From assembly GCF_009914755.1 (NCBI RefSeq), contig NC_060930.1: 64,000 bases of DNA; one strand, 5' to 3'. Below are positions 1 through 64,000 of the stretch, in pieces. Positions within the stretch are counted from its first letter, which is position 1. Each line of letters begins with the position of its first letter. The position numbers were made by a program, and so were the translations under genes. A model generated the notes under the pieces. It had not been told where the DNA came from and made no database searches. It was given only the letters and a program-made list of their open reading frames with translations. Source of the stretch: the human T2T-CHM13v2.0 reference genome, Homo sapiens.

Positions 1-306
1 ACTCCCACCAGCACCATGACAGTTTACAAGTACCATGGCAACACCAGGAAGTTACCCTATATGTCTGAAAAGAGGAGGCATGAATAATTCACCCCTTGTT
101 TAGCATATAATCAAGAAATAACCATAAAAATGGGTAACCAGCCGCCCTCAGGGCTGCTCTGTGTATGGAGTAGCTACTCTTTTATTCCTTTCCTTTCCTC
201 ATAAACTTGCTTTCACTTTGCTGTATGGACTCACCTCAAATTCTTTCTTGCACGAGATCCAAGAACCCTCTCTTGGAGTATGGATTGGGACCCCTTTCCA
301 GTAACA
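1..306 (+). mobile_element. 3' part of an ERV1 LTR (LTR8-like), cut by the window start
   Basis: Ends GATCCAAGAACCCTCTCTTGG...GGGACCCCTTTCCAGTAACA, which I recall as the LTR8-group terminus; terminal CA at 305-306. Confidence 0.75.
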
Positions 307-357
307 CTAGTACCTGCTTACCATAATGAAACACTACCAGTTGAGATGAGAAATGCA

Positions 358-666
358 TTTTTTTTTTTCGAGACAAAGTCTTACTCTGTCACCTGGGCCA
401 GAGTGCAGTGGTGCCATCTCAGGTCACTGCAACGTCCGCCTCCTGGATTCAAGCAATTCTCCTGACTCAGCCTCCGAGTAGCTGGGACTATAGGTGCATG
501 CTGCCATGCCTGGCTAATTTTTTTTTTTTTTTTTTTTTTGTATTTTAGTAGATACAGGGTTTCACTGTGTTGCCCAGGCTGGTCTCGAACTCCTGAACTC
601 AGGCAATCCTCCTGCCTCGGCCTCCCAAAGTGCTAGGATTATAGGTGTGAGCCACCGTGCCCGGCC
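358..666 (-). mobile_element. Alu (AluS-like), full length
   Basis: Poly-T start, two monomers, expanded middle T tract, ends GTGAGCCACCGTGCCCGGCC. Confidence 0.95.
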
Positions 667-725
667 GCATATCTTAAAACCTAAAGAATTAGAAACAGAG
701 AACCCATTTTAAAATGAGTCACTAA

Positions 726-1055
<330 letters not shown>

Positions 1056-3237
1056 TGTAAGTTACTTTTAAACACACTGAAACAAAGTGTGTAGCTCCAA
1101 GAAACTACAAAGAGGGAAAACAGTTTCCATTCAGTGCCTTGCAGGATTTGTAAGAGGCTTTCCATGTTGGCTTGTGAGCAGCAGGAGTGAAAGAAGCTGG
1201 GATGGAGGAATGCACACTGGGCAGGGAGAGATGGAAAGGAAAAATACCAGCTGTCTCTGATTGCTGACAGCAAAGAAAAGACAGGGAACAACTGCAAAAC
1301 CAATGCTTGTTGGTAGGTTTTCAAATCACTCCCAAACTCCCCTCTTTCACTCCTCTACCCGCTCCCACCCCCCGCAATACCTCAGAAAAAGTAACCTTTC
1401 CTTAAGTACAAAAACAAACAAAGGAAAGAAAGCTTATGGGAGTTGGGAAAACATAAAGAATGTAAATGAGCCTCCACATCTTTCCCAATGAATGTGGAGC
1501 AGGAATTCCCACTGGAATGTTGGCATTCCATATTTTTCCAACCCAGTATTTTTGGTGGAATTGCTGTTCAGACATAAACATTTACTCTCCTTCTCCGATT
1601 CCACAAGTCAGGGGCTCATTTCTATATAAAAGAGTGACAACAGAGAGGACATTCATTTAAATCTACTGTAAATTCCAGGCCCTCAAATAATTTGTTAAAA
1701 ATCCGTTTAAAAAGATAAATAGTAATTTTGCTCCTGAAAGTGTTATGGGAAATTTTTATATTTTGTCTTTAATGAATCAACAGAAAGAAATGAGTTTTTT
1801 TTTTTTCAAGAATAGCTGTTCTTTGACATTTAATTTTCTCAGCATTGCAGCCTTCTGAAAATTGTGTATAGCAAATAAGATACGAAATGTGCATACCCTC
1901 AGCATTAAAATTATTTCCTAGAGTAATTTTAAGTCTTGCAACAAAAATAAATTCTTGACATTGCTCATTTAAGGAGTGGAACTGTTAGGAGTTATAACAC
2001 TATACACAAATCTAATCTGCCTATCATAAAACTAATTATCATTTAAATAAAACAATAAATTTGAAGATGAGTCAATGGCAGGAGACCAGGCATGTCCTCA
2101 GACTTAGCCTTGACCAAGGTAAAACAAATCTCTTTTGCCCTGAATCCAAGTGATGAGATGTAGGCTGTGCAGTGTCAAGACACAAACATGCAAAACGGGT
2201 CTAGAATAGGATAACCCTTAGAATTAGGTTATGTCAGATAATGAGCAAATGATGATAATTTGGCAGAGTATCAGGCAAAGATACATACACAGGAATAATT
2301 TATAACAGTTTTAAGAATGTTTATACCACTACACTTTTTTCCAAATAATCCACTATCAATTGCAAAGATATTTAAGATAAGCAAGAATCAGGTCCCTGAA
2401 TAATTCTTAAAAAATAATCTAGTCCAGTTGACCAAGCACACACTTCATCCTTTTGGTCAGTTGCTGTTGAGATTTTGCGGTATCCATGGTGGGGTAGGAG
2501 CTCCTGGCCTCCTCCCCTGTGACCTGTGACCTGTGAGGGTGATAGGCCAGCAGTCAACCTCACTGAGCTGAACGTTGCTTTTCTTAAGCTTCCAAATGCC
2601 AGGACAGGCCAGCCCCTCTGAAACAACCCAGAATGAAACACCCTCTCTCCCATGTTCCATGCTTTTCATATCTGGGTGTCCATCACACTGACCCCTTCAA
2701 TCCTTCCTCTTGGAAGCTTCACATCCCTATTTCCACCAAATCTGCTTAGAGGACTAATTCAAGAGTCTTCATCATATATGGATGAGCTTTCTTAAAACGT
2801 GCTTCAGTTTGTCAATACATTTTATAAGTCATCGATTACTTAATACAATAATGAAGACATGAAAAATAGTGGAGCACAGCAACTTACCTTTAGGTCTCTA
2901 GTGTCTAACTCAGTGCTCAGCTCACAGAATGTGGTCAGATAAGGCACAGAATGAAGCCAGTTTGTCTCCTCAGAGTAGCATTTAATTTAGGGGTGGCCAC
3001 AGAACTCCTTTGAATTACACTGAGCTGGCAAACAACTCAAGGCCTTATTCTTTTCCCATTTTGCCTATTATATGGGAAAGCTCTCCTTGACCCCGTGTGT
3101 ATATTTGCTTTTACAGGGTAGAAGTGCAGTTATTTGTAGTTTATTTTCCGTATATTTCCACATTTTTCATTTTCAACAAGAAGCATTTAAGATATGTATA
3201 ATGAAATATTAAACACTATATTTTCATTATCATTAAT

Positions 3238-5564
3238 TGATATGGTTTGGTTCTGTGTCCCTACCCAACTCCCACCTTGAATTGTAATAATCCTAACTTG
3301 TCAAGGGCAGGACCAGGTGGAGATAACTGAAGCATGGGGGCAGTTTCCCCCATGCTGGTCTCTTGATAATGAGTGAGTCTCATGAGATCTGATGGTTTTA
3401 TAAGCATCTGGCATTTCTCCTGCTTATGCTCATTCTCTCTCCTGCTGCCCTGTGGAGAGGTGACTTCTGCCATGATTGTAAGTTTCCTGAGGCCTCCTCA
3501 GCCATGCAGAACTATGAGTCAATTAAACCTCTTTTCTTCATAAATTACCCAGTATAGGGTATTTCTTCATAGCAGGGTGAGAATGGACTAATGCAGTAAA
3601 TTGGTAGTGCAGAGAGTGGGGTGCTGCTATAAAGATATCCAAAAATGTGGAAGCAACTTTGGAACTGGGTAACAGGCAGAGGTTGGAACAGTGTGGAGGG
3701 CTCAGAAGAAGACAGAAAGATGTGGGGAAATTTGAAATTTCATAGAGACTTGTTAAATGGCTTTGACCAAAATGCTGATAGTGATATGGACAATGAAATG
3801 CAGGCTGAGGTGGTCTCAGATGGAGATGAGGAACTTGTTGGGAACTGGAATAAAGGTGACTGCTACTATGCTTTAGCAAAGAGATTGGTGGCATTTTGAC
3901 TTTGCCCTAGAGATCTGTGGAACTTTGAACTTGAGAGAGATAATTTAGGGTATCTGGTGGAAGAAGTTTCTAAGCAGCAAAGTGTTCAAGAGGTCATTTG
4001 GGTGCTCTTAAAAGCATTCAGTTTTATGCATTCACAAAGATATGGTTTGGATTGGGATTTATGTTTAAAAGGGAAGCAGAGCATAAACGTTCAGAAAATG
4101 TGTAGCCTAACAATGTTATAGAAAAATAAAACCCATTTTCTGAGGAGAAATCCAAGCCAGCTGCAGAAATTTACATAAGTAATGAGAAGCCAAATGTTAA
4201 TCACCAAGACAATGGGGAAAATGTCTCCAGGGCATGTCAGAGACTTTCACAGCAGCTCTTCCCATCACAGGCCCAGAGGCCTAGGAGGAAAAAATGGTGT
4301 CATATGCCAGGCCCAGGGCCTTGCTGCTTTGTGCAGTCTCAGGACTTGGTGCACTGCATTCCAGCCATGGCTCAAAGGGGCTGAGGTACACCTCAAGCCA
4401 TTGCTTCAGAGGGTACAAGCTCCAAGCCTTGGCAGCCTCCACGTGGTGTTGAGTCTGTGGGTACACACAAGTCAAGAATTAAGGTTTGGGGACCTCCACC
4501 TAGATTTCAGAGGAAGTATGGAAATGCCTGGATGTCCAGGCATAAGTTTGGTGCAGGGTTGGAGCCCTAATGAAAAACCTCTGCCAGGGCAAAGTGGAAA
4601 GGAAGTGTGGGGTTGGAGCCCCACACAGAGTCCCCACTGGGGCACTGCTTAGTAGAGCTGTGAGAAGAGGGCCACCATCCTCCAGACCCACGAATGGTAG
4701 ATCCACAAACAGCTTGTACCATGTGCCTGGAAAACCACAGGCACTCAATGCCAACCCGTTAAGGAGTGGCCCAAGGCCATGGGAGCCCACCTCTTGCATC
4801 AGCATGCCCCAGATGTAAGACATGGAGTCAAAGGAGATCATTTTGTAGCTTTAAGATTTAATGACTCCCCCACTGGATTTCAGACTTGCATGGGGCCTGT
4901 AGCCCCTTGGTTTGGGCCAATTCCTTCCATTTGGAATGAGTGTATTTACCCAATGCCTGTACCCCCATTCTATCTAGAAAATAACTACCTTGCTTTTGAT
5001 TTTACTGGCTCAAAAGTGGAAGGAACTTGCCTTGTCTCAGATGAGACTTTGGACTGTGGACTTTTGAGTTAATGTTGAAATGAGTTAAGACTTTGGAGGA
5101 CTGTTGGGAAGGCATGACTGGTTTTGAAATGTGAAAAGACATGTGATTTGGGAGGAGCCATCGGTGGAAGAATATGGTTTGGCTGTGTCCCCACCCAAAA
5201 CTCACCTTGAATTATAATACTTGTTAATAATAATATTGTCAATAATATACTTGTCAATGATAACTCACTTGTCAAGGGTGGGACCAGATGGAGGTAATTG
5301 AATCATAGGGGCAGTTTCCCCCATGCTGATCTCTTGATAATGAGTGAGTCTCACCAGATATGATGGTTTTATAAGCATCTGGCATTTCCCCTGCCTGCAC
5401 TCATTCTCTCTCCTAAAGCCCTGTGAAAAGGTCCCTTCTGCCATGATTGTAAGTTTCTTGAGACCTCTCCAGCCATGCAGAACTGAGTCAATTAAACCTC
5501 TTTTCACTATAAATTACCCAGTCTCAGGTATTTCTTCATAGCAGCATGAAACTGGACTAATCCA
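3238..5564 (+). mobile_element. Complete THE1 (THE1C/D-like) MaLR: 5' LTR 3238-3595, internal 3596-~5169, 3' LTR ~5170-5564
   Basis: Starts TGATATGGTTTGG; both LTRs end GGACTAAT.CA; internal carries the decayed THE1-int ORF (..LLNGFDQNADSDMDNE..); imperfect 5-bp TSD TTAAT/TTCAT. Confidence 0.93.
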
Positions 5565-5869
5565 TTCATACAAGAGATGTAGCATAAATTTGTCTTCTCT
5601 GTTCACTCTCCTCCCACATCACCCACAACTCCATGCCACCCTATACCCCCCAGAGCTGGAAACAGGACATCCCTGTGGCATGAATTCAAAATTGAAGAAG
5701 GTTTTGGTTTAGAGAAATAAATGGAAATAAACAAATCAATGAGGTTATAATCATGGTATACAGGAGAGATATTTATGAGTCGTAAGACTGACACAGGTTT
5801 TAAAATAAACTCGGGAACTCAGTGAGGATGCAGGGAAGGTGAGAGGGGAAAGATTAGCAGGAGGAGGAG

Positions 5870-6020
5870 GAGCTGGAAAGATGAGCAGTCAGAGGGAAAG
5901 GCCTTCATGTGCTACCCTGAGCATTCCATGCTGTATGTTAAGAGATACAGGGAGCACTGGAAGTTTTCAAGCTGTGGGGTCAAGATCAGATGTGAGCTGC
6001 TGACAGACATCCTTGGTAGG
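5870..6020 (-). mobile_element. Old L2 LINE fragment
   Basis: GGGAGCACTGGAAGTTTTCAAGCTG..GATCAGATGTG resembles antisense L2; highly diverged. Confidence 0.5.
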
Positions 6021-6334
6021 GAGGGGAGGTCGGATCTTCTGGTTCACTCTGGTAGGAACTGGACTTTGTTTTAGTAGGCACTTGTGGCTATGCTATCAAT
6101 GCAAATATTGGCTTGTTTGTGTGTAGAGTTTGGAAGTCTTCCAACTGTGTGTCTCATATGGTTTCATCCCGGTTCCACACACCACAGTTCACTAGTTTTA
6201 GAGATGGGACTCCTCCCACACTCAGCTCAGGGTACTCATCTCATCTTAGGCTGGATTGGCGCTGATTGATTTCACTCCCAGTATCCACTTCCCTTTTCAC
6301 ACAGCTCACAAGGCCTGAGGCTCCCACTCTCAGT

Positions 6335-6430
6335 TATTAATTGATATTTCTAAGCTTCAGTTTCACCTTCATAAAACAGAGGAGATCCTAATGATGCCTA
6401 CGTGAGATGTGATGGTAAATAAATAAAACA
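6335..6430 (+). mobile_element. MIR fragment
   Basis: TCTAAGCTTCAGTTTCACCTTCATAAAACAGAGG resembles the MIR core. Confidence 0.5.
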
Positions 6431-7053
6431 GACTAGAAAACTTGCCTTAAATAAGGACACACTCTTCCTTGGGGCCTGTCTCCTCTACTGCTATTTTTCT
6501 GAAAGAACTCAGGGTAAAATTTGCTTCTACAATTTACGGAAGCACACGCAGGAATTCCTAGAGAATATAAGCATAATTCATTATAGAAAAAGCTTGGACT
6601 CATCAAATTAACAATAGATTTGAAGCCTCAGGATGATATTTCTGATAAAATTCCAAGAGAGTTGAAAGTTTAAATATTTCCAACATATTAAAAAAAAATC
6701 CTGCTCCCTTTTATATTTTCCAAAGTCTTTTTCTTTCAACTCTTCCAAAATACTAGCTGAAGGGCAAAATCAAACAAAGAAAATGTGTTTCTATTCAAGA
6801 AATGTTAAAATAAATATGTAATGATTTCTTGGTCAAAGTTTTCCTTTCCCAAGATAAAAATAATTTGAAGTCACATATGATAACTATTACCATGCCCTTC
6901 CAGATTGTGAAGCACAAGATTCCTGCAACAGTTTACAAGCTGACAAGTGAGGTCGTGGAGTGCTCAGAGTCCAGAAGACCGGGAAGGCAACCAGGAGTTG
7001 CTGTGGAAGACCTGAGCTTCACTGTGGATGGGGAAGCTTGCACTCGCCTCAGA

Positions 7054-7137
7054 ACTGCCCACCTGCCATATTTCTCAGTGTAAAGTGTCAATGGCACTGC
7101 CCACCTGCCGTATTTCTCAGTGTGAAACGTCAGTGGC
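7054..7137. repeat. 42-bp tandem duplication (2 copies)
   Basis: ACTGCCCACCTGCCRTATTTCTCAGTGT at 7054 and 7096. Confidence 0.9.
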
Positions 7138-8029
7138 TCACCTCCACCGAGCTTTCCTTTCAGCCGAGCTTCTTCCCGCTTCACCTCTGAGCCCCCGTGA
7201 TGGGGCTTCCGCTGTGACTGCAGATTCCAGTGATGACTGTGGTTCCATGTTCTAATAGGCCTGGGTTTTACTGTGCTGTTTATGCACTCGTTCTCCATCT
7301 GCCCTTCACAACAACACATAGACTCCATATTTCTCCCCAGGTGAATACCCTTTGCTGTTGAAGATACCTGGACATCATAATTTGTGTTCACGCATGAAGT
7401 CTGTGTTGTTACATGCCTACTGTGCTGCAGGAATTTTGTGTATAACATGGACAAGGTCGATGAAGTCATTGCTTTCTAACAGAGGAGACCATGCAAGAAA
7501 CACAAAAGTGCGTTGTGGAGAAGCACAGAACACACCCCCTAAGCACCCGCCCAGTTGAGGGGGTGGGAAGTGCTCCCCAGGGAGGGGCTGCTGGCTCCAG
7601 TCCCGCAGGGTAAAGTACCGGGAAGGGCGAAAGAGGCAGCGTTTATTCAGGTCTGGAGGTGGAAGAGGATTCTTGTCGGAAGGACACAGTGTAAACCAGT
7701 GTATATTTGATTGAGGTCTCTAGGTAGTTCCTGAGATCATACAGATAAAACATGAGTGGTTCTAAGAATGATCTATAAAAGTTATCTATATGCATAAAGT
7801 GAATGATAAAATCTTGCCCTCTTATGAGCAGCATAATGAGTTTACCCCCCAAAAAAACTATGAAGTACACGTTTCACAGTTCTTAATTCCCCACACTGCC
7901 CAAGGTCTCTCTCCCCTCTCCCCGGTCAGCAGGCTGTCCGTCCTGCTCTGCAGGCGTGAGGGTGCGTGCCCCTGCAGGCCTCTTCCCGGCCTCCATCTGG
8001 GCTATGGTGGCTCCTCCAGTCCCTGCCTG

Positions 8030-8290
8030 CCTTGCAATGCCCAGGCTCCTCATCTTTCCCACGCCTCCATCCCTCTGGGTCTGCCTTGGAAGCACTTACT
8101 GGCTCTACCTGGCAGTAGCAGCCACTCCACTAGAGTTGCTGGTGACCTTTTCTGGGCCTATTCCAGTACTGTTTTTTACTTTCTTCATGGAACTTTTCAC
8201 CATCTGAGATTATTCACAATAATTCCCAGAGAACACAGCACATGTCTGTCTTGCTCAGCCCTGGATCCCCACCCACTCCGGCTCTTGAGA
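8030..8290 (+). mobile_element. Possible L2 3' fragment
   Basis: Weak resemblance to the L2 3' region (TTTCTTCATGGAACTTTTCACCATCTGA..TGTCTTGCTCAGCCCTGGATCCCC). Confidence 0.35.
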
Positions 8291-9157
8291 CTTGGTAAGA
8301 GAATCCGCACCTGAAGAGACTGGGAATGAATGGAAATTTTCCTCCCAAGAGAAGGGCTTTGCATCCTCCAGGGCCAACTGGATAGCCGTGGAAATTGGCT
8401 GTGCAGTGGGCTTCTTCTCGCAGCTCTGCAGTCTTCTGGGGCTGTCAGCCACGATCACCTGCGTATGCCTGATGATTGCCACTCACAGGGAGAGTTAAAG
8501 CAAACCACGTTAGGTGGCCAAATATGTGCTGTAAAATGGTGCAAATGATAGCTTTTTGGCCTTGGAATATGTACAGTGGAAACATAAAACAAAACTAAAA
8601 CCTCTGCTCAACACATTTTTAAAATTTTGTTTGGAAAAAAAAATGCTTTTTCCTGTAATCTTTCTTAACCATCAGTAGAGCTGTCATCCTCAGACAACAC
8701 GCTTCACAAACAGCAGCCAAGATGTGGGTTGTGAACGACCATCAAGGTGCAGGAGAGGAAGAAGAAAATCATCATTCAGAAGACTTGGTGGTTGTCTGGA
8801 TGCAGCGTTCCCAGCTCCCATCCACCAGAAGTTGCTCCTGGTCAAGTTGAGTCAGCGGAAGACAAAACAGCCTCCTTCTGAGGAGCGGCGTGGTTAAGGA
8901 CAGACAGCAGGCTCTGCAGGCGTGGGAGGTGGCCAGATACAGATGCAGTGCCGAGCCAGACAGAGAGCTCAGCGAGGAAGCCAGGAGAAATCAAAAGACC
9001 AAGGAGAGAAGGGCACAGGCCTTGCCGTCACTGACGGCATCTTCACGTGGACAAGAGTGGAGCTCTGCTGAGGGTGGCCCTTCACTCTGCCAGGCATGAA
9101 GACCCTCAGCGCCCCCTTTAACATCCGTGTCCACTTCCACACACATAGTCACCACTC

Positions 9158-9592
9158 TGCATTAGTTTGTTCTTGCATTGCTGTAAAGACATGCCTGAGA
9201 CTGGGTAATTTATAAAGAAAAATGTTTAATCAGTTCACGGTTCTGCAGGCTGTACAGGAAGCATGGCGGCTTCTGCTTCTGGGGAGGCCTCAGGAAATGT
9301 CCAGTCATGGTGGAAGGCGAAGCCAGAGTGAGCATCTTGCATGGCAGGAGCAGGAGCAGAAGCAAGCGAGCAAGCAAGCAAGAGAGAGAGAGAGGAGGAA
9401 CTGCACACTCTTAACCACCAGATCTCAAGAGAACTCACTGTTGTGGGACGAGCACCAAGAGGATGGCACAAAACCATTCATGAGACACCACCCCCACGAT
9501 CCAACCAGCTTCCACCAGGCCCCACCTCCTGCACTGGGGATTACAGCTCAACAGGAGATTTGGGTGGGGACACAGAGCCGAACTATATAACA
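9158..9592 (-). mobile_element. MST-type MaLR solo LTR (MSTA-like)
   Basis: TGCATTAGTTTGTTCTTGCATTGCTGTAAAG...GCAGGCTGTACAGGAAGCATGG...GATTTGGGTGGGGACACAG is antisense MST LTR. Confidence 0.88.
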
Positions 9593-9624
9593 CCCGGATA
9601 ACACTCACCCTGTCATGTTTGTAA

Positions 9625-10670
9625 CAGATGTATTGAGGTACAATTTTATAGATTTTAAGCATACAATTGGATGTTTTAACAATCGCCGGCATCAAGGTAA
9701 TGAACGGACTGCCTCCCCTCAACACTCATTTCTGCCCCTTGGCCCTCCACCATCCCTCCTCCCTCCTCACCCCCCAGGGGAGCATGAATTTGTTTCTGTC
9801 CCTGTGGAGTAGTTCACATTTTGTGTAAACAGAATCTCACAGAAGGTACTCTTTTTAGTCTGGCTTCCTTTACTCTGAATAACTATGTTACGGTTCATCT
9901 GTGTTGTACCATGTATCAAGAGGCCATTTCTTTTAACTACTGATCAACGTTCCGCCACAGGGTCATATAGCACGTGTCCATCCATCTGATGATGGAGATG
10001 AGGGTTGCTTCTGGTTTTTGACAGTCAGATGCAAATGCTCCAAAGAGTTGTGTGCAAGTCTCTGCACAGCTGCCTGCCGGCACTCCTCCTGGGTGAGGAT
10101 CCAGGGTGGGCTGGATGGACGCAGGACAGGTTGCATGATTTAGTATTTAAGAAACTTCCAAACTTGTTTCCAAAGTGAAGCTATTTTACGTTTCCACTGC
10201 AGAGTATGTAATCCAGTTCTTCCACGCCCTTTCCCAGCTGTGGAGGGGCCAGGCTGTTGGTTTTAGCCATTCCACAGGGGAGTGGTGGAGCCCCACAGTG
10301 GTGTTCAGTTGCATTGTCTTGGTAACTGATGATACTGGATGTCACGCAGGTGCTTATTTGACATTGATATACCTTATTTAGTGAAGTGTCTACTAAAATA
10401 TTTTGCCCACTTTTTTATTGTTTTTTTCTGATTAGTGAGTTTTTAGTGTTCTATATATTCCAGATACAAACCTTGTCAAGTACATGGCTTTTAAATATTT
10501 TATCTTAACATTCATTCTCTTGATAATTTATTTCAAAAACAGACGTTTTAATTTTGATAAAGTTGATTTTTTTGTGACATCTAAAATAATTTTAATCCAA
10601 AATAATAAAGTTTTTCTCCCATGTTTTCTCAAGGATATTTATTGTTGTAGTTTTAACATTTAGTTCTGAC
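9625..10670 (-). mobile_element. Old L1M 3' end fragment
   Basis: Antisense L1 3' UTR/ORF2-end motifs (GTCTGGCTTCCTTTACT, CCATCCATCTGATGATGG, TTTTGCCCACTTTTT, TATATTCCAGATACAA). Confidence 0.8.
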
Positions 10671-12198
10671 CCAAAATAACTATATTTCCCCCAATTAATA
10701 ATTGTTTGAAGCATTTTTAGCTATAATGTTTGCTATTTTAAAAATTACAAGCATAAAAAATTAAAATAATTTGAGATTTGAAATTAGCTTTATGGAAATA
10801 TAAAATACTGCTGTGCTCACAATAAGCCTATCTCTTATAACCTTTCTGTTTCTGGGATTTTAATTGTAGGGTAATCCACTTACATTCCCAGAACTCAATC
10901 CTGACATTCTTCTTCCTTCCTGGGGAAGCCTCTTATTTTCACCCATTCTTCCCCTTGTCTGCGTCAGTATTATTAGTGCACATTTGTTCAATCTGTCTTC
11001 TCTGCCTCCAGGGCCCTGTGTTATTCTCTCTTACAGCATTCACAATCCGGAACAATGTGAGGGTACTGACTCAACTAATAGAGCACGAATAACAACCACT
11101 CAGCATGTGAGCTGACCGTAGCTGACCCCTGTGGTCACGCTGCTGACTACCAGCTCGATTCCGGGGCTTCTTATGAATCTGTATATTAAGAATCTGTATA
11201 CTGAGATAAAGGGATTACGGTGCTGGATTGCTCTTGGGGATTTCTGCTGAAGAGTCACAGTCCAGAGAGAGAGGGTCCGTGTGATCCCTCTCTGCTCACC
11301 ATTTAGCTTCTAGAAGCTTCCTACCTCCAAAAAATGATCTGAGGGAGGGGCCTCCAGGGACAGAAGTGAGAGTAGTGGCCCAGATTTCCTAACTCACCAA
11401 GAGTGGAAGCACACAGAAGCACCATGGGAAAGAGGAAAGACTCAGTGAGGACGGCCAAAAATGTTCAGAGTGATGGGGAAAATCGACACCCTGTCCTCCT
11501 AACACAGAGCATCCTGAGTCCCCGCTGACTCACAGGCATGAACTAGAACCAAGCAGGGAAGTGGAGGCAGGAGGCTTTCCAGGAGGGGAAACAGGTGTGA
11601 GCGAGGCACAAGAGGGGTGCTGGGTGTGGCCTCCCTGGACATGTGCTCACCTCTGATCACTGGGCTCTGGACCTGTTTTGGCAACTAAAATGGTATCCAC
11701 CTCAGCCTGCACCATTCCATAGCCAGCCTTCCAGAGTTTGCATGCTCTTCCAAAGGAATGAATTTTCTACAAAAAAAATAACCAGCTCCCATGGAGAGGT
11801 GTTGGTTAAAAGTGTTGTTGGGGGAAGACCAAAAAAATTCACACAGGGAAATAGCTGGAAGGTTTTTATGGAAAGCTAAGTTGGACTCAGATAGTGGAAC
11901 ATTGGTCACCTGTGATGTTTAAGAATTAAGCTGAGCTGTCCGAGTAGACATTTCAGAAATGCAGCTGGAGCTACCCAGTAAAAATCTTAAAGAAGCTTTG
12001 GATTCCTACACTGTCTCTACAAATCTATAGCAAATTCTTTAGGTGCTTTCCATGCATGTGTTGTAAGCTTTAAGGAATTTTATGGACTTCAAACATCTTT
12101 TATTCATTTTTTAATATCTTGGTGTTAAATACTAATTATATTTTCTCTGGCAAGATCTTACACCGTGTAGAGCAATATTAATTCACACAGAGAAGCCT

Positions 12199-12742
12199 TG
12201 TGATGGTTAATATTAAGTGACAACTTGATTGGATTGAAGGACGCAAAGTATTGTTCCTGGGTGTGTCTGTGAGGGTGTTGCCAAAGGACATTAACATTTG
12301 AGTCAGTGGACTGGGAGAGGCAGACCCACCCTCACTCTGGGTGGGCACCATCCCCTCAGCTGCCAGTGCTGCTGAACAATGCAGGCAAAAGAAGGTGGAG
12401 GAGCAGACTTGCTGAGTGTTCCAACCCTCATCTTTCTCCTGTGCTGGATGCTTCCTGCCCTCCAATACTGGACTCCAGGTCCTTCAGGTTTTCGACTCAG
12501 ACTTACACGAGTGGTTTGCCAGGGGCTCTCAGGCCTTTGGCCATAGACTGAAGGCTGCACTGTTGGCTTCCCTACTTTTGAGGTTTTGGGAATCAGACTG
12601 GCTTCCTCTCTCCTCAGCTTGCAGATGACCTATTGTGGGACTTCACCTTGTGATTGTGTGAGTCAATACTTCTTCCTAAGCCCCCCTTTATGTAAACATC
12701 TATCCTATTAGTTCTGTCTTTCTAGAGAACCCTGATAATACA
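12199..12742 (+). mobile_element. MLT2A-type LTR (5' LTR of HERV-L)
   Basis: TGTGATGGTTAATATT..CAACTTGATTGGATTGAAGGA..CTAGAGAACCCTGATAATACA. Confidence 0.92.
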
Positions 12743-15700
12743 GATTTTTGTACCAGGAGTGGTTCTAGAGGAACTGAATTTTAAGAATGAATTTATTTAG
12801 TTGGTTTGGGGGTTTCTGAAGTTGGCTGCTTAATCTGATTAGACCCAAAAATGCTAAGGACTTTACTTCTAATAAAATGGAGAACACTGATAGTCCTTGG
12901 CATGAACTGTTTAGAAAGTTATACAAAATAAATGCGTCTGATACTCCTGATTCACTGCTCTTGAGAGGCAAGGAGTTTGGTGACTCTATACATAATACCT
13001 TCAAACATATGTGGAGAACCAAGGAAGATAATGAAGTTGGTTAATTGCTTCTAAGTTCACTGGTCAAAGTGATGGAAAAAAAAAAAAAAAAAAACAGATG
13101 ATATCAGGGATTCTAACTCCAGGCTCCAAAAGCACATACCGAGCCTCAGATCTTCTAAGATTGTCCTGAGTGGAGAGTCTTATCTCCTGTAGACAAGGGG
13201 CAGAAATTGTGGAAACTCAGACACAAGCTCTTACCATACCAATGGCTGACCTGCAATGAAAGGTAAACGCTCAGCCTCGCCGGGTGTCTGTTGTTAAAGT
13301 GAGGGCAGTGATTGGAAAAGAATGGGACCCTGCAACTTGAAACTGGGATGTGTGGGAGGACCCTGATGAGCTGGAGACACTGAGCTTCTAAATTCTGATG
13401 ACCCTTTTTTTGACAGAGGAAACAGCCTCTCCACCCCCAGTGGTGGCAACATCCCCTCCCCCACACATGCTGCCATCAGCCTTTCCACCTTTGTTTGGGG
13501 AGATTAACCCTGTGTTGCCTGAGGCAACAGTGAGGGCCTCCCTTGAGGCAGTTGCCAGGCAAGACAACGCTTATTCTTCTCAGGACCAACACCCAACACC
13601 CCTGTTTGCTTCTATAACTATAGACTAAAGTCAACCTATGACTCAGCTAAAGTCCTGTGAGGCTCTAGAGGTGAGATTCAGAGTGTCACCCACAAGGAGG
13701 TGCAGTACACTCTGAAAGAACTGCTTGAGTTTTCTGATTTATATAAGCAGGAATCTGGAAAACAGACATGGGAATGGATATTAAGGGTGTGGAATGATGG
13801 GAGAAGGAACATAAAGTTGGATCAAACTGAATTTATTGATATGAGCCCACTAAGCAGGGATTCTGCATTTAATGTTGCAGTTCAGGGAATTAAAAAAAGG
13901 TTCTAATAGTTTATTTGCTTGGTTAGCTGAAATATGGATCAAAAAATGGCCCACTGTGAGCAAGATGGAAATGCCTGATCTCCCTTGGTTTAATGTAGAG
14001 AAAGAGATTCAAAGGCTTAGCGAGATTGGGATGGTGGAGTGGATTAGTCACTTTAGACCTACCTTATCTCAACTGGGAGCATCCAGAAGACATACCCTTC
14101 ACCAATACGTTGCAAAACAGATTTGTGAGGATCACCTGCATCCTTGAAGATCTGTGATTGCTCTTCTGTCTATGCTGGATCTTACAGTGGGAACCACAGT
14201 CACTCAATTAGAAAACTTAAACACAGTGTGAATAATTGGATCCCAAGATGGCAGGGGCCAAGTGGTGGCACTCAACCATCAAAGGCAAGGTGGGTGTAGC
14301 TACTATAATGGACAGCAGAGACAAAGCAGCAATCAGAATAGTCTAATTCATGTAGAACTCTGGCATTGACTAATTAATCACAGTATTCTTAGAAGTAAAA
14401 TTGATAGGAAGCCTTAATTCCTACTTAATTTGTATAAGCAGAAAACTTCCAGGTTGAGTAAACAAAAGACTAATTTGAATTATAAAAATAGAGAATCATG
14501 GCCCCTCAATCTATTTCCAGACTTGAACCAGTTTTCAGACCCAGAACCTTTTGAATGAAGGAGAGGCCAGGTCCCCTTGAGGAAGGACCCTGCTACACTA
14601 CTGACAATTTATACTGTTAATTTTTCTCCCATCGTACCTTGGTCTTTTATCAGGGTAACTATGCACTGGGGAAAGAGAAATGATCAGACCTCTCAGGGAC
14701 TACTGGACCCTGGCTCTGAGCTGATGTTGATTCCAGGGGATCCAAAATGTCATTGTGGTTTGCCAGTTAAAAGTACAGGCTTATGGAGGTCAGGTAATTA
14801 ATGGAGTTTTAGCTCAGCTCTGACTTACAGTGGGTCCAGTGAGTTCCCAGACTCATCCTGTGGTCATTTCCCGAGTGCCAGAATGCATAATTGGCATAGA
14901 TATACTTAGCAGCTGACAGAATCCCCACATTGGCTCCCTGACTGGTAGAGTGAGGGCTATTATGGTGAGAAAGGCCAAACGAAGCCATTAGAGTCATTAG
15001 AGCTGCCTCTACCTAGAAAAATAGTAAATCAAAAACAATATCATATCCCTGGAGGGATTGCAAAGATTAGCGCCACCATCAAGGACTTGAAAGACACAGA
15101 GGTGGTGATTCCCACCATGTCCCCGTTGAACTCTCCCATTTGGCCTGTGCAGAAGACAGACAGATCTTGGAGAATGATAGTGGATGATCGCAAGCTTATC
15201 CAAGTGGTGACTCCAAGTGCAGCTGCTGTACCACATGTAGTTTCATTGCTGGAACAAATTAACACATCTCCTGTACCTGGTATTTAGTCATTACTTTGGC
15301 AAATGCTTATTTCTCCATTCCTGTCCATAAGGCCCACCAGAAGCCATTTGCCTTCAGCAGGTAAGGCCAGCAATATACCTTCACTGTCCTACCTCATGGG
15401 TATATCAACTCTCCAACTTTGTGTCATAATCTTGTTTGCAGGGCTCGTGATCACTTTTCTCTTCCACAGGATATCACACTGGTCCGTTACATTGATGACA
15501 TTATGCTGACTGGACCCAGTGAGCAAGAAGTAGCAAACACACTGGACTTATGTACTGATCCATGGACTATAGCCAATGGTTTGGCTGGATGGTCAGGGAC
15601 TTGGAAGAAGCATGATTGAAAAATTGGTGACAAAGAAATTTAGGGAAAAGGTATTTGGATGGATCTCTCTGAGTGATCAAAAACTGGGAAGATATTTGGA

Positions 15701-15778
15701 TCCCATGTGAGTGCTCATCAATGGGTGACCTCAGCAGAGGAGGATTTTAATAATGAAATGGATAGGATGACTAATACA
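12743..15778 (+). pseudogene. HERV-L internal: disrupted gag, protease, partial RT and RNase H; integrase region absent
   Basis: Leader GTACCAGGAGTGGTTCTAGAGG after the LTR; gag peptides (WEWILRVWNDG); protease-like GLLDPGSE; [17 protein letters not shown] and YIDD (15488-15499); many stops and frameshifts. Confidence 0.92.
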
Positions 15779-15885
15779 AATGTCATGTAAAATTAAAATT
15801 AGCATTAAGTGCAAAGAGGGCAGCAAAACACATCCAGACTGTTCCTCTTCCATCAGCTGACACAAACTTCAGAAATACCAGCTGT

Positions 15886-16180
15886 GGCTGGGTGTGGTGG
15901 CTCACATCTGTAATCCCAACCTTTTGGGAGGCTGAGGCAGGCAGATCACTTAAGGTCAGGAGTTTGAGACCAGCCTGGCCAACATGATGAAATGCTGTCT
16001 CTACTAAAAATACAAAAATTAGCCAGGTGTGGTGGCGGGCACCTGTAATCCTAGCTACTCAGAAGGCTGATGCAGGAGAATCATTTGCACCCAAAGGGCA
16101 GAGGTTGCACTGAGCCAAGATCATGCCACTGCACTATAGCCTGAGTGACAGAGCAAGACTCCATCTCAAAAAAAAAAAAA
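15886..16180 (+). mobile_element. Alu (AluS-like), full length
   Basis: TSD AGAAATACCAGCTGT at 15871-15885 and 16180-16194. Confidence 0.97.
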
Positions 16181-16599
16181 GAAATACCAGCTGTGAATAA
16201 ACATGTATTTACATATTGGTTTTTTTGTTTGTTTATAATACTTAAAATATATAAACACCTTTCCCTTCTGAGAAGAAAAGATGAAAGCCTATATTTTTCA
16301 CATTATACACATGTACATACAAATACAAATATATATGTGTTTTTTAGAATTTTGGAGGCACATCATGGGATTTGGTGTAGTCTAGTTTGGTCAATTGTGA
16401 TAAGATAAGCATCTTGGGCTGGATAACACCAGACACCTTTCCTGTGTCCCTTTTATTATCTGAGTTGGCATAATAAGGTAAAGATATTAGGATTTTAAGG
16501 AGACTGTGAAAGACTATTTTATAAAATCATGGTAGAAGTTTCTCTCACTGGAGTAAACTTGGGAACTGTGACAATTTGACAATGAGCCCCTGGAACATG

Positions 16600-18900
16600 A
16601 AGGGAGATTTGTCCTTCAAATCTTATAAGAACAGTGATGGTGCATAAAGGCGATGATCCCAGACTTTTAACAAGAGGACAAGAAAAACGTGCCCCTAGTC
16701 ACCATGGAGTGTGAGGAAAGTCTCAGAGAGGAGATATCTGGAGAAGGCTCCCCTTAATCTATGTGCAAGTTCTGGGCTCACTGCAAAGCTATGCATGCCT
16801 GGGTCTGACCCAAAGCAGCCCAGCGAAGGCTGTTAGAACCAAATGACAGGATTGAATGCTCCAGGGCCCAGCTGGCCCAGCATGGTGCACACTTCAGGAG
16901 GACCTGAATAGAATAGCTAAGGCTTTGAAAATGTAACTCACTTTGGAAACACAAGCAACAGAAGGTGGATTGGGTGTATAATCTGAACCTAATTCATAGA
17001 TTGCCTGCAAAAGTTAGAAAACAAATGTACTTAAAATTTTCCAGAAACTTTTAATAGTCACCACAGTTTCTTACCAAATATTGTAAATCCCCAAAATATA
17101 ATCAGAGTTTCTTATCATAAAAATGACCAGGATAATTTCAATAATTTAACAGAAAAGACAATGAGCAGACACTAGCTCAGAGATAACCTGGATGGAATTG
17201 TCCAAAAAAGACTTGTAAAGCAGCTATTTTTACCATGTTTTATTAAGTAAGAGTGAACACTATTGAAATCAATATAATGTAGACATGCTTGCCAGAGGTA
17301 GAAATTATTAAAAAGAACCAAAATAATTAGAATAAAAAATACAATAAGTATAGTAATTTATTAAATGGGCTTTTTTGCAGAATGAAGATAGCAAAGAAAA
17401 AAGTTTGTGAAAGTTAAGATAGGCAATAGAAAATATCCAACTTAAATAGCAAACAGAAAGAAAATACTAGACAAGTGCATAAATGGCATTTCATGGACCC
17501 ATGAAATAATATCAAATATCTAATGTTCATGTTATTGAAGTCTGACAAGGAAATAAAAAAAGAAATTTTTCCAGAAAAAAACTTGAAGAAGTAATGGCTG
17601 AAAAGTTTCAAATTTGACAGATAACATAAATTTAAAGATTCAAGAGATCAGTGAACTCAGATAATGGGAGAAAATCTGCCTGGTAATGGGAGTATATAGA
17701 GAATATATAAAGAACTCTTTAATAATAAAAAGACAAATAATAATTAAAATAGGCAAGTGATCTGAATAGACCAAGAAAGATATACATGTGAACAATAAGC
17801 ATATGAAAAGGTGCTCAATGTCATTAGCCATCAAGGAAATGCAAATCAAAATCACAAAAAGATACTAATTCACCCCTATCCCCATTAAATAAGAACAGAT
17901 ATTGATGAGAATTTGGAGATAATGGAACTCTCACGCATCGCTGGCAGGAATGTAAAACAGTGAATCAACTTTGAAAAGAAATAAGAAGTTCATCAAAAGG
18001 TTAAGCGTAAAATTGCCTATGACCCATACATTTCACATCTAAGTTTGTGCCTAAAAAAATACACAAAAAAAATGTATACAAATGTTCTTAGCGTCATTAT
18101 TCACAACAGCCAAATGAGGTGGAAATAACCACAAGTGACCATCACTGGAAAATCAGAATGAGATATATCCATAAATTGCAGTATTATTTGCCAAATAAAA
18201 GTAATAAAATACTGATAAATGCTATAGCACGGATGAACACATTATGCTATAAAGAACTGCCAGAAACTGGGTAATTTATGAAGGAAAGAGGTTTAATTGA
18301 CTCAAAGTTCGGCATGGCTGGGGAGGCCTCAGGAAACTTATAATCATGGTGGAGGGAAAAGGGAAGCAAGGCACCTTCTTCACAGGCAGCAGGAAGGAGA
18401 ATGACTGAAGGAGGAACTTGCCAAATGCTTATAAAACCATGAGATCTGGTGAGAACTCATTCACTATCATGAGAATGGTATGGGGAAAATCGCCCATGAT
18501 CCAATTACCTCCACCTGGTCTCTCACCTGGTCTCTCCTTCACACATGAGGATTATGGGGATTACAGTTCAAGATGAGATTTTGGGTGAGGACACAGGCAA
18601 ACTATATCACTAAGTGAAATAAATGAGTCACAAAAGGACACAGATTATATGATTCCATTTATATACAATGTTCAGTGCAGGCACATTTATAGATACAGAA
18701 AATAGATTAGTGGTTACCTAGGGCTAGGGGTTTGGGGGAAAGAAGTGATTTTAATGGGTATGGAATTTCATTTTGAAGTTATGAAAATGGCCTACAATTG
18801 ACTGGGCAATATTCTGTGAATATACTAAGAACCATTGCATTGCATACTTTTAATGAGTGAACTGTAAAGCATGTCAATTACATAATAATAAAGCTGATAT
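16600..18900 (+). mobile_element. Old L1M: 5'/ORF1 remnant (~16600-17660) joined to ORF2 end and 3' UTR (~17660-18900), interrupted by a THE1 LTR
   Basis: A-rich ORF1-like text; CATATGAAAAGGTGCTCAATGTCATTAGCCATCAAGGAAATGCAAATCAAAA; 3' UTR GATTCCATTTATATA..AGATTAGTGGTTACC; left boundary uncertain. Confidence 0.75.
18246..18609 (-). mobile_element. THE1 solo LTR nested in L1, lacking its last ~20 bp
   Basis: GCTATAAAGAACTGCCAGAAACTGGGTAATTTAT...GGCAAACTATATCA; L1 text CATTATGCTA / CTAAGTGAAA on either side. Confidence 0.9.
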
Positions 18901-20524
18901 ACACACATACACACAATCACTGATAGAACATCAATGAGCTATATACAGGAGAGGTGCTGGGAATATGACTTTATGCATGTCAAAATGCACAGAACTGTGT
19001 GCCAAAAACTTAATTTTGCCTCATACAAAAAATAAATTCCAAAAAACTAAATAGTGCACAGAAGAATATTTTAGGTAAGTGGACAATTGATAATTCACAT
19101 AAGCAGAAGGCAACATAAAGTACAAATTTACCAATGTATGAAGTTGTACCTGATAAATCACTGTCAGTACATGTTTCAGAATAGTTTTACAATTTCATTA
19201 CCTACTTTACTGAGACATTTCTGAAACATTCAAATCTATTTTATTGAGTATTCTTAGAGTGATGAAGAGATTTTTCTTAGAACCATCCTTTTCAGCTCAT
19301 GCATTTCTCTACTGCATCTTGAGTTACAGTGTCTGCCAACAGAAAGGGCTAACTTTTCTGTGTTTTACCCAATGAAAAACAACAAAAATAAGAAATCAGT
19401 GAGACTCAGTTACCCAAAACCCATGAGCCAAAATTCAACTGGATTATTTGGTGCATATTTTGTATCACACCACTGATATGTAAACCTCTGCCCCATCCTT
19501 GGCATTTCAAAAGAAATTAAGAGGGAAATTTCCTGACTTTCCTTTAACTAAGACTTTTAAACGTTAGTGTCCTGTGTTTGTTTTTATTGTGTTTTGCTTT
19601 GCTTTTGTTTTCACTTTACATAAATATTGTCTTTGTTTTAGTTTTTAAATCAAGACTACCTGATTAACAGGAAGGCGTTTAAAAACTGTTCTTAATGCCA
19701 GCTTCATGCTATCTTATCTCTATATTATACAAAACTATGACCAAGCTAGACTAAGAAAAAGCTAATTATGTATAGGTAATTTTTGATCCTGCCTTTTCTG
19801 ATAAGTTCTGGAAACTTCTTAGTATAGATTAAGAGTATTTTTTTACTTAGACAATAAATAAGCCACCACAATTCACAGTACCAGCTTGAAGATGTGATTT
19901 GTTATTTAGCGTAAATTGAATTAAGATCAAATAAGCCTCTGCCCTGCGGATGCCTCTGATGTGACTAATTTAGGAATGCAGATAAGTGCACCCAGTCTCA
20001 GATTCTGGGAGGGCTCAGTAAGTTGATTGTTCAATATGATTCTTTGTATTTTTGAGTCTGAATGCCAAATTACTGACAAATTCTTTACATTTAAGATTCA
20101 TTTTATTCTCACCTGTCCAAACTCTCCTGAAAGTTGCTTGACTTCTCTTCAATCCAAACACTTAAACCAACAATTGAAAGATAGGCGTTGGCATGAAGAC
20201 ACTTTCATCTTTATGCTGGGCACTTAGTGGACCCTTCCAATCTGGCAAATTATGATTCAATTCTGGAAATTCTTCTTAGGGTATCTGGCAGAAGAAATTT
20301 TTCTTAAATGACTGATTTCATGATTTTCTCTACCCTCCCCTCTTTTCTTTCTTCTGTCCTTTTGGAAGGTCTGGTATTCAGATATTAAAACACCCTCACC
20401 CTGGTTCTTGAATACGCCCTTGGTTTCATCCTATTTTTCATGTCCCTGTCTTTATACATTAATTTCCACGTGCTCTTCTGTTTTTCTGCACATACTCGTT
20501 TTCGCAGTAACCGGTTCCTGTGCT

Positions 20525-20569
20525 GTATATATACACACACATACATACATACATACACATACATATATA
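20525..20569. repeat. (TA/CA/TACA)n microsatellite
   Basis: TATATATACACACACATACATACATACATACACATACATATATA. Confidence 0.9.
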
Positions 20570-20938
20570 GTCTTTCCTTATCACTTATTTGAAGTAGGAT
20601 TTTATAATGAAAATGCTTTCTTCTCCCTGGATGCTCTCTGCCTCCTCCAAGCTGTGTGTGTTTACTTTGCTGTGTGTTCCTAGCAAGAGCTGCTGCTCAT
20701 AGATACCAGGCTCTCTGCTCCTCCTGTCTAAGTCAGGGGCAAAAACTGGGGTGTGAAAGCAGATCCAGGAGAGGGGAAGGGGGCTGCAGGCCTAGCTAGG
20801 TCTCAGCTCTGTGAACTTCCCATCCTCAGGGTTTGACATTCTGCCTTCAGAGTGGGTTGGAACAAATTAGGAACCCAGGATCTGTTTTTGATGGATCCAT
20901 TTCTCAAGTCTAGAACCAGATGGTTTAGGCACTTAATT

Positions 20939-21070
20939 GGGAAGAAAAAGAGAAGGAAGGAGGGAAGAAAGAAGGGGGAGAAAAAAAGGAAGGAAGGAAG
21001 GAAGGAAGGAAGGAAGGAAGGAAGGAAGGAAGGAAGGAAGGAAAGAAGGGAGGAAGGAAAGAAGGAAGGG
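20939..21070. repeat. Polypurine tract with (GGAA)n microsatellite
   Basis: About 130 bp of pure A/G, including an uninterrupted GGAA run from ~20988 to ~21043. Confidence 0.95.
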
Positions 21071-21562
21071 CAAGGATTCAAAAGTCCACTGGGGTCTCTG
21101 AGCCATGGTTATAGTCATTGACTTGACTTCTGGAGGGTGTTCTGCTGGGCTGTCTTATCTGTCACTTAAGCAACTTCATGCCTTTGCTTTTGGCTTGAGG
21201 GAAAGGTGATCAGATGCCCAAAGAAAACTCTTCCAACCCTTTGCCTGGGTGTTGACACTTGTTTTTTATTGATTCAGCAACAAAATGAATGACGAAAGGT
21301 GTTTTAACACTAAGTGTTTAAACTTTTATTTAATCCTTTTCTTTTTTTCAATTTGGCACCACATCCTGAACAACACCTGCTATGTCAGTGCAGAGTTGCT
21401 CTATTTTGCCTTTCAGAGAAGAATTGCCTTTCTTTATGCTGGTGGTGAGGAGGCTGATGATCGATCCTGGGCCCGTCTTCTCAACAAGCCTTTGAATTTT
21501 CACATTTCCCACAGCACACTTTTCTCACACACTCCAGTGTCTCCTCCTAAAGAGCCATGGGT

Positions 21563-21804
21563 CCTGGGAATTAGGCTACTCCATGGAACTAGGTCCCTCT
21601 ATGGAATTAGGCTTCTTCGGGGAACTAGGCTCCTTCAGGGAACTAGGCCCCTCCATGGAATTAGGTCCATGGCATTAGGCCCTTCCATGAAACTAGGTCC
21701 TCCATGGAATAGGATCTCCATGGAATTAAGTTCCTCCATGGAATTAGGCCCCTCCACAGAACTAGGTCATCCATGGAACTAGGCCCCTCTATGGAACTAG
21801 GCCT
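21563..21804. repeat. 18-bp minisatellite, left block (~13 units, consensus TGGAACTAGGCCCCTCYA)
   Basis: GGAA(C/T)TAGG recurs every ~18 bp; translates as MELGPS repeats. Confidence 0.92.
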
Positions 21805-22455
21805 TGATACGGTTTGGCTGTGTCCCCACCCAAATCTCATCTTGAATTCCCACATGTTGTGGGAGGCACACATTGGGATGTAATTGAATCATGGGGGTGG
21901 GTCTTTCCTGTGCTGTTCTTGTGATAGTGAATAAGTCTCAGGAGATCTGATGATTATATAAGGGGGAGTTTCCCTGCACAAGCTCTCTTCTTTTGTCTGC
22001 CGCCATGTGAGACATGCCTTTCACCTTCTGCCATGATTGTGAGCCTCCCCAGTGACGTGGAACTGTAAGTCCGTTAAAACTCTTTCTTTTGTAAATTGGC
22101 CAGTCTTTGGTGTGTCTTTATAATCAGTGTGAAAACGGACTAATACAGTAAATTGGTACCAGTATTGTGGGGCATTACTGAAAAGATACCCAAAAACCTG
22201 GAAGTGACTGTGGAACTGGGTAACAGGCAGAGGCTGGAACAGTTAGGAGAGCTCAGAAGAAGATAGAAAAATGTGGGAAAGTTTGGAAATTTCTAGAGAC
22301 TTGTTGAATGACTTTGACCAAAATGCTGATAATGATATGGACAATGAAATGCAGGCTGAGGTGGACTCAGATGCCGATGAGCAACTTGTTAGGAAATGGA
22401 GCAAAGGTGACTCTTGTTATGTTTTACCAAAGAGACTGGCAGCATTTTGCCCCCA
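21805..22455 (+). mobile_element. Truncated THE1 (THE1B-like): LTR 21805-22147 plus first ~300 bp of internal
   Basis: TGATACGGTTTGGCTGTGTCCCC..GGACTAATACA then GTAAATTGGTACCAG; breaks off at GCATTTTGCCCC. Confidence 0.93.
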
Positions 22456-22643
22456 CCCTCCATGGAATGAGGCCCCTCTATGGAACTGGGCCCACCCATG
22501 GAACTAGGCCCCTCTATGGAATTGGGCCCCTCCATGGAATTAGGTCCCTCTGGGGAACTAGGCCCCTCTATGGAACTAAGCTCCTCTATGGAACTAGGCC
22601 CCTCCGGGGAACTAGACTCCTTTACGGAATTAGTCCCCTTCAT
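22456..22643. repeat. 18-bp minisatellite, right block (~10 units)
   Basis: Same unit as 21563-21804. Confidence 0.92.
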
Positions 22644-22959
22644 GCCTTCCCCCACTGCCAGCTCAGGATCGCATCTTCTCAGACCCGCTGAGTTGGTTAT
22701 AATTCACAAATCTGCTTTTCAGCTTGCATAACACATTGTTGCTGCTATTTCTTCTCCATTCTTGCTGTCCTTGTTGGTTTCTGTCTCTTCACATGCTCTC
22801 CGAGGGGATCAGAGAAACACACATTGTGTTCAGCATGAGGCCCATAACCAGATGTCTCCTGCCTCCCCTACTTCAGGATGAGACCCTTCTCCCATGCTCA
22901 TCCAGGCAGATAGGGGTCTTCCTGGTTCTCTTCTTTGTTCTCATCCCCACAGCTAATCT

Positions 22960-23170
22960 CACCCCAGGTCTCACCTTCCTGTTGGGACCCTCATGTCCCT
23001 CACCTCCACTCAGCTCTAGGGCCAGGCCCTGCCACTACTTATTAGACCATTGCTCTGTTTTCCTTTCTTCATTCTGGTCCTCTCGGATCCATCTTCCTAA
23101 AATACCAGTGGAATCACATCACACTCTTGTTTAACCCCCAATGACTCCATGTGGCCCTAAGGATGGAGAG
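22960..23170 (+). mobile_element. L2 fragment
   Basis: CCATCTTCCTAAAATACCAGTGGAATCACATCAC..CAATGACTCCATGTGGCCCTAAGGAT resembles L2. Confidence 0.45.
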
Positions 23171-24214
23171 CATGTGCGTGGTTTAGTCCCAAGGACATAT
23201 GAGGCTTAGCAAAGACAAATCTTGTTTCAGTTAATACAAAGCCAAGTGGGAATTCAACCTTGAAACATGCTGTGTTTTGTCAACTGTTCTACAGAGTCAG
23301 TGGGGAGCAAATAAATTACAGAAAGAGCACAGAAAGGGAAGAAAGATGCAGAAGAATCTTCCTGGCCTGCTGACAAACCTAAATCTGACCCTGACCCCTG
23401 GCAGATCATCTGGGTGAAGATACAGTATCTCCGTCTGTTTCCAACCCAAGTAGGACAGTGCAGTGATCCTGTCATTTACATAATCTTCTCTGTCCCCAAA
23501 GCAACCCCTCTGCCTGTGGAATTCATTTACAGCCTGCTCTCTATGCAATAAAGTTTCAGGAACTTACAGACTTCAATAGCTGTATTTCAGTTTAGACAAG
23601 TAAGGCGTGTGAAAGGAAGAGGAGCTGGAAGGAAGGATAGAAAAGCAAACCTTTGTGAATCATTTATAATAAGACCTGAGAGCCCTTGTTTGCTTTCACA
23701 GTTGAGTGGTCCTTTCTGGAATACCAAGGACACTGCGATGGAGCATCTCCTTGGTGGAAGGGGAGGTATCTCCCACATCAGGGAGTGTGCTCCTCCTTCT
23801 TCCTCCCCACCTCACCTGGGCTAGGAATGGGAGAGAAGCGAGTCAGCCTCCATGCAGTTTCAAGCACAGCATTCTCCAGAAAATGCTCTCAACGATGATC
23901 CCGTCACCCATGCCTCAGTGCATGAGTCCTGGTGCAGTCCTAGCTGAGCTCCCTGGTCCGTTTGTGAAGCTTTTCAAGACCTCTGTAGTCCAGAGTCACC
24001 ACTTCTTAAAACCACAGCATTACTGCTGCTGTGTGTGGGTAAAAAGTTTAACATCTTCCTGGGAAAGAATGGCACAGAGGTGGTGGAGCTTTTACCAATT
24101 CCCATGATGGAAAAACTCCCAGGCTGACTTTGTGCTGCCGATGGTATAATAACCATGTCAGAAAACTAAGGACAAATTTGTCTATCAGCCCTCTTCACTG
24201 CAGATCGAGATTGT

Positions 24215-25273
24215 TTATGTATATATGGATGTATATATGGAGACATGTATTTTAAGGAATTTGGTTTGTTGTCAGTGGAAGGTATCTGAGTTACCAGCAG
24301 TAAATCCATACAGGTTTGCAGCAACCTCAATTCTTGCCTCCTCAGAAGAAAGAATTCAACTGAGGGGCATAAGGCAGACAAAGAGACTGAGGCAAGTTTC
24401 AGAGCAGGAGTGGAAGTTTGTTTAAAACAGCTTTAGAACAGGAAATAAAGGAATATATAGTTGGAAGAGTCTCAAGTGGGCACTGAGGTCAAGTGCTATG
24501 TTTAACTTTGATCCTGGAACTTTCTAGGCTGGCCCCTTCCCATGATTCTTCCCTTAGGGTGGGCTGCTCACATGCACACTGCCCCCCTTACCCTTGGGAG
24601 GTGAGCACATGCAGTGTGTTTAGTAAGTTGTACTTGTGCCCATCTTTCTTCCCTTCTCCAGTGCCCCTGGAAGGTCACACTCCATCATTTTGTCTCTTAA
24701 TGTGTCTCCCTGGCATCTGCATTCAATTACCACGTTAGTGTAACAGGTGTGGACCATCAGGAGATGGCCTCTCCCTGCCAGCTGACTGCAAATTCATCAC
24801 TTTAGAGAGGCAATGTGGTAATTGTCGAGCCATCACCTGACATTACTATTGGGTTGGGGAAGAGCCCTCCCCTGCCCCGCTTATGCCTGTCTCACTACCT
24901 GCAATAGCTCAGGTGATTGTTGGGTCATGGAAACTGGCAAGTCTGAAATCCAGAGTTGGCCAAGAAGCTGGACATTCTGCTACGAGTTGATGTTGCGGTC
25001 CTGAGTAAATCATCTGCAGGTTGGGCCAGCAGGCAGCCTTTCTCTGCCACAGTCTGGAGGCAGAATCTCTTCTTCCCCGGGGGGACCCTGGCCTTTTCTC
25101 TCTAGGTCCTTGCTGCATAAGGTCCACCCATGCTGTGGAGAGTCATCTGCTTTCCTTAAAGTCAACTGATTTCATTGTTAATCTCACCTAAAAAACATCT
25201 TCACAGAAATATCTAGCTAGTGTTTGACCAAACAGCTGGGCCCGAGTGACACAGAAAAATCACTCAACCATCA
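24215..25273 (-). mobile_element. MLT2 (MLT2D-like) LTR interrupted by MER50
   Basis: TATTTTAAGGAATTTGG / GCTCA..CTGGCAAGTCTGAAATCC..CTTAAAGTCAACTGATT..AACCATCA. Confidence 0.75.
24267..24906 (-). mobile_element. MER50-like ERV1 solo LTR
   Basis: CAGTGGAAGGTATCTGAGTTACC..GCAGCAACCTCAATTCTTGCCTCCTCAGAAGAAAGAATTC. Confidence 0.82.
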
Positions 25274-25334
25274 AAATCACTAAAATGTCAACAAATGCCT
25301 GGAGGCTTATAGCAACAAGAGGAGTAGGCATCTG

Positions 25335-26008
25335 TGTAAGCCAAAAATAAAATTCTAAGAACACCCAACCAGCTGAATGGACTTCTTCTCTTGGCCAAGG
25401 GCATTTGAAAATAAACTGAAACACTAATTCAGGCCATGATGGGAATGAGTGGACAGAAATGCCTCACTATACTCTCCTTCCTTTGGAACTTGGGCACGGC
25501 CGACCAGCATTAACATTAAAACAGAGATCTTAAGACTGACAAAACAGATTCTTTGTAGCAATAAGACACCAACATGATAGTAGGACCTGAAATACATAAA
25601 ATTATTTTTCCCAAAAATATATTGCTTTGACATATTTTAAAATGGCCCTGAAAAGCTGTCTCTTTAAGTCTAAGAAACATTTACAATCTACTTTCTCTGA
25701 AGCCCGCTACCTGGAGGCTTCATCTGCATAATAAGAACCTTGGTCTCCACAATTCCTTATCTTAACCAGACACTCCCTTCCATTGATTCCAGGGCTTTAG
25801 ATAGACTCTTAGCCAATTGCCAATCAGAAAATCTTTGAATCTGGAAGCCCCAAGTTCTAGTTGTCCCCTAAAATGTATAAAATGAAGCTGTAGCCCAACC
25901 ATGTTCTCAGGATCTCCTGAGGGCTGTGTCATGGGCCATGGTCACTCATATTTGGCTCAGAATAAATCTCTTCACATATTTTACAGTTTGACTCTTTTCA
26001 TTGGCAAT
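25335..26008 (+). mobile_element. MER4-family LTR (5' LTR)
   Basis: TGTAAGCCAAAAATAAAATTCTAAG..TTCAGGCCATGATGGGAA..CTCAGAATAAATCTCTTC. Confidence 0.88.
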
Positions 26009-26011
26009 AAT

Positions 26012-26029
26012 TAGTGCCCAACATGGGGC
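26012..26029 (+). promoter_or_regulatory. Degenerate primer-binding site, tRNA-Lys1,2 type
   Basis: TAGTGCCCAACATGGGGC matches TGGCGCCCAACGTGGGGC at 15/18 and lies directly after the LTR. Confidence 0.75.
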
Positions 26030-28215
26030 CTCAGAGAAGACTCAGGACCCTTGAAGGAGTTGCCTGAAACCAGAGCTATGGTGCATGTTGAAAGCTCCTG
26101 CCAACCTCCCCAGTTTCAGCTTCTCCCTGGCTGCAACTGTTGTTAAGTCCTCCTGAGTCCCAGATATCCTGTTTTGGTTGATGGTCCTTGGTTTATTCTG
26201 AGCCTTTGTTTTTTCTACTAGGAAGTTGCTTAAGATCCTAATTTTGGTTTGCAAGTGCATTCTAAAGGGCTTTCTCCATTGCCTTTTCTCCCAAATTAAT
26301 CTCTATTGGCTTATCTGTGTATTTGCATGAGGAAGTGAACTGTCATTTTCATACATAAAAGAGCCTGAGCTCCTCAGCTTCAAAGAGAAAGGGCATTTTA
26401 CTTCTCAAGCTGAAAGGCACCCCTGGGTGACCAGGGCTGAGTGGAAATGTCTGGGGGGATGACCCCCGCCATGACACGCAGCAACCCTACAGGAAATCCC
26501 CCAACAAAACTAGTTTTAAAAGACTCGTCTAGGAAATGCATATAAGAGCTGATCACTCAGTTTTGAGCCCTCTCTGAAGCAATAGCCCTCCAGAAAGAGA
26601 AACTGAGACACGTAAGAGGGCAGAAACGACTCAGTGGTGAAACACTGTGGCATCCCACTGACAAGCAGCACGCATCAATCCACCACATTAAACCCTGGGT
26701 CACAGCACAGTTCCTCCTTTTAAGAAAAAAAAAAGGTGGGAAACAAATCACCTAAGAATGAGGAAAGACAAGAAAAACGACCCCTTTTTAGGCACCCCGT
26801 TGGTTCTACGGAGCCTCTATTTGCAAGTGTTTGTGCCAATGAAAGAGTTCAAGGGCATGCCAGGTTTTCTAGCACTCCCGCTGGTTACACATTAGGTCTG
26901 TTCTTGTTCACATTTAAAACTAATGGGAAATCACATCAAGGAAAATTCAGAGCACAAAGGCTGACCTTCAGCTATAAAGTTCCTAAGTTCTCTATTTTCA
27001 TTTCTGCATGCTGTAAGTCTACTATTACTTTTCTACTGGTGTTGAGATAAAAACCACTCTTTGGATCCAACTTTTTAAAAATTTTCTTGTGAACCAGAGA
27101 GGTTGTATTGATACCTCTCAGCTGAAGTTTGGAAGCAAAAGCTATAGAATCTTTGTATGGGTGTTTGATGTGTTGCAGACACAAGGCACCAAGTTGACCT
27201 AAGTGAAGGAGTACCCATAAATTAAGTAAACAATCCCAGTTGTTTTTCAAGTTCACATGACTTAAATAAAACCTTTAATAAATAAGCTGGCTTTAGAATT
27301 TTTAGTAGAATAATACTACAGATTTTTAAAGAATTGTTGGCATAATTTTTTGTTTGGTTCTATTGATCAAGCAGTTTCATATTTATCTCAGCCAGATATT
27401 ATAAGGGGTCCAAAGTTTGGCAGAAGGGTTCCAAAACTATAAACCTAGCCAAAACCAGAATAATCTCTATGTAAATTTGATAAATAAGACATGCAACATT
27501 GTTAGCGTAATGAAAACAGCTAAATCCTGAGTGTTTGATAAAATATTCTTATATTTAACCTTAAGAATCTTAGGTAAACACCTGAAATTCACAGCCTATA
27601 AAAATTATTAGCAGAGAAATTACTTTAAATGATGACGATCACAGTTTTTATAAATAATCTAGGTAAACTATTTTAAAAAATGAAAATAAATTAATTAGGT
27701 AAATGCTTAGGAATAAATGCTTATAAATAAGCTGGAAATATAATTTAGAATCTAAAGATTAAATTTCAGATATTCATTAAATGTCTGGGTAATTTCCAAT
27801 TTAAAAATTATAGAAAAAAATTTTCTAAAAAATGAAGTTTTGTCTGATTCCAAGGTTGTTTAAAGATTATTTATGAATCAAGGTAAAAGGAATCAGGAAA
27901 TAAGAGCTGTAAAGAAAGTTACAGAAATAAAGAGGTATTTTTGGTTAGAAAAATTAAAATAAAAATAATTTTGTATGAAAAAGAATTTTGTATCATAAAT
28001 TTTTGCCCTAAAATAAAATGACTTGTGTAAGAAAGAGGGATATTTAGAACAAACCAGAAAATCCAAGCCTTTCAGGAACGATCTGTGTAAGTCTTACTAA
28101 GGTTCATATAAAAAAAATTATAAAAAATATTATGTGATTAAGTTGGCCATAATTAAAATGAAATTACAATACTCTTTCTAGAAATGAACTTTGATATTAA
28201 AAATACGTAAATACA

Positions 28216-28512
<297 letters not shown>

Positions 28513-30264
28513 CCACCTGAATACAAAACTAAATAATTAGTTAGAACAAGAATTTCTTTAAATATTGATTGATGTAATGAAATTGCAAGCTTTTAATTTT
28601 TAAATTCTATAACGTTTTTTGAAATTCTTCAAGTTCAACCTCTGCCATGTCCTGCTGCTTCAGCTCTTTCTTTTGAGAAGGCCTGGGATGGCAACTCTCT
28701 CTTTCAACATTTGTTGGCTCCTGTAACATCGTTTATTAATAGTCTAAAGTAAGGGAGATAATTTTTGAAAACAGGCAAATGAAAAATCTTACAAGATCTG
28801 CCTCTGTTTGTCTGTTACTTCTGTATGTTTATATGTGTCATGTGAAAGTGACATTTCATTGCCAAACTATACGAAAGAGTTCTAATCAAATAGCTTAAAG
28901 AAAAGTCACCACTTAGATGAATAGCAGCTACTTCAGGTGCGTTTTAATTCACATGACTTTAGTAATCTTTGGTAAGATTAATTTGGTAAATTTAATCTCA
29001 CAACTCTCTCCAGTAATTTAAAATCTTGAAGTCATGTTATGTTAAATTAAATAATGCCAGGTTTTTCGCTGGGAGTGTGGGTTACTAAGAGTTAGAATAG
29101 TAGAACAGTAAAGTGTGTTGTTGATGAGGTTTATAAAAACATGAAGTTGTGGTTTTGGTAAAGAAAATGTAATTTTTCTAGTTTAGAGGCTGTTTAAGGG
29201 TCAGTTTAAAGTAAAGGAAATGTTGTATAGATAAAACTATATAGATAAAGAGAAAAGATACAAGGGTGGGGAATGAGAAACCTTTTACTCTTGGGTGTCC
29301 GTGTAGTGAACCGTCCTATGCAGCTGAGCTGGGCTGCACTCAGTTACGAAAGGGGAAAGTTACCAGGGGAATTGACAGATGGCTCACACTCCCAGGGAGT
29401 CAGTTCACTGAATACATGAAAAATGCAAACTAATAAAAAAAAAGCAAAACATTTAATTCCTAGGTCATTGTTATCTCTAATAGCTGAAATGAAAATGAAA
29501 GAGAGTGCTGGATTGAGCCTTAAGGCTGGTCCAAGCTCAGATGTGGGTCTGTTTCAGCTCAGGCCACTAAGCTCAAAGCTACCCACAAAAAAAAAAAATT
29601 AAACCAGGGCAACACAAAGTACTTCTGAGTCCTGTAATTACCAAAAAGATAGTCAATGTGGGGGAAGGGGAAACTAACTAACTATTAAGACCAGAGGTTA
29701 TAATATAAAGAAATTGTTCCACCTTGTAGATTGGTGTCATCAGATTCCTGAGAAATCTTTACTAAAATGAATTGTAAAAATAACTACCTGAAGAACAGTA
29801 TCTTCTATTTTAAATGCTACTGAATGAAAGAGCATGTTTTTGTTGATGAAGAACTCACACCTCGCTATTAAACATTTGCTGATGAATATATGTGATCCAA
29901 ACTCAGAGGAGGCTATTCCTGAGGGAATGCCCAGCCTGGTCTTATTGTGGACATGTGTGAGATGAACACTGGTGTGAGAGATGGTCACTCTCCACCAGAA
30001 CTGTCCTCATGCGTGCTGCATTGCAGAGAAGGTACACATGACAGTTGGCCTCAGAGTGGTGGGTGGGCCTGCCTTTTGGACCCCAGAGCAACAGCTGGTG
30101 CAACTCAGCTCCTGTGCCCCATGGGCTCAGCTGCCAGCCACCCTTCCTGGGCTACGTTTTTTTTTTTTAACTAGAAACCCCTCATTCAAGCATGCATAAA
30201 AAATTGTCTAATACTGAAATACTAGAAACTAATTCAAAAACATTTAAACTCTGCCTGCACCAAC

Positions 30265-30298
30265 AGTAGACATTCACTTGCTATGTAAACTTGGGTCA

Positions 30299-30329
<31 letters not shown>

Positions 30330-30680
30330 GAGACGGAATCTCGCTCTGTCACCCAGGGTGGAGTGCAGTGGCACGATCTTGGCTCACTGCAACCTCCGCC
30401 TCCTGGGTGATTCTCTTGCCTCAGCCGCCTGAGTAGCTGGGACTACAGGTGCGTGCGACCACACCTGGCTAATTTTTTGTATTTTTAGTAGAGATGGGGG
30501 TTTCACCATGTTAGCCAGGATAGTCTCGATCTCCTGACCTTGTGATCCAACTGCCTTGGCCTCCCAAAGTGCTGGGATTACAGGTGTGAGCTACTGCGCC
30601 CAGACAATTTGAGGCAGTTTTCTAATCTCTACTAGTCTTAGATTCCTCATTTATAAAATTAAAATAATAATGTAAAATAT
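30265..30680 (+). mobile_element. MIR split by an Alu
   Basis: CACTTGCTATGTAAACTTGGGTCAGTT / AATCTCT..CTTAGATTCCTCATTTATAAAAT. Confidence 0.65.
30301..30605 (-). mobile_element. Alu (AluS/Sc-like)
   Basis: Antisense dimer with small deletion; degenerate TSD ..CAGTTTTCT on both sides. Confidence 0.95.
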
Positions 30681-30722
30681 TGTGTGCATGCATAGTGTTA
30701 CACCCAATAACTAGAAAAATAC

Positions 30723-31510
30723 TGATAGGCACAGGATGCAGAGAAATTCTAGGCAGAAAAGGACAGGGTCTCTGGCAATGGTCCCACCTTCCAGCCTGGA
30801 ACTGCTGCCCAAAGAGAGAACTTTACATCTCTGTTTTTCCCACTCAAATGATGCCTTTTTAAAAACCATCCATGGCCTGCCTCTACCCCACATCCTGTGC
30901 CCCTGACCTGACTGGCAGAGGGCAGAGAGAAGGAGGGAAGAGAAAAAGCAGCCAGACATCGAAGAGCAGCAGCTTGACTTTTGAGGGATGGCTTGACAGC
31001 AGGACTTCAGAGAAGAGTCTGCCTGGAGATGGCCAGACTCCAGGGGAAGATCACCTTCCTGCCCCATCCCCCTTTCAGCTCCCCTTCCCACTGCAAGCTG
31101 CTTTCATCAGCAATAAAATCCTCTGCATTCACCACCATTCGATTTGTTCGTGCAACCTCATTCCTCCTGGACATCAGACAAGGACTTGGGTGTGGGTGCA
31201 AAAGGCTGTCACACTGATCTTCTACTGAGCTGTTAACACTTAAGCCATCTGCAGACAGCAAAGATAAAACAGCACACTGTAACGTATGCCCTTTTAGGCT
31301 TCAAGGTTCGTGGGTACATACCCCCTAGATGTTACCACCAGGGTGCATGGAGTTTTGGTCCTGTCAGTGTCCAAAAGTGCTTGCTGCAGCTTTTGCACCT
31401 GCTCACCTGCACGCTCCCTCTCCCACAGGGGGTTGAGAGCTGTAGGCCAAGTAAATGAGGCACCCCTGTCTCGAGGCCCGTGAAGTGGTCGAGGAAAATT
31501 TTGCATTTCA
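30723..31510 (+). mobile_element. 5' LTR of class I ERV (LTR1/LTR27/LTR28/MER52 group)
   Basis: TGATAGG..GCAGAGAAATTCTAGGCAGAAAAGG..TTTCA; AATAAA 31112-31117; homologous to 38292-43101. Confidence 0.9.
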
Positions 31511-31512
31511 TC

Positions 31513-31530
31513 TGGGGGCTTTCCCAGGGT
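31513..31530 (+). promoter_or_regulatory. Degenerate tRNA-Pro primer-binding site
   Basis: TGGGGGCTTTCCCAGGGT vs TGGGGGCTCGTCCGGGAT, 2 nt after the LTR end. Confidence 0.7.
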
Positions 31531-32963
31531 ACGTTGCAAGGGTGAGTAAATGCAGATTTGCCCTATCTGTTTCTTTCTGTCTTCAGACTTTCCTCTGAAC
31601 TAAGCACTTGAAGGGGACAGGAAGCAACTGTACCCTCTCTCTGTTTCTTTCAGGTGAAAGGAATGTTGGCTCTGTTTCCCCTCATGAAAGTGGAGCCATT
31701 GCATGGGACTGGAATAAAGTTCTGGGGCAACTGAAGGCATCTGGCCAATGCCACTCCTTGGTGCTGCCAGAAGGCCACATGACTGAACCTGGTCCCCAAC
31801 CACCTGTTAAGGTTCAGCCAAGACCCCCAGACTTTTCTATGGTATCTTTCCTTCCTTCTTTCATGGTTTGAAATGGCTCCTATCTCTTCTTTTATAGTGT
31901 TAAGGGTTTTGCTGCAAACTGCTGACATGTTACTAAGTACAGTGAGAGACTGGCCCAGCCATCAGGTAGCAATTCAGATCAATATGATTTCCGTCTGTTT
32001 TTAGCAGTTCCATCCCCACTCCACCCCCACAGTTGCAGGTACATGCTGTGCACAGTGGCTCCCCTCCCGGCTGGAGGGCCTGGGCATGTCCACTGCATGC
32101 ATGTGTCGTGCCCAGTGGCCAAGCCAGGTGAGAGTGGGAGTGAGCTATGCATGACACCCGGGCCCCAGGGCAGCCTCAGGGGCCAGGGACCCTGTACAGC
32201 CAGCTGGCCAGTGCTTCCTGCTCGCCATCCCCTCCTGCCATACACCCACAGAGCCTTTCTTCCCCTGGCCAAGGAGTTCAGCTTGGTCCAAACTGGGGGA
32301 GAGATGCAGTGATTAAAGGAACCCGTTTGCAGAAAGCAAGAGTTCCCCCCTCTTAAACCTCTTTTTTCTTTCCTTTTCAATGCGAGAGGGTTCTTCTCCT
32401 ACCTCAACACTCTGCTTATAACAGGGAGGCAACAAAGGAGTGACACCACCGACTATGAACTGCAAGTTTGGCAAAACCAGTGTGAGAATTAATCTAAATG
32501 GACCCACGCATCCCCTGAGACACCTTTTTGGCCCAAATTTGATTCCAAGCTTCTAGTTGAAGCCCTAGAAGGAAAACCAGATTGGAGAAATCCAAGGCAA
32601 GGTAACAGGCACAGTATAAATGGGCAGGACTATTTCCTGATGATTAAGCCCCTGCTTCATGGGAGGAGGCCATGCTCCATGGCATAGATGGGGCCCAGGT
32701 AACCCAAAGGTTGCTGACAGTAGGAGGGATGAAGGCATAGGTGAGTGTAGACAACTCCTACTCTCTAGGCCCTCCCTGCCTAATGGGTGCTGGCCGCAAT
32801 GGCACCCACGGATGGTGTCCATCTAAGGTCACTGAGTCTTGGGGATAAAAAAAAAAAAACAGAAGAGAAAAGGGGGATGTCCACATTCTCTCTCCCTCAC
32901 ACCCCAAGTTTTTGCTGAAAGGAGCAAAGGAAACGAGGGACACCTATCTCCCTATCTTTGAGA

Positions 32964-34442
32964 ATGGGCAACCAGCTATCTTCATCACCCCCCGTCTATA
33001 CTCCCTGGAGTGGATCCTCAATCACTGAGACTGCTTTGACCCTCAGACTCTGGAGGAAAAATTCCTCATAGCCTTCTGCACATAGATTTGGCTGAATTAT
33101 GATCTGTGGGAAGGGCTAGCTTGGCCTCAGGAAGGAAGCATTCATTTCAATACCAACCTACAGTTAGACCTTTTCTGTAAACCTGAGGATGACAAGTGGT
33201 CTGAGGCCCCATACGTGCAGGCTTTCTATACCTTGCAGGGTAATCCAGACCTTTGCTGACAGTTTAGGACTGACCCAGCCCTTCTGTTTGCCATCTCAGG
33301 AGAGGCTGCAAGGGGCAATCCCAGGGAACTAAAGAAATTAACCCTAGAGGCCCCTCCAGCAGAGGAGCCAGCTCCCTCTGGCCCTGTTCTTCTGGTCCAC
33401 CCCATCCTCCCTATCCAGCTTCTCTCTCTCAATTGCCCCCACCTAGAAATCCTCACCCTAGATAAGCCCCAGTCTCACTCTTGCCCTTCCAACAGATGCC
33501 TGGCGAGTTTGGCCCCAGTAAGTTCCAGGTCCCCTCTCTCTACAGGACTGAAGGCAAATGAAGGGGGATCTGGCAAGTTTTAAGATGACCCTGACAGATA
33601 TATAGAGGCTTTCCAGAATTTAACCTCAGTATTTGAACACTTCTGGAAAGACATTATGTTACTTTTGAATCAAACCCTGACTAACAGTGGAGAAGCAGAC
33701 TGCTCTGCAAGTGGTAAAGGAATTTGGGGAAGAGCTTTGTATCACATGTAGTGCCAGGGAAGGAGTCAAACTTTATCCAAATGGAAGAGAAGCAGTACCA
33801 GTGGATGACCCTAAATGGCATCCCAAAGGCCTGATGGGAGAATGGAAGAGGAGATACTTTCAAGTGTGTATAATGGAGGGCTTACATAGTACTAGGACCA
33901 AGCCTCTCAATTATAGCAACCTATCTATGAGAGACAAGATATTTGACGAGAATCCCACTACCTTCCTGGGAAAGGCTAAGAGAGGCCTTGGTAAAGTACC
34001 TCTCTATCTACTGATTCAGTTGAGAGGCAACTAATCCTAAAAGATAAATTTATTATTTAGGCGGCCCCTGATATTAGGAGAAAGCTGTGAAACAGGCCCT
34101 TGGACCAGATAGTACTTTAGAAAACCTCCTGAAAGTGGCCACCTCAGTCTTTTATAATAGAGATAGGGAGGCCCAGGAGAGAGAGAGAGGAAACACAGGA
34201 AAGAGGCAGAGGACTTAATGGTCACCATGCAAGCCCACAAACCCCAGAACTCCCAAGGTGCACCTGTTAACTGCTACAGATGTGGTAAGCTGGGGCATTT
34301 TAAGGATTGCCTAGGCAGCATGAGGAAGCCACTCCAACCCTGTCCAATCTGCAATGGGGACCACTGGAAGGTTGACTGTCCCCAGGGACACTGGTCACTG
34401 GATCCAGAACCAATCTCCCAAATGGTCCAGCAGCAGAACTGA
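32964..34442 (+). pseudogene. gag: ERV1 gag remnant (HERV9/W-like group)
   Basis: Starts MGNQLSS; capsid text (DDPDRYIEAFQNL); two zinc knuckles CYRCGKLGHFKDC and CPICNGDHWKVDC; stop at 34440-34442; multiple stops and frameshifts. Confidence 0.88.
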
Positions 34443-37400
34443 TGGGTCCTGGGGCTCCTCTCCCCAGCTCCAGTGGTCCAGACCACCATTACCATCCAGG
34501 AGCCCTAGGTAATTCTGGAATTCGAAGAGAGGAAAGTGGACTTCCTTTTGGACACTGGGGCTGGTCTCTTGGTTCTCCTCTCCAATCCAGACCCCCTCTC
34601 CTCCATTAGCACAACCATGAGGGGTGTCTCAGGAAAGCCTTTAACCCATTTTTTTTCCAAGCTCTTAGTTGTAGTTGGGGAGATCTCTTGTTCACCCGTG
34701 ACTTTCTAATTGCCTGAAAGCCCAACTCCTCTGTTGAGCAGGGATATTCTGGCCCATATTGGGACCACCATTCTGATGGCCCAGGACAAACTCTTTGTCT
34801 CCCCCTAGAGGAAACCAATACTAACCCAGAAGTTTGAGCAATTCAAGGGAAGATTGGCCAAGCCACAACCACCATACCTGTGTGGGCCCACCTTAAAGAT
34901 CCCTCCTCCAATCATAACCAGAAACAATATCCCCTGAAATCAGAAGTTAGGAAAGGACTCGAAGCCGTCATTGATAACTTAAGTTTGCAGGGCCTCCTCA
35001 AACCCTGCAACATCCCTTGTAATATCCCCATACTGGGGGTACAAAAACCCAGCAGGGAATGGAGGCTACTTTGGGACCTCTGCCTCATTTCACCTGGTGG
35101 TTCCCAATGCATATACTCTGCTAGCTCAAATACCTGAGGGAACTAAATGGTTCAGAGTCATGGATCTAAAGGATGCCTTCTTCTGCATACCATTACACCC
35201 CAACTCTCAGTATTTATTTGCATTTGAGGATCCCTCTAACCAAATCACCCAGTTAACCTGGACAGTGTTACCTCAGGGATTCTGAGATGGCCCCCACTTG
35301 TTTGGACAGACACTGTCAAGGGACCTCTCTGAGTTCCTTTATCCTCAGGTTAAACTTTTATAATATGTAGATGACATTCTCCTCTGTGCTCTGAGGAAAT
35401 CTCTCAGGAGGGCAGTAAGGCTCTTTTTAATTTTTGGCTAACAGAGGATATAAGGTTTAAAAAAATCTAAAGCTCAGTTCTGCCAGCTTCAGTGAAGTAC
35501 CTAGGCCTGGTCTTGTCAGAGGGAACCAAAGCATTCAGTGAAAAAAGGATTAAGGCCATCTCTTCCTTTCCCCTCGCCACAACCTTCAAGCAACTAAGGG
35601 GATTCTTAGGCATTACAGCATTTTGCAGACTATGGATACCTGGGTATGGTGAAATAGCTCAGCCCTTATACCACCTAATAAAGGAGACTCAGACAGCTAA
35701 AACTCACTGTCTAATTTGGGAACCAGAGGCTAGAAAGGCCTTTGACCAACTAAAACAAGCCTTGCTTAAGGGAGCCCTTGGTCTCCCCATAGGGAAGATG
35801 TTCAATCTTTAGTGTTAGAAAGAAAAGGAATGGCACTGGGAGTTCTAACACGGGCCCACAGTCCAGCCCAGCAGCCTGTAGGCTACCTAAGTAAGGAGCT
35901 TGATTTGGTAGCTAAAAGATGGCCAGCCTGCCTCTGGGTGGTTTCAGCTGTAGCCTTGCTGGTATCAGCGGCTACTAAGTTAACCATGGGATATAACTTC
36001 ACTGCTTACATTCCACATAATGTGGCAGGACTGCTGTCTTCTAAGAAGAGTCTCTGGCTAATGGACAACGATCTCCTCAGATATCAAGCTCTGCTATTAG
36101 AGGAATCTGCAGTCCAATTAAGAACCTGTCCCTTCCTAAATCCAGCCGACTTCCTCCCTCCCTTGAGGGAGAATCTCAAGGAAACTCCCTTAGAGAACCC
36201 AGACTGGATTCTCTTTAGGGACAGAAGTTGTTTTGTAGAACAAGGGACATATAAAGTAGGGTATGCAATAGTTACCCTGAGTGATACTGCTGAGAGCACA
36301 CCTCTCTCCTCCGGCACAAGTGCTCAATTAGCCGAACTAATTGCCCTCATCGAGGGGCTTGCATTAAGCAAAGGGAAAGAAGTTAACATTTATACTGATT
36401 CTAAGTACAATTTCCTAATCCTCCATGCCCATGCCACTATCTGGAAAGAGAGAAACTTCCTCACAGCTAATGGGTCTCCCATTAAATGCCATTAGAAAAT
36501 TAATAGACTATTATCCTTGGTTTTCCTCCCATGGGAAGTGACAGTAATACATTGTAAAGGCCACTGAAAAAGAATGGATGAAGTGGCTGAGGGAAATAGG
36601 TTGACAGACCAAGCAGCTAAATCAGCAGCAAGGGGGCCCCAGGTCTCTGACCCACTTGAAGGTCCACTCATCTGAGAGGGCCCAATCAGGGAAATAAAAC
36701 CTCAATAGTCTGCTGCAGAAATAGAATGGGCCACCTCTCATGGATACACCGTTTAGTCTTCCAGGTGGCTACAATTGAAGGACAGCAAGTCTCATCTACT
36801 AGCTGCCAACCAACGGAAAGTTCTTAAAAGCCTTCCTCAGGCCTTCCACTAGGTAAGAAAAAAACCTAAATTGGTCCAGAGATTGTTCTCAGGTAAAAAC
36901 CTGATACAAATGGTTAAACAAGCTGTTAATGCTTGTGAGGCTTGCCTTAAAAATAATCCTCTCAAGTGATGGCTTCTTCCCCCAGGAACCCAAAAGATAG
37001 GAGGCTACCCAGTGGAAGACTGGCAGATGGATTTCACCCACATGTCAAAGGCAAGGGGCATCCAATATCTCTCAGTATGGATAGATACCTTCACTAACTG
37101 GGTAGAAGCATTTCCATGTTGAACAGAGAAAGCCTCTGAGGTGATAAAAGTACTAATCAATAACATAATTCCTCATTTTAGACTTTCTAAGTACCTCCAG
37201 AGTAATAATGGCCCCTTGTTCAAGGTGGCTGTCACCCAGGGGGTCTCAAAGGCACTAGGCATACAGTACCATTTTCATTGTGCTTGGAGACCACAATTCT
37301 CAGGAAAGGTGAAAAAGACAAATGGTATTATCAAAAGGCACACCAGGAAACTGTCTCAGGAGACTTATGTCCACTGGACTACCCTTCTCTACATAGCCCT

Positions 37401-37856
37401 ACTATGTATTAGAAACACCCCTTCAAAGCTGGGTGTAAGTGTCTTTGAAATGATGTATGGACAGCCTTTTCTCAGCAATGATTTCTTGCTAGACCAAGAA
37501 ACTTCTGATTTTATTAAACACATTACTTTTTTAGCTCATTTCCAACAGGAACTAAAATATCTGTCAGAGGCCCAATCCCATGAACCAGAGCCACTTCTAT
37601 TCAACCCAGGAGACCTGGTGCTGCTAAAGGTACTACCTTCCCTTTAATCTTCTCTAAGCTCAGATTGGAAGGAACCTTACACTACTTCTTTCTACTCCTA
37701 CTACAGTGAGGGTCACTGGAATAGACTCTTGGATTCATTATACCCAAGTAAAGGCCTGGGAGGCCAATGGAGTTACCTCCATCGACCCAGAAGAGCACCC
37801 AAAGTACCAGTGTGAAGAGATTGGTGATCTCAAGCTAAAAACCACAAAAGATTAGT
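34443..37856 (+). pseudogene. pol: ERV1 pro-pol remnant (protease, RT, RNase H, integrase)
   Basis: FLLDTGA (~34542); [10 protein letters not shown]; WTVLPQGF; YVDD at 35364-35375; QLRGFLGITAFCR; SAQLAELIAL, NIYTDSKY; integrase WQMDFTHM, AWRPQFSGKV; disrupted. Confidence 0.93.
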
Positions 37857-38039
37857 GTTCACAATTCATCTTCCATGGATATCCTCTGTAGTCTTGCCAA
37901 TGTTTGCTGTTTTTACCTTTGTTCTGCTCTATATCATGGGGTACACTGCTGTTTTCAGAATGTTTACCACATTTCACTTGTTATTTCTGTAATCTTCGAC
38001 ACTAAATTCTTTCCTTTTAACCCCTTTTTGTATAATACA

Positions 38040-38130
38040 TATATTTGATCCTGCATACTTAACCTTGTAGAACTTGTTTCTTCTTGCCTAGAGTCCATCA
38101 AACTCCAAACTGTCAGGCAACCAAAGCTTT
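38040..38130 (+). pseudogene. Short env C-terminal remnant; most of env absent
   Basis: Reads like ..CILNLVELVSSCLESIKLQ, similar to the gamma-type Env cytoplasmic tail, just upstream of the polypurine tract (~38275-38291). Confidence 0.6.
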
Positions 38131-38590
38131 AGATGATTTTTGCCAGGGACCCTTAGGTAGACCTCTGGGAGGAATCTGACTGCCATTCTCCCCAAAACAA
38201 TGCCCACTGTCAGCAGAAAGTAGCTAAGACTGCTCATCATCTATATTCTAATTGCAGTTTGATGTGACTCTTCGGTGTGGGGGTAGGGGGACGATAGGAA
38301 CAGAAAGCAGAGAAATTCTAGGCAGAAAAGGGTGGGGTCCCTGGCCATGGCCCCACCCTCAATCTTGTTACTGTGGCCCAGTGAGAACATTACATCCCTG
38401 TTTTCCTGCTCAAATTGTGCCTTTTCCAAAATCATCCATGGCCCACCCCACTCCCCATTCTGTACCCATTAAAACTCCTGACCTGACTGGCAGAGGGCAG
38501 AGAGAAGGAGAGAAGAAAAGAAGAAGCCATACATCAGAGAGAAGCAGCTTGATTTCGGAGGGATGGCTTGATGGTAGGACTTTAGAGAAG

Positions 38591-38773
38591 AGTCTAGCTA
38601 GAGACAGCCGAACTCCAGGGGAACATCACCCTCCCACCCCATCCCCCTTCCAGTCTAGCTAGAGACGGCCGAACTCCAGGGGAACGTCACCCTCCCACCC
38701 CATCCCCCTTCCAGTCTAGCTAGAGACGGCCAAACTCCAGGGGAACGTCACCCTCCCACCCCATCCCCCTTCC
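38591..38773. repeat. 61-bp tandem triplication within the 3' LTR
   Basis: AGTCTAGCTAGAGAC.. starts at 38591, 38652 and 38713; single counterpart in the 5' LTR at ~31016-31078. Confidence 0.96.
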
Positions 38774-39116
38774 AGCTTTCTTTCCCACTGAGAGCCAGTC
38801 TCATCAGCAATAAAATCCTCCGCATTCATCACCACTCAATTTGTTTCTGCGACCTCAATCCTCCTGGACACTGAAAAAGGACTCAGGTATGGGTTCAAAA
38901 GGCAGTCACACTGACCCTATGCTGAGCTATTAACACTTAAGCCATCCATAGATGGCAAAGCTAAAAGAGTGCATTGTAACACACACCCTCTAGGGCTTCA
39001 GGGATTGTGGGTACCCCCCCAGACACTGCTGCAGGGCCACACGAAGTTTTGCTCCCACTGGCATCCAAAAGTGCTCGCTCTGGCTCCTGCACCCATTCAC
39101 CTGTGTGCACACCCTC

Positions 39117-39484
39117 TGATATGATTTGGCTCCGTGTCCTTACCCAAATCTCGTCGTGTAACTCCCATAATTCTCTTGTGTTGTGGGAGGGACCGGGTGA
39201 GAGACGACTGAATCATAGGGGCAGGTCTTTCCTCTGATGTTCTTGCCATAGTGAATGGGTCTCATGAGATCTGATACCTTTAAAAACAAGAGTTTCTCTG
39301 CACAAACTCTCTTTTTTGCCTGCCACCATCCACGTAAGATGTGACTTGCTCCTCCTTGCCTTCTGCCAGGATGTGAGGCCTCCCCAAGCCATGTGGAACT
39401 GTAAGTCCGATTAAACCTCCTTCTTTTGTAAATTGCCCGGTCTTGGGTATGTCTTTACCTGCAGTGTGAAAATGGACCAAAACA
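39117..39484 (+). mobile_element. THE1 solo LTR (THE1B-like) nested in the ERV 3' LTR
   Basis: TGATATGATTTGGC..GGACCAAAACA; perfect 5-bp TSD CCCTC at 39112-39116 and 39485-39489. Confidence 0.96.
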
Positions 39485-42400
39485 CCCTCCCTCGAGCAGT
39501 TGAGAACTGCAGGATAAGTGAGGCACTTCAACCTCAAGGCTCATGCAGCCTAAGTGAGGCAATTCAACCTCAAGGCCCATGCAGGCTAAGTGAGGCACCT
39601 CAATCTCAAGGCCCATGCAGGCTAAGTGAGGCACCTCAATCTCAAGGCTTATGCAGGCTAAGTGAGGCACCTCAATCTCGAGGCTCATGCAGGCTAACTG
39701 AGGCACCTCAATCTCAAGGCCCATGCAGCCTAAGTGAGGAACCTCAGCCTCAAGGCTCATGCAGGCTAAGTGAGGCACCTCAACCTCTAGGCCCATGCAG
39801 CCTAAGTGAGGCACCTCAATCTCAAGGCCCATGCAGGCTAAGTGAGGCACCTCAATCTCGAGGCTCATGCAGGCTAACTGAGGCACCTCAATCTCAAGGC
39901 CCATGCAACCTAAGTGAGGAACCTCAGCCTCAAGGCTCATGCAGGCTAAGTGAGGCACCTCAATCTCAAGGCCCATGCAGGCTAAGTGAGGCACCTCAAT
40001 CTCAAGGCCCATGCAGGCTAAGTGAGGCACCTCAATCTCAAGGCCCATGCAGGCTAAGTGAGGCACCTCAATCTCAAGGCCCATGCAGGCTAAGTGAGGC
40101 ACCTCAATCTCAAGGCCCATGCAGCCTAAGTGAGGCACCTCAATCTCAAGGCTCATGCAGGCTAAGTGAGGCACCTCAATCTCTAGGCTCATGCAGGCTA
40201 AGTGAGGCACCTCAACCTCAAGGCTCATGCAGGCTAAGTGAGGCACCTCAATGTCAAGGCTCATGCAGCCTAAGTGAGGCACTTCAACCTCAAGGCTCAT
40301 GCAGGCTAAGTGAGGCACCTCAAACTCACGGCTCATGTAGCCTAAGTGAGGCACCTCAATGTCAAGGCTCATGCAGGCTAAGTGAAGCATCTCAATCTCA
40401 AGGCCCATGCAGGCTAAGTGAGGCACCTCAATCTCAAGGCTCATGCAGGCTAAGTGAGGCACTTCAACCTCAAGGCTCATGCAGCCTAAGTGAGGCACCT
40501 CAACCTCAAGGCCCATGCAGGCTAAGTGAGGCACCTCAATCTCAAGGCTCATGCAGGCTAAGTGGGGCACCTCAACCTCAAGGCCCATGCAGCCTAAGTG
40601 AGGCACCTCAATCTCAAGGCTTATGCAGGCTAAATGAGGCACCTCAATCTCGAGGCTCATGCAGGCTAACTGAGGCACCTCAATCTCAAGGCCCATGCAG
40701 CCTAAGTGAGGAACCTCAGCCTCAAGGCTCATGCAGGCTAAGTGAGGCACCTCAACCTCTAGGCCCATGCAGCCTAAGTGAGGCACCTCAATCTCAAGGC
40801 TCATGCAGGCTAAGTGAGGCACCTCAATCTCAAGGCTCATGCAGGCTAAGTGAAGCATCTCAATCTCAAGGCCCATGCAGGCTGAGTGAGGCACCTCAAT
40901 CTCAAGGCTCATACAGGCTCAGTGAGGCACCTCAATCTCAAGGCCCATGCAGGCTAAGTGAAGCACCTCAATCTCAAGGCTCATGCAGGCTAAGTGAGGC
41001 ACCTCAATCTCAAGGCCCATGCAGGCTAAGTGAGGCACCTCAATCTCAAGGCTCATGCAGGCTAAGTGAGGCACCTCAATCTCAAGGCTCATGCAGGCTA
41101 AGTGAGGCACCTCAATCTCAAGGCTCATGCAGGCTAAGTGAGGCACCTCAATCTCAAGGCTCATGCAGGCTAAGTGAGGCACCTCAATCTCAAGGCCCAT
41201 GCAGGGTAAGTGAGGCACCTCAATCTCAAGGCCCATGCAGCCTAAGTGAGGCACCTCAATCTCAAGGCTCATGCAGGCTAAGTGAGGCACCTCAACCTCT
41301 AGGCTCATGCAGGCTAAGTGAGGCACCTCAACCTCAAGGCCCATGCAGGCTAAGTGAGGCACCTCAACCTCAAGGCTCATGCAGGCTAAGTGAGGCACCT
41401 CAACCTCAAGGCTCATGCAGGCTAAATGAGGCACCTCAATGTCAAGGCTCATGCAGCCTAAGTGAGGCACTGCAACCTCAAGGCTCATGCAGGCTAAGTG
41501 AGGCACCTCAACCTCACGGCTCATGTAGCCTAAGTGAGGCACCTCAATGTCAAGGCTCATGCAGGCTAAGTGAAGCATCTCAATCTCAAGGCCCATGCAG
41601 GCTAAGTGAGGCACCTCAACCTCAAGGCTCATGCAGGCTAAGTGAGGCACCTCAACCTCAAGGCTCATGCAGCCTAAGTGAGGCACTTCAACCTCAAGGC
41701 CCATGCGGGCTAAGTGAGGCACCTCAACCTCAAGGCCCATGCAGGCTAAGTGAGGCACCTCAACCTCAAGGCTCATGCAGGCTAAGTGAGGCACCTCAAT
41801 GTCAAGGCTCATGCAGCCTAAGTGAGGCACTTCAACCTCAAGGCTCATGCAGGCTAAGTGAGGCACCTCAACCTCACGGCTCATGTAGCCTAAGTGAGGC
41901 ACCTCAATGTCAAGGCTCATGCAGGCTAAGTGAAGCATCTCAATCTCAAGGCCCATGCAGGCTAAGTGAGGCACCTCAATCTCAAGGCCCATGCAGGCTA
42001 AGTGAGGCACCTCAATCTCAAGGCCCATGCAGGCTAAGTGAGGCACCTCAATCTCAAGGCTCATGCAGGCTAAGTGAGGCACCTCAATCTCAAGGCTCAT
42101 GCAGGCTAAGTGAGGCACCTCAATCTCAAGGCCCATGCAGGGTAAGTGAGGCACCTCAATCTCAAGGCCCATGCAGCCTAAGTGAGGCACCTCAATGTCA
42201 AGGCCCATGCAGCCTAAGTGAGGCACCTCAACCTGAAGGCTCATGCAGGCTAAGTGAGGCACCTCAACCTCAAGGCCCATGCAGGCTAAGTGAGGCACCT
42301 CAACCTCAAGGCTCATGCAGGCTAAGTGAGGCACCTCAACCTCAAGGCTCATGCAGGCTAAGTGAGGCACCTCAACCTCAAGGCTCATGCAGGCTAAATG

Positions 42401-43074
42401 AGGCACCTCAATGTCAAGGCTCATGCAGCCTAAGTGAGGCACTGCAACCTCAAGGCTCATGCAGGCTAAGTGAGGCACCTCAACCTCACGGCTCATGTAG
42501 CCTAAGTGAGGCACCTCAATGTCAAGGCTCATGCAGGCTAAGTGAAGCATCTCAATCTCAAGGCCCATGCAGGCTAAGTGAGGCACCTCAACCTCAAGGC
42601 TCATGCAGGCTAAGTGAGGCACCTCAACCTCAAGGCTCATGCAGCCTAAGTGAGGCACTTCAACCTCAAGGCCCATGCGGGCTAAGTGAGGCACCTCAAC
42701 CTCAAGGCCCATGCAGGCTAAGTGAGGCACCTCAACCTCAAGGCTCATGCAGGCTAAGTGAGGCACCTCAATGTCAAGGCTCATGCAGCCTAAGTGAGGC
42801 ACTTCAACCTCAAGGCTCATGCAGGCTAAGTGAGGCACCTCAACCTCACGGCTCATGTAGCCTAAGTGAGGCACCTCAATGTCAAGGCTCATGCAGGCTA
42901 AGTGAAGCATCTCAATCTCAAGGCCCATGCAGGCTAAGTGAGGCACCTCAATCTCAAGGCCCATGCAGGCTAAGTGAGGCACCTCAATCTCAAGGCCCAT
43001 GCAGGCTAAGTGAGGCACCTCAATCTCAAGGCTCATGCAGGCTAAGTGAGGCACCTCAATCTCAAGGCCCATGA
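39472..43074 (+). other. 1200-codon repeat ORF, (CRLSEAPQSQGP)n; coding status unsupported
   Basis: Track start 39433 is TTG; first in-frame ATG is 39472 (AAAATGG) inside the THE1 LTR end; stop TGA 43072-43074. The frame is certainly open; the confidence refers to it being translated. Confidence 0.12.
39508..43073. repeat. 36-bp minisatellite/VNTR, about 99 units, consensus TGCAGGCTAAGTGAGGCACCTCAA(T/C)CTCAAGGC(C/T)CA
   Basis: Strict 36-bp period over ~3.57 kb; frame is preserved across the whole array, consistent with no indels. Confidence 0.99.
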
Positions 43075-43553
43075 AGGGGTCAAGTGAAATTTCCCATTTC
43101 AATATGACACAATATTATATTGTGATTTGATTTGCATATAACTATATTTCCCCTATTAAATTATAAGCAATTTGAATATGAGTGCATAATTGATGCCCAG
43201 TAAATATTTGCTGTTTGATTTAAAATATATTTGTTAAATATATAGGTTAAGTGCAATATCATGTTCTTATAGAGGGAGAACACTTGGTTTCTCTTGTTTT
43301 TCTTTTCTGTTAACTTGAATCTAAGGAGAAAACTAATGCATATTAATCTAATTTCTTAATACATATGCAGTCAGAAGAGAAACAAGTCTCTCTCAGCATA
43401 GTTATTTTTTTCTAATTCTCAGAATATGTCAACAGCTTCTATTGCTCAAACAAAATACAAACCTTTAAAAAGAAGTTGGTTCCCAGAGTGGCAATTTCTT
43501 CTGAAATTATTAGCTAGCTCTAACAGCACATTTTCTGACTTACATTTAGAGAG

Positions 43554-44046
43554 TGTATTAGTCAGGGTTCTCTTGAGAAACAGACAATAGGAGATACACA
43601 TGCACACATGGACAAATAGATTGATTATAAGACATTGGCTAACATGATTACTGAAGCCGAGAATTCCCACAATCTTCTGTCTGCAAGTTGGAGACCCAGG
43701 GAAGTCAATGGTCAAGTTCAAAGGCCTAGAGCCAGAGAACCAATAGTGTAGATTCCAGTCCAAGTCTGAAGGCCTGAGAGCCAGGAACACCCAGAGAAGA
43801 TGGATGTTCCAGCTCAAGCAGCCAGGCAGAGAATACAGCACTCTTCCACTTTCAATTCTATTCAGGCCCTCAGGGAAATGAATATGCCCACCCAAATTAG
43901 GGAGGGCCATCTGCCTCACCCAGTCCTCTACTCAAACGCCAGTGTCTTCCTGAAACACCCTCGTGAGAACACTCAGGATAATGTTTAACCAAATACCTGG
44001 GCATCCCATGGTTCACTCAAGTTGACACATAAAATTAACCATCATA
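43554..44046 (-). mobile_element. MLT2 (MLT2B/C-like) solo LTR
   Basis: TGTATTAGTCAGGGTTCTC..CTGCAAGTTGGAGACCCAGG..AAGTTGACACATAAAATTAACCATCATA. Confidence 0.88.
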
Positions 44047-44298
44047 GAGTTATTTTTAGTGACATATCTTAACAGTAAGGAGAATATATTCAATATAAAG
44101 AATCCAAGATAAATGGCAGAAAATGTAATCTATATTCCCAAAATAGACCAAACGTGACAAAACACTAGAAGTTCTTCTTAGTGAGAAAGCAATTTCTATG
44201 CTTTTATATACATATATTTAAAAATTCTGGCAGAGTAAGATGATGGAATAGAAACCTACACCATTCATTCCCCCTGCTGGAACACCATAGAACACCAT

Positions 44299-44621
44299 AT
44301 TTTTTTTGTTGTTGTTGTTGTTTTGTTTTTGTTTTTGTTTTGGACAGAGTCTTGTTCTGTTGCCCAGGCTGGAGTGCAGTGGTGTGATCTAAGATCACTT
44401 CAGCCTCTACCTCCTGGGTTAAGTGATTCTTGTGCCTCAGCCACCCAAGTAGCTGGGATTGCAGGCATGAGGCACCACATTGAGTTAATTTTTGTATTTT
44501 TAGTAGACGTGGGTTTTTGCCATGTTGGCCAGGCTGGTCTTGAACTCCTGGCCTCAAGTGATCTGCTAATCTCAGCCTCCCAAAGTGCTGGGATTACAGG
44601 CATGGGCCACAACACCCGGCC
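44299..44621 (-). mobile_element. Alu (older J/S type) in L1 5' UTR
   Basis: (TTG)n tail; TSD GAACACCATATTTT at 44290-44303 and 44625-44638. Confidence 0.95.
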
Positions 44622-47600
44622 TTGGAACACCATATTTTAACAATTATCTGCACGCAGAAAAGCTCCATCACGAGAACCAAATATCAGGTGAGGAATCACA
44701 GTATCTGGTTTTAACTTCATATCACTGAAAAAGGCATGAAGGAGGGCAGGAGAGACAATCTTGAGGACTGCTGTCACCCTTCCCCCAGCCCCTGGGCAGC
44801 ACCCATGTGGCACAGAGTTTAGGCACTCTGTGGAGGGAAAGCACAGCGACTGGAAAACTTTACATTGAACTCAGTGCTGCCCAGTCACAGCAGAGAATGG
44901 TGGGCTCAGCAGCACCGACGCATGGAGGAAGCATTTGGAGCAGCCCTAGCCAGAGGAAAATTGCCCATGCCAGCAGTGAGAACTTGAATTTCTTGGCAAG
45001 CTTTTCCACTGTGGGCTGAAGTGCTCTGGGGTTCTAAATAAACTTGAAAGGTAGTCTAGGATACAAGGACTACAATTCCTAGGACTGCAATTCTAAGGCT
45101 GGGCTTAGAGCCAGTGGACTAGGGTGACAGATGACCTAGGGTGGCTAAGGGAGTGCTTGCACCACCCCTCCCCCAAACCCAGGCAGCACAGCTCATAGCA
45201 ATGACAATGACTCCTTCCTTCTGCTTAAGGAGGGGAGAGTGAAGACTAAAGAGGACTTTGTCTTGCACCTTGGATACCAGTTCAACCACAGTAAGATAGG
45301 GCACGGGGCAAAGTCATGAGACCTCCCTTCCAGACCCTATCTCCTGGACATTTCTAGATGCACTTTGGGCCAAAAAAGAACCCACTGCCTTGAGGAGAAG
45401 GACCCAGTCCTGGCAAGATTTATTATCTGCTAAAAAGCCTTGGTGCCTGAATAACCAGCAGCAATACCCAGGGAGTACACTGTGAGCCTTAGGCTCTGAG
45501 ACGTGCTGGCTTAACTAGTGGCCCAGAGCACTCCCAGCTGGGGAGGCTATGCTGAAAGATTCCTTCAGTTCGAGAAAAGCAGAGTGAAAATCGAAGGGGA
45601 CTTCATTTTGCACCTTAGGTATCAGCTTGAACACAGTAGGTTAGAGTAACAAACAGACTCTTGGGGTCCCTGAGTCCAGGCCTAGGCTTTCAGGCAGGAT
45701 TTCTGGACCTACCATGAGTGAGAGGGAAGCCCACTGCCCTGAAGCGTGAATCCCAGGCCTGGAAACATTCACCACAATCTGGTGGAAGAGCCTTTGGGCT
45801 TTAAGTGAACATCAGTGGTGGCCTTGCAGAACCCCTGTGGACCAGTGGTGGTGGCGGCCACAGGGAAAGGTTCTTCTGCCTATGGAATGGGGAGGAAAAG
45901 CAGGAAAGACTTTGTATTGTAGTATGAGAGCCAGCTTAGCCACAGTAGAATAGGATATATGGTAAACTGCTACGGTTTTTTACTCTAATCCTTGGCTCCC
46001 AGGCAGCATCTCTGGACATGCCCAGGGCCTGGGAGAACTCACTACCCTGAAGGGAATGGCCTTGGGCAAGAGCCAGTGATATGCAAGCTTCAGGTTTCAG
46101 CCAGCACAGTACCAGTGGTGGTGGTCACAGGGGTGCTTATGTCACTCCACCCCCAGTTCCAGGCGGCTCAACAGAGAGAGAGAGAAACTTCATTTGTTTG
46201 GGGAAAGGTAAGGGAAAAGAATAAGAATCTCTGCCAGGTAATCCAGAGAATTCTTCTGGATCTTATCCAAGACCACCAAGGAAGTACCTCTATGAGTCTA
46301 CAAAAACCACAGCATTATTGGGCTTGGGGCCCAGGTCCCTTCAAATCCCTGGAAATCCTTCCCAAGAAGGACAGATACAAATAAGCCCAAACTGTGAAGA
46401 CTACAATAAATACCTAACTCTTCAATGCCCAGACACTGACGAACATCTACAAGCATCAACACCATCCAGGAAAACATGACTTCATCAAATGGACTAAATA
46501 AGGCACCAGGGACCAATCCTAGAGAAACGGATATATATGACCTTTCAGACAGAGAATTCAAAATAGCTCTTTTGAGGAAACTCAAAGAAATTCAAGGTAA
46601 CACAGAAAATAAATTCATAATTTTATCAGTTAAATTTAACAAGGAAATTGAAATAATTAAAAAGAATCAAGCAGAAATTCTAGAGTTGAAAAGTGCAACT
46701 GAAAAGTGCTGAAGAATGGATCAGAGTCTCTTAATAGCAGAATTGATCAATTAGTGAGCTTGAAGACACGTTATTTGAGAAGACACACAGAGGAGAAAAA
46801 ATAAAAAAATAAAAAACAATAAAGCGTGCCTACAAGATCTAGGAAAAAACCTCCAAAGGGCAAATCTAAGAGTTATCAGGCTTAAAGAGGAGGCAGAGAA
46901 AGACATAGGGGCAGAAAGTTTATTCAAAGGGATAATATCAGAGAGAACCTCCCAAACCTACAGAAAGATTAACGTTCAAGTACGAGAAGGTTATAGAACA
47001 CCAAGCAGATTTAACTCAAAGAAGACTGTCTCAGGGTATTTAATAATCAGACTCCCAAAGGGCAAGGATAAATAAAGGATTTTAAAAGCAGCAAGAGAAA
47101 GAGAAACAAATAACATATAATGGAGCTCTAATACATCTGGCAGAAGACTTTTCAGTGGAATCTTTACAGGCCAGGAGAGAGCAGCATGACATATTTAAAG
47201 TGCTGAAGGAAAAAAAACTTTTAGTCTAGAATAGTATACCTGGCAAAAATATCCTTCAAGCATGAGAGAGAAATAAAGACCTTTCCAAGCAAAAGCTGAG
47301 GGATTTCATCAACACCAAACCAGTCCTACAAGAAATCCTAAAGAGAGTTATTTAATCTGAAAAAAGGATGTTAATGAGCAAGAAGAAATTATCTGAAAGT
47401 ACAAAACTCACCACCAATACTAAGCACACAAAAAACACAAAATAATATAACACTGTAATGGTGTGTAAACTACTCGTCTTAAGTAGAAAGACTAAATGAT
47501 GAATCAATCAAAAATAAAAACTATGACAACTTTTCAAGACACAGATAATACAGTAAGACATAAAGAGAAACAACAAAAAGTTAAAAAGGAGGGGGTCAAA

Positions 47601-48848
47601 GTTAAAATGTAGAGTTATTAGTTTTCTTTTTGTATGTTTGTATATGCAATGAGTGGTATGTTTTCATCAGTTTAAAAGAATTGGTTATAAGATAGTATTT
47701 GCAAGTCTTCTGGTAACCTCAAATCAAAAAACATACAATGGATACACAAAATTTTTTTAAAAAACAAGAAATTAAAGCATGCCACCAGGGAAAATCACCT
47801 ACACTAAAAGGAAGGCAGACAGGAAAGAAGAAAGAGAAGATTGCAAAGCAACCAGAAAACAAATAATAAAATGGCAGGAGTAAGTCCCTAATTATCAATA
47901 ATAACCTTAAATGTAAATGGACTAAACTCTCTAATCAAAAGACACAGAGTGGCTGAATGGATGAAAAAAAAAAAAAAACCAAACCCAATGACCTGTTGCC
48001 TACAAGAAACACACTTCACCTGAAAAGATAAACCTTGACTGAGAATAAAGCATAGGAAAATGTTATTCCATGCAAATGGAAACCAAGAAAGAATATGAGT
48101 AGCTATACTTAAATCAGAAAAAAATAGATTTCAAGACAAAAATCATAAGAAGAGACAAAAAATGTTATTATATAATGATAAAGAGGTCAATTCATCATGA
48201 AGATATAATGATTATAAATATATATGTACCCAACACTGGAGCACCCAGATATATACAGCAAATATTATTATAACTAAAGACAGAGATAGACCCCAATAAT
48301 AGTTGGAGACTTCAACACCCCACTTTAGCATTGGACACATCTCCCAGATAGAAAATCAACAAAGAAACATCAGACTTAATCTGCACTATAGGAAAAATTG
48401 ACTTATATACTTACAGAGCTTTTCCTACATTGGCTTCAGAATACACATTCTTCTCCTCAGCACATGGATCATTCTCAAGGGTAGATCATATATTAGGTGA
48501 CAAAACAAGTCTTAAAACATTTTTAACAACTGAAATAATATCAAACTCCTTTTCTGACCACAATGGAATAAAACTAGAAAATAATAAGAGGAGGAATTTT
48601 GGAAACTATACAAATACATGGAAATTAAGTAATATGCTCGAATGACCAGTGGGTCAATGAAGAAATTTAGAAGGAAATTGAAAAATTTCTTGAGACAAAT
48701 AATAATGAAAACACAACATACCAAAACCTGTGGGATATAGTGAAAACAGCACTAAAAGGGAAATTTATAGCTGTAAGTGCCTACATCATTAAAGAAGAAA
48801 AGCTTCAAATAAATAACCTAATGATGCATCTTAAAGAACTACAAAAGC

Positions 48849-49284
<436 letters not shown>

Positions 49285-52200
49285 TTATGGACAAACCATT
49301 AGCCAGACCAAAAAGAGAGAGAGAAGACCCAAATAAACAAAACCAGAGACAAAAAAAGGAGACATTACAACTGATACCACAGAAATTCAAAGGATCATTA
49401 GTGGCCACTATGAATGATTATTTGCCAATAAATTGGAAAATCTAGAAGAAATGGATAAATTCTTAGACATATACAACCTAAGATTGAGCTATAAAGAAAT
49501 CCAAAACAGACCAATAACAAGTAGGGAGATTGAAGCCATAATAAAAAGTCTCTCAATAAGGAAATGCCAAGGACTTGATGACTTCACTGTTACATTCTAC
49601 CAAACATGTAAAGAACTAATACCAGTCCTACTCAAACTGTTCCAAGAAATAAAGGAGGGGATACTTCCAAATTCATTCCATGAGGCCAGTATTTTACCTG
49701 ATACCAAAACCAGACAAAGACACATCCTAAAAAGAAAACTACAGTCCAATATTTCTGATAAATATTGATGCCAAAATTCTCAACAAAATACTAGCAAACA
49801 AAATTCAACACTGTGTTAAGAAAGATCATTGATCATGATCAAGTAGGATTTATCCCAGGGATGCAAGGATGGTTTAACATATTCCAATCAATCAATGTGG
49901 TACATCATATTGACAGAATAAAAGACAAAAACCGTATGATCATTTCAATCGATGCTGCAAATGTATCTGATAAAGTTCAACATCTCGTCATGATAAAAAC
50001 CCTCAAAAAAGTGGATATAGAAGGAAAATATCTCAACATAATAAAAGACATATATGACAGACTCACAGCTAGTATCATACTAAATGGGGAAAAACTGAAA
50101 GCCTTTCCTCTCAGATCTGGAAAATGACAAGGATATATACCTTCACCACAGTTATTCAACATTGCTCTGGATTTCCTAGCTAGAGCAATCAAATAAGAGA
50201 AAGAAATAAAGGGCATCCAAATTGGAAAGGTGGAAGTCAAATTATCTTTGTTTGCAGATTATATGATCTTATATTTGGAAAAACCTAAAGACTCCACCTA
50301 AAAAACTATTAGAACTGATAAATTCTGTAAAGTTGAAGGATATAAAATCAATATACAAAAATCAGTGGCATACCTATATGCCAACAGTGAACAATCTGAA
50401 AAAGAATAAGAAAGTAATCTCATTTATGATAGCCACAAATAAAATTAAATGCCTAGGAATTAATCAAAAAAGTGAAAGATCTCTACAATGAAAATTATAA
50501 AACACTGATGAAATAAATTGAAGAGGACAGATAGAAAATGGAAAAATATTTTATGTCCATGGATTGGAAGACTCAACATTGTTAAAATGTTCATATTATC
50601 CAAAGCAATCTACAGATTCAATGCCATCCCTATGAATATACCAATGACATTCTTCACAGTCCTAAAATTCACATGGAATCGCAAAAGACCCAGAATAGAC
50701 AAAGCTATCCTGAGCAAAAAGAATAAAACTAGAGGAATCACATTACCTGACTTCAAATTATACTACAGAGGTATAGTAACCAAAACAGCAAAGTACTGGC
50801 ATGAAAACAGACACATAGACCAATGGAACAGAATAGAGAACCCAGAAACACGTCCGCACACCTACAGTGAACTCATTTTTTGACAAAGGTGCCAAAATCA
50901 TACATGGGGAAAAAGGCAGTCTTTTCAATAAATGGTGCAGAAAGGACTTGATATCTGTATGCAGAAGAATGAAACTAGATCCTTATCCCTCATCATATAT
51001 AAAAATCAAATAAAAAATGGATTAAAGACTTAAAACCAAGACCTCAGACTATGAAACTACTACAAAAAACATTGAGGAAGCTCACTGGGACATTGGCCTT
51101 GGCAAAATTTTCTTGAATGATACCCCACAAGCACAGGCAACCAAGCAAAAATGGACAAATGGGATCACATCAGGTAAAAAAGCTTCTGCACAGCAAAGGC
51201 AACAATCAACAAAGTGAAGAGACAACCCACAGAGTGGGAGAAAATATTTACAAACTACCCACCTGTCATGGGATTAATAACCGGAGTATGCAAGGAACTT
51301 AATCAACTCTATAGGGAAAAAAAAAACTAATAAACTGATTTAAAAATGGGCAAAATATTTGAATAGACATTTTTGGAAACAAGATATACAAATGGCAAAC
51401 AGGTATATGAAAAGGTACTCAATATCATTGACCATTAGATAAATGCAGATTAAAACTACAATAAGTCGTCATCTCACCCCAGATAAAATGGCTTTTATCC
51501 AAAACTCAGCAATAACAAATGCTGATGAGGATGTGGAGAAAAAGGAACCCTCATACGCTGTTGGTGGGAATGTAAATTAGTACAACCACTATGGAGAACA
51601 GTTTAGAGGTTCCTCAAAAACTAAAAATAGAGGCTACCTTATGATCCAGCAATCCCACTGATGCGTATATACTCAAAAGAAAAGAAATCAGTATATCAAA
51701 GACACAACTGACCTCCATGTTTGTTGCAGCACTGTTTTCAATAGCTAAGATTTGGAAGCAACCTAAGTGTTTATTATCAGATGAATGGATAAAGAAAATG
51801 TGGTACATATACACAATGGAGTACTATTCAGCCATAAAGAAAAATGAGATTCTGTCATTTGCAACAACATGGATGGAAATGAAGGTCATTATATTAAGTG
51901 AAATAAGACAGGCACAGAAACATAAACATCACATGCTCTCACTTATTTGTGGAATCTAAAAATCAAAACAATTGAACTCATAGAGATAGAGAGTAGAAAA
52001 AATGGTTACCACAGTCTTGGAAGGGTAGTGGTGTGCGGGGTGAGGGAGGTAGGAGGGGATGGTTAATGGGTACAAAAAACATAGAAAAAAGGAATAAGAC
52101 CTAGTACTTGTAGGCATAACAGGAGGACTATAGTCAATAATCATTTAATTTAATCGCAAATTTTAAAGTAACTAAAAGAGTATAATTGGATTGTTTGTAA

Positions 52201-52300
52201 CAATTCTTGAGGGGAGGGATATCTAATTTTCTATGATATGATTATGAAGCATTGCATGCCTGTACCAAAATATTTAATTCAGCATATATATATATATATA

Positions 52301-52419
52301 TGTTTGCAGATTATATGATCTTATATTTGGAAAAACCTAAAGACTCCACCTAAAAAACTATTAGAACTGATAAATTCTGTAAAGTTGCAGGATATAAAAT
52401 CAACATACAACATCAGTAG
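52301..52419 (+). repeat. Local duplicate of L1 ORF2 segment 50249-~50368
   Basis: First ~87 nt identical to the sequence 2052 bp upstream; only a few differences afterwards. Confidence 0.95.
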
Positions 52420-52779
52420 TTACACTATATAGTTACACTATGTATATATATGTAGTGTAACAGCCAAATAATAAAATGAAATAAGCAGCCAAAATAAATA
52501 AACAAAATAAAAGAAAAAAACATTCCATTTTTGGAAGAAAATGTTTGCTTTTCTGGAAAATCTCCTTGGAAAATGGAAAAAAAATACAACAATGCAGACA
52601 GCATACTATTTGTTGTTATGAAAAAAATTCTTATTGGGAGATCTCGCTTATACCCTCTCAGTACTTCCTGGTGGCTCAGAGGCAGGACCGCTCAGCCTGA
52701 TGTCAGTGAGGGGTGCAGGGCAAAGGTTAGATCACACATTGGATCCCAGGCTGAGTCTGGAAATAACATGCCTGAAGGA

Positions 52780-53770
52780 GGGTGGGTTCGCTGGGGAGGA
52801 GGACAGAGGCGAGGCTGACGCGTGGAGGCAAGGCCAGAGTTTTTCATGAGCATTTTCTTGGAAGCTGCCAGCGGGCATCTTTGGGGCTCACCGTGGTGAA
52901 TCCAGCACCCTTCGCTGGGTCAGCCTCTCTCCGTGCCCCGGCCCTCCAGATGCCCAGTGCTCCGCGTCCCCCACAAGTGAGGCCGAGGAGGTCGGCGCCA
53001 GGGGAACCAGGGCCGGTGCTGAGCAGCTCCGGTGGAGGCCGTCAGTGGACTTGAGTTTTAAAAAGGCTCCTGCGGCGTGGTCCTGGCCAGCTTCTCTGCT
53101 GCTCCGTGGAAAGGCCTCCGGGACAGTGGCCTGAGCTTGGCCTTGCAGGGCTGGGAGCCGGCAACCCGCCCTGGGCACGGACACGCCCTTCATCCCTGAC
53201 CGCCAGGCTCCAGCCCTGCTGGGGACACTCAAGGCAGGACGCCGGGTCCCCCCGCATGGCCTTTCCGCGGAGCTCTCCGCCGCCGAGGACGCCCAGGCCT
53301 GCTTTTCCTGCCACCTCTCCTAGGCCGCGAGCCCGGGCCCCTGGAACTCAGCCACCGAGTCACCTCCGGCACCGGACTCAGCTCTGCGCCCCCGGCCCGC
53401 GCTCACCGCGGAGGGGGAAGGAACCACTATGGAGGCTGCACTCCAACGTCCTCCCGAATTCCGCAGCTTCTGGGCTTGTCTTGGTCTAGAATCCTCAGAA
53501 AACCATGACTCAAGGCCAAATCCAGCCTGCCGAGTGTTTCTAGATAAAGTTTCATTGGAACGGAGCTGCTTTCCCATTGCGGCGAAGCCAAACCCGTGGT
53601 GAACGCACCTGACCTCTCTATCTTCCGAAAGCTTTGCTGATCCCGGCCCGGGCCTCCGGAGCCCCAGGTTCCATTCTGATTTCCTCAGCTCCCGGCTTCT
53701 TGCATTCAGTAGCAATAATACCAGGTACACGCATGTACTCTGTAGTGGACGCCTTATTTGCCACTCGCCA
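52780..53770. promoter_or_regulatory. CpG island, candidate promoter/enhancer
   Basis: Non-repetitive, GC-rich, dense CpG (core ~52900-53470) in an otherwise CpG-depleted window. Confidence 0.75.
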
Positions 53771-53794
53771 AAACCCAGTTTCTCAGGAATGGGA

Positions 53795-53900
53795 GGGTCT
53801 TATCCCCATTTTACAGGAGAGAAAGCTGAGGCACAGGAATCTTAAGTTACTTTCTCAAGTTCATCCGTGAGAGGCAGAGCCATGCTCTGAGCCCCTGGCT
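53795..53900 (-). mobile_element. MIR fragment
   Basis: TATCCCCATTTTACAGGAGAGAAAGCTGAGGCACAG..TTAAGTTACTTTCTCAAG. Confidence 0.8.
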
Positions 53901-55705
53901 GTGTGTCCACGTGCGTTTGCAGGTGTGTGCTCGTATGTGGTGTGTGTATGTGTGCTCTTACCTTGCCATTTGAGAAGATTTAAATCCCCGCCTTAGCATC
54001 TACAATCACTCCTTTAAAAAAAAGAAAAAAGAAAAAGAAAAATAGAAAAAAAAAAGAAGATTATTAGCCCAGCATAATAAGTTGTACAGAAGTCAAGGCT
54101 CCTGTGCGCCTGCTGGGGTGGCTCAGGCAGCCGTGGGGACCTCCTGTGGGCTTGCCCCCAGGACGGGACAATTCACATTCACATCTTCCTGGGCAGTCCG
54201 TGTTCTCAGCGGCTCCACAGGGCTGTGCTTAGTATCAGAAGATTAAAGTCAAACCCGAATGCTGAAAAAGCTCGATCCTTACATAGGTAAGGATGACTGC
54301 TGATCTCATATTCCTTGTTCTAAACGTTCACGCAGCGTACTAGCTGATAAGATCGCACACGATTTTGGCTTTAGTTGATGCTGGCTTCAAGGAAAGACTA
54401 AGCAACTTGTTTGCAAACTTTGAAATGACGTTTGGAAATCTACGTGCCTGATATACATGCTCCCTAAATTAAGGGTGAATCTGTGTGTCCTTTGGTTTGG
54501 GCTCACATTGTCATCACTTTCTCTAAGGGTGAATCTGATCATGTAACCAGTCCCAAGGACTCTCTGTACATCCCTCTCCTCCATCAGTTTGTCCAGCCCT
54601 GAGGGGCCATGATTCTGTTATTCAATTAACATTAGCATCAGATTCCAGGCTGGCTGGGGAGAAAAAAGTAGACAAAAGGGCATTATATGGGAGCTCTGGA
54701 TCACTTACTACCATGGGCGAGAGGTGGGAAGAATATTTCCTGGCATAAGGATTGCACAGTGGGATGATTCACAAATGGGGAAATGGCTCCAGGAACAGAT
54801 GGATGGACGGTTGGCCATTGCGGTCCTGTGTGCTTGGATGGCACTAGAACGCCCATTTAGGTTAGGGATTCATTTTCTCGCCATCCCTGAAAAATCCACA
54901 CCACTTCAGGTTTCGTTAAAGAGCTTTGTCACAGGACACCATCCCGTCGGACTCCTGTGCCACGGAAAGCGTGCCAGCCTTCCATGGCGTCTCCTGTATG
55001 CTGAAGAGAGATGCCCTCCATGGAGTTATGATAAGAAGAGAATGCTGGAGAGGAATCAGGGCTTTCCAGGCAACCTCTATGGTAGTTCTGGTGTTTTTCA
55101 CTTTTGAAATACTGCTAATGTTGACCCAATCTCGGGTTACATAAAAAAATAATAATAATAATAAAGTAAACTTGCATGCTTTTCAGCTGAGCTCTTCCTT
55201 CTCTATGAAGAATTAACATGACAACTCACATCTGCTCTTGGGATCGGCTGTTGATGGTCCTCTGTGTAATTCGCAAAGACACTCCAACAGGATGAGCAAA
55301 GTCACAGCTGCTAAAGTGGGGACTGGTCAGAGCCAATTAGGTCGTCCACTCACCCTGCTTCAGGACAGGATTGTTTACTTTCAGAAGTTGGTCCAAACTC
55401 AAGAGTCATGATAGACGCAAGTTGTTCCTGACAAGCAGAGCCTCCCTCCCCGGCGCACAGGGCCTCTTCCTCGTCCACAGTGTGAGCCGGCTGAGGTGGT
55501 GGTGTCACGGGGTTGGAGGGTCACCAGCAGCATTGGCATATGTGTGGGCCTGAGCACAGATCATGCTGGAACACGCACAGGGAGCCTTTGCTCAGAAACC
55601 AGTTAGCAGCGCAACTCAACACATTTGACAAAGGTCTGCTTCTCTCTCTGCCCCGGCCCTGAATTGCCAACTAAGGCCTTTGCCAGGAGGGCATATCCCC
55701 AGCGC

Positions 55706-55885
55706 CACTGTTTCCCCAGCAACGGGGATGGCTGCATTCATGTATTCCCCCTCAAGGGATCACTGTAGTTTCCCCAGCAATGGGGATGGCTGCATTCATG
55801 TTTTTCCCCCTCAAGGGATCACTGTAGTTTCCCCAGCAATGGGGATGGCTGCATTCATGTTTTTCCCCCTCAAGGATCACTGTAG
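55706..55885. repeat. ~58-bp tandem repeat, 3 copies
   Basis: CACTGT(AG)TTTCCCCAGCAAYGGGGATGGCTGCATTCATGT..CCCCCTCAAGGGAT starting at 55706, 55761 and 55820, with a partial start at 55878. Confidence 0.95.
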
Positions 55886-56598
55886 CAATTATGTGTCATG
55901 CATTTGCAGAAGCACTGAGAATAAGCAAGTAAAAAGGAAGTTCCTGAAGTGAACTAAACTAGAGCATGCCAAGCGCTATAATTAGATCTGTTCTGGAGGC
56001 CGTGGTGCAGAGGAGGGCAGCAGCCCTAATTCGGACAGATGCTGCTCATGGAAGCCCGAGCAAGTCGGTCATGGCTCCCTAGACAGGACATCGCTTATGG
56101 CAAATCTCGCTCCTCCATTCCCTCATCCGATGGCTTAGAATGCCAGCAGTTCCTCCCGTTCCTCATCCCCTCGGTACTCCTACCCCCACCAAAGCACGCA
56201 CCTGCTTCTCAGAGTCCTTGAGGAGGGCCACCTGTCCCAGCAACAAAGGGTCCATGTTCCACAGGAAGCTGAAGCCTAAACCAGGATGAGTGTTGATCCC
56301 AGCAGAGATGACGATGCTTCTACCCAAAGGTCAGTTATCATCACATGTATAAACCCACAACAGAAGCAGGTAAGGCAGTAAATATGGACTAAATGCAGTT
56401 AATTCACTAATTCTTTCATATAATTGTGTGGTTCTCATCCCTCTTTTCCCAGTCCAACAAGCAGTATTTTTTTCTCACTCTAAGGCTTCCAAAGATATCA
56501 ACTAAGCTAATTACAAAACGATTTTTAAAAATAGGTATACATCTTTAATAAAGTACATATATTCCTGAAATGCTTCTCTTGAAATAAATGTCTATAGG

Positions 56599-57387
56599 TG
56601 AAATGGGAGTCTCCTGATCCCCCTCAAATAACGTGTAATGGGGGTGTGGCTCACCTGTTCCATCGCCGCCACCATCCAAACCCCTGACCGGAGTGGGAGC
56701 ATGCAGACAGGCAGGTGCAAGCAGGGACAATTGCTTTGGGCTCCAGCCCTGCAGTAGTGTCTAGGGGTGGGTGCCTGCAGTCCCAGTGTTACCATGTTCT
56801 TTTAGCTTTGCCATCCACAGATGGCTTAAGTGTTAACCAGCTCAGTGGACCCTCTGCCTTTTGCAAGGGCCAAGGGCCAGTGTGACAGCTTTCTGTATCC
56901 TGAGCTCTTGCGCAGCATCCTGGAAGAATCGGGTCACACACAGATTTGAAGGATGAATGCAGGGTTTTGCTGAGTGGTGGACGTGGCTCTCGGTGGGATG
57001 GATGGGGAGCTGGAAGGGAGGATGGAGTGGGAAGGCGATCTTCCCCTGGAGTCTGGCTGTCCAGCAGCCGAAGTCCTCTCCAACCACACCCAGCCGAACT
57101 CCTCTCATCATTCAGACACTCCTCCTCTTCTCTCTTTCTCTGCTGCCTTGTTCTGCTGTCTATCTGCTTGTCTCCTCACCTGCTCATCTGCTTCTGGAGC
57201 CTGGGGTTCAGGGTTTATATGGGTACAGAATTGGGGGGAGGTGTGGTGGGCCAAAGGCAACTTTTTCGGCTCAAAAACAGAAAAGCCTTTTCCCACTTAG
57301 GGCCATGGGTCTCCAGGCTTGAGGGTGGGGCCTTTGCTGGGGGAACTGCCTTCTTCTACGCCATATTTTCTTGTCTCCTGTCTATAA
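56599..57387 (-). mobile_element. LTR1-group solo LTR
   Basis: Antisense homologue of the 30723 LTR (GATGGCTTAAGTGTTAAC, GATCTTCCCCTGGAGTCTGGC, CTTGAGGGTGGGGCC); 4-bp TSD TAGG/CAGG. Confidence 0.88.
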
Positions 57388-58614
57388 CAGGTGAAGCAGC
57401 TTCTCTGTTGAATTACATTTTAGTTTAGGAAAATACTTTTGCAACTATTTCTGCTGTGAACTGTGGAGAGAAAAGAGAAGCTATCAAGCATAAATAGTTT
57501 TCTTCTTCTTAGTGGAGCTCAGAAATGTATGGGGAAAGAGTTGTTTACATTTTCATAAGAATTTCCTTTATTCAAATTTTAAGAACACACAGTGAATTTA
57601 TTTTTTTATTATATTGATATTGTTGTATAATGAAAACTAATTTCACAACCTTTTACAATAGTTTACATTGTTTACATTTTATTTAATTCACATTTTGAAA
57701 AAGTAGAATCCAGTTAGCTGATATGAGCAAACACACTTCAGTTGGCAGATGTCTCCTTCACAATGAAATAAACCTTCAAGAGAGGACAGGAGGTACAGAA
57801 GACGCCCAGGGGTACCCTGCAGTGAGGGCTGCCAGGAGAAAATATCCCTATTTTCCAAGATGCTTTGATTCTTTTAATACAGGTGACTTCGATTTTGTCT
57901 TAATTTCTTCTTACCTCTTTGGGATTAAAACACCTTAAGCAGAGTAAATGACAGAGCTGCACACATCTGCTGTTCCTGATTTATCTCAGTGCAGTGGGTA
58001 CCTCCACATGGTTGAGATGCAGAATTCTTTACCAAGAGGTCATGCTGTCAAAGACAACATATGTTGTGCAGCTCTGCAAATAATTCTTCCAGCATTTGCT
58101 ATTCACCAGGCAGAGGAGGCCAGTGATCTAGAAAGCATTTCCTACTAACTTCCTCAGCCTCATCCCTGCTCACCCATGCCCATAAGCCCAGCCTTCCCTT
58201 CTCTATGGGTCCAGGTATTCAGGAAGGAACAGAAAGTTGGCTTCCGGAATTGCTTTTTATTAAAATATCAGTTTAGAGTTATTTTCTTTGTTTTAAATAG
58301 AAAATACGAAAGACAAATCTTGTGATTGCCTGTCAAGAGAGCTTATCCAAGGCACAAGCTGACCATAGGGCAGTATTTAAACTTCTGCATCTCACTCAGC
58401 CGCCTTCTGCCCCTTTGCAAAGCAGCTCGAATGCAGGCGTGCGCTTGCTGTCTCTGCCTGGGCTGCTCCTGTGGGGCTGGGTGCACCCGCTCCAGCAGTT
58501 CAGGTCTTCACTGGATAGGAGTCTCTATCCACAGTAACATGCCCTTCTCTGTGACTCTCTAGTTTTCTGTCTTTTCACCCATAGCCTCTGATATATAATA
58601 TATTACTATGCATC

Positions 58615-58750
58615 TTTCCGCTTGAAAGTAAACTCAATAATAACAAGGAACTTGACTGTTTTGTTCACTGCTGTATCTCCATTCTCTGGAATAAACATAC
58701 ATTAATTTAAAACATAAATTAATAAATGATTTATTAATAGGTTAATGAAT
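58615..58750 (+). mobile_element. L2 3' end fragment
   Basis: GTAAACTC..CAAGGAACTTGACTGTTTTGTTCACTGCTGTATCTCC..AATGAAT. Confidence 0.65.
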
Positions 58751-59955
58751 ACACTGTAATACACATGGAATACACATGGCTGAGACTCTGCAGCCATAGA
58801 CTCGTGATGATGTTGTGCTGAATAAGCTCTTCTGGACACTCTTGCTAAGCCCATAACTAAATAGTCAGCAACTAAAAAACTTATCCCATTTTAAGTGATA
58901 TGTAAAATCACAGAACATAAAAAAGAAATGAATCTTAAGCTACCTCCATCGGAGTCAGGGTCACAAATTCCTATTTTATGGGGATTATGGTCTCTGAAAT
59001 ATTTCAGAATTACAGAAACAATCAAAAAATGCCTTCCAGACATGAATCTGAATGGTAGATTCTCCATCAACACAGACATTCTGTTTTGGTATCAGTGACT
59101 CCCAGGCTGGATCAGCAACCATCTCCCACATGCCTGGAATAACTGCTGGCTGCGTCCGTCACAGGCTGGTGGTGGTTATTTGGAGAGATGTTTACATGTC
59201 TCAAACCTCCACACAGGCAAGAGATAAATTCTCCGAAGAATTAAAACATACATTCTGAATTGGACTCAAGAGAAAAATCCTGTGGATTCTTAACCCCAGG
59301 CAAAATGCAGACCATATAATGAATACAATGTGTTTTCGGGGGGCGGGGAGGGGCGGGGAGAAACATCACCACCACCAGCAATGCACTTTTTCAAGGTCTT
59401 TGGCAGAAACTGATATATAAACAGATTTTTTAAAGCAACTAACCTCAGAATTGTTTATTTCATTCTCTTTAAAAAGAAAGGATCATCTATTTTATCAAAG
59501 CACAGTGGAACAATTTCCTTCTTTCAGAAATGAAATAACAAAGATGCATTATTCCCTGCGGTGGGAGCAAGTGTCTTTCCTCATTTCCCCATCAGCCGCC
59601 ATCTGCACACGTGGCTCCAGCAACGGCCTGTGCTTCATGGCTGGGAGTCAGCACAGCACATGGTAAAATTCATCACAAGTTTCTCTTTGGATGCAATCCA
59701 GAAAGAAAAGGATTTCAGATTTAGAGAAAAGGAATGGGTGGTCAAGGGATTCTAAAATTCAGTCTTCAAAACAAGCTGGAGCCTTGCGTGCCTTCACCGT
59801 CCACAGAAACACAACAGTTATTAAATGCAGCATCCGTGTGTTCCTTTCCACGCCAACTGCATATGGCAGCAGGTTCTGCCTTGTGTCTGTGGCTGCTCTG
59901 GAGGCGGTGTCTCAGTGGTCAGAGACGCCTATGCTTTACCCACAAACAGACTCCC

Positions 59956-60308
59956 TGATGTGGTTTGGCTGTGTCCCCATTCAAATCTCAACTTGAATTG
60001 TATCTCCCAGAATTCCCACATGTTTTGGGAGAGACCAAGGCAGAGGTAATTGAATCATGGGGCTGGTCTTTCCTGTGCTGTTCTCATGATATAAGTAAGT
60101 CTCACGATATCTGATGGGTTTATCAGGGGTTTCTGCTTTTGCTTCTGCATCATTTTCTCTTGCTGCCACCATGTAAGAAGTGCCTTTCACCTCCCATCGT
60201 GATTCAGAGGCCTCCCCAGCTGTGTGGAGCTGTAAGTCCAATTAAACCTCTTTTTCTTCCCAGTCTCAAGTATGTCTTTATCAGCTGCAGGAAAGTGAAC
60301 TAACACCC
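59956..60308 (+). mobile_element. THE1 solo LTR (THE1A-like)
   Basis: TGATGTGGTTTGGCTGTGTCCCCATTCAAATCTCAAC..ATCAGGGGTTTCTGCTTTTGC; probable TSD CTCCC (59951-59955, 60309-60313). Confidence 0.92.
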
Positions 60309-60553
60309 CTCCCCCTTCTTGGTGTCCACACACACTCAGGGCTCATGCTCTGGATTCTCTGCATTCTCAAGTTTGAAGCTCTGTTCCTACCCCTTGTCCT
60401 TTCCCCTCTCCATAGCCTCCAGAAAGTCCATGGCAAAGCCTGACACTTTCTATCATTTCTCTCAAAACCAGCCCAGTCTTTCCAAGCTCATTTCATCCCC
60501 CACCCAGCTCAGGTAATGAGGCCCACCAAGGTAGAGGCTGAGAGCCAGAGGGA

Positions 60554-62175
60554 TGTGGAAACCGAAAGTAAAATTCTAAGCCTCAACCATCCAAATGGAC
60601 CCCTCCTCTCGGCCAAGGCCATTGGGAAGATAACTTGAAAAACTAGTTCAGGCCATGATGGGAAGAGAGAGTCAGATGTGCCTTATCATACCCTCCTCTC
60701 TTTTGGAATTACTGATAGAACAAACTCTTTAAGTCTCATAAGAAACATTTACAGTCTATTCTCTCTGAAGCCTGCTACCTGGAAGCTTCAACTTCTTGAT
60801 AAAACCTTGGTTTCCACAACCCCTTATCTTAACCCAGACATTCTTTTATATTAATTCCAGGTTTAGACAATAACTCTTTCGACCAATTGCCAATCAGAAA
60901 ACCTTTGAATCGCCTATAACCTGGAAGCCCGTGCTTCCAGTTATCCTGCCTTTCCCAACCAAACCAATGTACATTTCACATGTATTGATGCCTTATGCCT
61001 CCCTAAAAATGTATAAAACCAACTTGTGGCCTGACCACTTAGGACGCAACGGAGTATCTGAAGCTGTGATGTCGACAAATGCACATACAGACAAGCAGTC
61101 AAAGAGGCGGATGGTCCAAGAGTCAATACATGTAAGACACCATCCTTCCCAAGCTAACCTTGCATAGTATTTGCAGTTTAGAAGGTATTAATATTAGAGC
61201 AGTTCCTAACTGAAGGCCCACAGAAGATGAAGTCAGAATGGAAGACTGAGGCAAAGGAGGGTGGGCCATTGCAGGAACTTCGCACTAGACAACATAAAGG
61301 ATTCTCCTGCTGACTCATCTAACAAATGTTCACTGAGTACGTACTAAAAACTGAGTACCTGCTCACTCTGATGATAGTTTCTTTTGCTGTTACAGAATGG
61401 GAGAAAATCTTTGCAATCTACCCATCTGACAAAAGGCTAATATCCAGAATCTACAAAGAACTTAAACAAATTTGCATGAAAAAAACAACCCCATCAAAAA
61501 GTGGGCAAAGGATATGAACAGACACTTCTCAAAAGAATACATTTATGCAACCAAAAGGCATATGAAAAAATGCTCATCATCACTGGTCATCAGAGAAATG
61601 CAAATCAAAACCACAATGAGATACCATCTCAAGCGATCATTAAATGATCATTAAAAAGTCAGGATTTTAATGGCGATCATTAAAAAGTCAGGAAACAATA
61701 CATGCTGGAGAGGATATGGAGAAATAGGAACACTTTTATGCTGTTGGTGGGAGTGTAAACTAGTTCAACCATTATGGAAGACAGTGTGGTGATTCCTCAA
61801 GGATCTGGAACTAGAAAAACCATTTGACCCAGTGATCCCTTTACTGGGTATATACCCAAAGGATTATAAAACATACTACTATAAAGACACATGCACACGT
61901 ATGTTTATTGCACTATTCACAATAGCAAAGACTTGGAACCAACCCAAATGTCCATCAATGATAGACTGGATTAAGAAAATGTGGCACATATACACCATGG
62001 AATACCATGCAGCCATAAAAAAGGATGAGTTCATGTCCTTTACAGGGACATGGATGAAGCTGGAAACCATCATTCTGAGCAGACTTCTGAGGCTGTGTCA
62101 TGTGTGTGTCTGTAACCTTGGCAAAATAAATTTTCTAAATTGACTGAGATCTGTCTCAAATATTTTGTGTTCGCA
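60554..62175 (+). mobile_element. MER4A-like solo LTR in two pieces (60554-~61043 and ~62081-62175)
   Basis: AAAATTCTAAGCC..CTAGTTCAGGCCATGATGGGAAG..GTATAAAACC..GACCACTTAGG / CTGAGGCTGTGTCA..AACCTTGGCAAAATAAATTTTCTAAATTGA. Confidence 0.88.
61358..62081 (+). mobile_element. Primate L1PA-type ORF2 3' fragment with short 5' inversion (61358-61390 antisense); no 3' UTR or poly-A
   Basis: [40 protein letters not shown], then an abrupt end. Confidence 0.92.
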
Positions 62176-62252
62176 AGACAATGAGAAATAAGTCTCTGTT
62201 GTTTATAAGCCACCCAATCTATTGCCCTTTAACGGCTGAATGAACTGGGACA
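62176..62252 (+). mobile_element. MLT1-type LTR 3' end
   Basis: GAGAAATAAGTCTCTGTTGTTTATAAGCCACCCAATCTAT. Confidence 0.6.
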
Positions 62253-62259
62253 CTGGGTT

Positions 62260-64000
62260 TGCTTATTAGGTCAATTTTGTCAATCTAGTTTTTCATCTCT
62301 TCTATGTTATCACTGATGTTTAGTTGGTCTGTTTTACCTTTCTGTTACTAAAGTATATTGGATTATTCCAACATGGTTGTGGGCTTATCTATTTCTCCTT
62401 CGGTTTTTTCCCATTTTTGTTTTATATATCTTGAGGTTATTTTTTAGGTGCACTAATATTTTATTAGATTAAAATCTAAATTTTATTTAGATTAAGAATT
62501 GGTATATCTTCTGTGTATGGCTCTTTGTTTTCATTACAAAAACTTCCTTACTTACTAATGCTAGAAATTTTCTGCCTTTGATGATACATTTCCCTGCTTT
62601 TTCTGTGTCCTTTTACATAAAGTATGTCTCCTGTAAAGAGCGTGTAGTTACATTTTGTTATTTTAATCCAATTCAGCAATATTATTGGTTAACTGGCACA
62701 CTAAGTTCATCCATATTTTCATACCATTACAATATATTTGGATGTGAGTCTACTCTTTTATATTTCATTTTTAATGTGTGAAATCTGGTCTTAATTCATT
62801 TTTCTTATTTCTTTAATTATTTTTGCATTAATCAAGTGTTTCTATTCTAATTATGTTTTCACTCTTCTCTTAATGGCATTTTAAAGATTAACACACCCAT
62901 TCCTGATTTATTTCTCGCTGATGTTATTACTGCTCCCACTTCCAAATGATGAAGGACCTTAGAACACTAGCATGATCAGTCCTCTTTGCTCTTTGTGCTT
63001 TTTGGAAGTCAGCTGTGCTAACCACCTACCACAAACACCTCTTGTTTCTGCTGTTTGAAATGTGTTTCCATTGCATTTGATCTTTTTGTTTTATTTTATT
63101 ATTTTTTTAAAGATGGGGATCTCAGTATGTTACCAGGGCTGGTCTTGAACTTCTGGCCTCAAGTGATCCTCCAGCCTCAACCTCCTGAGTAGCTTGGATT
63201 ATAGGTGCACAACACCACACCCAGCTCTATTTGATCTTAACATCATCAAAACTGTATTATTCCCATTTGATAGAATCCACATTTTTTTTTTTAACTCTAT
63301 GCTTGCTCTGTTTCCTATTTGGTATTTCTGTGGGATCATTTGCCTTCTTCCTACAGACTTTCTGGTCATCCTCGTAGTGCAGCTGTGTTGCTAAAAGTTT
63401 TCTAAGTATTTGTTTACCTAAAAATTATGATTTTTGTTTTTGAAGAATATTTTTAGTGTTAGTTATTTCTTTCAGCATTTTAAATATCACATTCCAGTGT
63501 CTCCAAACACCCATTCTTCTTAAATGTCAGTTACCATTCTTATTATTGCTCACATAGTCTTTCAGTTTTCCTCTGGTAGAAAGATTTTTTTTGTCTTTAG
63601 CTTTCAAAAGCTTTACATTAATGTGAGTAGGTGTGACTTATTTATCTATCTGCCTACATGTCTTGGATCTTTGGAATGATGGATTTAGCAGTTTTAGAAA
63701 CTACTTGGCCAATAGTTCTAGTAGTTTTTGTCACATTTTTTTCTCTCCTCTCTTTTTGGGTCTGCAGTCAATACTGTTTAGACTTTTTCTCCATTTCTCC
63801 TAGTTTATTTTTGTATACATTCCAATCTTTTTTTTTTAACTCTGTGTTTCCTTCCAGATATTTTCTTCTTGCCTGTTTTCCAATTCATCAATACTCTTTT
63901 CAACTCCATCTCATTGCTATTAAATCCATTTATTGGTTTCAGTTCTTGATTTCAGTTAATTTTCAGTTCTATAATATTAATTAATGGGTTTCAGTTCTCT
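62260..64000 (-). mobile_element. Ancient L1M remnant (ORF2 start to ORF1 region, antisense)
   Basis: T-rich; CCAACATGGTTGTGGGCTTATCTATTTCTCCTT, TTTTTGAAGAATATTTT, CTTTCAGCATTTTAAATATCACATTCCA. Confidence 0.7.
63082..63226 (-). mobile_element. FLAM / free left Alu monomer
   Basis: Single antisense monomer with T-rich tail; TSD ATTTGATCTT on both sides. Confidence 0.85.

What the first reader, a model, noticed from the sequence alone, without database searches (positions are those of the whole stretch)
39117..43074. Proto-gene assembled from three selfish parts: THE1 LTR promoter and ATG, ERV U5 linker, VNTR giving a 1200-aa Cys-periodic ORF
Seen: a sense THE1 LTR ends in GAAAATGGACC (ATG 39472, A at -3, G at +4), in frame with the only stop-free + frame of the array. 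The product would be MDQNTLPRAVEN-(CRLSEAPQSQGP)~99, with Cys every 12 residues, rich in S/P/Q/G and without a signal peptide; it is compositionally reminiscent of cornified-envelope repeat proteins but I claim no homology. Known: THE1 LTRs can act as promoters. Against: the unit has no stop in this frame anyway; only about 4-6 of 108 possible point changes per unit make a stop, so zero stops among roughly 25 variant types is not significant; most variants are non-synonymous; and the THE1 splice donor (GTAAGT 39401) and ATTAAA (39410) lie upstream of the ATG and could divert transcripts.
Basis: partly seen in the sequence, partly recalled or inferred. Interest (0 to 1): 0.7.

Follow-up and report, generated by a model that had tools for sequence, protein, structure and literature searches.

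The report
Retroviral-tail repeat with accidental long frame
A human tandem repeat of 99 copies, grown out of the tail of an old retroviral remnant, spells a 1,200-amino-acid open frame behind a start codon from a second remnant, but the frame shows no detectable sign of selection and is likely an untranslated by-product rather than a new gene.

Summary
The ORF is real: ATG 39472 to TGA 43074, 1200 aa, over 99 units of 36 bp. The anatomy is two elements, not three. The 'linker' and the VNTR are both the U5 end of the 3' LTR (38292-43101) of an old provirus. Its 5' LTR (30723-31510) holds the same segment once. A THE1 solo LTR (39117-39484, 5-bp target duplication) inserted just upstream. The open frame needs no selection: 96% of shuffled units have an open + frame; no stop among 28 variant types has P=0.20; variants are 22 non-synonymous to 6 synonymous; an antisense frame gives a 717-aa ATG ORF too. 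The ATG is common in this LTR family (15 of 29 paralogues), usually with a stop two codons later. It lies behind the LTR's splice donor, poly(A) signal and four upstream ATGs. No transcript is annotated. The VNTR is already catalogued as a human-specific expansion (Course 2021, Table S1), there as non-retrotransposon-associated; its LTR origin is the small new point. The proposed route has a precedent in mouse D6Ertd527e. Verdict: neutral LTR-derived VNTR; a translated proto-gene is not excluded (about 7%).

The parts
30723..31510 (+). 5' LTR of the host provirus; holds the VNTR segment once (40 bp, 31441-31480)
   Evidence: blastn 76-79% to 38293-39103 and 80% to the array end; junctions and pairwise alignments; segment length
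31511..38291 (+). Internal region of the provirus: broken gag/pol remnants, purine tract at about 38280-38291
   Evidence: Pfam on stop-free stretches as they stand: RVT_1 E 3.5e-7, RNase_H E 4.1e-13, zf-CCHC E 5e-4 (just under its cut-off); 3 of 9 stretches hit; tract
38292..39116 (+). 3' LTR of the provirus, left part; includes a 61-bp x3 tandem duplication (38591-38775) and the left target duplication CCCTC (39112-39116)
39117..39484 (+). THE1-type solo LTR in sense orientation (subfamily THE1D by recall only): TATA-like site near 39279, upstream ATGs 39339, 39371, 39391, 39449, splice donor 39401, ATTAAA 39410, acceptor-like AG 39463-39464, ORF ATG 39472
   Evidence: 83-87% to the 39 other top-scored copies, 7648 first-look candidates; features
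39485..39489 (+). Right target-site duplication CCCTC of the THE1 insertion
39490..39507 (+).
   Evidence: aligns with the 5' LTR from about 31420 straight into the first unit
39508..43071 (+). VNTR, 99 x 36 bp, 37 unit types, 28 variant types, no indels; amplified U5 segment; contains a 755-bp exact internal duplication (41342 and 42314)
   Evidence: single locus in the genome search; catalogued at GRCh38 chr6:169125911-169129548
43072..43101 (+). End of the host 3' LTR; its first three bases are the ORF's TGA; followed by ATAT against ATAC before the 5' LTR (3 of 4 match)
39472..43074 (+). Open reading frame, 1200 aa, predicted 124 kDa, pI 5.0, S/Q/P-rich with Cys every 12 residues
40919..43072 (-). 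Antisense ORF, 717 aa from an ATG; the same frame reopens for 487 codons after its one stop; internal control for chance open frames
43155..43160 (+). ATTAAA about 80 nt after the stop; possible poly(A) signal, 0.34 such hexamers expected per 100 nt here

Best explanation
This is a tandem repeat grown from the U5 end of an old provirus's 3' LTR, next to a THE1 solo LTR that inserted there, and its 1200-codon open frame is likely a neutral, untranslated by-product. Shown: provirus 30723-43101; THE1 insertion with target duplication; the unit occurs once in the 5' LTR and once in paralogous LTRs; the unit is 36 bp here against 39-40 bp in most paralogues. Inferred order: provirus insertion (roughly 45-70 Myr ago), THE1 insertion, loss of 3-4 bp, duplication seeded by the short look-alike ends of the segment (TGCAG / TGAAG), then expansion by block duplication, large in the human line. 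A unit that is a multiple of three and has no stop in one frame gives an ORF as long as the array. The ATG is a common decayed-CpG state of THE1 ends (inferred from ACG, ATG and ACA at that site), and this copy also lacks the stop that usually follows. If the THE1 promoter fires, transcripts would most likely splice out at 39401 or end after ATTAAA 39410, and scanning ribosomes on a read-through RNA would meet four upstream ATGs first.
For: 5' LTR holds one copy. 19 of 29 paralogous LTR loci match the U5 segment, each once; lengths 39-40 bp in 20 of 24 alignable, 36 bp in none. Neutrality: P(0 stops)=0.20; 22 non-synonymous, 6 synonymous against 6.7-8.4 expected; dN/dS-like ratio 1.25-1.71; variants by codon position 9/11/8. 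Antisense 717-aa ORF with similar statistics. ATG in 15 of 29 THE1 paralogues, TAA at codon 3 in 25 of 29. DUX4 motif absent here and in 27 of 29 paralogues; NF-kB-type motif absent here, present in 3 of 29. Four upstream ATGs, all with a purine at -3, the last uORF ending 2 nt before 39472. No Pfam family; no homologue among 7990 scored candidates; only a weak match in PDB sequences. No RefSeq transcript (hub table); exon overlap 0.
Against: The selection test is weak: 53 variant types would be needed for P<0.05. No indel in 99 units and no stop is what frame-keeping would give, and 8 of 9 listed allele lengths are whole multiples of 36. Only 2 of 29 THE1 paralogues have both the ATG and no stop at codon 3, and one of the two aligns poorly there. 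A strong-context in-frame upstream ATG occurs for only 6.6% of random window positions. TATA-like site, donor and a downstream ATTAAA are intact, and this copy has an acceptor-like site 7 nt before the ATG (top 4% of window AG sites by pyrimidine count). THE1D LTRs can be active promoters (PMC6558280, passages). The protein database is mostly microbial, so its blank is weak. No expression data were examined.
Confidence: 0.82

Rival explanations
1. Conditional proto-gene of the D6Ertd527e type: in germline, placenta, inflamed or demethylated cells the THE1 promoter (or an upstream exon spliced to the acceptor-like site at 39464) gives an RNA that ends after ATTAAA 43155 and is translated from 39472 into a disordered, Cys-periodic, cytosolic 100-125 kDa repeat protein whose length varies with the allele.
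For: Complete outline on one strand: TATA-like site, strong-context ATG, 1200 open codons, downstream ATTAAA. Rare ATG-without-stop state (2 of 29). No indels in 99 units. Acceptor-like site; most paralogues have a less pyrimidine-rich version. Precedent in mouse (PMC5538554 passages; PMC9733328 abstract and section 8).
Against: No selection signal. In D6Ertd527e the start codon is in the LTR-derived 5' exon; here it is 71 nt behind the donor. An intron from 39401 to 39464 would be only 64 nt, near the lower limit for human introns (recalled). Four upstream ATGs. DUX4 and NF-kB-type motifs absent. One listed allele (3557 bp) is 8 bp short of 99 units and would shift the frame if it is not an assembly error. 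No annotated transcript.
Confidence: 0.07
2. The array acts as DNA, not as protein: copy number changes the dose of a factor-binding or chromatin site and tunes a neighbouring gene (LINC01615 about 29 kb away, THBS2 about 86 kb away), as proposed for LTR10 VNTRs.
For: LTR10A/F VNTRs of 28-30 bp carry AP1 motifs and are polymorphic (doi 10.1126/sciadv.ado1218, passages). This array varies from 80 to 101 units.
Against: RefSeq lists no functional element in the window (hub table). No row for this locus was found in the held supplements of PMC11701250 (4 files), a weak negative. I did not scan the unit for factor motifs. The LTR10 paper did not itself show an effect of VNTR length.
Confidence: 0.1
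3. The long clean array is an assembly artefact.
For: None found; long repeats are error-prone in general.
Against: Independent assemblies give 2881, 3557, 3565 and 3637 bp, and the CHM13 value 3565 matches this window; Neanderthal and Denisovan k-mer matches 291 and 191. 37 unit types in ordered blocks.
Confidence: 0.01

Closest known systems
This VNTR in Course et al. 2021 (PMC8327921), Table S1 row 372, 'LINC01615', GRCh38 chr6:169125911-169129548
   Same: Same locus and same 36-bp motif; listed among 467 human-specific expansions; exon overlap 0; lengths 2881 (6 of 8 long-read haplotypes), 3557, 3565 (CHM13), 3637 (GRCh38).
   Different: The set is described as not retrotransposon-associated; here the unit is shown to come from an ERV LTR's U5. 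'Open reading' does not occur in the paper's main text.
LTR-embedded VNTRs: LTR10A/LTR10F of HERV-I (Ivancevic et al. 2024, doi 10.1126/sciadv.ado1218)
   Same: A short LTR segment amplified in tandem, polymorphic in length in people, inside a fixed insertion.
   Different: LTR10 VNTRs are subfamily-wide and carry AP1 motifs; this one is private to one copy (0 of 29 paralogous loci show more than one copy of the segment), far longer in the germline, and has no shown enhancer activity.
Murid de novo gene D6Ertd527e (Franke et al. 2017 PMC5538554; Petrzilek et al. 2022 PMC9733328)
   Same: MaLR solo LTR offering promoter and ATG; coding bulk from repeat expansion and block duplications; serine-rich product; length varies between close relatives; the ATG is common in the LTR family (58% of MTD copies there, 15 of 29 here).
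   Different: There the ATG is in the LTR's spliced 5' exon, the RNA is abundant in oocytes, peptides were found and the knock-out has a small effect; the repeat is (CAG)n. Here the ATG is behind the donor and poly(A) signal, the unit is 36 bp and itself LTR-derived, and nothing shows expression.
THE1 LTR promoters (CSF1R, WNT5A in Hodgkin lymphoma, PMC6558280; DUX4-activated MaLR promoters, PMC3836709)
   Same: Same LTR family and orientation; TATA-like site and donor kept.
   Different: This copy lacks the DUX4 motif and an NF-kB-type motif (motif patterns recalled); only 11% of THE1D copies were DUX4-bound and 2.7% of bound ones activated.
Coding VNTR proteins (MUC1; cornified-envelope repeat proteins such as involucrin or SPRR, recalled)
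   Same: In-frame tandem units, low-complexity S/P/Q/C composition.
   Different: Those lie inside established genes with conserved ends; no Pfam or sequence homology here. In the Course set only MUC1 was fully coding.

Membership tests
LTR-derived VNTR | Head-to-tail array of units over 6 bp | tested here: met
   99.2 copies of 36 bp, 92% matches, 0% indels
LTR-derived VNTR | Length varies between human haplotypes | tested here: met
   From print, not my own genotyping: 2881, 3557, 3565, 3637 bp (PMC8327921 Table S1)
LTR-derived VNTR | Unit homologous to a single-copy LTR segment, with LTR sequence continuing on both sides | tested here: met
THE1 (ERVL-MaLR) solo LTR | About 350-370 bp, TG...CA ends, target-site duplication, many dispersed copies | tested here: met
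   368 bp, CCCTC on both sides; 83-87% to dispersed copies
THE1 (ERVL-MaLR) solo LTR | Name and subfamily (THE1D) by match to Dfam/Repbase | not testable with these tools
   No repeat library held; the names THE1, THE1D and ERV1-type (LTR1/LTR28/MER52-like) for the host are recalled
De novo protein-coding gene (D6Ertd527e type) | Intact ORF with a start codon | tested here: met
De novo protein-coding gene (D6Ertd527e type) | Non-coding ancestral sequence identifiable | tested here: met
   Single-copy U5 segment in the 5' LTR and paralogues; orthologous ape loci not examined
De novo protein-coding gene (D6Ertd527e type) | Start codon inside the LTR-derived spliced 5' exon | tested here: not met
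   ATG 39472 is 71 nt downstream of the donor at 39401; contrast PMC5538554
De novo protein-coding gene (D6Ertd527e type) | Transcribed across the ORF | not testable with these tools
   No RNA data; RefSeq has no model here (hub table); held supplements of PMC10616205 and PMC6771403 gave no row, weak negatives
De novo protein-coding gene (D6Ertd527e type) | Translated (ribosome profiling or peptides) | not testable with these tools
   A text search for a unit peptide, a unit motif and the coordinate found 0 papers; main texts only
De novo protein-coding gene (D6Ertd527e type) | Selection on the frame | tested here: inconclusive
   No signal, low power: P(0 stops)=0.20, no synonymous excess
Cornified-envelope or mucin repeat proteins | Homology or Pfam domain | tested here: not met
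   0 Pfam families at E<=1; none at E<=0.001 for residues 1-400

The most novel reading that the evidence does not exclude
A human-lineage de novo gene built wholly from retroviral LTR sequence: a THE1 LTR supplies promoter and start codon, and an amplified piece of another provirus's U5 supplies about 1000-1200 codons of a Cys-periodic repeat protein whose size differs between people and which appears in germline, placenta or LTR-derepressed tumours, where its roughly 100 near-identical units could be a potent antigen.
Probability: 0.07. Interest if true: 0.7.

Novelty: new member of a known kind. Interest (0 to 1): 0.2.

Why it matters
As it stands, little. It reassigns one catalogued 'non-retrotransposon' human VNTR to an LTR origin, with the unexpanded segment preserved 8 kb upstream in the sister LTR, which makes a clean small case of minisatellite birth. 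It also shows that kilo-residue ORFs in VNTRs come cheaply. If translation were shown it would be a human parallel to mouse D6Ertd527e, with a much longer, length-polymorphic coding region that short-read RNA-seq, ribosome profiling and standard proteome databases would tend to miss.

Tried and rejected
Three independent parts: rejected, linker and array are continuous with the host LTR. Purifying selection on the frame: no signal under three transition weights and no third-position bias. Homology: Pfam gave 0 families for the sense ORF; the 4 families for the antisense ORF have no single stretch passing and are read as repeat-summation artefacts; the protein database gave nothing for residues 1-400, lengths 660-2100 only; PDB sequences gave one LIM-domain protein at E 1.2e-4 and STING chains at E 0.65-0.86, read as compositional. 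DUX4-driven expression: motif absent. Family-wide tendency to amplify this segment: 0 of 29 paralogous loci. Literature: 'LINC01615' with 'VNTR' 0 papers; unit peptide, unit motif or coordinate 0 papers; held supplements of an embryo isoform atlas (8 files), a VNTR motif study (4 files) and a cancer LTR transcriptome (7 files listed, one not searched) gave no row, but those files are partial and may use other coordinates. A search for an older minisatellite-from-LTR precedent returned only an irrelevant item. Not obtained: Sulovari et al. 2019 (not held), so ape allele lengths were not seen; an empirical survey of ORFs in other 6q27 VNTRs; a protein-atlas look-up; earlier scan notes. Structure prediction was not run: a shallow, low-complexity repeat would give no usable model.
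Full report
Observation. The sequence is as described. An ATG at 39472 (A at -3, G at +4) opens a frame of 1200 codons ending at TGA 43072-43074. From 39508 to 43071 lie 99 units of exactly 36 bp: 37 unit types, 28 variant types, no indels. The other two + frames hold 102 and 104 stops. Of the three - frames two are closed and one has a single stop, giving a 717-aa ORF from an ATG at 43072.

Anatomy. A self-comparison of the window shows that 38292-39116 and the end of the array match 30723-31510. Between them lie stop-broken stretches that match reverse transcriptase, RNase H and, just under its cut-off, a zinc knuckle (3 of 9 stretches scanned). So 30723-43101 is a provirus with two LTRs, flanked by ATAC and ATAT. 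The two LTRs differ by K2P 0.21 and 0.32 in two blocks; at a recalled neutral rate of about 2.2e-9 per site per year that is roughly 45-70 Myr. A 368-bp THE1-type LTR sits inside the 3' LTR at 39117-39484 with CCCTC on both sides; its closest copies elsewhere are 83-87% identical. After the target duplication the host LTR resumes, runs 18 bp, enters the array, and finishes at 43101. The 5' LTR holds the array's segment once, as 40 bp. Of 29 paralogous LTR loci, 19 match the segment and none more than once. The matching segment is 39 or 40 bp in 20 of the 24 that aligned over both ends, and 36 bp in none; 5 were dropped as unaligned. The segment starts TGCAG and is followed by TGAAG, a likely seed for the first duplication (inference); that TGA is the ORF's stop. 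A 755-bp exact internal repeat shows recent block duplication. Family names (THE1D; ERV1-type host LTR) are recalled, not tested.

Is the frame more than chance? No. In 20,000 base shuffles of the unit, 96% had at least one open + frame and most had 3-4 open frames of 6. Six of 108 single changes make a stop, so 28 variants give 1.6 expected stops and P(0)=0.20. Synonymous variants are 6 of 28 against 6.7-8.4 expected; codon positions are 9/11/8. The antisense frame looks no worse (8 synonymous, 1 stop). Power is low: 53 variant types would be needed. The absence of indels is the one hint in favour of frame-keeping, but it serves both strands, and the locus was picked because it is open.

Is the start special? 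Partly. Among the 29 closest THE1 copies fetched, the same position reads ATG in 15, ACA in 8, ACG in 3 and other in 3, the pattern of a decaying CpG (inference); 25 of 29 have TAA two codons later. Only 2 of 29 have the ATG and no stop, one of them poorly aligned there. This copy has CAA. For random window positions an in-frame upstream ATG occurs in 28%, one with strong context in 6.6%. With over 55,000 VNTRs (PMC8327921 abstract) and about 49,000 THE1A-D LTRs (sum from Table 1 of PMC3836709), some such junctions are to be expected (inference).

Could it be expressed? THE1 LTRs can be promoters, giving spliced and long non-coding RNAs (PMC6558280, passages). This copy keeps a TATA-like site, the donor at 39401 and ATTAAA at 39410, but lacks the DUX4 motif, as do 27 of 29 paralogues, and an NF-kB-type motif, present in 3 of 29 (patterns recalled). 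The ATG lies 71 nt behind the donor and about 60 nt behind the poly(A) signal. On a read-through RNA four upstream ATGs with a purine at -3 come first, the last uORF ending 2 nt before 39472, too close for efficient reinitiation by general knowledge. For the other side: an acceptor-like AG at 39463-39464 ranks in the top 4% of 4425 window AG sites by a crude pyrimidine count. It could take an upstream exon, for example from the donor-like site at 31542 behind the 5' LTR, or a 64-nt intron from 39401; an ATTAAA follows the stop at 43155 (0.34 expected per 100 nt). None of this is evidence of use. RefSeq has no model or functional element here (hub table). The product has no Pfam family, no homologue in a mostly microbial database and only a weak PDB match.

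What is known. The locus is row 372 of Table S1 of Course et al. 2021 (supplement rows, abstract passages and section 4 read): same motif, GRCh38 chr6:169125911-169129548, a human-specific expansion taken from Sulovari et al. 2019 (not held, not seen), no exon overlap, lengths 2881 (6 of 8 long-read haplotypes), 3557, 3565 and 3637 bp. Eight of these nine are whole numbers of units; 3557 is 8 bp short of 99 and would shift the frame if real. That set is called non-retrotransposon-associated, which the LTR comparison corrects for this locus. Tandem repeats inside LTRs are known from LTR10A/F (doi 10.1126/sciadv.ado1218, passages). There the start codon is in the LTR's spliced exon; here it is not. 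Searches for this locus as a transcript or protein found nothing in main texts or in three sets of held supplements. Supplements I could not see (Sulovari 2019, bioRxiv files, large transcript tables) may bear on ape lengths and on expression.

Verdict. A real, already catalogued, human-expanded VNTR born from the U5 of an ERV 3' LTR, with a long ORF that the unit's length and composition explain (confidence 0.82). It is laid out like the raw material of D6Ertd527e but fails or cannot be tested on the features that make that a gene. A translated proto-gene stays possible at about 7% and would deserve about 0.7. Overall interest 0.2.

Noticed in passing
window 38591-38775: A second tandem amplification in the same 3' LTR, 61 bp x 3 at 97% identity, single in the 5' LTR.
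   Followed up: partly
window 21567-21802 and 22456-22644: Two 18-bp arrays of the same unit lie on either side of a THE1-type LTR plus about 300 bp of adjoining sequence (21805-22449), as if a MaLR insertion split one tandem array; this LTR has the DUX4 motif.
   Followed up: no
window 39445-39465: Acceptor-like site (pyrimidine run then CAG) 7 nt before the ORF ATG; most paralogues have a less pyrimidine-rich version ending in CAGCAG.
   Followed up: partly
window 40919-43072, - strand: 717-aa antisense ORF with Met and Cys in most 12-residue units; the frame reopens for 487 codons after one stop.
   Followed up: partly
window 39508-43071: 84 weak donor-like GTRAG sites and 111 ATGs on the + strand of the array, about one of each per unit; CpG observed/expected 0.04.
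   Followed up: no
window 37650-38291: Only about 640 bp separate the end of the pol-like region from the 3' LTR, too little for a full env gene (read from the sequence, no search run).
   Followed up: no
window 56786-57253 (- strand) and 55710-55885: Another LTR related to the host LTR (67-87% in pieces), and a 59-bp x 3 tandem repeat about 1 kb away.
   Followed up: no
window 3238-3898, 5172-5564, 9155-9588, 18245-18617, 59956-60306: Five further MaLR-type LTRs, so at least seven in 64 kb counting 21805 and 39117.
   Followed up: no
L054:2625-3257 and L060:2203-2394: Tandem arrays (22 bp x 29; 64 bp x 3) near or in paralogous LTR loci, not from the same U5 segment.
   Followed up: no
PMC8327921 Table S1 row 372: The table pairs the VNTR with a GWAS entry for diisocyanate-induced asthma about 28 kb away; no link to the repeat is shown in that row.
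   Followed up: no
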